Below, one piece after another: positions 1 through 64,000 of a stretch of 64,000 nucleotides of DNA (its first letter is position 1; each line of letters opens with the position of its first letter). Origin of the DNA: Geosiphon pyriformis uo1 (lineage: Eukaryota > Fungi > Glomeromycota); the NCBI GenBank assembly GCA_016748015.1, contig JAAOMT010000502.1:744001-808000 (forward strand). The letters run 5' to 3'. Made by a program: the position numbers and the translations under genes. A model generated the notes under the pieces. That model was not told where the DNA came from. It ran no database searches and saw only the letters and a list, made by a program, of their open reading frames with translations.

Positions 1-1620
1 CTGCCCTAAAATCAAAACCCATTACTGTGATATATACAGATGCTAAAGTTGATAAACAGCACATAAAACTGATTCTAGACAGTAGATTAGCTGGTAGCAT
101 TATTACAAAACAACTTATAGACCAACTAGGTTGCCAAGTTAATTGAGCTGCCAGCGCATGAATCATTACTGCTAATAGAGTGACCAAAACTCTGATCGGC
201 AAGATTGATAATTTCTCTATAGAAGTTAACAGCATCATTGTACCAATCAAGATATTAGTCATGGAAACCATTCAATACCAAGCACTCATTGGCAATAATT
301 GGCTGTCCAAGACCAATACAACACTTGATTAGAACATGCAGGAGCTTCAACTTAGCCAGAACAGTCAACACATACACGTACCCATCACGTGTGGCCATTT
401 CAAGACCACTAACACACCAGCACTCATTGAGTTCGAAGAAAAAGAGAAAAAACCTACCTGGGAAGCCTATCAAGTATCATGGGCTAAAGAAGACCACAAT
501 AAGCTACTGCCAATACTCCTCTGGGACAACAATGGAAAAGAAAAACAAAAGGAAAAACTTACTTAAAATGCCAACCAAATCTGGAAAACTAACAATGACC
601 TGAATGAGTCTTTAACTTAGAAATGGGAAGAGACTGGCAAAGGAAAGGGAAAAAAAAAGGAAGAAGAAACAACTTCTACCAGCACCACTTATAATTACTA
701 CATCTATACTATTCCACAATAATCTACCTATTGTCGATCAAAGCTCATATGCATTAATTGTGGCAAGAAATTGTCATCAATGGGTGCATGCTGTGATAAC
801 AATGAGAAATACCCAATGGCAACCAAGTTCTACTGTTGCTCATGCCTTGTTGAATGCTTTAGAAGGCCAAAATGAGTTGGAAAATGAGATAATAAGCCAT
901 GCTTGGCTTGTGGAGAAACTCTTTTCAACAAAAAAATATGGAATGACATTCCTGAGAGAGGAGAAACATATGACAAATTGTGTTAGTATATGATTCTTAT
1001 AAGCGACTGAATAAGGAAAGGAACACTCATAAATGCTGCTTGAAGATGAACAGTCAAATGTCTGGATGGTTGTCCATACAATGACAATGAAATATGGTGA
1101 ATGGCACTTGCCAAAATTAAAAGAGTGTCACCAGAAAAAATAAAAACAATTAAAAATAACCCATCTGAACTCATAGAACTTGACTGGAACCCAGAACCAG
1201 TTATAAACCTTCTGAACTCAGAACAATTCCATGAACACTATTAAGAGCTAGCACCTATAAGAAAAGAGCAGAAACAACACTTGAAAGAAATCAACACTCA
1301 ATTATGTAACTACTATTTGATCCCATATGACTTCCAATATTGTAATGAGTGTGACCTCATTTACAATCCACCACCATGTATAATCTACATGATTGTGGAA
1401 GAAAAAGAACCAATCAGCAGCTGCACATCAGAATTGGAATCAATTTTCAATCCCAATTCAAACTCTGACAACGACAATAACAAAAACAACAGTTCTAGCT
1501 CCACCCAATATAGCAACAAAAATAACAATAATTCAGACTTTGATACAAATTCTGAAACATAAATTGCACTCCCTAATCTCACCAAGGACCAAGAGCTGAA
1601 ATAGTTCAGTGATAATAATG
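1..1620 (+). pseudogene. pol: pol N-terminal part: aspartic protease followed by Cys-rich and acidic/Asn-rich spacer (multiple stops)
   Basis: Translates as ..KLILDSRLAGSIITKQL..QALIGNNWL (degenerate DSG motif and IGxxWL); downstream CxxC motifs (CINCGKK, CCSC, CLACG, CNECD). Confidence 0.85.
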
Positions 1621-1628
1621 AAAAAATT

Positions 1629-2483
1629 ATGCCAGAATATGTATATGATACTAATACAGGGTTTGATCTGAGATATCTAGAGAAGAATGTTATCAAATTG
1701 GAACCACATTTGCACACTTGCATTGATCTGAAAATAGCACTAGAAATTTCAGCAACAATAATGATTCAACTAGCCTTTAAAAGTAGTTTAGCAAAAAAGG
1801 GAATCAACATCAGAGGAGGAATAATTGATGCAGAATATGTAGAAAATATCATTGCAATGCTACAAAATTATTTAGAAAAAGCCTATATTATAGAGCCAAA
1901 CAAAAAGATAGCACAGGCAATATTCCTGCCTCTGGTGAAAATAGCTCAATTAGTATCAGTGGAAAACAAGGAAAAATTAGGAATTACAGCAAAAGGGATA
2001 CAGGGATTTGGATCCACAGATAGAATAGATATACCAATCAATATGGCAGAAGAAGAGGTTATTGACAAGAAAAAAATTATCTCCATCCATCAATCAATTT
2101 CCATCCCACCATATGACCAGTATATGTTAGCCATAAAAAGAGAAGTAAAAGATCAAACTCAGTTGTTTAAAGTAAAAGCCACCATCTGCAAATCAAGAAA
2201 AATTGGACTCACTAATCTTTATATACCAGCCAAAAGCCCCAAAAACATCAAAATTCCAATCTACAACACAACCAGAAATGTTATTGAAATACCAAAAAAA
2301 ACTATCATTGGATACTTAACCACTGAAGTTAAGGATCAACCACCAAATTACATTCCAGATTTTCTACAGCTTTGTGAATATGTGAATATTACATCACAAA
2401 CCATTTATGAACAAAGCAAATGTTATTTGCTCCAACTGAAACAATTGGAACAGATGAACATAAGGAATCTAAACCCACTCTAA
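1629..2483 (+). pseudogene. dut: dUTPase domain of family A pol (about 1629-2025) plus a following spacer domain
   Basis: All five trimeric dUTPase motifs recognisable though mutated: TGFDL, FKSSLAKKG, GGIIDAEYVENI, KIAQAIF, KGIQGFGSTD. Confidence 0.9.
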
Positions 2484-3946
2484 CAAATGCAATTAAAGAT
2501 GTTACTTAACAATTTTAATGACATTTTTGCTAGTAAAAATGAATTTGGCTGCACTAATATCATCTAGCATCAGATCAAGACTGAAAATGCAATGTCAATT
2601 AAACAAAGAGCATATCAAGTACCACCAGCCAGCCATGAGATCATCTGTCAAGAAATCAATCAGATGCTTGACAACAGGTTAATTTAGCTATCAATAAGTC
2701 CATGATTATTACCAGTGGTACTAGTTCATAAAAAGAATAAAAAAATCCGCTTTTGTGTGGACTACTGGAAACTGAATAGAGTAACAAAAAGAGACAGCTA
2801 CCCAACTCCAAAGATCCAAGAACTTTTCAATGCTTTTGAAGGAAAGAAATGGTTTTCTGGAAACTGAATGGAGTAACAAAAAGAGACAGCTACCCAACTC
2901 CAAAGATCCAAGAACTTTTCAATGCTTTTGGAGGAAAGAAATGGTTTTCAACTTTAGACTTAGACAGCAGTTACTGGCAAGTAGCCATAAAACCAGAAGA
3001 CAAAGAGAAAACAGCTTTTACAACTTGAGAAAGAAACTTTGAATTTGAAGTAATGCCATTTGGCTTGATAAATGCTCTAACCACTTTCCAGTAACTTATG
3101 GAAATTGTTTATACTGAACTATTATGGAAATCAGTAGTCATATACTTAAATGACATCAATGTGTTCTCAAAAACATTCAATGATCATCTGTATCATCTCC
3201 AACAAGTGTTTGAAAGACTGAGAAAAGCAGGATTAAAGTTGAATGCAAACAAATGTTTCTTTGGAAAAACAGAACTCAGGTTTTTAGAACATGTTGTGAG
3301 TAAAGATGGTATTAAAACAAATCCAGACAAGATAGAAATTGTTAAAAACTTTCCAGTACCAAATAATCTTACAGAATTAAGAGCATTCTTGGGATTTGCT
3401 GCATACTATCACCACTTTATTAAAGACTTTTCCAAAATAGCTCAACCACTATACCAACTACAAACAAAGAACACCAAATATGAATGAACTGAAACTCAAC
3501 AAAAAGCTTTTGATACATTGAAAAGAAAGCTTATTAAAGCCCCAATATTGATTTATCCAGATTATAGCAAGCCATTCATAATCACAACTGACATATCTAG
3601 TTAAGCATTAGAAGCAGTACTATTACAGAAAGGACTGAATGGAAAAGAACACCTAGTAACTTATACTAGTAGAAGCTTAAGTCCAGCTGAAAAAAACTAT
3701 GGAACTTCAGCACTAAAACACTTAGCTATTTATTGGATTGTCATCAAATAGAAAAAATATTTGAGCCAGAAGTTTGACATATATATTAATCACAAAGAAT
3801 TGACTTCAATTCAGAAACAAGAATTTGGAAATGATTGCTATGCCAGATGGAAAATAGAACTTTTACTATTTAATTATATAGTATATTACAAAAAAGGAAA
3901 AAAAAATGGAAATGCTAATGGATTGTCGCAAATAAGACAAATCTAA
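2484..3946 (+). pseudogene. pol: reverse transcriptase and RNase H of A1 (disrupted)
   Basis: RFCVDY, MPFGL, YLND (from YLDD), KCFFG, LRAFLG, KNGNANGLS motifs; stops and a 92-bp duplication. Confidence 0.93.
2765..2948 (+). repeat. 92-bp tandem duplication inside RT
   Basis: ctggaaactgaat...gaaatggtttt occurs at 2765 and again at 2857. Confidence 0.92.
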
Positions 3947-3976
3947 AAACATTTCAACCCAAAAATATAACAAAAC

Positions 3977-5359
3977 ATGAATATACAAAAATACCAACAA
4001 CTCCAACATTATATAAATACCCAATTGTTCAAGGAAAAACTATCTCAAAAGAAACAAAACAACATAAAACAACAATCCAAATATTTTATCAACCACCAAA
4101 ATATACTTTACTGGAAAAACAGAAAGAATCCAGATCAACCAACCAGAGTAATTACAAAACCAGAGAAAGAAACAATATTGTTCAATATGCACTCGAATCC
4201 AACAGCAGAACATTTTCACAAAGAAGCAATCATGAAAAAAACTAGAAAAATATACTATTGGCCATCAATGTATCTGGACATTATTCAATATGTTCAAAAT
4301 TGTAATGTTTGTCAAAGAAAAGATAAAACAAAATTCAGTAAACCATTAAGACCAATTAAAGTGGGACAATCATTTGATCACATTGAAATTGACTTAGTTG
4401 GACCATTAACCATAACCAGTAAAGGCAACAGATACATTGTAGTAGCCATGGATTATTTTACTAAATGGCCAGAAGCAAAAGCCATTCAAAAAGCAGATGC
4501 AGAATCCGTTGTCGAATTTGTTCATCAAGATTTGATATGTTGACATAAATGTCCAAAAGAACTACTATCAGATCAAGGAACTCACGTTGTGAATAGAATA
4601 TTGGCAGAATTAAATTAAAGATTTGGGATTAAAAGACCATTATTATTATCATACTATCCACAAACAAATGGGTTAGTTGAAAGATTCAACAGAACATTGT
4701 GTAAAACCATTGTTAAAATCAGCCAAAAAAACCAGGACAAATAGAATTTGATTATATCATCAGTATTATTTGCTTATTGGACAATAAAGCAAAACACTAT
4801 ACAAGCAACACTATTCAAATTAGTATATGGTAGAACAGCAACATTACCAGTTAAGATAGAAGTAAAGACATATCCAACAGAACCAATAACAAAAAAGAAT
4901 TTTCAAAGAATATTATTAAGAAAAACATATGACTTAATAGAAACATTAGAAAACAAATGGCAAAAAGCAGCTGATAACATCCAAAAGTCACAAGAAAAAC
5001 AAAAAAAAAGACATGACAACCAACTACCAGATGAACCAGTTGAATTCAAAATTGGAGACAAAGTATTTCTACATTATATTAAAGCAAAAAAACAATGAAA
5101 TAGAAAATTTGACCCCAAATGGGATGGACCATTTCACATAGAAAAAATTCTTGGAAATGGAGCTTATAAATTAAAATGGAACAACAAAATTTTAGCCAAA
5201 GCAGCACATAGTGATCAACTGAAACTATATCACTATATAGTATTATCATCTACCAGTAATATTCTACAATTAGGAGTACAGAGAATACTAGTCCAACCAG
5301 ATGAGATTCCATGAGATCTGGAATTAATCATAATCATTGAATCAAACACGGAAGATTGA
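3977..5359 (+). pseudogene. integrase of A1 (HHCC, DDE core, GPF/SH3-like C-terminus; no chromodomain seen)
   Basis: H..HF..YYWP..CNVCQ, IDLVGPL, SDQG, YYPQTNGLVERFNRTL, KWDGPF. Confidence 0.92.
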
Positions 5360-5383
5360 ACAATAAAAAGAGTATATAAAGAT

Positions 5384-6052
5384 ATGGTAGATGTGACAAA
5401 GAACTTCAGAAAAATAGAAATTACTGATGACATCCACACACTAGCACAACAACTATTCTAACTGATTCAACAACAAAATATGAAAATTACTATTAATCAA
5501 CAAATCATTTGATACTGAGATATCAGAAAGATACCCAAATACAAAAGTCAAAGGAAAACAAAAAACACTATCAACAAAATGGTTCTGAAAATAAAATTAG
5601 CAATAGAAGAACCAATAAGTGTCATCACATATCAAAAGTTGACCAAAGAAACTTGGAAATAGTAGATACACAAATTTCCAAGGAACTTTTATTATTTCCA
5701 CTTGGGATAATACTTGAACATTCAAAACTTATACATGGATAAAACAAAACAATTATTCAACACAACAATACTGCAACAACTAGAACAATTGATAGGAAAG
5801 AACAATTTAACTACACAAACAAGAGCCATATATTGGCTACATACTGGATTTTAAAACAGACCAGAAATTTTACTTAATCCAAAATTGGACTCCATTATGG
5901 TTAACCAAATGAAAAAAATAACCAATGCTCAATTTGAAGAATTACAGAACAGAATAACACAAATAATTCTTGAAAAAGAAGTTCAGGAAATACTCAAAAA
6001 GAAAGAATTAGAGTTAGGAGATTTGGGAGATCTTGATGGAGCTCAATATTAA
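5384..6052 (+). pseudogene. accessory ORF of about 222 codons between integrase and 3' LTR, function unknown
   Basis: A single frame from ATG 5384 to TAA 6052 broken only by transition-type stops; motif pattern (YYFHLG, TRAIYWL, ITNAQFEEL) parallels the family B accessory ORF. Confidence 0.6.
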
Positions 6053-6066
6053 AAAAGAGAGAATAA

Positions 6067-6941
6067 TATTACTCATAAAATATAAAAAATATATTAGCAT
6101 ATAAATTAGCCAATTAGAAATAGCCATAGTAAATGTGGAATTTCAGGATTCTTCTCAAGAGGAATTGCAGGATTCCAAGAATTTCAGGATTCTTGTACAA
6201 GAAATTGCAGAATTCTAGAATTCTAGGATTTCTCTCAAAAAGAATTGCAGAATTCCAGGAATTCCAGAATTTCTGGTGTGAAGAATTAAGGAATTGAGAA
6301 ATCTCAATTATGTATATATAGCAGTAGCATTAGAAGTAAAAAAGACAGATCTCTCTGTTGAGATTTAATCTAAGCAATCATCCATATCACAAATATCAAT
6401 AAATAATTATTCATTATCTTCAATTTTACTTTTCACTATCAACACTTTATGTTGATAGTAATTGATACTTAACCACACTGGAACAATAGCTCTTGATTAT
6501 GGCTATTAATGGGATACTAACTTGTATACTGCCTTGGCTTATTTCTTTGTTTTTTTTTGTTTTTTTTTTTTTTTTTTTTTTTTTTTCTTTATTTTTTTTT
6601 TTGATTTTATTGTTGTGCACTAATTGATTAAAGAGAATAATATGCAGAGTTACTGACATCAAAGTGACTGGTAAAAGACCCAGGAATAAGAGTAGAACAC
6701 TCAATTGAGGATAGTTTACTAGAGGAAATACTGGCCATTATGCTAAGAAAGAAATTAATAAAACTGCGGTTTCGAGAAGCAACAGATAAACACTATTGAA
6801 TTTCTATTCATTATACAAAGAACTCAACCAAAATCTTCAGATACAAACAACCTTCAGATAAAATCACCAACCAGAACATCAATCAAGCACCAAGTTATGG
6901 GTTTATTATTTGCTTTGAAACCCAAATAATCACCTATAACA
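6067..6941 (+). repeat. 3' LTR of A1 (875 bp)
   Basis: Starts tattactcataaaa (TG>TA), ends cacctataaca; matches the reverse complement of 9821-10675; GGAATTCC-type array at about 6137-6300 before tatatata. Confidence 0.92.
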
Positions 6942-9758
6942 CCAGATAGGTTTTTTTTCTTCATTGCCAAATTCGATGAGGAGTGCTGATGGCATAGTAA
7001 TAAGTTTAAAGTAACTACACGTGGCCAGTACCCATATGTGTTAACCATTCTGGCTAAACTGTAATTCCTATGTGTTCCAGTCGAGCACTGTATTTGTCTT
7101 GACTAACCAGTCATTACCAACTAATGCTTAGTACTGCATAGCTTCTATCACTAAAACTTTGATTGGAGTAATAATACTATTTACTTCAAAGAAAAAATCA
7201 TCAATCTCACTGATAGAAGTTTTGGTCACTCCATCAGCCATTATTATCTTGGCACTGGCAGCATGATCAACTTGGCAACTTAATTAGTTCATAAGTTGTT
7301 GTGTAATAATGCTGCCTGCTAATCCACTATTCAGGATCAATTTAATGGTCTGTCTATTGACTTTGACATTAGTATACATTATCATAATAGATTTTTTGTT
7401 AAGTGCAGCTCCACTGAAGAATGGTGTTTCCATTTGGGTTTCTAATTTGAATGGAAAGATGGCTGCTAACAAGTCATCATTGATAATAGTTGCTGACAGT
7501 ATGTTGTTGATAAGTGGTTGTTTTTGGTTGGGTTCTGGTTTGTTGGGTGTGGTGTCTTCTGGGGTGACCAGAAGACTTAAATAGTTTTGGAAATTCGGGT
7601 TTTGAGAGTACCCAGTTCTTGAACTCTACTGGCATAATTCTGATTGTTGGGTGGATAAACTGGAAATTGGTTAATAAACTACTATTGCCAATTTCCAGTT
7701 TTGTTGGATCATTCTTGGTCTTTGGTTTCCCCATGCCCTTGGATCTAGATTTTGAGACAGTGTTTGAATCAGTTGGAACTAATAGAGTATTTGTGGCAGT
7801 GGTAGTTAATAAATTATGGATGTTGTCGGTTGATAAATTGATGCTGAAGACTAATATACTGAAGGTAAGTATAATTGCTGTATCATTGGGGTTTAATAAA
7901 TCAGCTGCATTACTGAAAAATAATGTAATTGAGAATGATATTGTTCTGGTGATTGATTACTGATGTAATTCTGAATTTGTAGTCAGCAATTGGGGTTTTA
8001 ATACTAATGGCCTGATCATTTTTCACTCAGCCATTTACAGTATTCAAACTGTAAATGTCCTTGTTTATCATAATAGTGGCATGCATGCATTTCCTGTTGT
8101 CACTGTTGATTGGTTGATAAGAATGTTGGATGTGACTAATTTTGGAAGCAATTTCCATTTTCCTAATTGTTGCATTGTTGTGAAGATTGATAGATGGCTT
8201 GATTGGTGTTAGCTAAATATCTCTCTAATTTCTGATTGATTAATTTGCTGAATTGCTTCAATTTGGAATTCAAATCAGATGATTTGTTCATCAGATTTAC
8301 AGTTTGGACATGATTGGCTTCGAGTTTAGCTGCTTTAAAATCTTTGGCATTTGTAACAGCAGCTTGAAGATCTGCTAAATGCAATGAACATACATGTTAG
8401 AGGATACTACTGTGCAGGTCCTTAATGAATTAATTTAGGATTTGTGGTGCTGTAAAATAATCAGCTTGTATGGCCTGAATTTGGTGCAGATTTCTGTGGA
8501 AGCATCCCAAGTAAGTGGTGACTGCTTCATTTTCTCTTTGTTTAAGCAATTAATACTATTATTGTTGCTGAAATATCTTAAAAACTCTGTTTTAAATGTG
8601 TCAAAAGTGACAGGTTTGTTAATCAAGCTTTGATATCATAAATTGGCAGTATCTTGCAAAAAATATGGGATGGTCTGTACGGCTCTGACATCATCCCAAT
8701 TGTTAGCAGTGATTGCTTTGATGACATTATTGAGCCAAACCTGGGTATTATCTTCTTTACCAATAAATTTTTTGAGTTTGGTGATTGGTGCATATGTTAT
8801 TTGCATGATTGGTTGTTGCTGTTGAACTGGTAGTGAGTAAAGTTGTTGTTATTGTTGTTGTTGAAGTGGTTGCTGTTGTAGTTACTGCTGAAATAGTGGT
8901 TGTGGCTGTTGCTGTTGTTGATTGTTGATTAGTAGAGCTGGTAGTGGATTGATCATAATTATCAAAGATAAGTGTTGTTAATTATTAATATCAGAGTTTC
9001 AATTGTTCTGATTTTTTGGGTTTTGATTAACTGGAGTCCCAATTTCTGGATTTTTTAGGATCAGATTTTGTTTACTATTTTCTTGATTATTACCTTTTTC
9101 TTCCTCAGAGTTAGTTATTTCCCAAGGACTAATGGCTTTGAAATCTGGTTGTGGTAGTGGTAATCAAATTTCTGATGGTGTTGGGAATCATAATTTAAAT
9201 CTCTCAAAGTAATTGCCATATATTCCTAGTAACTCTGTTTTCTTTTGTTTACTTTGGAATGGTATTTTGTTCAATAGTGTTGTCGCATTTGTGGTAGACA
9301 TATCTGTTGATGTTATATTGATCATGCTTTTAGATGTGTAATAATAAGATGAATTGGCAGATGAATCAAATTTCTGTTCTTCCAAGTGAGTAGTTGAATT
9401 TGCCTTGGAGTTCCTACTGGTGTTTGTAGTCTTCCTTTTTTTTTGTCAACAAACATAATAGAAAATTTTTGTTTGGTGTATTTTTCAATTTTTCTGTTTA
9501 TTTCTGTGATTAGTGGTGCAAATAAATAGTTTTGCAGAAGAGTAGTGCTTTGGAGTAGTCATTGAAAAAATTGTTAAAGGTAGATTCTGGATCTCTTTGG
9601 CCTCCTAAATAGTATACAATTCTTTTGTTAACATAACAGTTGAAAGCTGATTCTGTTAGCCAACTATTATTTGTTAATCCGAGATGGGTGTGATAATATT
9701 GGAATAAGAATTTTGCAAATCCCAAATGGTTTGTTCCTATTTCTTCGGATTCTGCCAC
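6942..9758 (-). pseudogene. gag: gag-protease of A2 (disrupted)
   Basis: Retrotransposon capsid-like segment (FKTEFLRYFSNNN, DLQAAVTNAKDF), Gln-rich region, degenerate zinc knuckle, protease KLILNSGLAGSII. Confidence 0.85.
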
Positions 9759-9801
9759 TGTTTGAATGAAGTTGTTGGTGTTGATTTTCTGTAGGATTAT
9801 A

Positions 9802-9818
9802 TCTCACAAGGAGCACTA
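9802..9818 (-). promoter_or_regulatory. primer binding site of A2 (tRNA-Ile(UAU)-like, mutated)
   Basis: tagtgctccttgtgaga 2 nt after the LTR end; variant of the family B PBS tggtgctccctgtgagg. Confidence 0.75.
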
Positions 9819-9820
9819 AA

Positions 9821-10675
9821 TGTTACAGGTGATTATTTGGGGTCTCAAAGCAAATAACAAATCTGTAACTTGGTGTTCAATTGATATAATAATGTTGATT
9901 TCTAAAGATGTTTAAGAATCTGAAGGTTTTTGTTGAGTCCTTTGTATAATAGACAGAGATTTAATTGTTGTCTTCCCAATAGCCTCCTGGAATTACAATT
10001 CCATCAAATTTCTTTTTCAACATGGTGGCTGGTAATCTTAGCAGAAATGCTCTTCTGGTAAGCTATCCTTAAATTCTCAATTCTTATATCCTTCCTTTGA
10101 AGTCTTTTACCAGGCTATCTTTGATGTTAATAACTCAGTGCTTAATCTTTAATCAATTAGTAAAACAAAGAAATAACAAAAATAAAAGAAAATAAAAGAA
10201 AAATAAGCCAAGACAATAAATGTTAGTATCCCGTCAATAGTTATGATCAAGAGCTATTGTTCCAGTATAGTTTAAGTATCAATTGTTATCAACATAAAGT
10301 GTTGATAGTGGAGGGTAGATTTGAGATATTGAATAATTATTTATTGCTATTTGTGATGTAGAAGATTGCTTAGATTGAATCTAAACTAAGAGGTCTGTCT
10401 TTTCTACTTCTAATGCTACTGCTATATATACATAATTGAGATTCCTCAATTCCTTAATTTTTCACACCAGGAATCCTGGAATTCCTGGAATCCTGCAATT
10501 CTTTTGAGAGAAATCCTGGAATTCTGGAATTCTGTAATTCCTTGTATGAGAATTTTGAAATTTCTGAAATCCTACAATTTCTCTGAAAGGAATCTTGAAA
10601 TTTCACATTTTACTATGATTACTTCTGATTGGCTAATTTATATACTAATTTACTTTCTATATTTTATGAGTAACA
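9821..10675 (-). repeat. 5' LTR of A2 (855 bp)
   Basis: TGTTAC...GTAACA inverted termini; homologous to 6067-6941. Confidence 0.93.
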
Positions 10676-12843
10676 TTGGATTAGTCTCAGTGTTGTCTCT
10701 ACTACTTCTAAAAGTCCAAAGATTTTTAATAATAGACCAGTTAACAAGTTGGTCTTTCCTGCTCTTACCACTTCCACTACTACTATTACTACTACTGCTT
10801 CACAAATGGCTGCAAAAGCAAAAAGTTCCAAAAAACAGCAGCAGACAGTTACAACTGCTATGATCACACCAAATCCCTTTGTGGTTCTAGATGAGATCTT
10901 TGGTAAAATCTTCACAACAGCAGCCAGTCCTCTTCTTGATATGGATGGCAACAGCAGCAGCACATCTCTAAAATGGGCCAATATTAACCACTGGCTGTGT
11001 TGCCTGATGTGATACTCTCTAACAGATCATCACCAATCCCAGTAGCAAAACAGCTCATCATTTCAGATGATCTCAAAGATTGGCCTGATCAGATAAAAAT
11101 GGAATCAACTACTCCTTCCCCAATTTTTGGTGCTGCTAATGGTGATGCTTAGGAGAATGTGAATAGTCATCAAAGGTTTTCTGGTTGGGTGGCCTCTAAT
11201 CTTGTATCTGGTGCTATATTTAAGATTAAGATAGCCTTGCTTAGTTCCTTGTTTCAGTTGCTACCTGGTTGTATTGGGCTTAAGTCTATTTTATGAGATG
11301 CTGTCAAGTTGTTCTGTATGGAATTTACATCTCAAAAGAGTTTAAATGGTGTTACCAAAGTGGCTATTGGTGATGGGATTTTTTTAACCACTTTTAAGAT
11401 TGCACAGTCTTCTGGTATGGCCTCTGTTTTTTTCTCTTCTTTGTCAATTGTACTTTGTAATGTACCTTTGGATATTTCTTCTGATGACATCAAATCTGCT
11501 TTTGGCATTTTTGGTGTTGTCACTTCTGTCAAGTTAAAGTCTGCTGACTTATGACAATATGCTGTGGTTTATTTCAAAAACACTTTTTCTGCTGCTGCTG
11601 CTCTTACTCACTGGTCAGTGCTGGTAAAAAAAGACAGTGTTAAGATTCTATCTTTAGTCAACCAAAAAGAGGTTATTATCTCAAGAGATGCTTTCAAAGC
11701 CAAGTTGGTTAATCTTTTTTTTGGCTGTACTGTCTTTGAGATTAGTGATTTGGTCTCTCAAGTTGGTGGCCATACCTGTTTTATTCCTTGCTCTCCTAAG
11801 TCATATTGATGTCCATGTTTTGCTGTGGTTATTTTTAATTCTCTGGAATCTTTAAACAATGCTGTTTTAAAAACTGGTATCTTATATGGCTGCCACATCT
11901 GGTGGGAAACCCCTGGATGTTGCTGCTACTATAGATATTAAAATATAAATCATTTGGCTTTAGAGTGCAAGATGTCATCACCTCTCCCTCCCAAAGTTTC
12001 TTTCAACTTCTCTGGTGGCCTAAAAGTTTTCAAATTCTCATTTGCTAGATTCAAATTTTATGCCAAAGCTGCTGCTATTGTGGTTTTTTTTGTTGCTACT
12101 GCTGCTAATATAAACTTGGATCTTAGTGGTCCTCTCAAAACTACAACTCTTATGTTGCCTGTTGTCTTGTCTGCTTTCAATGTTGCTGTTGAATCTAGGT
12201 TGACTTCTTTGGAATTCTATCTTGGCAAATTGTCTTTACTAATAAAGTTTTTGGTTGAGTCTGTTGATGCTTTGGTTGTTTTAGTTACCAAATTGTTATT
12301 TATTTTACCTGCTGTGAATGTGTCAGTTAAAAAAAGTGTGGCTGGGTTGGCTGAACAGAATAAAGGCTTGACTGCTATTGCTATTGTGATGTAGAAGAGA
12401 ATAATATGCCTTGAAAAAAAGTGTGAACGAGCTTGTGTGGAAGATGTGTTAGATAATAATGACATGGATGATGATGATGATAATGATGATGAAAATAAAG
12501 ATTTCTCTGTCTATGATAACACATTTGATGTTATAATGTATTTATGAGAAAATCAGCCTTCCAGTATCAAATCCAATTCTAATCTAACTGCCAAGTTAAT
12601 GAGTGGTATGGTTAAAAATAGTCATGAGCTTGTTAGCATTATGAGTAAAATGTATAAATTAGATATGTTAAATACATTAAGTAGCAAAGATAGTACTAGT
12701 GTGTAGTTAAAACTTTCCACCTGTGGTTAGCCACATCTTGTAATTATTGTATTATTGGATGAGCTGGCTTTATGAAACTGTCACATTACTGTGGACTTAA
12801 CTAATAAATAACCAGCATGGCTACATGTTAACAAAAAAAAAAA
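10676..12843 (+). mobile_element. ORF1-only poly(A) retroposon, family C copy C1 (5' end cut off by A2)
   Basis: Degenerate RRM/CCHC ORF ending at TAG 12706, LINE-like 3' tail, poly(A) 12833-12843; homologous to 33717-36067. Confidence 0.9.
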
Positions 12844-12891
12844 GCAATCTTCAATGATTGTTTTATTCATGATACATAACTCAAAAAATAT

Positions 12892-13555
12892 TGTTACAGT
12901 TGAAACTCATAGTTTTTATTAGTTATCACATGTATTAGCCACTAATGTCATATAATTAGCCACCCTATTTTTAAATAGTGATCATTGACCAGATCAATGA
13001 CCTGACTGTTGACCTGATCATTGACCACTTTTGATAGCTATATAAGTAATGAATTTCTTAGCTGTAGAAAAGCATGTAATAACAAGTATCTGAATAATCA
13101 AGAATAAATAAAATAACACTTTCATCTCAATCCTTCTCTTATCACTAATTTCCCTTTCCCTACCCTCAAGTATCTGAACATCTTAAAGATAAAAGATTAC
13201 TTGTTGGCTTTTTTCTAACATATATAATTGTAGCATTTGAAAATTATTTGTATAAACATGACTGAAAAGCACAAGTTAATACCTGATATTGAATTCTAAG
13301 AGTGCCAATGTAAGGCATAGAATTATACTAGTGGTGATCAATTGTTGACAGTACAGACTATCCCTCTACCTTCAGATTCCCCAGTTACCTTTAAAAAAAA
13401 TAGCGACTGAAATATTTTATAAGACTGATCTTGCACATTGAATCCATACTCATTCAATTTGCTCTTTAAAGTTGAAATTCCCTTTGATTATTTTTATCAC
13501 TCTACAATTCTGTTCTCCCTTGCTATCCGTTAGCTTGTTACTCCAACCCGTAACA
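12892..13555 (+). repeat. 5' LTR of B1
   Basis: tgttacagttgaaactc...ccaacccgtaaca; 4 units of the 12-bp repeat. Confidence 0.95.
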
Positions 13556-13561
13556 TAAAAG

Positions 13562-13578
13562 TGGTGCTCCCTGTGAGG
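13562..13578 (+). promoter_or_regulatory. primer binding site, family B (tRNA-Ile(UAU)-like)
   Basis: TGGTGCTCCCTGTGAGG, also at 37682, 41127 and 47472; complement resembles the 3' end of eukaryotic tRNA-Ile(UAU) (CCTCACnnGGAGCACCA). Confidence 0.8.
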
Positions 13579-13607
13579 TTGTCAAAATTCACTTTGTTTT
13601 CTATTGT

Positions 13608-15085
13608 ATGGATGATTATTCATACCTGCCACAACAATCAGAACACTTTAAAGCACACAACAAAAACAATCTAGACTTTATTGAACTCAATCCTTTGCCC
13701 TCCTGCTTGATTTGCTTTCCTATTGAAGAACAATCCAGCAGACAATTCCAAGACTTTTGGAACTGGTTCTTGAACAAGCATTCAGCTAAAACTTACACAG
13801 CTTATACAATCTATTACTTTGACCAAGCTTATTTTAAAAATGACTTTGAAGAAAGAAACAACAGTATCAATCAGTTTTTATATTCTGCAATCTTTGAACA
13901 ACAGCTCCCTAATTTTGAATATCTGAATCATCAAATCCACATTTGGATTGCTGTCCATCAATCAACAGAAACTCCTCTTGAAACAGAAGAAGAAAGCTAT
14001 CAAACTGCTCCTGTTTTTAATCTCTTTTTAAGTGAATCAGAACACTTTACACAAACAGTTACACCTAAACCAATGGCTCAAGACCCTCTACAACAAAACA
14101 TTCTGATTGCCCTCCAAGGTATACAGACTGCTTTAGAGCAAAGAAACAACACCTCATTACCATTATTCATAGATGATGCCCAAGATCCAATTGAATGCTT
14201 GGATAACTTTGAGAGAGCTGCTACAGCCAACCAATACAATGATGAATACAAGTTTCAAATTGTTGGTGGCTACCTCCAAGGCTCTCCTGTTACATGGTTT
14301 TCACAGGAAACTGATGCTAATGCCCATCAAAAAATCATTAGATGGATGCCAGCAAATGCTGGAGAAAACAACACCTCTTTCACAACCCAGTTTGAAAACA
14401 AGTTCAAAACTCCAATCTTGATATCCAAGTGGTGCATGGAATTAGAAAAAAGAACCCAAGGCCCAGGAGAAGTGGTAACTGAATATGCCAAAGCAATCAG
14501 AAAATTGATCAAGCATGTAGACTCTGGAAGGAACTAGACAGAAGAGCAAAAAATTCATTCCTTCATGAAAGGACTGAGAACTGATTTATCTTATGCTCTT
14601 TGGCCTCTTTTGGCTCTAAAAGATAACCCTACAATGGACATGGCTATTGAACTTGCCCAACAAATTGAAGACAACCAAAGAATGCATTTGGGGTCTATAC
14701 TTTTAGTTTTTGCTCCTGTTCCTGTCATGGCTCCTGCTCCTCAAATGGCTGCTACTTCTTTTGCTGTTCAAACTCAAGACCCAAATGAACAGTTAATAAA
14801 TAGACTTACAGCAAATCTTGCTTGGCTATTAGAATTATTAGCCCAAGCAGTCAGAGATAACCAATAACCCCAAAGACCCAGATTTGAACTACACTTCAAT
14901 CAACCTTAACAACCATCTTATCAAAGACAACAAAATCGTGGCCCACCTGTGTGCTATTGCTGTGGATTAACTGGACATTTTTCAAGAAATTGCAACAATC
15001 TTCTCTTACCCCCTCCAGCTTCCAGAAACAATGATAACCAAAACAACAGAACCATTAACAACAATGCCTCTAATCAAAGACCTAA
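13608..15085 (+). pseudogene. gag: gag of B1 (stops, truncated)
   Basis: QDPIE.LD.FERAA.AN, QGPGEVVTEY capsid motifs; zinc knuckle CYCCGLTGHFSRNC. Confidence 0.9.
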
Positions 15086-16845
15086 CCTTTCATCCTTCAC
15101 ACTAATGCATCTGGCTATAGACTTGGTGCTGTTTTCTCACAAAAAGATGAAGATGGCAGGGAACATGCAATAGTCTATGCCAGTAGAACTCTTACACCAG
15201 CAGAAAAGAACTATTCAGTTACTGAGCAGGAATGCTTAGCAGTAGTTTGGGCTATCAACTACTGGGATAAGTATCTTCTTGGTGTGAAGTTTTTGGTGGT
15301 AACAGATCACCAAGCTTTGGTTTGGCTGTGCAACAAGAAAAGACTAGAACATAAATAGATAGCCCGCTGGATACTCCACTTGGATGAATTCAACTATGAT
15401 ATTCAATACTGTAAAGGAGCTAATTATCAAAATGCTGACACTCTCTCCAGACTTACTACCAAGTGACAGTACAATCTCCCAAATCAAACCAACCTAATTA
15501 TTAGTAATTCTCTTACAACCAAACACGATAATGGACTTGGACAACTACTCTGCCTTAATGAAATTTTTGGGTAAAAGACAATACCCACTGGAATACACTC
15601 GATAGCAAAGAGAACATTTATGCAAACAATCAAATTTTTATTTGATCCACCAAAACCAATTATATAAAAGAAATAGAAAAGATCCTGACTGCTCCCAGAG
15701 AGTCATAAAATTTGAAGAAAGAGAAATTGTGATCTACAACATGTATAATGATCTATTAGCTGGACACTTTGGAAAAACAAAAACAATTCAGAAAACTCTA
15801 GCTCACTATTATTGGCCTACTTTGGGAAAAGACATTGCTAAGTATATCAAAACCTGTGATACCTGCCAAAGAAAAGGAAAACTCAATCGCAAAGAAGACA
15901 TACATCCAATTTCTGTTGGCCAACCATTTGACAGGATTGGTATAGATGTTGTTGAACCATTAACAGTAACTCCTGATGGCAACAGATACATTATCACAGC
16001 TACTGACTATCTTACAAAGTGGGTAAAAACAAGAGCCACCCCAGATCAAACAGCAGTTTCCATTGCTAATTTCATTTATGAAGATATCATTTGTTGCCAT
16101 GGCTGCCCCAAAGAACTTTTATCTGATAGAGGAAGAGCTTTTCTCAGTACACTGGTTGAAGAACTTTGTAGAAAAATGGGAATATGTCACAAACTTTTCT
16201 CCTCTTATCACCCCTAAACAAATGGCCTAGTAGAACGTTTCAATAAAACACTGTGTGAAATCTTAGCCAAAACAAGTAAAGAAACAAACTTATGGGACAA
16301 AGTACTGCCTTCAGCTTTGTTTGCTTATAGAACTGTGAATCATGACATAACAAGTTATGAACCCTTTTACCTGCTCTATGGATAAATGACAACACTACCA
16401 ATAGAAACTGATATTGAGACAATATCCTTTGAAGAAATCACAATAGAGAATTACAAAGACATTTTGCAAAGAAGACTTGGTACCATTCTTGACTCATTGA
16501 TAGAGGCATAGATAATTGCCTTTGAAAAGATAAAACAGTTCCAAGAGAAGCTTAAGAAAAAGAAAACCTATAAAACACTTTCCTTAAGCATTGGTGACTT
16601 GGTTTTGGAATACTGTTCAGACAAAAACAATATCTATGGTGATAAATTCTCTAGCCAATGGAAAGAACCCTTTATATTCAACAAAGTTCTGAACAATGGT
16701 TCTTATATTCTTTAAGATCAATCTGGAACAATCTTTAATGATTGTCTTGTTTATAGCATGTGACTTAAGAAATATCACAAATGATCTGATTGGTTACCTG
16801 TTGTGGTAATACTGATCCAAATGATCAGCAAAAATCAGATATAAA
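15086..16845 (+). pseudogene. pol: RNase H (to TGA 15466) and separate integrase ORF (from ATG 15531) of B1
   Basis: YASRTL, NYSVTEQECLA, NADTLSR; HHCC and DDE integrase motifs. Confidence 0.9.
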
Positions 16846-16885
16846 TAAATGCACCACTCCCAAAACAGAAGTATCTTCAATCGAA

Positions 16886-17542
16886 ATGAACAATTATTTT
16901 CTGGATCAAAACATTCAAAACGCTTTCTATACTCTTCATGAGTATTGGATTAAAAACTATCCAAATGCTACTCTAACCATTGGAAAACAAACTACAATAA
17001 CTGACAACAGTGGAACACATACTGTTATCAGACCAAGGAAAACAACTACCAGAAAAGAAAGAATTGGTAGCAAAATGGATAAGTATTTGCTGAAAAGTAT
17101 AACAGTAGCAATACTTGCACCTTCCATTACAATTAGAAAAACAATTAAAGAAATCTTGCCCATAGACAAAAACTTGTCATATGGAAGACAACTAGAACTC
17201 TATGGTTACCTTGGTGAAATCATAGAAGACATGAAGCTCATGAAGAAAACAACTTCTGAGATACAAGTGGAAATTTTGGACATTGTACAATTAGATGTCC
17301 CAAAAGTTTTGACCATTGCAAGAAGAGCCAAAACTTTTATACAAAGATTTGGTCTCTTGGACACAAAGCTCATTTCGTCTCAAGTTTTATATACCTTATC
17401 CACAAAAAACTTTAACAAACTAATTAGTTTTGAGTTAGATAAAACCCTTCAAATAGAGTATCTCCTAAATAGTTTGATTTTGCCAGAGCTCAATCTCTTT
17501 GGAGAGGATGATGTTATGATTGAAACTCATAGTTTTTATTAG
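16886..17542 (+). CDS. family B accessory protein, 218 aa, unknown function (open in this copy)
   Basis: Open frame from the conserved ATG (MNNYFLDQNIQNAFY) through the PPT into the 3' LTR; homologues at 18258, 53170, about 55270 and 61363(-). Confidence 0.8.
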   Translation: MNNYFLDQNIQNAFYTLHEYWIKNYPNATLTIGKQTTITDNSGTHTVIRPRKTTTRKERIGSKMDKYLLKSITVAILAPSITIRKTIKEILPIDKNLSYGRQLELYGYLGEIIEDMKLMKKTTSEIQVEILDIVQLDVPKVLTIARRAKTFIQRFGLLDTKLISSQVLYTLSTKNFNKLISFELDKTLQIEYLLNSLILPELNLFGEDDVMIETHSFY

Positions 17543-18142
17543 TTATTACATGTATTAGCCACTGATGTCATATAATTAGCCACCCTATTTTTAAATAGTA
17601 ATCATTGACTTGATCAATGACCTGACCATTGACCTGATTATTGACCACTTTTAATAACTATATAAGCAATGAATCTCTTAGCTGTAGAAAAGCATGTAAT
17701 AACAAGCATCTGAATAATCAAGAATAAATAAAATAACACTTTCATCTTAATCTCAAGTATCTGAACATTTTAAAGATAAAAAATTACTTGTTGGTCTTTT
17801 TCTGACATATATAATTGTAGCATTTGAAGATTATTTGAATAAACATGACTGAAAAGTACAAGTTGATACCTAATATTGAATTCTAAGAGTGCTGACATGA
17901 GGCATAGAATTATACCAGTGGTGATCAATTGTTGACAGTACGGACTATCCCTCTACCTTCAGATTCCCCAGTTACCTTTAAAAAGAATAGCAACTGAGAT
18001 ATTTTATGAGACTGATCTCACACATTGAATCTATACTCATTCAATTTGCTCTTTAAAGTTGAAATTCCCTTTGATTATTTCCATCACCCTACAATCCTGT
18101 TCTCCCTTGCTATCTGTTAGCTTGTTACTCCAACCTGTAACA
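17512..18142 (+). repeat. 3' LTR of B1
   Basis: Preceded by PPT ggagaggatga (17501-17511); matches the 5' LTR apart from transitions and a short deletion. Confidence 0.95.
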
Positions 18143-18576
18143 ATATCATAAATGACCTGATTGGTTGTCTGTTGTGATAATACCAACTTAAATAATCAGC
18201 AAAAATTAAGTATAAATAAAATACACTATTTCCAAAACAGAGATATCTTCAATTGACATGAATAATTATTTTCTGGATCAAAACATTCAAAATGTCTTCT
18301 ATACTCTTTATAAGTATTGAATTAAAAACTATCCAAATGCTACTCTGACCATTGAAAAGCAGACCACCATAATTGATAACAGTAAAACACATATTGTTAT
18401 TAGACTAAAGAAAACAACTACTAGAAGAAAAAGAATTGGTAGCAAAATAGATAAATACTTATTGAAAAGTATAATAACAACTATACTCCTATCTTCCAGT
18501 ATAATTGGAAAAACACTCCAAGAAATCTTGTTCATAGACAAAAACTTGTCATATGAAAGACAATTAGAACTCTATA

Positions 18577-18986
18577 AGTTGTCTTCAAAATAAGCTTGAG
18601 ATCTAACACAAAACTTTTTTTCTTCTAATTTTTATGATCAAGACTAGAACTAAGAATAAAAAAGCTACAAACATTACTTTTCTTATAGTAACTAATAAAG
18701 TTTTAATAAGAGAGAGTCTTTCTGTTATTGAAGCAGCTAGACAAAACGTTTTGGCTATATATTCTTTAAAGAATATTAGTAAAAAGCTGTCTTTAACAGC
18801 TTTTGATTTATTTTTTTCACCTTTGGCTAATAGTTCTTTTCCAGTTAAAGTTTCTTCCAAAAGACACACTTGGGTTAGTTCTAGTGTTGTTTTTACTACT
18901 TCTAAGAGCCCAAAGATTTTTAATAACAGACCAGTCAACAAATTAGTCTTTTTTGCTCTTACTACTCTTATTACTACTACTACTAC
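18577..18986 (+). mobile_element. Family C copy C2, 5' part (interrupted by B2)
   Basis: ORF start MIKTRTKNKKATNITF matches C3 MTTNRAKSKKVANITF; 5' motif aaaacttttttcttct. Confidence 0.88.
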
Positions 18987-21944
18987 TGTTATGGTTAAAA
19001 CTTATATTTTTTATTAATTATCACATGTATTAGCCACTGATGTCACATAAATTAGCCATTCTATTTTTAGAAAGTGATTATTGACTTGATCAATGACCTG
19101 ACCATTGACTTGATCATTGACCTAATTATTGACCTAATCATTGATCTAGTCGTTGACCTGATCATTGACCACTTTTAATAGCTATATAAGTGATGAATTT
19201 TTTAGCTGTAAAAAAGCATGTAGAAATCAAGAAAATCAAATAAATAAAATAACAACTTTCATTTCAATCTTTCTCTTATCACTAATTTCCCTTTCTCTAC
19301 CTTAAAGTATCTGAACATCTTGAGATAAAAGATTACTTGTTGGTTATTCTTTACTTTTTTCCTAAAATGTGTAATAGCAGCATTTGAAGATTATTGAATA
19401 AAATGTGACTGAAGAGCACATCTGATACCTGATATTGAATTATAAGAGTGCTGATGTGAGACATAGAATTATACCAGACATGATCATTTGTTAACAGTAT
19501 GGACTATCTCTCTACCTTCAGATTTTCTGGTTATCTTTTGAAAAGTATAGTAACTGAGATATTTTATGAGATTGATCTCACATATTGAATCCATACTTAT
19601 TCAATTCACTCTTTGAAGTTGAATTTCTTTTGATTCCTTTTATCACCCTACAATCTTGTTCTCTCTTGCTATCCATTAGCTTGTTACTTCAATCCATAAC
19701 ATAAAAGTGGTGCTTTCTGTAAGGTTGTCAAAATTTACTTTGCTTTTTATTATATAAATGATTATTCATACCTGCCACAACAATCAGAAGAACACTTTAA
19801 AGCATACAACAAAAACAATCTAGACTTTATTGAACTCAATCCTTTGTCCTTCTGCTTGATTTGCTTCTCCATTGAAAAACAATCCAGCAGACAATTCTAA
19901 GACTTTTGAAACTGGTTCTTGAACAAGCATTCAGCTGAAATCTACACAGCCTATACAACTTATTACTTTGATCAAGCTTATTTTGAAGACAACTTTGAAG
20001 AAAAAAACAACAGCATTAATCAGCTTTTATATTCCACAACCTTTGAACAACAGCCCCTTAATTTCGAATATCTGAATCATCAAATCCATACTTGGATTGC
20101 TGTCCATCAATCAACTGAAACTTCTCTTGAAACAGAAAAAGAAAGCTATCAAACTGCTTTTGTTTTTGATCTCTTTTCAAGTAAATTAGAACATTCAACA
20201 CAAACAGTTACTTCTGAACTAATGACTAATGATCTTATGCAACAGAACATTCTGATTGCCCTCTAAGGCATACAAACTGCTTTGGGAAGAAGAAACAACA
20301 CTCTATTATTCTTGTTTAGAGGTGATGCACAAGATCCAATTAAATGGTTAAACAATTTTGAAAGAGCTGCCACAGCTAACCAATATGATAATAAATATAA
20401 GTTCCAAATTGTTGATGGCTACTTTCAAGGCTCTTCTGCTATTTGGTTTTCACAAGAAACCAATGCCAATGCTCAACAAAGAATTATTAGATGAGCACCA
20501 GCAAATGCTGGAAAAAACAACACCTCTTTTACTACCCAGTTTGAAATAAAATTTAGAACTCTTATCTTGATATCTAAATGGCACATGGAACTAAAAAGAA
20601 GAATCCAAGGTCTTGGTGAAGTAGTAACTGAATATGCCAAAGCCATCAGAAAATTAATTAAAAGAGTAGACTCTGAAAGAAACTGGACAAAAGAACAAAA
20701 GATTCATTCCTTTACAAAAAGATTGAGAACAAATCTGTCTTATGCTTTTTGGTTCCTTTTGGCCCTGAAAGACAATTCCATAATGGACATGGTCATTGAA
20801 CTTGTCCAACGAATTGAAAACAACCAAAGGATGCACTTGGGATTCACACTTCCAGTTTTTGCTCCTGCTTCTATTATGGCTTCTGCTCCCCAAATGGCTG
20901 TTACCTTTTTTGCTGCCCAAACTCAAGACCCAAATGAACAGTTAATAGATAGACTTACAGCTAATTTTGCCCAGTTACTGGAACTCTTAGCTCAAGCAGT
21001 CAGAGAGAATCAACAACCCCAAAGACCCAGATTTGAACCCTGTTTTAATCAATCCCAGCAACCCCCTTATTAAAAACAACAAAATCATAGCCCACCTGTG
21101 TGTTATTGCTGTGAATTAACTGGATATTTCTCCAGAAATTGTAACAATTCTCCCTTGCCTCCTTCAGCTCCCAGAAACAATGACAATCAAAACAACAGAA
21201 TTATCAATAACAATGTTCCCAACCAAAGACCTAATCATGCCAACATCAATTTTTTTGAAGAGGATCTCTTAAAGTGCAAGCCAACCAAAAGAAAATCTCT
21301 TTTATGCTTTTAACCTAACTAATGATGACCATGACATGGATAAACTAACAATCACCACTTTTGAAACAACAAGAAAGAAGAAGAAAGCCAAAGTTGATTT
21401 TGTTATAGATCCAAAAAAAGCCTCCACATTAACTGTTGATAACAATAAGCCACTAAAGGCCAAAGTTTTCAAGTATTCTCCAAAGTTGGAACCCCCAGAA
21501 ATAGTACAAAAATCTGGTCCTTATTCTGTTGTCAAAGATCTCATGGAAATGTTTGCTCACATTACCTTTGGCCAGTTAATGACTCATTCCCAATTCAGAA
21601 AAAACCTTTACAAATCTTTGATTCCTAAGAAAAAGATACCAAAGACCAACAAGCACCCATACCAAGCTGGACTTGCTGACAACAGCAATATTATTTCTCT
21701 CATTTGTAAAGCCCAAGTGGCTGGTTACTTTATTGATCTGATCCTGAACAGTTGATCATCTGTTAGTGTTATTGCTAAATACTTTTTAGAAGCAATTGGC
21801 AGAAAGATTGATGAATCATCTACAAGACCAATGACCAATGTACATAGTAACAAGAAGAAAGGTCTGAGCATAGCCAAAGCTGTTCCTGTCTGAATCAATG
21901 GCATTAGTATTGAAACTAACATGGAAGTATCTGAAGCAAAAGAA
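18987..21944 (+). mobile_element. Family B copy B2, 5' part (LTR 18987-19701, gag, protease start); continues at 58361
   Basis: LTR, PBS, gag; protease sequence stops at tctgaagcaaaagaa (21930-21944), which recurs at 58361-58375. Confidence 0.93.
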
Positions 21945-22129
21945 AAAAACTTTTTTTTCTCTCTTTGACTCTACCACACAATTTACTTTTTTTTTTTTTG
22001 TTAATGTGTAGTCATGCTGGTTTTTTATTAGTTTAGCCACACTTAAAAAAGCATGACCTTTTCATAAAGCCAACTCACCCAATAATCTAAATTACAAGAT
22101 GCGGTTAACCACTAAGTGGTTATTCCTAA

Positions 22130-25100
22130 CTACATGCTAGTATAACCAAAAAATCTATGAGGTATCACACTATTACACAAAGTACTCCTATCACAAAAAA
22201 CATTAGTCAGTATATCATTACACTGTGTGGACACATCACCTATTTTGACTATGGGTTCGCCACTAACTTTATCACTATCCCTTGAAATGCTATGTATACT
22301 GGAACCACCAGTTGGATTTTTCTTGATCTTATTATCAATACTCATTGATTTTTTCTATTCAGTTTGCAATTTGCAACATTCTTCCCACAATCTATTTCTT
22401 GCTTGAGTAACTGCCCATTTACACACCTTAATTAATACATTATTACTAATCCTTAGGTCAATGTCAAAAAAAGCATTGATCCTTCCAAATTGTTTATTGA
22501 TTAGCCTTTTACATAGCAGATCTATGTTAGACATTGACATGATGTATTTATTAGACAGTACAAGCTTCTCATCAGTATTATAGGCTTTGCATCCCCCTCT
22601 TACAGCCTCTGAAAGGCACTGTATCCACTTATCTTTTACATCATCAATCAGTGTTTTGCCCTCTTGGGTATTCAGAGAGCATTCCCAAAAGTGCTGGTTG
22701 GTTTCTACTTCCCTGTGACATGTCTTACAAAGATTATTCTAGTATACATGAGGACGTCTGTTGTATAGCACCTCTGTTGTTGGCAGCATGTTGTGAAATG
22801 ATTTCATAATAAATGTGTGCATTGCTGAAGAACCAGCTGAGGTGAAGCCAGATAATATCTTTCTATTCCAGTTCCAAATCTTGGTTGTGTATATCCAGTC
22901 TATATTTTGGTCTAAAGATCCTATTGTCTCTTGGACTTTGTTGTTGCCTATCCAGTCTAAAGCTGATTGAAGACTAGCCTGTTTGTTCAGAAAATGCCTG
23001 ATGTTCAGATCCAATTCAACTCTTCTACAAACAGAAATGTATGCAGTCTCCTTAGTATTGTAGACCCACCTCATTGTATCAAGAGTAGTAGATTCTTTGG
23101 CTAGTTTGTCAGCCTTCTCATTTTCTAATATACCAGCATGTGCAGCCACTTTTTTCATGTTGAGATCAATCCTCTTTTCCCTTATTATCACTCTGATTGC
23201 ATTCCATGTGCACCAGTTTGAAGTTTTGAGCTGATTTCTAATAGACAGGAGAGAATCTTTGGACAACCATCTTTGAGTCGTTGCCATCACCACTTAACTA
23301 TCCATGTTTATTGTTAGTTTGCATCTGTAAGGTACTGCTTTCAAAGCTAGCAATACAGCCTTTGTCTCTGCTTTTGTCAATGATAATATTCTATCAATTG
23401 CTATACCAAATTTGGCCTCTATTCCATGTGTTATAAAACCAGCTGCTCTCCTTGCTTTCTCAGAACCAGCTCTTACCATTGAGCCATCTGTTGATATTTC
23501 TATTTCTTTCCTGAGTCTTAACTTCTCTCATACACACTTCCATTGTGTTAGTAAAGTGTTAGGGATATGGATATAAATAGTGTCTCTTTGCATTGTTCCT
23601 AAATCATCTGGTATTTGGTTAGTCAGTATGTGCATATCCAATGTCTCACATTGTGCCACATCAATGTTTCTGTACTCATCCATAATGATTGTAGATTCTA
23701 AAATCTTAAACCATCTGGGAATTCTACTACAATCACTTTTTCTGTACTTCTTTGTGAAGTCCATTCATGTCATCAATGACTCATCTTTGTTCTGTATCTG
23801 ATGCAAGTACAACATGTTTTCTTTTCTTAGTAAGCTTCTAACTTTAATGTAGGTTTCACTTGAAGGTAAGATAGACTCAATTAAATATGTCTGTGGTCTT
23901 GAAGATTCAGGTACCCCATGTGTATTACCATTGCTCTTGAATGAGATGCCTTTTTTTTCCATCATCTGTATAATATTTGCTATAAGATTAACCTCTGGCT
24001 TAGATTGTTCATTAGTGGGATATTCAAGTATACTATGAGCTAATCATCTCTGTGCCTGCAAGTTGGCTAGTCTAATTTTTGTAGCCATTCCAGCAATATC
24101 AGCACTGTTCAATCTGACTAACAAATCTGTGATCTTGCTTTTCACTTGTATATCATCAATTTTGAACAAATTATACAAGGATGAGTGATGCATGGCACTG
24201 ACTGGGAAATCTACTGAAAGTTTTGCTTTTTTCTTCACAGTGGCTGAAATCTTTGAAGTCCATTTTCTAGCCCAGCTATTAGGAATATGAGTCAACTGAG
24301 ATCTGAATTCAATAGCTGGACTGAGTATACTGTTAAAAATGTAAATGGCCTGTTTCTCAGTTATGTGTTTTTTCCTGATGACTGCACACACTGCTTCAAT
24401 GTCAGATCCTATCAAATACATGTAGATGGATCCAACAATTTCAAGATTTGTTTGTCTGGACCAAATTTTAGTGGCTCAACCATTGAAGATCTCCCTTTGG
24501 AGGGTCTGACCACTATTGTCTTAGTCTTATCTAAGTTGATCTCAATATCTACCATTCTAAAAAAAGAACTGGCTGTGTTCAAAATACTTTGCATCCCTTG
24601 TCTTGAGTTAGCTATCCACACTGTGTCATTGACAAAGGCAAGGTAATTCACTGACATCAACAGAGATTGTGTATCTAATTGATTATCCCACTTTTTCCAT
24701 GCTGCTGTCAGTTTGTATCCCTGACTATAATTGGCTTGTTTTACTTCACACAGTAAGGGGTCATAGAAAATTCTCCACATAATGGGTGAGCTTGTTTCCC
24801 CCTGATCCAGTCTATCTTGTACTTGATATTCGTCACTTAACCCAAATTCAGTTATGATCCTGTTGCTTCTATTGTTGTGCATCAAGCCAAACAACTCAGT
24901 AAACCTATTGTTCATCTTAATTCTCTTTAGTGCAACTTCCATGGGTTTCCATCCTACTGAATCATATGCCTTTTTCATGTCCTGAAATGTAAACCAAGCC
25001 TCATTACCAAATTCCCTTGCATGTTCAGCTACAGCATTAATCACATGAATAGGCACTGCTGTGGAGGTATTCTTTAATACTGAGGTATTGTAACCTTTTA

Positions 25101-27001
25101 GGACATTGTGGAGTTCACATGCTTTTGATATCCTAGCAGTTAGAATCTTTGTTAAGATTTTTCTGGTGCTTTCAATGAGTGTGATCGGTCTGGTAATGTC
25201 AATATTGCCACTCCATTCTTTTGGCTTTGGAATTAGTATAACTTGTGCTACTCTCCACTCCTCAGGCATGTTTGCAGCTTTAATACAAGCATTGAGCAAC
25301 GTTTTCAGTTTAGACTTGGTATTAGGTCCATCCTTCCTCTAGAGTTCAGCTTGAATGCCTGATGGGCCAGGAGCTTTGTTATGGGGTGTGTGGCTCAATA
25401 TGTGTTCAAATTCCTCATTTGTTAATTTATTCATTACACTATCAAAGGCATGATCTGGAATGCTTTCAATCAGATCAAATTTGTGTTTCCAACTTTTCTA
25501 TAGGTCAGGCTCAATGCTTTTTGTTCTGGTCCACCCTTGGGCTTTTCTGTTTACTAGCTTTTTAATTTCATCAGAATCATCATGAAATTTGTCTTCTTCA
25601 ATTACATGGTCTAGTACAATTCTTTGTCTTTTTCTGTTCAGGATGCTTTTGATTATAGCTTCTTTGTTTAGATCAAAGTTTTGTTGTCTCCTAATGATAT
25701 TGTCCACTATCTGTCTCTGCTGTTGTAGTCTGATCCTACTTCACAGTGTTGATCTATATTCTTTCTTAATATTGAGTAATTCCATAATCAGCTTATCCTT
25801 TGGGAGAGTCATCAGATATGTATTAACTGCCTCAGGTTTCAGCTGTTTCTATTTGGCCAACAACTGCATAACATTGTTATCATGCATATCTGCATTGTTT
25901 ACTCTTATTAGTTTGATTATATCAGCAACAATCTTAACAAGCTTGTAATTTATGCATTTTTTCTTTGTGTATGCAGATTGGGCTCCCACTTTCCTTTTCA
26001 GTAGGCACTCAGCAGCTTGTAACACAGTCTCTTTGATTGTAAGCCACATCTGGTTTAGATCTTCATTGCTGTTATCTATTGATTTTCTTTGTGCTTCATC
26101 TGTTAGTCAATCAGTTTCTCTTGCATAGATTTCTCATTGGACTCCAGATGCTTTTTTAACATCAATCATAGTTGTGCTACACTTTTTTCTTCCAGATCTA
26201 GATTTTTTAGTGCCTGCCAAGATTCTATCAGATCGGATGATTGTTACTACTGCTTTGTGATCTGTGCTAAAGGATTCATTAACCAATGTTTGTGACCAGT
26301 GAGGCTGTAACTGCATTAGTAAATACATAGTCCAATCTTCTTTATATACCATTTGATGCCCATGTCTTTTCTGGATTGTTTGTTGCATATGCCCCATGTA
26401 TATCCACTAAATTCATATGTTGTAATGTTGCAGCAGTTGGACAAGCTTTGGCCTTATTTGTAGCATATGTTTCCTTAAGTGACTTGAATGACAGATCTTC
26501 ATTCAAATTGCCTGCAACTATGATAATCTCTTTGTTCTGTACAATGTCTCCCAAAAGTTTCCTGATTTCTTTAGCTACTGCTCCCTCAGTAGGCACTTTG
26601 GAAGCAGGCATGTACAGTCCCACTATGTGCACACTGACTCTTCCTCTAAATTTCAATCCCAAATGCAATAACCTCCCATAAAACCCCTTGATTGTTTCCA
26701 CATGGTGTATCCAACATTTTTTGACCAGTATACCCACACCAGTACCCATTTGTTTCTCTGTACTTGATTCCCAAAAGGCATGATATTCATCGAAACCAAA
26801 AAATACACTTTTTTCTTTTGTTGGAGTCAATTTAGTTTCTGTAACAATCACAAAGTCAAATTGTTCTTCAATAACCCAATGTAGCATCTCTTCAGCTTTA
26901 CCAGGATTATTAAGCCCTCTAACATTAACAGTACCAATTTTCCAAGTGTTGTTATTGGAGTAGTTCTGTTCTATGTTGGAATCAGATGTGCTACACATCA
27001 T
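22130..27001 (-). pseudogene. LINE ORF2: APE endonuclease, RT, RNase H, C-terminal CCHC finger (stops)
   Basis: TVNVRGLN/VTETK/AGNLNE/TDH (APE); RPITL, QDMKKAYDSV, LDQGE..SP, FVND (RT); STDGS..AETKAVLLAL..DS..KVAAHAG..NEKADKLAK (RNase H); C..C...ETNQHFWEC; ends YTSM*. Confidence 0.95.
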
Positions 27002-29261
27002 CTGTTTCCATAGATTTAAGTTCTCCAACAATAGAACTGCTCTAGCTACTCTGTTTTTTCACATGCTTCAGTAACTCCAGAATGGATTCCAAAGTTTTTT
27101 TAATTTCTTTGATTTCTAATTCTGGGTTGTATGCGTCTTTTTTTTCTGCTGGGGTAGATTTCAATGTAGTACTTTGGCTTGGTAACCCAATTTCTACTAC
27201 TTTTTTTTCTTCTGAGATGTCACTTGGCTGTTGAGTAACTATTACTTTTTTTCCTTTCTCTATTGTCACTCCAAGTTTGGCAGCAACTGCATTCAGCAGT
27301 TTTGTCATATCATTAACCTACTATCTTAGTTCATCAATTTCACTCTTCCATGGTTGGTTAACTCCTTTTTTTGATTGTTCTTCCCTATTGTTCACTTGTG
27401 GACCAGGTTTCTGAGTATTGTTTGGATTGGTGTTGTTCCAGTTATGGGGCAGTCTGAGTGCAGCCATATCAGCATATGATCTTCCACCAAAGGCCTTGAT
27501 GTTTTCCTCTGGAACATTCCTCTTAACATACAGTTTTGCCAATCTGATATTGTTGGTAACTTTCTTGGTATCTCCTTCTTTTTTCTTATGCAGAGTTGGA
27601 CATTTTGAGACCAAATGTCCTACCTGGTAACAGAAATGGCACTCTTTAGCATCAGTAGGCACCCAGTGGACCAGTATGTTACCAATTATCAAGGGCTTTT
27701 TAGTGGCATTGTTGTGGCTAGCTTCACTGTCAAATCCTACATAAGCACAGCCCATCCTTGTGTAATTTTTACTAGTTCTTGGGATGAAACAGGATTGGGC
27801 TCTGATTTGATCCAAAGTGGTGCTCAAATAGTGAGCAGTACAGTTCTGTGGTAGGCCCACCAATTTAGCTTCCCAGGTTTTTCTCTGCTCAATGATTTTC
27901 TGGGTTCCAATCATTGAGTAAATTCTGACCACATTTTTTCTGACCATGGTCAACCATTGATCTACAGCTCTTGTTGCTTCTTCTTGGTTGTTATATTCAA
28001 TCACAGCTGATTGCCATTTGCCAGCCACTCTGATTTGAATTTTTTTGACCTCACCAAATTCTTTCATAGCAGCCCCCACCTCTCTGTCAGAGATGCCCAA
28101 GGGGATATCTCTTACCAGGACTTTTTTTTGACCAGCTATTTGGATGTTGATGCCATCAATAGCCATCAAAAATGATTCAATTTCATTATTTGCCAGAATT
28201 TCTCTGACTTGGTCTCTTCTGGCCACTTGGGAAAAATCCACTCTGATTTCTTGGTTTCTAGCCATTACAGCCCCCAAAAGGTACCTAACATCTCCCAAGA
28301 GATCATAGATCTACCCCACTTTCTTTCCCATGATTTTTTCAGGTATATCTAATGCTTGTACAAAAAGTACATGCCTTTTGGTCCCATGGACCACCATTTT
28401 CTATCCTTCCTCCTGGTTTGCTTCCATAAGCATGGGTTTTTTGCCAAGTAACCTACTACTGTATTGTCCTGGACTTGGACTAGCCATTCTGCTTGATAGA
28501 CTTGATTCAGAGTCTTCCATGTCTTCTGCAACATCATCTGCATTAGGCTTATCTCTGTTTGCATCAAATAGATTGTCCATTTGTTTTTCATTCTCTAATA
28601 CAGACTTTCCTCTGTTGATCCTGTCCAGAATATCAGAATTGCACTTCCTCAGAGCTGCTTTGATTTGTGCAGCTCTGTCTTCTTTAGGCACTTTGGATGG
28701 TCCATCCATTTTTCTTAGGGACTTTGAGGCTCTCTTTTCACCAGTCCAAGCTTTCATTTGAAATTTGTTGCTATTTCCTCTTTTGTTGAACATTGGCTGT
28801 AAAACAAAGTTATCAGTTCAAACAGATGTGGTTTCAGGTAAGTTTTCTTCAGATATTTGGGTGAATTTCTTAGTTAGTCCTTTTACACTTAATCTTCCAA
28901 TGTGTTTGTATTTTTTGTTGGCCTTTTTCTCTAATTTGTTAGCTGTTATTGGAGAAAAGTCTGTTGCTCTCCTATGTGGAGCTGTTTTTTTTGATGTGTT
29001 GGCTATTCTAAAGGGTGTATTGTCTCCACTACTTGTGTTCACACTTCCAAATGACCTATTGGTAATTTCAAATCTAAATGGAAGTGTAATAGGTCTAGCA
29101 GTTTCCACAGTTGATAAATTTTGTGAATTAGCATTAATGTCTTCTCCTTCAGCAGTGGAAGTTATGTTCCCTTCCACTTGGTATTCACTATCAGTAGTCT
29201 CTACACTTGTACTTCTTTGCATGACTGTTGTTACTTCACTGTTAACGTTGTTATCAGACAC
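26991..29261 (-). pseudogene. LINE ORF1: RRM-like domains, CCHC zinc knuckle, coiled-coil C-terminus (few stops; true start may be ATG 29345)
   Basis: VLVRDIPLG..FGEVKKI, AKLVGLP..AYVGFDS, CHFCYQVGHLVSKC. Confidence 0.88.
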
Positions 29262-29485
29262 TTTTAAGTCTGTTGTGATAGTAATAATAATATATTTCAG
29301 TTAAAGATTTCTTTGCAAAAAACTTATTTTTCAAATTTGAGGCATAGTAAATTGTGTGGTAGCAGTCAAAGAGAGAAAAAAAAAGTTTCACCACACAATT
29401 TACTATGCCTCAAATTTAGAAATTAAGTTTTTACAAAGAAACCTTTAATTATAATATATTATTACTTTCACAACAGACTTAAAAG

Positions 29486-31751
29486 TGTCTAACAATAACA
29501 CCAACAGTAAAGTAATACCAGTCATGCAAAGAAGTACAAGCAAAAAGACTACTGACAGTAAAGACCAAGTGGAGGGAAACATTGCCTTCACTACAGATAA
29601 AGAAGAAAATAATCAACTCTACCAAATGCAACAACAGTAGAATCAGCAAGGTCTACTACACCTCCATTTAGATTTGTGACTGTTAACAGACCATTTGAAA
29701 GTATGGATACAAGTAGTGGAGATGACACACCCTTCAGAATAGCCAATACATCAAAAAAAACAGCTTTATACAGGAGGGCAGCAGATTTTTCTCCAGTAAT
29801 GGTTAACAGATTAGAGAAAAAAACTAATAAAAAATACAGACACATTAAAAGATTAAGCATAAAAAGTCTAACCAAGAGATTTAACTAGGTTATTGAGGAA
29901 GACTCATTTGAAAACACAACTGGCCAAACCAACAACTTTGTTTTACAACTAATGTTTAATAAAGGAGGAAATAACAACAAATTCCAAATAGAAGCTTGGA
30001 CTAGAGAAAAGAGGGCTTTAAAGTCCCTAAAAAAATTGAATAAACCTTCAAAAGCACCTAATAGAAAGAGTGAAAGGGCTGCACAAATAGAAGCAGCTCT
30101 AAGAAAATGCAATCTTGATATTTTGAACAAGATTAACAGTGAAAATTCAGTGGTAGAAATTGAGAAACAAATGAACAATCCATTTGATGTAAACAAAGAT
30201 AAGGCTGATCCAGATGACACCACAAAGGACATGAAAGACTCTAAATCGGGCCTATCTAGCAGAATAGAAAGTCCAAGTCCAGGATAATATAGTAGTAAAT
30301 CACTTGGCAAAAAACCAATGTTTATGGAACCAGACCATGAAAAAGGATGAAAAACTGTGGTTCATGGAACCAAAAGACATGTGCTCTTTGTACAGGTGGT
30401 AGATATACCAGAAAAAATCATGGGAAAGAAAATAAGGTGGATTTACAATCTTTTGGGGAATGTCAGTTACCTTTTGGGGGCTGTGATGGCAAGAAACCAA
30501 GAAATTCAAGTGGACTTCTCCCAAGTGGCTGGAAAAAACCAAGCCAGAGAAATACTAATGAATAAAAAGATTGAATCATTTCTAATGGCTACAGATGGTA
30601 TTACCAATCAAATGACTGGTTAAAGAAAAGTCTTGATAAGAGATATCCTCTTAGGAATCTCAAACAGAGAAGTAAAAGCTGTTATGAAAAAATTTGGTAA
30701 GATAAAAAAAGTTCAAATCAAAGTAGCTGGAAAATGGCAATCTGCAGTGATTGAATACAGCAACTAAGAAGAAGCAACCAGAGCTGTACACCAATAGTTA
30801 ACCATGGTCAGGAAAGATGCAGTCAGAATTTATCCAATGGTTAAAACCCAGAAGATTATTGAGCAAAGAAAAACCTGGAAAGCCAAACTAGTAGGTTTGC
30901 CACAAAACTGTACTGCTCACTACTTGAGCACCACTCTGGATCAGATTAAAGCCCGATTTTGCTTCATTCCAAGAACTAGCAAGAACTACACAAGGATGGG
31001 CTGTGCTTACATAGGATTTGACAGTGAAGCTAGTTGCAACAATGCTACCAAAAAACCATTGGTGATTGGGGACACATTGGTTCACTGGGTGCCTACTAAT
31101 GCCAAAGAGTGCCACTTTTGTTACCAGGTAGGGCATTTGGTCTTCAAATGTCCAACTCTACAAAAAAAAAAGAGGGGGATACCAAGAAAGTTACCAACAA
31201 TATCAGATTGGCAAAACTGTATATTAAAAAGAATGTTTCAGAGAAAAATGTCAAGACTTTTGGTGGAAGATTATATGCCAAAATGGCTGCACTCAGACTG
31301 TCTTATAATCTGAACAGCTCAGATCCCAAAGACCTGGTTCACAAGTAAACAATAAAGAAAACCAACCAAAAAAAAGAGGGGTCAACCAACCATAGAAGGC
31401 TGAAATTAATGAACTGAGACTACAGATTAATGAAATGACCAAACTGCTGAGTGCAGTTGCTGCCAAACTTGGGATAACAGTAGAGAAGAAAAAAGACATG
31501 ATGGTCACTTAGCAGCAAAGTCACAATACAAAGGGGAAAAAAAAGTGGAAAATAGGATACCAAGTCAGAATACTACATCTAAGTCTAACTTGGCAGAGAA
31601 AAACGAGGCATACAATCCAGAAAGGGAAATCAAGGAAATTAAAAAATCATTGGAATTCATTCTGGAATTACTGAAGCAAGTGAAAAAACAGGGTAGCTGG
31701 AGCAGTTCTACTGCTAGAAAAACTAAATCTATGGAAACAGATAATGTGTAG
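29486..31751 (+). pseudogene. ORF1 of LINE L2 (disrupted)
   Basis: Co-linear homology with L1 ORF1. Confidence 0.88.
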
Positions 31752-33716
31752 CACATCTGATTCTGACACAGAACAGAACCACCCCAATAACAATATTTGA
31801 AAAATTGGTACTATTAATGTTAGAGAACTTAATAATCCTGGCAAAGCTGAAGAGGTACTACAATAGTGTATTGGAGAACAATTTGACTTTGTGATTATTA
31901 CAGAAACTAAACTGACTTCACCCAAACAAAAGGGTGTGTTTTTTGGCTCTGATAAATATCATGCCTTTTGGGAGTCAAGTGCTGAGAAACAAATGAGAAT
32001 TGGGGTTGGTATATTGGTTAAAAAATGTTGGATGCACTATGTGGAAACAATCAGGAGATACTATGGAAGACTGTTACATTTGGCATTGAAATTTAGAGGT
32101 AAAATCAGTGTGCATATAGTTGGGCTGTACATGCCTGCTTTCAAATCGCCTAGGGAGAAAACAGCAGCCAAAGAAATCAGGAAACTTCTAGGAGACATAG
32201 TGCAAAACAAAGAGATAATTATAGTAGCAGGTAATTTGAATGAAGATTTAACATCCAAATCACTTGAAAAACATTTGCTACAAACAGAGTTAAAGCATGT
32301 CCTACTGCTACAATATTACAATATATGAATTTAGTAGATACACATAAAGTATATGCAACAAACAATCCAAAAATGACATGGACATCAAATAGAGTACAAA
32401 AAAGATTAGACTATGTGTTTACTAACATAGTGACAGCCTCACTGGTCACAAACATTGAGATAATTAATGTTAATGAATCATTTAGCATTGATCACAAAGC
32501 AGTAGTAACAATTATCTGATCTGACAGAATATTGGCAGGCACTAAAAAATCTAGATCAAGAAGAAAAAAGAGTAGCACAACCATGATTGATGTTAAAAAA
32601 GCATCTGGAGTTCAATGGAAGATCTATGCAAGAGAAACTGATTGATTAATAGATAAAGCACAAAGAAAATTGATAGATAACAGCAATGATAATCTAAACC
32701 AGATGTGGCTTACAATCAAGGAGACTGTGTTACAAGCTGCTGACTGCCTACCAAAAAAGAAAGTTGGAGCCTGATCTGCACACACAAAGAAAAAATGCAT
32801 AGATCACAAGCTTGTAAGGATTGTTGCTGATATAATCAAACAAATAAGAGTAAACAAAGCAGATATACAAAATAACAATGTTATGCAGCTGTTGGCTAAA
32901 TGGAAACAGCTGAAACCTGAAGCAGTAATTGCATATCTAATAACTTTTCCAAAAGATAAGCTTATTTCAGAATTACTCAGCATCAAGAAAGAATACAGAT
33001 CAACACTGCATGCTAGAATCAGACTACAACAGCAGAGACAAATAGTGGACAATATCATCAAAAGACAACAAAACTTTGAACTAAACAAAGGAACTATGAT
33101 CAAAAGCATTTTGAACAGAAAAAGACAAAGAATTGTATTAGACCATGTCATTGAAAAAGGTGAATTTTATGATAATCCTGATGAGATCAAGAAACTGGTA
33201 AACAAAAAAGCTCAAGGTTAGACTAGGACAAAAATTCTTGAACCTGAACTGTGGAAGAGTTGGAAATACAGGCTTAAGCCAATTGAGAGCATTCCAGATC
33301 ATGCCTTTGATGGTATGATGGCTGAAATAACAAATGAGGAATTTAAACACATATTGAACCACACACCTCATAACAAAGCCCTTGGTCCATCAGGCATATA
33401 AGCTGAACTCTGGAGGAAAGCTGGACCTAATACCAAGTCCAAACTGAGAACATTGCTTAATGCTTGCATAGATGCAGCAAACATGTCTAAAAAGTGGAGA
33501 ATAGTACAAGTCATATTGATCCCAAAGCCAAAAGAATGGGGTGGCAATATTAACATTACCAGGCCGATTACACTTATTGAAAGTACTAGAAAGATTTTAA
33601 CAAAGATTCTAACTGCAAAAATATTAAAGACATGTGAGATTCATAATGTCTTAAAAGATTACAACACCTTAGTTCTAAAGAATACTTCTACAGCAGTGCC
33701 AATTCATGTGATTAAT
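31744..33716 (+). pseudogene. ORF2 of L2, endonuclease and RT start
   Basis: ITETK, AGNLNE, RLDYVF, SIDH, LIPKPKEW..RPITL. Confidence 0.9.
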
Positions 33717-36067
33717 TTTTTTTTTGTTAACGTGTAGCCATGCCAGTCATTTATTAGTTAGTCCACAGTAATGTGGCGGTTTCATAAAGCCAGTTCACCT
33801 AATAATACATATTACAAGATGCGGCTAACCACAAGCGGAAAGCCCTAACTACATGCTAGTACTACCTTTGTTACTTAATGTATTAAACATATCTAATTCA
33901 TACATCTTACCCATAATGCACACCAGTTCATGACTACTCTTAACAAGACTGCTCATCCACTTAGCAGTCTGATCTGGATTGGACTTGATATTAGAGAATT
34001 GAACCTCCCATAACTCCATCATCACATCAAATATATCATCATAGACCAAAAAATCTTTAGCATTACCATCATCATCATCATCATCATCATTATCATCCAT
34101 GTCTTCATCATCAGATATGTTATAATGTACCTTCCCACTCCTCAACTTGAGGGCCCCACTTCCTTTTGTAGCACAAAAGCCACAGCACAAACAGCCTTAA
34201 TTTGGTTTCCCAATCCAATCACACTTTCTTTCATTGTCTCTGCTATAACTGGTGGAGTAGACAATAACGTAGTAACTAATGCAACCAAAGAGCCCACAGG
34301 CTCAACTATAGATTTGATCAACAAAGACAGCTCACTAAGTTGGGTTTCCAGAGAAGCCAACCTAGCATTAACAGCAACATCTGAACCAGAGGAAACAACT
34401 GGCAACAGTGGCACCACAACTTTGGGGGAGGTACTGAAAGCCAGACCCATATTAGCAGCAGCAGCAACAGAAGGAACCACAGAGGTGGCAGCTTTGGCAT
34501 AGGATTTGGCTCCAACAAGAGATAACTTGAGAAAGGCGGGACCACCAGCAGAATTAAAAGAGAGTTTGGGAGGGAGAGATGGCAACACCTTGCAGTCCAC
34601 AGCCAAATGATCCAAACTTTGACATCTATAGCAGCGATGACATCCAGGAGTTTCCCACCAGATGCGGCAGCCATGTAAGGTACTGGTTTTTGAAACAGCA
34701 GCATTTAAAGATTCCAAGGAATCAAAGGTCACCACAGCAAAGCATTGACATTGATAGGAATCAGGGGAGCAGGGAATGAAACACGTATGGCCACCAACTT
34801 GGGAGACCAGATCACTTATCTCAAATGCAGTGCAGCCAAATGGAAGATTAACCAGCTTAGCTTTGAAAGCATCTCTTGAGGAGATAACCTCCTTTTGATT
34901 GGCAATGGGAAGAATCCTAACACTATCTTTTCTGACCAACACAGACCAGTTAGAGAGAGCAGCAGTAGCAGAAGAAGTGTCCTTAAAATTAACCACAGCA
35001 TATTGCCATAAGCCAGCAGGCTTCAACTTAACAAAAGTGACAACACCAAAGACGCTAAGAGCAGATTTGATGTCATTAGAAGAGGCACCCAAGAGTATAT
35101 TGCACAGTGCAACTGACAAAGAAAGGGAAGAAACAGAGGCCACTTCCGAAGACCATGCAATCTTAAGAGTGGTCAAAAAAACCTCATCACCAATGGCCAC
35201 TTTGGTAGCACCATTTAGACACTCCTGAGATGCAAATTCCAATACAACCAGGCATCAACTAAAACAAAGAACTGAGCAAAGTCATCTTAATCTTAAATGT
35301 AGCACCAGGTACAAGATTGGAGGCCACCCAACCAGAGAACCTTTGATGTCCATTCACATTCTCCCAAACACTAGCATCAGATGCACCAGAAACTGGGGGG
35401 GGCACAGATAATTCCATTTCCATCTGATCAGCCCAATCTTTGGGATTGGCAATGATCTGCTGGAGAGTACCATATCAGGCAACACAGCCAGTAATTGATC
35501 TTGGCCCAACTTGGGAGATGTGTTGCTGCTGTTGCCATCCATATTAGGAATAGGGCTGGCTGCTGCTGTGGAGATCTTACTGAAGATCTCATCTGGAACC
35601 ACAAAGGGGTTCGGTGTAACCATAGCAGTTGCAATTGCCTGCTGCTGTTTTTTGGAATTTTTGGCTTTCACGGCCATTTGTAAAGCAGTAGTAGTAGAAG
35701 TAATAGTGGAAGTGGTGAGAGCAGGAAAGACCAACTTGTTGACTGGCCTGTTATTAAAAATCTTTGGGCTTTTGAAGTAGTGGAGACAACACTGGGACTA
35801 ACCCGAGTGTGTCTTTTTGACTGGGGAAGAACTACTAGCCAAAGTTGAAGAAAATGAACCAGAAGCCACTAAAGGCAGCTTATTACTATTATTTTTTAAA
35901 GGAAATGTTGCCAGAATGTTTTGTCTAGCTGCTTCAATAACAGAGAGACCCTCTTGTGTTGAAACTTTATTAGTTACTATAGGAAAAGTAATGTTTGCAA
36001 CTTTTTTACTCTTAGCTCTATTTGTGGTCATGAAATTTAGGAGAGAAAGAGTTTTTTGCCAAATTGT
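33717..36067 (-). mobile_element. ORF1-only poly(A) retroposon, family C copy C3, full length (about 2.35 kb)
   Basis: Poly(A) tail, 16-bp TSD aattcatgtgattaat (33701-33716 and 36068-36083), no RT or endonuclease between the TSDs. Confidence 0.95.
33849..36031 (-). pseudogene. family C protein (about 720 aa when joined): Ser/Thr-rich N-terminus, RRM-like pair, CCHC knuckle, coiled coil, poly-Asp, short C-terminal domain
   Basis: Frameshifted fragments in the ORF track; CYRCQSLDHLAVDC; motif-level homology to LINE ORF1 (VRKDSVRI, AKLVNLP..CTA, CFIP). Confidence 0.85.
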
Positions 36068-37024
36068 AATTCATGTGATTAATGCTGTTGCTGAGCATGC
36101 AAGGAAATTTGGTAATGAGGCTTGGTTTACATTTCAGGACATAAAAAAAGCATATGACTCAGTGGAATAGAAACTCATAGAAGCTGCACTAAAAAAAATT
36201 AAAATAAACAATAGGTTTACTAAGCTATTTGACTTAATACACAACAATAGAAGCAATAGGATCATAACTGAGTTTGGTCTAAGTGATAAATATCAAGTAC
36301 AAGATGAACTGAATCAAGGGGAAACAAGCTCACCTATTTTGTAGAGAATTTTTTATGACTCCTTACTGTGTGAAGTAAAAAAGACCAATTATAATCAAGG
36401 ATACAAATTAACAGCTAAGTGGAAAAAGTGGAACAATCAACCTGATACACAATCTATAGTAGTATCAGTAAATCACCTAGCCTTTGTTAACAACACAGTG
36501 TGGATAGCTAACTCAAGACGAAGGATGCAGAGTATTCTGAACACAGCCAGTTCTTTTTTTAAAATGGTAGATATTGAGATCAACTTAGATAAGATTGAAA
36601 CAATGGTGGTCAGACCTTCCAAAAGGAAATTATTGTTGGTTGAGCCACTAAAATTTGGGCCAAATAGACAGCCCTTAAAATTGTTGAATCCATTTACATG
36701 CACTCAATATTTGGGGGTGTGGATCAGAGCAGAGGGAAAGAATAAAACTGTGCTGAAAATGATAGGATCTGATATTAAAGTAGTATGTAGGATTATTAGG
36801 AAAAAACACATCATTGAGAAACAGGCAATTTACATTTTCAACAGTGTACTCAGTTCTGCAATAGAATTTAGATCTCAATTGACCCATATTCCAAATAGCT
36901 GGGCCAGAAAATGGACTTCAAAGATCTTAGCCACTGTAAAGAAAAAAGCAAATTTTTCAGTAGATTTCTCAGCCAGTGCCATGCATCATTCATCTTTGTA
37001 CAACTTGTTCAAAATTGATGATAT
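36068..37024 (+). pseudogene. L2 ORF2 RT core
   Basis: QDIKKAYDSV, QGETSSP, LAFVNN, YLGVWI. Confidence 0.9.
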
Positions 37025-37727
37025 TGTTATGGTTGAAACTCATAGTTTTTATTAGTTATCACATGTATTAGCCACTGATGTCATATAATTAGCCAACCTA
37101 TTTTTAGATAGTAATCATTGACCTGATTATTGACCTAGTCATTGACCACTTTTCATAGCTATATAAGCAATGAGTCTCTTAGCTGTAGAAAAGTATGTTC
37201 CAAACAATCAAAGAAATATAATAAAACAACTTTCATCTCAAACATTCACTTATCGCTAATTTCCCTTTCTCTACCTTCAAGTATCTGAACATCTTTTGGA
37301 TAAAAGATCTCTTGTTGGTGTTTATCTGCCTTTTCCTAAAACAATTAAACAAAGTATTTGAAGATTATTGAATAAAACATGACTGAAGAGCACATCTGAT
37401 ACTTGATATTGAATTCTAAGAGTGCTGATGTGAGGCATAGAATTATACCAAGTGTGATCATTTGTTGACAGTACAGACTATTCCTCTACCTTCAGATTCC
37501 TTGGTTACCTTTGAAAAGTATAGCGACTGAGATATTTTATGAGACTGATCTTGCACATTGAATCCATACTCATTCAATTCACTCTTTAAAGTTGAAATTC
37601 CCTTTGATTATTTCCATCACCCTACAATCCTGTTCTTCTTTGCTATCCATTAGCTTGTTACTCCAACCCGTAACATAAAAGTGGTGCTCCCTGTGAGGTT
37701 GTCAAAATTTACTTATTTCCTCATTGT

Positions 37728-39278
37728 ATGGGTGATTATTCATACCTGCCACAGCAATCAGAAGAATACTTTGCAGCACACAACAGAAACAATCTAGACT
37801 TTATTGAACTCAATCCCTTGCCCTCCTGCTTGATTTGCTTTCTCCTTGAAGAACAATCTAGTAGACAATTCCAAGACTTTTGGAACTGGTTCCTGAACAA
37901 GCACTTAGCTGAAACCTATACCACATATACAACTTATTACTTTAACCAAGCTTATTTTGAAGACAACTTTGAAGAAAGAAATAATAGCATCAATCAGCTT
38001 TTATACTCCACAACTTTCACACAACAGTCTTCTAATTTTGAATATCTAAATCACCAAATACACATTTGGGTTGCTGCTCACCAATCAACTATAACTCCTC
38101 TTGAAACAGAAGAAGAAAGTTACCAAACTGTTCCTATTTTTGATCTCTTTTTAAGTGAATCAGAACATTTCACTCAAACAGTAACCCCTGAACCAATGGC
38201 CCAAGACTCCATGCAAGCAAACATTCTGGCCGCCCTCCAAGGCATACAAACTGCTTTGGGGCGAAGAAACAACACCCCACTACCCCTATTCAGAGGTGAT
38301 GCCCAAGATCCAATTGAATGGTTGGACGATTTTGAAAGAGCAGCCACTGCAAACCAGTATGATAATGAATACAAGTTCCAAATTGTTGGTGGCTACCTCC
38401 AAGGCTTCCCTGCTACCTGGTTTTCACAAGAAACCAATGCTGGTGCTCAACAAAGAATTGTTAGATGGACCCCAGCAAATATTGGAGAAAACAACATCTC
38501 TTTCACTACCCAGTTTGAAAACAAATTCAGAACCCCCATCTTAATATCCAAATGGTGTATGGAATTAGAAAGAAGAGCCACAGGTCCTGGTGAAGTTGTG
38601 ACCGAATATGCCAAAGCAATCAGAAAACTCATCAAGCATGTAGACTCTGGTAGAAACTGGACTGAAGAGCAAAAGATCCACTTCTTCACAAAAGGATTGA
38701 GAACTGATTTATCTTATGCTCTTTGGCCTCTCTTGGCTTTAAAAGATAATCCCACTATAGATATGGCCATTGAACTCACACAAAGAATTGAAGACAATCA
38801 AAGAATGCATTTGAGATCCACACTTCCAGTTTTTGCTCCTGTTCCTGTTATGGCTCTTACTCCTCAAATGGCTGCTACTTCTTTTGCTGCCCAGACACAA
38901 GATCCAAATGAACAATTAATAGATAGACTTATAGCAAATTTTGCTCAGCTATTAGAACTATTAGCCCAAGCAGTCAGAGATAACTAGCAACCCCAAAGAC
39001 CCAGATTTGAAAACCGTTTTAATCAGCCCCAGCAACCCCCTTACCAAAGACAGCAAAATCATGGCCCTCCTGTGTGTTATAGATGTGGATTAACTGGACA
39101 TTTCTCCAGAGATTGCAACAATCCTCCTTTGCCTCCTCCAGTCCCTAGAAACAATGATAACCAGAACAGCAGAATCAATAACAACAATGCTCCCAATCAA
39201 AGACCCAATCATGCCAACATCAATTTCTTTGGAGAGGATCCCCTAGTTGAAGCCACAGTTTACCAGCCTTTAAACTAG
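37728..39278 (+). pseudogene. gag: gag of B3 (one internal stop at 38985)
   Basis: 419-aa ORF plus in-frame continuation with CYRCGLTGHFSRDC. Confidence 0.92.
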
Positions 39279-39306
39279 TAGGCGCACCTCCAAAAGGTGA
39301 GAGTGC
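39269..39306 (+). promoter_or_regulatory. -1 programmed ribosomal frameshift signal (gag-pol)
   Basis: T TTA AAC in gag frame, short spacer, stem gcacctc/gagagtgc or cacct/aggtg; -1 frame is open into the protease ORF; also at 42647 and 49059. Confidence 0.85.
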
Positions 39307-39364
39307 AAGCCAACTAGAAGAAAACCCTTTTTATGCTTTTAACTTAACTGATGATGACCATGAC

Positions 39365-40393
39365 ATGGATGAACTAGCAATCAACACCTCAGAATCAACA
39401 AGAAAGAAGAAAGCCAAGATTGATTTTGTTTTAAATCCAAATAAACCATCCACATCAACTGCTGATAATAATAAGCCACCAAAGGCTAAAGTCTTTAAGA
39501 ATCCTCCTAAGTTGAAACCCCCAGAAATAGTACAAAAATCTGGTCCTTATTCTGTTGTCAAAGATCTCATGGAAACTCCTGCACACATTACCTTTGGCCA
39601 ACTAATGACCCACCTACAATTCAGAAAAGATCTCCACAAATCTCTAATTCCCAAGAAGAAAACACCAAAAACCAATAAACGCCCTCGCCAAGCTGGACTT
39701 GCTGACAACAGCAATGTCACCCCATTAATTTGCAAAGCCCAAGTGGCTGGCTATTTCATTGACTTGATCCTGGACAGTGGATTATCTGTTAGCGTCATTG
39801 CCAAACACTTTTTGGAAGCAATTGGGAGAAAGATTGATAAACCTTCCACCCAACCAATGACCAATGTACATGGTGACAAGAAGAAAGGTCTGGGCATAGC
39901 CAAAGCTGTTCCTGTCCATATCAATGGCATCAGCATTGAAACTGACATGGAAGTTTCTGAAGCCAAGGAATACACTATTATTGTTGGAAATGAATGGCTC
40001 AAGAAAACCAAAGCATTACTTGACTATGAACTTTGTGAGCTAACCATCAGATGTAGTGAGAAGCCCATTGTGGTTAAGTGTCACCACTGGACAACTCCTC
40101 CAACACCAAAACAGAATCAGAAAGAAGAACAATCAGAAGAATCAGATGATGAAGAAAGTGATGATGAAGAAGAAGAAGAGAAACAAGAAGAAACTGCTGA
40201 ACTTGCCTATACCACCTTCACCAGCAATGGCAAGCCACTGGACAATGTCAAAGCTGACAGAGAAGGAATCATTGTAAATGGCAAGCTGATCTGCTGGCCC
40301 TACTATGATATCCTAAGAAGAACTTTTGACCAGAAGCCTAGCAAGAAAGCCAAGTACCATTATTGGTGGCATGGTTCTTGTGCCCAGTGCTGA
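39365..40393 (+). pseudogene. pol: pol N-terminal part of B3: aspartic protease, acidic tract, Cys/Trp-rich domain
   Basis: LILDSGLSVSVI and IIVGNEWL motifs. Confidence 0.9.
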
Positions 40394-40478
40394 TGCAATC
40401 AACCCTTGTATTCTCCAAGTGACAAATGCAAATTCTGCCTGATCTATTACAAAGATTGGGAACCAATCAGTTTGATAC

Positions 40479-43400
40479 TGTTATGGTTGAAACCCATAGT
40501 TTTTATTAGTTATCACATGTATTAGCCACTGATGTCATATAATTAGCCACCCTATTTTTAAATAGTGATCGTTGACCTGATCATTGACCTGATTGTTGAC
40601 CACTTTAGATAGCTATATAAGCGATGATTCCCTTAGCTGTAAAAAGACATGATCAAAGTAATGAAATAAACAATATCAATTACTTCCTTTCATAATCGCT
40701 TATTCTCCTTTCCTTACCTTCAAGTATCTACTTGTTGGCATTCACATACCTTATCTTTTCCCCTTCTTAATTTGTATTTGTTAGAATTAGCCTGAGAAGC
40801 AATTGGCTTGCTCTTGTAATTCATTGAATAAAGAAATGATTGAAAAGCACAATGATACCTGTTATTGATTCTAAGAATCGCCGAGTTGAGGCATAGAATA
40901 ATAGCAGTGGTGTTATCTTGTTAACAATCACGGACTATTCCTCTATCTTCAAATTTAAGAAAAGATTAGCGACTGTGATTTTTATGAGACTGATCATGCA
41001 CATTTAATTTCTACTTATTCAATTCACTCCCTTATTGTAATTCCCTCTTTGTTTATTTTCATCACCATACAATACTGTTCTCCCTTGCTATCCATTAGCA
41101 TGTTACTTCAACCCGTAACATAAAAGTGGTGCTCCCTGTGAGGTTGTCAAAATTCACTTATTCCCTCATTGTATGGGTGATTACTCATATCTGCCACAGC
41201 AATCAGAAGAACACTTTGTAGCACACAACAGAAACAATCTAAATTTCATTGAACTTAATCCTCTGCCCTCCTGCTTGATCTGTTTCCCCCTTGAAGAACA
41301 ATCCAGTAGACAATTCTAAGACTTTTGGAACTGGTTTCTGAACGAGCATTCAGCTGAAACCTACACAACTTATACGACCTATTACTTTGACCAAGCTTAT
41401 TTTGAAAACAACTTTGAAGAAAGAAACAACAGTATCAATCAACTCTTATATTCTGCAACCTTTGAACAACAGCCTCCTGATTTCGAATATCTGAATCATT
41501 AAATCCACATTTGGATTGCTGCCCATCAAGCAACTGAAACTCCCTTTGAAACAGAAGAAGAAAGTTACCAAACTGCCTCTGTTTTTGACCTTTTATCAAG
41601 TAAATCAGACTCGTCTACACAAACAGTTACCCCTGAACCAATGGCTAATAACCACATGCAAGCAAACATTCTGGCCGCCCTTCAAGGTATACAAACTGCT
41701 CTAGGAAGAAGAAACAATACCCTACTACCATTATTTAGAGGTGATGCACAAGATCCAATTAAATGGTTGGATGATTTTGAGAGAGCTGCCACAGCCAACC
41801 AGTATGATGAAGAATACAAGTTCCAAATCGTTGGTGGCTACCTCCAAGGCTCTCCTGCTACCTGGTTCTCACAAGAAACAGATGCCAATACTCAACACAA
41901 AATAATCAGATGGACACCAATCAATGCTGGAGAAGAAAATACCTCTTTCACTACCCGATTTGAGGCCAAGTTCAGAACCCTAATATTAATATTCAAATGG
42001 CACATGGAATTGGAAAGAAGAACCCAAGGTCCTGGAGAAGTAGTGACTGAATATGCCAAGGCTATTAGAAAGCTAATCAAACGTGTAGACTCTGGGAGAA
42101 ATTGGACAGAAGAGCAGAAAATTCACTTCTTCACAAAAAGATTGAGAACTGATCTATCATATGCTTTTTGGCCCCTCTTGGCCCTGAAAAATAATCCACA
42201 CTACCAGTTTTTGCTCCTGCTCCTGTCATGGCTCCTGCCTCTCAAATGGCTGCTACTTCTTTTGCCACTCACACTCAAGATCCGAATGAACAGTTAATAG
42301 ACAGACTCACAGCAAATCTTGCCTGGTTATTAGAACCCTTAGCCCAAGCAGTCAGAGAAAATCAACAACCACAAAGACCCAGATTTAAACCATGCTTCAA
42401 TCAGCCCCAGCAACCACCTTATCAAAGACAACAAAATCGTGGCCCATCTGTATGCTATCACTGTGGATTAACTGGACACTTTTCAAGAGATTGCAACAAT
42501 CCTCCACTGCCTCCACCAGTTCCCAGAAACAATGATGCTCAGAACAACAGACCCAACAACAACAATATGCCCAACCAAAGACCCAATCATGCCAACATCA
42601 ATTTCTTTGAAGAGGATCCCCTAGTTGAAGCCACTGTTTATCAGCCTTTAAACTGGTATGCGCACCTCCAAAGAGTGAGAGTGTAAGCCAACCAGAAGAA
42701 AACCCCTTTTACACTTTTAACTTAACTGATGATGACCATGACATGGATGAATTAGCAATCAAAACCTCTGAATCCACAAGAAAGAAGAAGAAAGCCAAAG
42801 TTGATTTCGTTCTGAATCCCAATAAAGCTTCTATATTAACTACTGACAACAATGAGCCCCCAAAAGCCAAAGTTTTCAAGAACCCTCCAAAGTTGGAACC
42901 CCCAGAAATAGTACAAAAATCTGGCCCCTATTCTGTTGTCAAAGATCTCATGGAAACCCTAGCACATATAATCTTTGGCCAATTGATGACCCATCCACAA
43001 TTCAGAAAAGATCTTTGCAAATCTCTGATTCCAAAGAAAAAGACACCCAAAACCAACAAATGCTCTCGCCAAGCTGGACTTGCTGACAATAGCAATGTCA
43101 CTCCTCTAATTTGCAAAGCCCAAGTGGCTGGCTACTTCATCGATTTGATCCTAGACAGTGGATCATCTGTTAGTGTTATTGCCAAACACTTTCTTGAAGC
43201 AATTGGCAGAAAAATTGATGAACCATCCACATGACCAATGACCAATGTGCATGGTGATAAGAAGAAAGAGCTTGGCATAGCCAAAGCTATTCCTGTCTGC
43301 ATCAATGGCATCAGCATTGAAACTGATATGGAAGTATCTGAAGCAAAAGAATACACCATTATTGTTGGCAATGAATGGCTCAAGAAAGCAAATGCTTTGC

Positions 43401-43862
43401 TTGATTATGAACTCTGTGAACTAACCATCAGATGTGGTGAGAAACCCATTGTGGTTAAGTGTCGCCATTGGACAACTCCCCCAGTACCCAAGCAGAGCCC
43501 AGAAGAAAATGAATCAGATGAATCAGATGATGAAGAAAGTAAGGAAAAAGAAGAACAAGAAGAACAAGAAGAAACTGCTGAACTCACCTATACCATCTTC
43601 ACCAGCAATGGCAAACCACTGGATAATGTCAAGGCAGATAAAGAAGGAATCATTGTCAATGGCAAGCTGATCTGCTGGCCTTATTATGACATGCTCAGAA
43701 GAACCTTTGACAGAAAGCCAGGCAAGAAAGCCAAATACAGTTATTGGTGGCATGGTTCTTGTGCCTGGTGCTGGTGCGACAAACCATTGTATTCTCCTAG
43801 CAATGAATGCATGTTCTGCCTGATCTATTACAAAGATTGGGAACCAATCAGCTTGATACCCC
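40479..43862 (+). mobile_element. Family B copy B4, 5' part (variant LTR 40479-41120, gag, protease)
   Basis: LTR termini, PBS 41127-41143, gag and LILDSGSSVSVI; runs into the assembly gap. Confidence 0.92.
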
Positions 43863-43973
43863 NNNNNNNNNNNNNNNNNNNNNNNNNNNNNNNNNNNNNN
43901 NNNNNNNNNNNNNNNNNNNNNNNNNNNNNNNNNNNNNNNNNNNNNNNNNNNNNNNNNNNNNNNNNNNNNNNNN
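43863..43973. other. assembly gap (111 N)
   Basis: Run of N. Confidence 1.
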
Positions 43974-44413
43974 CTGGCAAGTAGAGATGGATCCAGAAAG
44001 CAGAAAGAAAACTGCCTTCATCACCAAGTATGGCACCTATGAATTCACAGTCATGCTTTTTGGTCTCACAAATGCTCCTCCCACCTTTCAATGCTTAATA
44101 GACAAAGTATTTGAATCAGTAAAAGAAAACTTTGTTCTAGTCTACTTGGATGACATAATGGTATACTCAAAAACCTGGGATGAACACCTTGAACATTTGC
44201 AAAAGGTTTTTGACCTCCTTAGAAATGCTGGCCTTAAGATCAATCCAATCAAATCATTCTTTGGACGTCAATCCACCCAGTTCCTTGGCCATCTTATTAC
44301 AAAAAATGGAATCTTCTCTGATCCAGCCAAAATTGAAAAAGTTCAAAACATTAGACAACCAATAAATGTTCATGAACTACACTCTTTTCTTGGTTTGGCC
44401 TTTTATTATCGCA

Positions 44414-45939
44414 TCTCAGGAGTGTCTAAATGGTGCTACCAAGGTGGCCATTGGTGATGAGGTTTTTTTGACCACTCTTAAGATTGCACGGTCTTCAGGA
44501 GTGGCCTCTGTTTCTTCCCCTTCTCTGTCAGTTGCACTGCACGATGTACCCTTGGGTGTCTCTTTTGATGACATCAAATCTGCTCTTGGCATTTTTGGTG
44601 TTGTCACTTCTGTTAAGTTGAAGCCTGCTGACTTATGGCAATATTATGCTGTGGTTAATTTTAAGGACACTTCTTCTGCTGCTGCTGCTCTCTCTAACTG
44701 GTCTGTGTTGGTCAGAAAAGATAGTGTTAGGATTCTTCCCATTACCAACCAAAAGAAGATTATCTCCTCAAAAGATGCTTTCAAAGCTAAGCTGGTTAAT
44801 CTTCCATTTGGCTGTACTGCATTTGAGATAAGTGATCTGGTCTCCCAAGTTGGTGGCCGTATGTGTTTTATTCTCTGCTCCCCTAATTCCTATTGATGTC
44901 AACGTTTTGCAGTGGTGATCTTCGGTTCCTTGGAATCTTTAAATGCTGCTGTTTTAAAAACCAGTACCTTACATGGCTGCTGCATCTGATGGGAAACTCC
45001 TGGATGTCGTCGCTGCTATAGATGTCAAAGTTTGGATCATTTGGCTGTGGACTACAAGGTGTTGCCATTTTTCCCTCTCAAACTCTCTTCTAATTCTGCT
45101 GGTGGTCCCATCATTTTCAAGTCATCCCTCGTTGGAGCTAAATCTTATGCCAAAGCTGCCACCTCTGTGGTTCTTCCTGTTGCTGCTGCTACTGATATGG
45201 GTCTGGCTTTCAGTACCTCCCCCAAAGTTGTGGTGCTGCTGTTGCCGGTTGCCTCCTCTGGGTCAGATGTTGCTGTTAATGCTAGGTTGGCTTCTCTGGA
45301 AACCCAACTTAGTGAATTGTCTTTGTTGATCAAATCTATAGTTGAGCCTGTGGGTTCTTTGGTTGCATTGGTTAATACATTATTGTCTACTCTACCAGTT
45401 ATGGCAGAGGCAATGAAAGAAAGTGTGATTGGATTGGGAAACCAAATTAAGGCTGTTTGTGCTGTGGCTTCTGTGCTGCAAAAAGAAGTAGGGGCTTTCA
45501 AGTTGAGAAGTGGGAAGGTACACTATAACATATCTGATGATGAAAACATGGATAATGATGATGATGATGATGATGATGATAATGATAGTGATGCTTAAGA
45601 TTTTTCAGTCTATGATGATACATTTGATGCGATGATGGAGTTATGGGAGGTTCAATCCTCTAATATCAAGTCTGATCCAGATCAGACTGCTAAGTGGATG
45701 AGCAGTCTTGTTAAGAGTAGTCATAAACTTGTATGCATTATGAGTAAGATGTATGAATTAGATATGTTTAATACATTAGATAGCAAAAGTAGTACTAGCA
45801 TGTAGTTAGGGCTTTCCACTTGTGGTTAGCCACATCTTGTAATATGTATTATTGGGTGAGCTGGCTTTATAAAACCGCCATATTACTGTGGAATAACTAA
45901 TAAATGACTGGCATGACTACACATTGACAAAAAAAAAAA
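44414..45939 (+). mobile_element. Family C copy C4, 5'-truncated
   Basis: Near-identical to the C3 3' part; ORF ends STSM* at 45805; poly(A) 45929-45939; no TSD. Confidence 0.92.
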
Positions 45940-46717
45940 TCAAGCCTTGATTTGGCTGTGCAATAAAAAGAAGCTGGAACACAAACAAATAACTTACTGG
46001 ATACTCCACTTGGATGAATTTAACTATGATATTCAACACCATAAAGAAGCAAATCATCAAAATGCTGATGCTCTCTCTAAACTTACCATCCAGTGATAGT
46101 ACAACTCTTTAAACCAAACCAACTTAATTATTAGTAACTTTTTTACAAACAAACATGATAATAGACTTGGACAATTACTCTGCCTTAATAGAATTTTTGG
46201 GTAAGGGACAATACCCATCAGAATACACTTGACAGCAAAAAGAACATTTGTGCAAACAATCAAATTTCTATTTGATCTACCAGAACCAATTATATAAAAG
46301 AAACAGAAAAGATCCTAATCACCCCCAAAGAGTCATCAGATTTAAAGAAAGAGAAATTGTAATATACAATATGCACACTGACCTATTAGCTAGACACTTT
46401 GGAAAAACAAAAACAATTCAGAAAACTTTAGCTCACTATTATTGGCCTACTTTGGAAAAGGATATTGCTGAATACATCAAAACCTGTGACATCTGCCAAA
46501 GAAGAGGCAAACCCAATTGCAAAGAAAATATTTATCCAATTTCTGTTGGTCAACCATTTGACAGAATTGGTATAGATGTTGTTGGATCTTTAACAATAAC
46601 TCTTGATAACAACAGATACATTATTACAACTACTGACTATTTTACAAAGTGGATAGAAGCAAGAGCCACCCCAGACCAAACAGTAGTCTCAATAACCAAT
46701 TTCATTTATAAGGATAT

Positions 46718-47465
46718 TGTTATGGTTAAAACTCATAGTTTTTATTAATTATCACATGTATTAGCCACTGATGTCATATAATTAGCCACCTTATTTTTAA
46801 ATAGTGATCATTGATCTGATCAATGATCTGACCATTGACCTGATCATTGACCTGATCATTGACCTGATCAATGACCTGATTGTTGACCTAATCATTGACC
46901 TGATCATTGACTTGATCATTGACCTGATCATTGACCACTTTTGATAGCTATATAAGCAATAAATCTCTTAGCTGTAAAAAAGCATGTAATAACAAGCATC
47001 TGAATAATCAAGAATAAATAAAATAATACTTTCATCTCAATTCTTCTCTTATTGCTAATTTCCCTTTCCCTACCCTCAAGTATCTAAACATCTTAAAGAT
47101 ATAAAATTACTTGTTGGTCTTTTCCTGATGTATATAATTGTAGCATTTGAAGATTATTTGAATAAACATGACTGAAAAGCACAAGTTGATACCTGATATT
47201 GAATTCTAAGAGTGCCAATGTGAGGCATAGAATTATACCAGTGGTGATCAATTGTTGACAGTATGAACTATCCCTCTACCTTCAAATTCTCCAGTTACCT
47301 TTGAAAAGAATAGCGACTGAGATATTTTATGAGACTGATCTCGCACATTGAATCCATACTCATTCAATTCACTCTTTAAAGTTGAAATTCTCTTTGATTA
47401 TTTCTATCACCCTACAATCCTGTTCTCTCTTGCTATCCATTAGCTTGTTACTCCAACCCGTAACA
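46718..47465 (+). repeat. 5' LTR of B5
   Basis: tgttatgg...cccgtaaca. Confidence 0.95.
46805..46936 (+). repeat. 11 x 12-bp tandem array (TGATCATTGACC) in U3, upstream of TATA-like gctatataag
   Basis: Units counted directly. Confidence 0.92.
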
Positions 47466-47517
47466 TAAAAGTGGTGCTCCCTGTGAGGTTGTCAAAATTC
47501 ACTTATTCCCTCATTGT

Positions 47518-49068
47518 ATGGGTGATTACTCATATCTGTCACAACAATCAGAAGAATACTTTAAAGCACACAACAAAAACAATCTAGACTTTATTGAACT
47601 CAATCCTTTGCTCTTCTGCTTGATTTGCTTTCCCATTGAAGAACAATCCAGCAGACAATTCCAAGACTTTTGGAATTGGTTCTTGAACGAGCATTCAGCT
47701 GAAACCTACACAGCTTATACAATCTATTACTTTGACCAAGCTTATTTTGAAAACAACTTTGAAGGAAGAAACAACAGTATCAATCAGCTTTTATATTCTG
47801 CAACCTTTGAACAACAGCCCCCTGATTTTGAATATCTAAATCATCAAATCCACATTTGGATTGCTGTCCATCAATCAACAGAAACTTCTCTTGAAACAGA
47901 AGAAGAAAGCTATCAAACTGCTTCTGTTTTTGATCTCTTTTTAAGTGAATCAGAACACTCCACACAAACAGTTACACCTGAACCAATGGCTCAAGACTCT
48001 CTGCAACAAAACATTCTAATTGCCCTCCAAGGTATACAGACTGCTTTAGAGTGAAGAAACAACACCCCATTACCATTATTCAGAAGTGATGCTCAAGATC
48101 CAATTGAATGGTTGAATGACTTTAAGAGAGCTGCTACAGCCAACCAATACAATGATGAGTACAAGTTTCAAATTGTTGGTGGCTACCTCCAAGACTCCCC
48201 TGCTACATGGTTCTCACAGGAAACTGATGCTAATGCCCATCAAAAAATCATTAGATGGATGTCAGCAAATGCTGAAGAAAACAACACCTTTTTCACAACC
48301 CGGTTTGAAAACAAGTTCAGAACTCCAATCTTGATATTCAAGTGGCGCATAGAATTAGAAAGAAAAATCCAAGGCCCAGGAGAAATGGTAACTGAATATG
48401 CCAAAGCAATCAAAAAATTGATCAAGCATGTAGACTCTGGAAGGAACTGGACAGAAGAGCAAAAAATTCATTCTTTCACAAAAGGACTGAAAACTAATTT
48501 ATCTTATGTTCTTTGGCCTTTCTTGGCTCTGAAAGATAATCCTACAATGGACATGGCTATTGAACTTGCCCAACGAATTGAAGACAACCAAAGAATGCAT
48601 TTGGAGTCTATACTTCCAGTTTTTGCTCCTGTTCCTGTCATGGCTCCTGCTCCTCAAATGGCTGCTACTTCTTTTGTTGCCCAAATTCAAGACCCAAATG
48701 AACAGTTGATAGATAGACTTACAGCAAATCTTGCTTGGCTATTAGAACCATTAGCCCAAGCAGTCAGAGATAACCAGCAACCCCAAAGACCCAGATTTGA
48801 ACCATGCTTTAATCAACCTCAGCAACCACCTTATCAAAGACAACAAAATTGTGGCCCACCTGTGTGCTATCACTGTGGATTAACTGGACATTTTTCAAGA
48901 GATTGCAACAATCTTCCTTTGCCTCCTCCAGTTCCTAGAAACAATAATAACCAGAACAGCAGAATCAATAACAACAATGCCCCCAATCAAAGACCCAATC
49001 ATGCCAACATCAATTTCTTTGGAGAGAATCCCCTAGTTGAAGCCACAGTTTACCAGCCTTTAAACTAG
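47518..49068 (+). pseudogene. gag: gag of B5 (one internal stop)
   Basis: Capsid motifs and CYHCGLTGHFSRDC. Confidence 0.92.
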
Positions 49069-51749
49069 TAGGCGCACCTCCAAAAGGTGAGAGTGTAAGC
49101 CAACTAGAAGAAAACCCTTTTTATGCTTTTAACTTAACTGATGATGACCATGACATGGATGAACTAGCAATCAACACCTCAGAATCAACAAGAAAGAAGA
49201 AAGCCAAGATTGATTTTGTTTTAAATCCAAATAAACCATCCACATCAACTGCTGATAATAATAAGCCACCAAAGGCTAAAGTCTTTAAGAATCCTCCAAA
49301 GTTGAAACCCCCAGAAATAGTACAAAAATCTGGACCTTATTCTGTTGTTAAAGGTCTCATGGAAACCCCAGCACATATTACCTTTGGCCAACTGATGACT
49401 CATCCACAGTTTAGAAAAGATCTCCACAAATCTCTGATCCCCAAGAAGAAAATACCAAAAACCAACAAATGCCCTTGTCAAGCTAGACTTGTTGACAACA
49501 GCAATGTTACCCCTTTAATTTGCAAAGCCCAAGTGGCAGGTTATTTCATTGACTTGATCCTAGACAGTAGATCATCTGTGAGTGTCATTGCCAAACATTT
49601 CTTAGAAGCAATTGGCAGAAAAATTGACAAACCTTCTACCAGACCTATGACTAATGTACATGGTGTTAAAAAGAAAGATCTTGGTATTGCCAAAGCTATT
49701 CCTGTCCACATCAATGACATCAGCATTGAAACTGATATGGAGGTTTCTGAAGCAAAAGAATACACCATCATTGTTGGCAATGAGTGGCTCAAGAAAGCAA
49801 AAGCCTTACTCGACTATAAACTGTGTGAATTAACCATCAGATGTGGTGAGAAGCCCATAGTGGTTAAATGTCGCCATTAAACAACTCCCTCAACAAACAA
49901 ACAGGATCAAAAAGAAGAACAATCAGATGAATCAAATGATGAAAAAAGTAATGAAGAAGAAGAACAAGAGGAACAAAAAGAAACCACTGAACTTGTATAT
50001 ACTATCTTCACCAGCAATGGCAAGCCACTGGACAATGTCAAAGCTGACAAAGAAGAAATCATTGTGAATGACAAGCTGATTTGCTGGCCCTACTATGATA
50101 TCCTTAGAAAAACCTTTGACCAAAAGCCTGGCAAGAAAGCCAAGTACCATTATTGGTGGCATGGTCCTTGTGCCTGGTGCTGGTGCAACCAACCCTTGTA
50201 TTCTCCAAGTAATGAATGCAAATCATGCCTGATCTATTACAAAGATTGGGAACCAATCAGTTTGATACCTAGAGATGAATTAAAAGAAGTACAGAAGTCC
50301 TTTGAGAATGAACCACCTGAAATCCAATCATTAGTAGTAAAACAAAGAGAACTCTCTCCAGAAGAAAGAAAGATAGACATTGAAAATTTGTTGACAAGAA
50401 ACAGCCCAGTTATCTCAAAAGAAAGTGATAGCCCAGGATGAACTCATGTGATACAACACACCATCACCACCAGAGAAACTCACCCCATCTATTTGAAGCC
50501 TTACCAATCCAATCGCCAAAATGATGAGTTTATCAAGAAAGAAATAAACTGGATGAAAGAACTTGGATTCATACAAGAAACCAAGAGTGAATGGGCTTTC
50601 CCAGTTGTAGTAGTATCCAAGAAAGATGGAACCCTACACTTCTGTGTTGACTATTGCCAATTAAATGCCATCACTGAAAGAGACATGTACCCACTTTCCA
50701 AAATTGATGCAATGCTGGACCAATTCAAAGATGCTGCTTTCTTTTCAACCATTGATCTAACTGCTGGATTCTGGCAAGTAGAGATGGATCCAAAAAGCCG
50801 GAAGAAAACTGTCTTTATCACCAAGTATGACACCTATGAATTCACAGTTATGCCTTTTGGTCTTATCAATGCCCCTTTCACCTTTCAATGCTTAATGGAT
50901 AAAGTATTTAAATCAGTGAAAGAAAACTTTGTTCTGGTCTATCTGGACGATATAATGGTGTACTCAAAAACCTGGGATGAACACCTTGAACATTTGCAAA
51001 AGGTTTTTGATCTTCTCAGAAATGCAGATTTCAAGATCAACCCAATGAAATCTTTCTTTGGAAGACAATCCACCCAATTTCTTGGCCATCTTATTACAAA
51101 AGATGGAATCTTCCTTGATTCAGCCAAAGTGGAAAAAGTTCAGAACATAAGACAACCAATGAATGTTCATGAGTTATGTTTTTTCCTTGGTTTGGCCTCT
51201 TATTATTGTAAATTTGTTAAGGATTTCTCCAAAATTGCCTCTTCACTTAATCAGCTATTCAGAAAAAATGTCAACTATTATTGGGGCACACATCAGCAGA
51301 AAGCATTTGAAACCCTCAAAGAAAAATTGGTTACAGAACCTATTCTCAAGCAACCTGATCTGGATCAACCTTTTATCTTTCACACTGATGCATTTGGCTA
51401 TGAACTTGGTGCTGTTCTCTCACAAAAAGATGAAAATGGCAGGGAACATGCAATAGCCTATACCAGTAGAACCCTTACACCAGCAAAAAAGAACTATTTA
51501 GTTACTGAGCAGAAATACTTAGCAGTAGTTTGGACTACCAGCTACTGGAATAAGTATCTCCTTGGTGTGAAGTTTTTGGTGATAACAGATCACCAAGCTT
51601 TGGTTTGACTGCACAACAAAAAAAGGCTAGAACATAAATAGATAAGCCACTGAATACTTCACTTGGATGAATTTGACTATGATATTCAACACCATAAAGG
51701 AACTAATCATTAAAACGCTGATGCTCTTTTCAGACTTACCACCAAGTGA
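49059..51749 (+). pseudogene. pol: pol of B5: protease, Cys/Trp-rich domain, RT, RNase H (in-frame stops)
   Basis: LILDSRSS, HFCVDY, MPFGL, YLDD, HTDAFG, TDHQAL, NADALFR; ends at the conserved TGA 51747-51749. Confidence 0.94.
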
Positions 51750-51813
51750 CAGTACAATCTCCCAAACCAAACCAACCTAATTATTAGTAATACTCTTACA
51801 ACAAAACACGATA

Positions 51814-53128
51814 ATGGACTTGGACAACTACTCTGTCTTAATGGAATTTTTGGGTAAAGGACAATACCCACCAGAATACACTCAACAGCAAAGAGAACAT
51901 TTGTGCAAACAATCAAATTTTTATTTGATCCACCAAAACCAATTATATAAAAGAAATAGAAAAGATCCTGACTGTCCCCAGAGAGTCATAAGATTTGAAG
52001 AAAGAGAAATTGTAATCTACAACATGCACACTGATCCATTAGCTGGACACTTTGGAAAAACAAAAACAATTCAGAAAACTCTAGCTCACTATTAATGGCC
52101 TACCTTGGGAAAAGACATTGCTAAGTACATTAAAACTTGTGATACCTGCCAAAAAAGAGGAAAACCCAATAGAAAAGAAAATATCCATCCAATTTCTGTT
52201 GGCCAACCATTTGACAGAATTGGTATAGATGTTGTTAGACCATTAACAGTAACTCTTGATGGCAACAGATACATTATCACAGCTACTGACTATCTTACAA
52301 AGTGGATAGAAGCAAGAGCCACCCCAGATCAAACAGCAGTTTCCATTGCTAATTTCATTTATGAAGATATCATTTGTCGCCATGACTGCCCCAAAGAACT
52401 TTTATTTGATAGAGGAAGAGCTTTTCTCAGTACACTGGTTAAAGAATTTTGTAGAAAAATGGGAATATTTCACAAACTTTCCTTCCTTTATCACTCCCAA
52501 ACAAATGGCCTAGTGGAATGTTTCAATAGAACACTGTGTAAAACCTTAGCCAAAACAAGTGAAGAAACAAACTTATAAGACAAAGTACTGTTTTCAGCTT
52601 TGTTTGCTTATAGAACTGTGAATCATGACATAACAAGTTATGAATCCTTTTACCTGCTCTATGGACAAATGGCAACACTACCAATAGAAACTAATATTGA
52701 GACAATACCCTTTGAAGAAATAACAATAGGGAATTACAAAGACATTTTCCAAAGAAGACTTGGTACCATTCTTGACTTATTGGTAGAGGCACAGATAATT
52801 GTCTTTGAAAAGATAAAACAGTTCCAAGAAAAGCTTAAGAAAAAAAAAACCTATAAAATACTTTCCTTAAGCATTGGTAACTTGGTTTTGAAATACCATT
52901 CAGACAAAAGACAATGTCTATGGTGATAAATTCTCTAGCCAATGGAAAAGACCCTTTATAGTGAACAAAGTTCTGAACAATGATTCTTATATTCTTCAAG
53001 ATCAATCTGGAACAATCTTTAATGATTGTTCTGTTCATGACACACAACTCAAGAAATATTACAAACAATCTGATTGGTTACCTGTTGTAATAATACTGAC
53101 CCAAATGATTAGCAAAAATCAGATATAA
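51814..53128 (+). pseudogene. integrase of B5, separate ORF with its own ATG
   Basis: MDLDNYS...HTDPLAGHFG..CDTCQ, IGIDVV, DRG, QTNGLVE. Confidence 0.92.
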
Positions 53129-53169
53129 ATAAATACACCACTCCCAAAACAGAGGTATCTTCAATCAAT

Positions 53170-53808
53170 ATGAACAATTATTTTCTGGATCAAAACATTC
53201 AAAATGCTTTCTATACTCTTCATGAGTATTGAATTAAAAACTATCCAAATGCTACTCTGACTATTGGAAAACAAACTACAATAACTGACAATAGTGAAAC
53301 ACATACTGTTATCAGACCAAAGAAAACAACTACCAGAAGAGAAAAAATTGGTAGTAAAATGGATAAGTATTTGCTGGAAAGTATAACAGCAGCAATACTT
53401 GCATCTTCCATCACAATTGGAAAAACAATTAAAGAAATCTTGCCCATAGACAAAAACTTGTCATATGAAAGACAACTAGAACTTTATGGTCACCTTGGTG
53501 AAATTATAGAAGACATGAAATTCATGAAGAAAACAACTTCTGAGATACAAGTGGAAATTTTGGACATTGTACAATTAAATGTCCCAAAAGTTTTGACCAT
53601 TACAAGAAGAGCCAAAACTCTTATACAAAGATTTGGTCTCTTGGACACAAAGCTTATTTTGCTTCAAGTTTTATATATCTTATTTACCAAAAACTTCAAC
53701 AAACTAGTTAGTTTTGAGTTAGATAAAACTTTTCAAATAGAGTATTCCCTAAATAGTTTGATTTCACCAGAGCTTAATTTCTTTGGAGAGGATGATGTTA
53801 TGGTTTAA
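53170..53808 (+). pseudogene. family B accessory ORF in B5
   Basis: Homologous to 16886-17542; one TGG>TGA stop. Confidence 0.8.
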
Positions 53809-54470
53809 ACTCATAGTTTTTATTAGTTATCACATATATTAGCCACTGATGTCATATAATTAGCCACCCTATTTTTAAATAGTGATCATTGATCTGATCA
53901 ATGACCTAACTGTTGACCTGATCATTGACCTAATCATTGACCACTTTTAATAGCTATATAAGTGATGAATCTCTTAGCTGTAAAAAAGCATGTAATAACA
54001 AGCATTTGAATAATCAAGAATAAATAAAATAACACTTTCATCTCAATCCTTCTCTTATCACTAATTTCCCTTTCCCTATCTTCAAGTATCTGAACATCTT
54101 AAAGATAAAAGATTACTTGTTGGCCTTTTCCTGATGTATATAATTGTAGCATTTGAAGATTATTTGAATAAACATGACTGAAAAGCACAAGTTGATACCT
54201 GATATTGAATTCTAAGAGCACTGATGTGAGGCATAGAATTATACCAGTGGTGATCAATTGTTGACAGTACAGACTATCCCTCTACCTTCAGATTCCTCAG
54301 TTATCTTTGAAAAAATAGTAACTGAGATATTTTATAAGACTGATCTTGCACATTAAATCCATACTCATTCAATTTGCTCTTTAAAGTTGAAATTCTCTTT
54401 GATTATTTCCATCACCCTACAATCCTGTTCTCTCTTGCTATCCATTAGCTTGTTACTCCAATCTGTAATA
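53796..54470 (+). repeat. 3' LTR of B5
   Basis: Matches the 5' LTR but has 5 repeat units; terminal CA mutated to TA. Confidence 0.94.
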
Positions 54471-55897
54471 ATATTATCTGCCATTATGGCTGCCTCAAAA
54501 AACTTTTATCTGATAGAAAAAAAGCTTTTCTCAGTACACTGGTTAAAGAACTTTGTAGAAAAATAGGAATACATTATAAACTTTTCTCTTCTTATTACCC
54601 CCAAACAAATGGCCTAGTGAAACATTTTAATAAAACACTATGTGAAACTCTAGCCAAAACCAGTAAAGAAACAAACTTATGGGACAAAGTACTGCTCTCA
54701 GCTTTGTTTGCTTATAGAACTGTAAATTATGACATAACAAGTTATAAGTCTTTTTATCTGCTCTATGGATATATGACAACACTATTAATAGAAATTGACA
54801 TTGAAACAATACTGTTTGAAGAAATCACAATAGGAAATTACAAAGACATTTTGCAAAAAAGACTTGGTACCATTCTTGACTCCTTGGTAAAAGCACAAAT
54901 AATTGCTTTTGAAAAGATAAAACAGTTTTAAGAAAAGCTTAAAAAAAAAAAACTTATAAAACACTTTCTTTAAGTATTGGTGACTTGGTACTAGAATACT
55001 GTTCTGACAGAGACAATGTTTATGGTAATAAATTCTCTAGCCAATAGAAAAGACCCTTTATAGTCAACAAAGTTTTGAACAATGGTTCTTATATTCTTTA
55101 AGATCAATCTGAAACAATCTTCAATGATTGTCTTGTTTATGGTACCTGACTCAAAAAATATTATAAACGACCTGATTGGCTGCCTGTTGTGATAATATTA
55201 ACTCAAATGATCAGCAAAAATTAAGTATAAATAAATGCATTATTCCCAAAACAGAGGTATCTTCAATTGACATAAACAATTATTTTTTGGATCAAAACAT
55301 TCAAAACACTTTCTATACTCTTTATGAGTATTGGATCAAAAACTATTTAAATACTACTTTGACCATTGAAAAACAAACCACCATAACTAATAACAGTGGA
55401 ACAAATACTGTTATTAAACTAAAGAAAACTACTACCAGAAGAAAAAAAATTGGTAGTAAAATAGATAAATATCTGTTGGAAAGTATAACAGCAGCTATAC
55501 TTCTACTTTTTAACATAATTGGAAAAACATTCCAAGAAATTTTATCCATAGACAAAAACTTGTTATATAGTAAATAATTAGAACTCTATGGTTACCTTGG
55601 TGAAATTATAAAGGATATGAAACTCATAAAGAAAACAACTTCAGAAATACAGGCAGAAATTTTGGGCATTATACAGTTAAATGTCCCAAGAGTTTTAATT
55701 ATTATTAGAAGAACCAAAACTCTAATTCAAAGATTTGGTCTCTTGGATACAAAACTTATTTTGCCTCAAGTATCATATACCTTATCCACAAAAGACTTCA
55801 ACAAACTAGTTAGCTTTGAGTTAAATAAAACTCTTTAAATAGATTACACCATAAATAGCTTGATTTTGCCAGAGCTCAATCTCTTTGGAGAGGATGA

Positions 55898-56578
55898 TAT
55901 TATGGTTGAAACTTATACTTCCTATTAATTATCACATGTATTAACCACTAATGTCATATAAATTAGCCATTTTATTTTTAGAAAGTGATCATTGACCTGA
56001 TCAATGACCTAACTGTTAATCTGATTATTGACCTGATTATTGACCACTTTTAATAGCTATATAAGTAATAAATCTCTTAGCTGTAGAAAAACATGTAAAA
56101 ATTAAGGAAATCAAATAAATAAAATAACAACTTTCATCTCAATCATTTTTTTATTGCTAAAATTCTCTTTCCCTACCTTCAAGTATCCAAACATCTTGGA
56201 ATAAAAGATTACTTGTTGGCATTTACCTACCTTTTTCCTGAAATATGTAATTGCAGCATTTGAAAATTATTGAATAAAATGTGACTGAAGAGTATATCTG
56301 ATACCTAATATTGAATTCTAAGAGTGCCAACATGAGGCATAGAATTATACCAGTGTGTAATTATTTGTTGACAGTATGGACTATTCCTCTATCTTCAGAT
56401 TCTCTGGTTATCTTTAAAAAAGTACAGTGACTGAGATATTTTATGAGACTAATCTCATACATTAAATCCATACTTATTCAATTTGCTCTTTGAAATTGAA
56501 TTTCCTTTGATTCTTTTCATTACCCTACAATCCTGTTCTCCTTTGCTATCTGTTAGCTTGTTACTCCAATCTGTAACA
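55898..56578 (+). repeat. 3' LTR of B7
   Basis: PPT ggagaggatga then tattatggttgaaact...ctgtaaca. Confidence 0.92.
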
Positions 56579-58360
56579 CTATACTAAAATTAAAGGCTTA
56601 TTGAGAAAGGAGAACATTTTGTATTTGCATTAGGTAGAGAACAAGGATGGATTACTGATAACATGAATGGACTTTACAAGGAAGTACAGACAGAGTGACA
56701 GTAATAGAATATCCAAATGGTTCAAGGTGCTAGAATTTACAATCATTATGAATGAATACAGGAACATTGATATAGCCCAATGTGAAGCATTGGGGATGCA
56801 CAAATTAAATACTGAAATACCAGATGATCTGGAAATATTGCAAAGAGACTTTATTTACATCCATATTTCTGATACCTTATTGTTACAATGTTGAGACTCA
56901 AAAAAAAAATAGAGATATCAACAGATGACTCATTGGTAAAAGCTGGTTCTGTGAAAGCTAGAAGAGCAGCTGTTTTTGTAATACATAGAATGAAAGCCAG
57001 CTTTGGTATAGCAGTAAATAGAACATTGTTATCAACAAAAACTGAGGCTAAGACTGTATTACTGGCTTTGAAGACAGTACCATACAAATGTAAACTGATA
57101 TTAAACACAGATAGTCAGACAGTTGTATCAACAGCTCAAAATTGGTTGTCTAAAGATTTTTTCTTGTCTATTAGGAATCAGCTCAAAACTCCTAACTGGC
57201 ATACATAGAATGCAATCAAAGTAGTAATAGGTGAAAAAAAAATTGATTTAAAGTGGCTGCACATACTGGAGTATTTGAAAATAAGAAGGCTAATAAACTA
57301 GCCAAAGAAGCTACTGCTTTTGACACAGTGGAATGGGCCTACAACACCAAGAATATCAGCTATGTTTTCTTTTGTGAAGGAGTTGAGTTGGATTTAAATA
57401 TTAAACAATTCCTAAGCCAACAAACTGAGCTTCAAGTTGCTTTAGATTGGATAAGCAATAACAAAGTCCAGAGAGCATTAGGGCCTTTGGACCAAGAGAT
57501 AGACTGGGCATGCACAACCAAGGTTTGGAATTGGGATGATAAAATGTCTTCAGGTTTCATCTCAGCTGGTTCCTTAGCAATGCATACATTTATTATGAAA
57601 TCATTTTACAACATGCTGCCAATGACAGAGGTGCTGTATAACAGATGTTCTCTAATGTATCTAAACAATCTTTGCAAAATATGTTACATGGAGGTAGAGA
57701 CCAATCAGCACTTTTGGAAATGCTCTTTGAATACTTAAAAAGGCAAGACACTAATGGATAAGATAAAAAATAAATAAATGCAGTGCTTATTAAAGGCTGC
57801 GAAAAAGAAACATAAAACCATAGACTCTGGTAAAAAGATTGTCTTGTCCAAAGAGTATATTATGTTAACACCCAACATAAATTTGCTATGCAAAGAATTG
57901 ATAGATAAGTAATTTAGAAGGATCAATACATTTGCTGACATCAATTAAAAGACTAACAATAATGTACTGATTAAGGTGTGTAAATGGGCAGTAACTCAAG
58001 TAAGGAATAGGTTATAGATTGAATATTGCAAAGCACAAACTAAGTGAAAAAAATCAGTAGGTATTAATAATAAAAATAAGAAAAGCCTATTGAATAGGTC
58101 TAATATACATATAATATCAGTAAATAGTGATAATAATGACAGCATATCCAAAGTCAAGATGAGTGATATATTCACACAGTGTAATGAGATACTGGCTGAT
58201 GTTATACTACCTTGTAGTTAGACATAACCACTTAGTGGTTAGCCACATCTTGTAATTTAGATTATTAGGTGAGTTGGCTTTATGAAAAAGTCATGTTTTT
58301 TGAGTATGGCTAAATTAATAAAAGACCAGCATGGCTACACATTAACAAAAAAAAAAAAAA
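56579..58360 (+). pseudogene. L2 ORF2 3' part (RNase H, CCHC finger), 3' tail and poly(A)
   Basis: STDDSLV..KTEAKTVLLAL..NTDS; CKICYMEVETNQHFWKC. Confidence 0.9.
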
Positions 58361-60301
58361 TCTGAAGCAAAAGAATACACCATAATAGTTGGCAATGAAT
58401 AACTCAAGAAGGCAAAAGTCTTGCTTGATTATGAACTTTGTGAACTGACCATTAAATGTGGTGAGAAACCCATTGTGATTAAGTGCTGCCATTGGACAAC
58501 TTCCCCAGTACTTACACAAAAACAAAAAGAAGAACAATCAAACAAATCAGATGATAATGAGAGCAATAAAAAAGAAGAACAAAAAGAAACTGCTGAACTT
58601 GCTTATATCATTTTTACTAGTAATGGCAAGCCACTGAACAATATTAAAGCTGACAAAAAAAGAATCATAGTAAATGACAAGCTGATTTGTTGGCCCTACT
58701 ATGATATTTTCAGAAGAATCTTTAATAGAAAACCTGACAAGAAAGCAAAATACAATTATTGATGGCATAGTCTTTGTGTTAGGTGCTAATGCGATAAATC
58801 TTTGTATTCTTCTAGTGATAAATGCAAGTTCTGTCTAATCTATTACAAAAATTGGGAGCCAATTAGTTTGATACTCAGAGAAGAACTAAAAGAAGAACAG
58901 AAGTTCTTTAAGAATAAACCACCTGAAATCCAATTATTAGTTGTAGAACAAAGAGAACCTTTCTCTAAAGAAAGAAAAGTAAACATTGAAAATCTGTTGG
59001 CTAGGAGTAGCCCAGTTATCTCAAAAGAAGGTGATACCCCTGGACAAACTCATGTGATACAACACACCATCATCACAAAAGAAACTTGTCTTATCCATTT
59101 GAAGTCTTATTAATCCAATTGACACAATGATGAGTTTATCATGAAAAAAATAAACCAGATGAAAAATCTTGGATTCATACAAAAAACCAAGAGTGAATGG
59201 GCTTTTCCAGTTGTAGTGATATCCAAGAAAGGTGGAACCCTATGTTTCTGTGTTAACTACTACCAATTAAATACTATTACTATAAGAGACATATATCTAC
59301 TCCCCAAAATTGATGCAATGCTAGATAAATTCAATGGTGCTGTTTTTTTTTCAATCATTGACTTAACTGCTAGATTCTGGCAAGTAGAGATGAATCCAGA
59401 AAGCAGAAAGAAAACTGTTTTTATTACCAAATATGACACCTATGAATTCACAGTCATGTCTTTTGGTCTCACCAATGCCCCTCCTACTTTTCAATGTCTA
59501 ATGGACAAAGTATTTGAATCAGTAAAAGAAAACTTTGTTCTGGTCTACTTAAATGACATAATAGTTTACTTAAAAACCTGGAATGAACATCTTGAACACT
59601 TGCAAAAGGTTTTTGACTTGCTCAGAAATGCTGGTCTCAAGATTAACCCAATCAAATCTTTCTTTGGATGCCAATTCACCCAGTTCTTTGGTCATCTTAT
59701 TACAAAAGATGAAATCTTTCTTAACTCAGCTAAAGTTGAAAAAGTTCAGAACATTAGACAACCAATAAATGTTTCTGAACTATGCTCTTTTCTTGGTTTG
59801 GTCTCTTACTATTGCAAATTTATTAAAGATTTCTCCAAAATTGCTTTTCCTCTTAATTAGCTATTCAGGAAAAATGTCAATTATTACTGAAGCACTCATT
59901 AACAAAAAGCTTTTGAAATTCTGAAGAAAAAACTTGTTATTGAACCAATTCTCAAGCAATCTGATCTGGACTAACCTTTTATACTCCACACTGATTCATT
60001 TGGCTATAGACTTGGTGCTATCCTTTCATAAAAAGATGAAAATGGCAGAGAACATGCCATAGCATATGCCAGTAAATCTCTCATACCAGCAGAAAAAAAC
60101 TACTCAGTAACTGAACAAGAATGTTTAGCAGTAGTTTGGGCTACTAGTTACTTGAATCAATATCTTCTTGGTGCAAAATTTTTAGTGGTAACAGATCATC
60201 AAGCCTTGGTTTGGCTGCACAATAAAAAGAAGCTGAAACATAAATAAATAACTTGCTAGATACTCCACTTGGATGAATTTGACTATGATATTCAATACTG
60301 C
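58361..60301 (+). mobile_element. pol: Family B copy B2, continuation (protease end, RT, RNase H), interrupted by B6
   Basis: Resumes exactly at the LINE TSD; YLND, FGLTNAP motifs. Confidence 0.92.
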
Positions 60302-63300
60302 TGTTACGGGTTGGAGTAACAAGCTAATGGATAGCAAGGGGAACAGGATTATAGGGTGATAAAAATAATCAAAGGGAATTCAACTTCAAAGAGCAAATTG
60401 AATGAGTATGGATCCAATGTGCGAGATCAGTCTCATAAAATATCTCAGTCACTATTCTTTTTAAAGGTAACTAGAGAATTTGAAGGTAGAGAGATAGTCC
60501 ATACTGTCAACAATTAATCACCACTGGTATAATTCTATGCCTCATGTTGGCACTCTTAGAATTCAATATCAGGTATCAACTTGTGCTTTTCAGTTATGTT
60601 TATTCAAATAATCTTCAAATACTACAATTATATATGTCAGGAAAAGGCCAACAAGTAATCTTTTATCTTTTAAGATGTTCAGATACTTAAAGGTAGGGAA
60701 AGAGAATTTTTAGCGATCAGAGAAGGATTGAGATGAAAGTTGTTATTTTATTTATTCTTGATTAATTAGATGCTTATTATTACATACTTTTCTATAGCTA
60801 AGAGACTTATTGCTTATATAGCTATTGAAAGTGGTCAATGATCAGGTCAATAATCAGGTCAACAGTTAGGTCATTAATCAGATCAATAATCAGGTCAACA
60901 GTCAGATTATTGATCAGGTCAATAATTACTATTTATAAATAGAGTGGCTAATTTATATAACATTAGTGGCTAATACAAGTAATAACTAATAAAAACTATG
61001 AGTTTGAACCATAACATCATCCTCTATGATTTCATTAAGGCAACCATAGAACTTTAGTTGTCTTCCATATGACAAGTTTTTGTCTATGGGTAAGATTTCT
61101 TTGATTGTTTTTCCAATTGTGTTGGAAGGTGCAAGTATCACTGCTGTTATGCTTTCCAGCAGATACTTATCCATTTTGCTACCAATTCTTTCTCTCCTGG
61201 TAGATGTTTTCTTTGGTCTAATAACAGTATGTGTTCTATTGTTATCAGTTATGATGGTTTGTATTCCAATGATCAGAATAGCATTTGGATAATTTTTGAT
61301 CCAATACTTATGAAGAGTATAGAAAGCATTTTGAATATTTTGATCCAAAAAATAATTGTTCATGTTGATTGAATATACCTCTGTTTTGGGAATAGTGCAT
61401 TTATTTATATCTGATTTTTGCTGATCATTTGGGTTGGTATTATCACAACTGGTAACCAATCAGATTGTTTGTAATATTTTTTGAGTCGTGTGCCATGAAC
61501 AGGATGATTATTGAAGATTGTTCTGGATTGATCTTAAAGAATATAAGAACCATTGTTCAAATCTTTGTTGACTATAAAGGGTCTTTTCCACTGACTAAAG
61601 AATTTATTATCATAAACATTGTCTCTGTCTGAGCAATATTCCAATACCAAGTTACCAACACTTAAGGAAAGTGTTTTATAAGTTTTTTTTTTCTTAAGCT
61701 TTTCTTAGAACTGCTTTATCTTTTCAAAGGCAATTATCTATACTTCTACCAATAAGTCAAGAATAGTACCAAGTCTTTTTTGTAAAATGTCTTTGTAATT
61801 CCCTATTGTGATTTCTTCAAAGAGTATTGTCTTAATGTCAGTTTCTATTGATAGTATTGCCATATATCCATAAAGCAGGTAAAAAGGTTCATAACTTGTT
61901 ATGTCATGATTCACAGTTCTGTAAGCAAACAAAGCTAAAAACAGTACTTTGTCCCATAAGTTTGTTTCTTTACTTGTTTTGGCTAAGGTTTTATACAGTG
62001 TTCTATTAAAACATTCCATTAGACTATTTGTTTAGGAGTGATAAGAGGAGAAAAGTTTGTAACGTATTCCCATTTTTCTACAAAGTTCTTCAACTAATGT
62101 ACTGAGAAAAGCTCTTCCTCTATCAGATAATAGTTCTTTAGAGCAGCCATGACAACAAATAATATCTTCATAAATAAAATTGGCTATTGAAACTGTTGTT
62201 TGATCTGGGATGGCTCTTGCTTCTATCCACTTTGTAAGATAGTCAGTAGCTGTCATATTGTATCTGTTGCCATCAGGAGTTACTGTTAAGGGTCTAACAA
62301 CATCTATACTAATTCTGTCAAATGGTTGGCCAACAGAGATTGGATGGATATCTTCTTTGTGATTGGGTTTTCTTTTTCTTTGGCAGGTATTACAAGTTTT
62401 GATGTACTTAGCAATGTTTTTTCCCAAGATAGGCCAATAATAGCAAGCTAGTGTTTTCTGAATTGTTTTTGTTTTCCCAAAGTGTCCAGCTAATGGATCA
62501 GTGTGCATGTTATAAATCACAATTTCTTTTTCTTCAAATTTTATGACTCTCTAAGAGCAATCAAGATCTCTTCTATTTTTTTTGTATAATTGGTTCTGGC
62601 ATAATAAATAAAAATTTGATTGTTTGTGCAAATGTTTTTTTTACTGTCAAGTGTATTCTGGTGGGTATTGGTCTTTACCCAAAAATTCTATTAAGACAGA
62701 GTAGTTGTCCAAGTCTATTATCGTGTTTGTTTGTGAGAAAATTACTAATAATTAGGTTGGTTTGGTTTGTAGAGGTTGTACTATCACTTGGTGATAAGTT
62801 TAGAAAGAGCATTGGCATTTTGATGATTAGCTCTTTTGTGGTATTGAATGTTATAGTCAAATTCGTCCAAGTGGAGTATCCAGCGAGTTATCTATTTATG
62901 TTCCAGCTTTTTTTTATTGCATAGCCAAACCAAGACTTGATGATCTGTTACTACCAAGAATTTGGCACCAAGAAGATATTTGCTCCAGTAACTGGTAGAC
63001 CAGACTATAGCTAAGCATTCTTGTTCAGTCACTAAGTAGTTCTGTTCTGCTGGGGTAAGTGTTCTACTGGCATATGCTATGGCATGTTCTTTGTCTTCTT
63101 CATCTTTTTGAACTAGGACAGCTCCAAGTCTATAGCCAAATGCATCAGTGTGAAGGATGAAAGATTAATCTAGATCAGGTTGCCTAAGAATTGGTTCAGT
63201 GATTAGTTTTTCTTTCAGAGTTTCAAAAGCTTTTTGTTGGTGTGTGCCCCAATAGTAGTTGACATTTTTTCTGAGTAGCTGATTGAGTGGAGCAGCAATT

Positions 63301-63984
63301 TTGAAGAAATTCTTAACAAATTTGTGATAATAAGAGGCCAAACCAAGATAAGAGTATAGTTCATGTATATTTATTGGTTGTTTAATGTTCTGGACTTTTT
63401 CAACTTTGGCTAAGTCAGAAAAAATTCCATCTTTTATAATAAGATGGCCAAAAAATTGGGTTGATTGCCATCCAAAGAAAGATTTGATTGGGTTTATTTT
63501 AAGGCCAGCATTTCTAAGAAGGTCAAAAATCTTTTGCAAGTATTCAAAATATTTATCCCAGGTTTTTGAGTACACCATTATGTCATCCAAATAAACCAGA
63601 ACAAAGTTTTTTTTCACTGATTCAAATACTTTATCCATTAAGCATTGAAAGGTGGGAGGAGCATTAATGAGATCAAAAGACATGACTGTGAATTCATAGG
63701 TGTCATACTTAGTGATAAAAGTGGTTTTTTTCCAGCTTTCTGAATCCATCTCTACTTGCCAGAATTCAACAGTTAGATCAATAATTGAAAAGAAAGCAGC
63801 ATCTTTGAATTAGTCCAATATTGTATCAATCTTGGGAAATGGATACATGTCTCTTTCAGTGATAGAATTTAATTGGTGGTAGTCAACACAGAAGCATAAG
63901 GTTCCACCTTTCTTGGATACCACTACAACTGAGAAAGCCCATTCACTCTTGGTTTCTTGTATGAATCCAAGTTTTTTCATCCGG
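60302..63984 (-). mobile_element. Family B copy B6, 3' part (RT, RNase H, integrase, shortened accessory ORF, 3' LTR 60302-61016)
   Basis: Minus-strand YLDD RT, integrase ORF, LTR tgttatggttcaaactc...cccgtaaca. Confidence 0.93.
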
Positions 63985-64000
63985 TGTTACAGATGATTAT
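63985..64000 (-). repeat. end of a further family A LTR (A3) inserted in B6
   Basis: tgttacagatgattat matches the A2 LTR end tgttacaggtgattat at 9821; only 16 bp visible. Confidence 0.7.

Follow-up and report, generated by a model that had tools for sequence, protein, structure and literature searches.

The poly(A)-tailed retroposon family named C here is represented by a dead, full-length copy at positions 33717-36067 (2351 nt, minus strand) of the window, a 64,000-nt stretch of the genome of the fungus Geosiphon pyriformis (Table 1). Direct reading confirms the original prediction of a unit of about 2.35 kb with poly(A) and a target-site duplication (TSD) of 16 bp; the poly(A) consists of nine A, and the duplication (aattcatgtgattaat) is perfect. 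The element lies within a LINE-a reverse transcriptase (RT) reading frame, which it splits between ...AVPIHVIN and AVAEHARKFG... Relative to the family length, about 80 nt have been deleted and 10 nt gained at the 5' junction. Along its whole length, the element is 87-91% identical to at least 30 genomic copies of the family. Four copies had been claimed for the window; the four loci stand, but only one is full-length, the other three (10678, 18607, and 44411) being partial.

Table 1. Features of the family C element, its partial relatives, and LINE-a in the window (positions are those of the whole stretch).
Feature	Positions	Strand	Details
TSD, poly(A)-side copy	33701-33716	.	aattcatgtgattaat; read directly
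Poly(A)	33717-33725	-	9 A (9 T on + strand); sequence
Structured 3' module common to LINE-a	33726-33861	-	Predicted four-way junction, three hairpins; ~77% identity to LINE-a tails, and folds
Closing stem, 3' strand	33728-33740	-	UGGCUACACGUUA; adjoins poly(A)
AAUAAA signal in 3' module	33750-33755	-
Closing stem, 5' strand	33846-33858	-	UAGCAUGUAGUUA; last three codons, stop (33849-33851), and 3 nt past stop; equals last codons of ORF2 in LINE-a
ORF remnant	33849-36031	-	At least 4 in-frame stops and several frameshifts
CCHC zinc knuckle	34592-34642	-	CHRCYRCQSLDHLAVDC
Two RRM domains	34688-35122	-	Pfam RRM_1, 2 stretches (near-intact copy L023); core homology to LINE-a ORF1
Canonical 5' end	36041-36057	-	Motif AAAAACTCTTTCTCTC, common to C2 and LINE-a 5' ends
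Ten extra nt (acaatttggc)	36058-36067	-	Between TSD and canonical 5' end; in no other C copy
TSD, 5'-end-side copy	36068-36083	.	Read directly
Older C copy	10678-12841	+	75% identity; without first ~265 nt; same tail and poly(A)
C 5' fragment	18607-18988	+	380 nt; 80% identity; interrupted by Gypsy LTR
C 3' fragment	44411-45937	+	1.5 kb; 92% identity; tail and poly(A) kept
Full-length LINE-a, proposed helper family	21990-29388	-	7.4 kb; ORF1 RRM and CCHC; ORF2 APE, RT, RNase H, ends ..YTSM*
LINE-a tail (full-length copy)	21996-22150	-
Tail of second LINE-a copy	58197-58350	+

Elsewhere in the genome, family C comprises at least 30 (about 31) full-length copies of 2.41-2.43 kb with a single 5' end and a single 3' end, beside several copies missing the 5' part; a first-look genome search counted ~1100 candidate copies. 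Most of the copies inspected have readable TSDs (including L002-L005, L012, L017, L021, L025, and L030), and in copies other than the window element the TSDs are 12-18 bp long and the A-runs range from 9 to more than 70. All copies terminate in ggctacacgttaac(A)n, and the tail directly follows the stop codon in 30 of 30 copies examined. The proposed uniform unit, mostly flanked by TSDs and free of a linked ORF2, is what these copies show, at a length of 2.4 kb. The family displays the features of target-primed reverse transcription: a poly(A) end, TSDs of variable length, a fixed 3' end, and full-length together with 5'-truncated copies. In the G. pyriformis annotation, C copies are entered as hypothetical proteins (hundreds of ORFs), and some of these ORFs are fused to adjoining elements; the gene set of this fungus is therefore inflated.

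Family C has one ORF of about 757 aa, which encodes an RRM-RRM-CCHC protein with additional lineage-specific N- and C-terminal regions. The only Pfam matches are RRM_1 (two stretches, E 3e-10) and zf-CCHC, and neither an endonuclease nor an RT was found by Pfam in the 2.4-kb unit. Pfam therefore agrees with the predicted single protein lacking both enzymes, with the ORF of the window copy broken. The 'type I' ORF1p that Khazina and Weichenrieder reportedly described in 2009 has one or more RRMs and then a CCHC zinc knuckle, an architecture present in C, in its sister family C2, and in LINE-a ORF1. A comparison of the element with Rfam gave zero family matches and two sub-threshold snoRNA-like matches in the acidic-repeat region. 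An AlphaFold2 model built from an 11-row alignment had a mean pLDDT of 33, too low for use. A SINE identity for family C is ruled out by the 2.4-kb size, by the ~757-aa ORF under purifying selection, and by the lack of any Rfam small-RNA family.

Family C shares both of its termini with LINE-a: 145 nt at the 3' end (~77% identity) and a 16-nt motif at the 5' end. This motif, AAACTYTTTYTCTC, has three matches in the window, one lying precisely at the 5' end of LINE-a and the other two at those of C copies, against a chance expectation of 0.54; three or more matches were reached in 0 of 100 shuffles, in agreement with the predicted common 5' motif. Between these termini, the likeness is distant and confined to the protein core, where the C protein and LINE-a ORF1 are 27-34% identical (hhalign probability 99.6% over the core). 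The predicted distant similarity to the LINE ORF1 is accordingly borne out for the core alone, and in the N- and C-terminal thirds similarity between the two proteins is undetectable. Pairwise divergence among C copies is of about the same order as that among LINE-a copies. No intact ORF was found among 30 C copies and no intact element among 12 LINE-a copies, for which reason the pair looks extinct.

At the 3' end, the window element reads ...tactagcatgTAGttagg, and the ~135 nt that follow align to the LINE-a tail at ~77% identity, as had been claimed at the DNA level; the same value holds for the last ~145 nt of C as a whole. Upstream of a point ~13 nt before the stop codon, C and LINE-a do not align. 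The predicted TSM* ending is common to both families, but it looks like a CpG-decayed form of last codons that were probably T-S-V* (AGCGTG) ancestrally. Both tails have the same predicted four-way junction, in which a 13-bp closing stem joins the stop-codon region to the extreme 3' end. C would have the last codons of LINE-a ORF2 in common with LINE-a because this stem pairs the last codons and the stop with the 3' end.

Several measures point to a conserved RNA fold. In the three best-kept copies the fold z scores are -3.3 for C and -3.7 and -4.1 for LINE-a. Standard pairs occupy 98.2% of cells among 25 distinct sequences versus 30-49% with the partners slid, and the observed double-change cells are reached by 1 of 500 shuffles, statistics that lean towards structure since the tail alignment was fitted to the structure model. 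Both sides have changed in three of the five pairs of helix 6. Three sequence versions of the apical hairpin, which differ by compensatory swaps, are found, and the oldest C subfamily carries the LINE-a version. With a conserved fold and compensatory change between partners, the modelled tail would class as a stringent-type LINE 3' module. A covariance model of the tail, run on the window and 23 further loci, matched C and LINE-a tails only; no third user of the module appeared in this set, and the C2 locus and metagenomic LINEs were unmatched.

Because C ends in the LINE-a 3' module, it most likely borrowed the copying enzyme of LINE-a. We assign a probability of roughly 0.8 to the reading that family C is a non-autonomous ORF1-type retroposon with a LINE-a-homologous 3' module, putatively inserted by the LINE-a ORF2 protein (ORF2p). 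Transcription would start from an internal promoter, or from an initiator at the shared 5' motif, and the C protein would coat its own RNA in cis. LINE-a ORF2p would then recognise the 3' module and insert the C RNA by target-primed reverse transcription, which would yield the observed TSDs and poly(A). The module itself may have been taken from LINE-a, or exchanged with it, as a single self-contained piece, probably through a template switch with its junction 10-25 nt upstream of the stop codon; an exchange of this kind would account for the in-frame presence of the last ORF2 codons.

A different origin, in which an ancient internal deletion within the LINE-a lineage gave rise to C, ORF1 diverged fast, and no tail was captured, is unlikely. 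It would fit the 5' terminal motif held in common and the old C subfamily tails, which are nearer LINE-a than the rest (~82% identity, LINE-a-type hairpin H3). Against it stands the sister family C2 (~50% amino acid identity to C, ORF1-only, some ORFs intact), which has the same ORF type and 5' end as C yet an unrelated tail. In the ORF1 tree, moreover, the C-type ORFs fall into a single clade (support 100/99), separate from all sampled autonomous-LINE ORF1s, whereas LINE-a ORF1 is placed with those autonomous LINEs. The lack of detectable similarity in the terminal thirds of the protein argues in the same direction, as does the sharp homology boundary, which coincides with the closing stem.

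It is less probable still that C arose recently, by deletion, from an unsampled autonomous LINE with the same ORF1, and is not an independent lineage. An abundant, seemingly active family of P0234-type LINEs exists from which such a parent might be drawn, but its ORF1 is just 27-35% identical to C, and the nearest autonomous-LINE ORF1s to C anywhere fall in this same range. Among the loci and gene models examined (less than the whole genome), no autonomous LINE with a C-type ORF1 was found, and none of the gene models has a complete C-type ORF1 linked to APE-RT in the correct order; the expectation that no LINE would carry this ORF1 at high identity holds for those loci. Long models that join a C-like part to an RNase H or endonuclease are, as read from their sequences, fusions of neighbouring elements. 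P0026 was rejected as a C-type ORF1 with ORF2 since its RNase H precedes the C part, and P0130 and P0234 were rejected since each has a second LINE-type ORF1 of its own. Matches to the P0234-type LINE and to the C2-tail pattern had no adjacent coordinates, both lists being sparse; at least 11 matches to the C2 tail are without a listed C2 ORF. The ORF1-only state is old, since 2.4-kb units of this kind exist at nucleotide identities of 76% and about 90%, and of about 65% for C2.

The C ORF shows the mark of purifying selection between lineages, with a dN/dS of 0.36 for C versus C2. Inside the tail-a lineage, where selection was measured on the last ~140-190 codons only, the branch to the young master has an N:S of 44:39 (N/S 1.13) versus 269:120 (2.24) for private mutations (p = 0.007). 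Transitions are uninformative for N/S owing to hypermutable sites; shared transversions give 9:14 versus 65:29 (p = 0.014). Taken singly against the young subfamily, the old subfamilies have N/S values of 1.5-1.7 (p = 0.12), a trend only. Together with the separate clade and the ORF1-only units at three depths, this selection supports the original prediction of an old, independently evolving non-autonomous family. That the copies are processed pseudogenes or retrogenes descended from a host RRM-CCHC gene, or members of a domesticated gene family, is very improbable: the annotation does call them hypothetical proteins, but there are ~1100 first-look candidates, decayed and nested in transposable element (TE) islands; their 5' end is fixed, their tail is of LINE type, they fall into several subfamilies, and their core is homologous to LINE ORF1s.

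Beyond the reading of C as a LINE-a-dependent retroposon, a broader and more tentative proposal, to which we give slightly less than even odds, is that C-type elements are long-lived, protein-coding parasites of LINEs, not tied in their evolution to a single helper, whose own ORF1p, with its lineage-specific terminal domains, has been selected as needed in cis and which have switched helpers by means of the self-contained 3' module. If helpers are switched in this manner, a few helper codons would always be carried in frame, as the closing helix contains the stop codon of the helper's ORF2.

The ORF1-only strategy is already known from amoebae, from flies, whose HeT-A is named in PMC10088271, and from mammals; a fungal ORF1-only LINE-dependent element, and this family in particular, was not found described in the searchable literature. 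The closest parallel is TRE5-A.2 of Dictyostelium discoideum, which lacks ORF2 but retains ORF1 together with a 5' module and a 3' module (PMC3159450). Experiments on TRE5-A.2 show that ORF2p mobilises it in trans, that ORF1p supplied in cis boosts this process, and that the structured 3' module is essential (PMC3159450). Family C is likewise ORF1-only with helper-like 5' and 3' ends, and by analogy its insertion would include the same trans step. In contrast to C, whose ORF1 is ~30% identical to that of its helper in the core alone, TRE5-A.2 is a recent deletion derivative with the helper's ORF1. Family C also differs in its own subfamily history, in having a sister family with another tail, and in showing no targeting to tRNA genes.

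The mammalian HAL1 ('half-L1') elements are ORF1-only, L1-dependent, present in many copies, and arose as LINE parasites (PMC5753468, citing Smit 1999; Bao & Jurka 2010). HAL1 was derived directly and repeatedly from L1, whereas the C ORF1 is a clade of its own with 27-34% identity to the helper's. The HAL1 ORF1p is of L1 type, with a coiled coil, RRM, and CTD and no known CCHC. L1 relies on poly(A) with no specific tail structure; C, in contrast, carries a stringent-type structured tail. Family C would work like HAL1, but its fungal host, RRM-RRM-CCHC ORF1, and separate clade rule it out as HAL1 proper. HeT-A of Drosophila telomeres, paired with TART, is a Gag/ORF1-only element that has persisted for long and relies on the RT of another element. 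HeT-A is telomere-specific and co-opted by its host, whereas C copies are dispersed and sit inside TE islands.

UnaL2 and UnaSINE1 form a stringent-type SINE-LINE pair. In SINE-LINE pairs, the common 3' tail has conserved stem-loops, presumed recognition sites for the RT, and tails are exchangeable (PMC5786205). Unlike tail-sharing SINEs, C is 2.4 kb long, codes for a protein, and has an AAUAAA signal; no pol III head is apparent in its sequence. Among fungi, the highly repeated EKA family (AVRk1/AVRa10) of Blumeria graminis is also derived from LINE ORF1; EKA genes are truncated ORF1s from degenerate copies of the two-ORF LINEs Satine and Kryze, and their co-option as effectors has been proposed (PMC4641428). 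EKA is no retroposon family with its own ends, which C is.

The ORF1s of HAL1 and TRE5-A.2 are essentially those of their helpers, whereas the ORF1 lineage of C is deeply diverged from its helper's, has persisted through several subfamilies, and, with C2 included, has been joined to different LINE-type tails. For these reasons, three questions become testable in a natural system: the role of ORF1p for an RNA without its own RT, the specificity with which ORF2p recognises a 3' RNA module, and the switching of helpers by non-autonomous elements.

The C family, an ORF1-only retroposon, resides in a genome of 128 Mb, where a search with the C unit gave at least 62 matches among 1114 first-look candidates, with about 31 covering the whole unit. 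A uniform length and target-site duplications (TSDs) had been expected of the family; the 30 excised copies measure 2.41-2.43 kb, and recognisable TSDs flank most of those examined. All 30 begin with (A)nCTCTTTCTCTCCTAAATTTCATG and end with GGCTACACGTTAAC(A)n. With the normal family end the ORF encodes about 757 aa, and it is fully open in none of the 30 copies (longest frame, 706 codons, in the near-intact copy L023). Pfam places a CCHC knuckle and two RRM_1 stretches (E 3e-10) in the C protein and recognises no other domain, in line with the lack of RT and endonuclease originally noted. The best 120 protein matches to C are all Geosiphon pyriformis proteins annotated as "hypothetical proteins", a label carried by hundreds of copies of these elements in the protein set of this species.

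The window was originally thought to contain four C copies; four loci are indeed present, but BLAST identifies only one full unit, the other three being pieces (see table). The full copy splits a LINE reverse-transcriptase frame, which continues exactly past the duplication. Its own ORF is dead, with at least four stops and several frameshifts, and relative to the family it has lost about 80 nt and carries ten extra nucleotides at the 5' end. The C and LINE-a copies of the window are inserted in and around Gypsy-type LTR elements. Two copies of LINE-a, the resident LINE, lie head to head as an inverted pair whose arms are 81.5% identical, below the ~90% typical among LINE-a copies; the plus-strand copy lacks roughly the first 30 nt of the LINE.

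Positions of C, LINE-a and related features (window coordinates unless a locus or contig is named; G000 is the Geosiphon genome)
Feature	Position	Strand	Description
C copy, full unit	36067->33717	minus	2351 nt, ends in A9
Target-site duplication	33701-33716 + 36068-36083		perfect 16 bp, aattcatgtgattaat, flanks full C copy
C piece	10678-12841		75% identity, lacks first ~265 nt, poly(A) present (BLAST of unit)
C piece	18607-18988		5' 380 nt only, cut by Gypsy LTR (BLAST of unit)
C piece	44411-45937		3' 1.5 kb, 92% identity (BLAST of unit)
150-nt matches to C unit	21991-22142 + 58205-58355		3' ends of LINE copies (BLAST)
LINE-a inverted pair	25036-33716		8.7 kb, centre about 29389
Gypsy-type LTR nest	12888-21944, 37017-43860, 46700-56590, 59150-63990		several copies, remainder of window
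Intact copy of sister family C2	L043:941-3300 (G000 C705:145624-147983)		2.3-kb unit, 708-aa ORF
Diverged C2-tail motif, examples	G000 C143:22584, C584:48252, C644:287274, C647:550483		GATTGGTCCAAGTGGCTGGTCAC
P0234-type LINE, example	G000 C694:365794-367863

LINE-a is 7.4 kb long and bears TSDs, and its copies are about 90% identical among themselves. It begins with AAAAAACTTTTTTTCTCTCTTTGAC and encodes an ORF1 of about 780 aa with RRM and zinc knuckle, followed by an ORF2 with AP-type endonuclease, reverse transcriptase (RT) and RNase H domains that terminates in ...GYT-S-(V/M)*. The distant similarity originally noted between the C protein and LINE-a ORF1 amounts to 27-34% identity within the RRM-CCHC core only; profile comparison gives the core a probability of 99.6% and finds no match for the N-terminal part of C. 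The DNA-level likeness of the 3' ends is borne out at about 77% identity from ~13 nt before the stop codon through the poly(A), and nothing aligns upstream of that point. The proposed common 5' motif, AAACTYTTTYTCTC, has three occurrences in the 64 kb (0.54 expected by chance), each precisely at the 5' terminus of an element (two C copies and LINE-a). Pairwise transitions reach 7.1% in C and 6.0% in LINE-a, and transversions 1.3% and 0.6%; divergence is thus of a similar order, in a rough comparison between two score-chosen copy sets. Both sets show a strong transition bias (Ts:Tv about 5.5 in C, L001-L030, and about 10 in LINE-a, L031-L042), and alternation of CG, TG and CA at the same sites across copies is obvious. 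This pattern suggests decay through cytosine methylation and deamination, or through a RIP-like process acting on repeats.

The same four-way junction is predicted for well-preserved C and LINE-a tails (about -43 kcal/mol; z-scores -3.3, -3.7 and -4.1). In its 13-bp closing stem, UAGC(G/A)UGUAGUUA pairs with UGGCUACA(C/U)GUUA; the first strand spans the final three codons, the stop and the next 3 nt, and the second immediately precedes the poly(A). Because the closing stem includes these codons, the homologous block starts inside the ORF, where the RNA module starts. Across 25 distinct tails, standard pairs occupy 98.2% of cells, as against 30-49% with partners slid, in an alignment fitted to the structure model so that the count leans towards structure; double-sided changes exceed those in 499 of 500 shuffles. 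In the third arm, the apical hairpin reads GGUCAUGCUU/AAGUGUGGCU in LINE-a, CCACA/UGUGG in young C and CCAAC/GUUGG in an older C subfamily, the latter two lying two compensatory pair swaps apart. The C tails closest to LINE-a retain its hairpin version and occur in copies whose identity to the window copy is only ~72-76%, one of them full-length (2431 bp). An AAUAAA signal lies 27 nt upstream of the poly(A).

C-type elements are an old lineage whose ORF1 has evolved independently. Their ORFs all fall into a single long-stemmed clade (support 100/99) when the core is analysed by maximum likelihood. In that tree LINE-a ORF1 clusters with the ORF1s of metagenomic autonomous LINEs, and another Geosiphon LINE group, typified by the protein model P0234, is a weakly supported sister. 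The nearest non-Geosiphon relatives of the C protein are 27-32% identical and are followed downstream by ORFs for APE, RT and RNase H. Long Geosiphon models joining a C-like part to RNase H or APE were rejected as single elements, being fusions of adjacent ones: P0026 combines a LINE 3' end with a C copy, and each of the models P0130 and P0234 covers two elements. The P0234-type LINE itself (7142 first-look candidates) has many long stop-free frames, up to 1521 aa, and therefore may still be active.

The sister family C2 was found through protein search (5749 first-look candidates) and includes several copies without stops, a stop-free 708-aa ORF being present in three of the 63 matches listed. 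Its protein aligns end to end with that of C at about 50% identity, and only the last few residues diverge. The intact copy L043 has a 5' end identical to that of C (AAAAAACTCTTTGTCTTCTTAATTTTATGACCACG), nothing further downstream of the ORF within the unit, and a 3' tail unrelated to the C tail. C2 looks younger than C and is possibly active. A diverged version of its tail motif lies at no fewer than 10 loci, which could represent the tail of its partner LINE. A third variant, P0085, is C2-like over its first two thirds and has another C-terminal third and end (alignment A2, columns 560-765), a pattern that suggests recombination between subfamilies, perhaps with a third tail.

Purifying selection on the ORF, a point raised in the original prediction, is evident between L023 and L043 (Nei-Gojobori dN/dS 0.36, dN 0.38, dS 1.06); neutral decay in L023 makes this ratio an upper bound. 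In the lineage ending in the LINE-a-type module, positions at which the young majority departs from a state common to two old subfamilies have an N:S of 44:39, compared with 269:120 among private mutations (p = 0.007); for transversions shared among young copies the ratio is 9:14, compared with 65:29 (p = 0.014). The three lineages all encode ORF1 alone and have the same ends. Most simply, selection preserved the protein during a time in which the element lacked its own RT. Between C and C2, synonymous divergence is reduced over the first 300 codons (pS 0.47-0.49) relative to codons 300-500 (0.60-0.78), which could reflect a constraint at the nucleotide level in the 5' part (for example an internal promoter or a signal for packaging) or else recombination.

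Transcription of C would start from the common 5' motif, and the RNA would be coated in cis by its own ORF1p; LINE-a ORF2p would recognise the 3' module, with insertion by TPRT. The module itself may have been gained through template switching.

As originally supposed, no prior description of a fungal ORF1-only retroposon family was found in the literature searched, a search that was not exhaustive; the terms "ORF1" and "non-autonomous" are absent from an AMF transposon survey covering G. pyriformis (PMC11952901). The EKA family of Blumeria consists of truncated ORF1s from degenerate two-ORF LINEs and differs in kind from C (PMC4641428). The name HAL1 denotes a derivative of L1 whose sole product is ORF1p (PMC5753468). 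In experiments with TRE5-A.2 of Dictyostelium, ORF2p works in trans, ORF1p in cis strongly increases activity and the 3' module is essential, experimental proof that a design like that of C works (PMC3159450).
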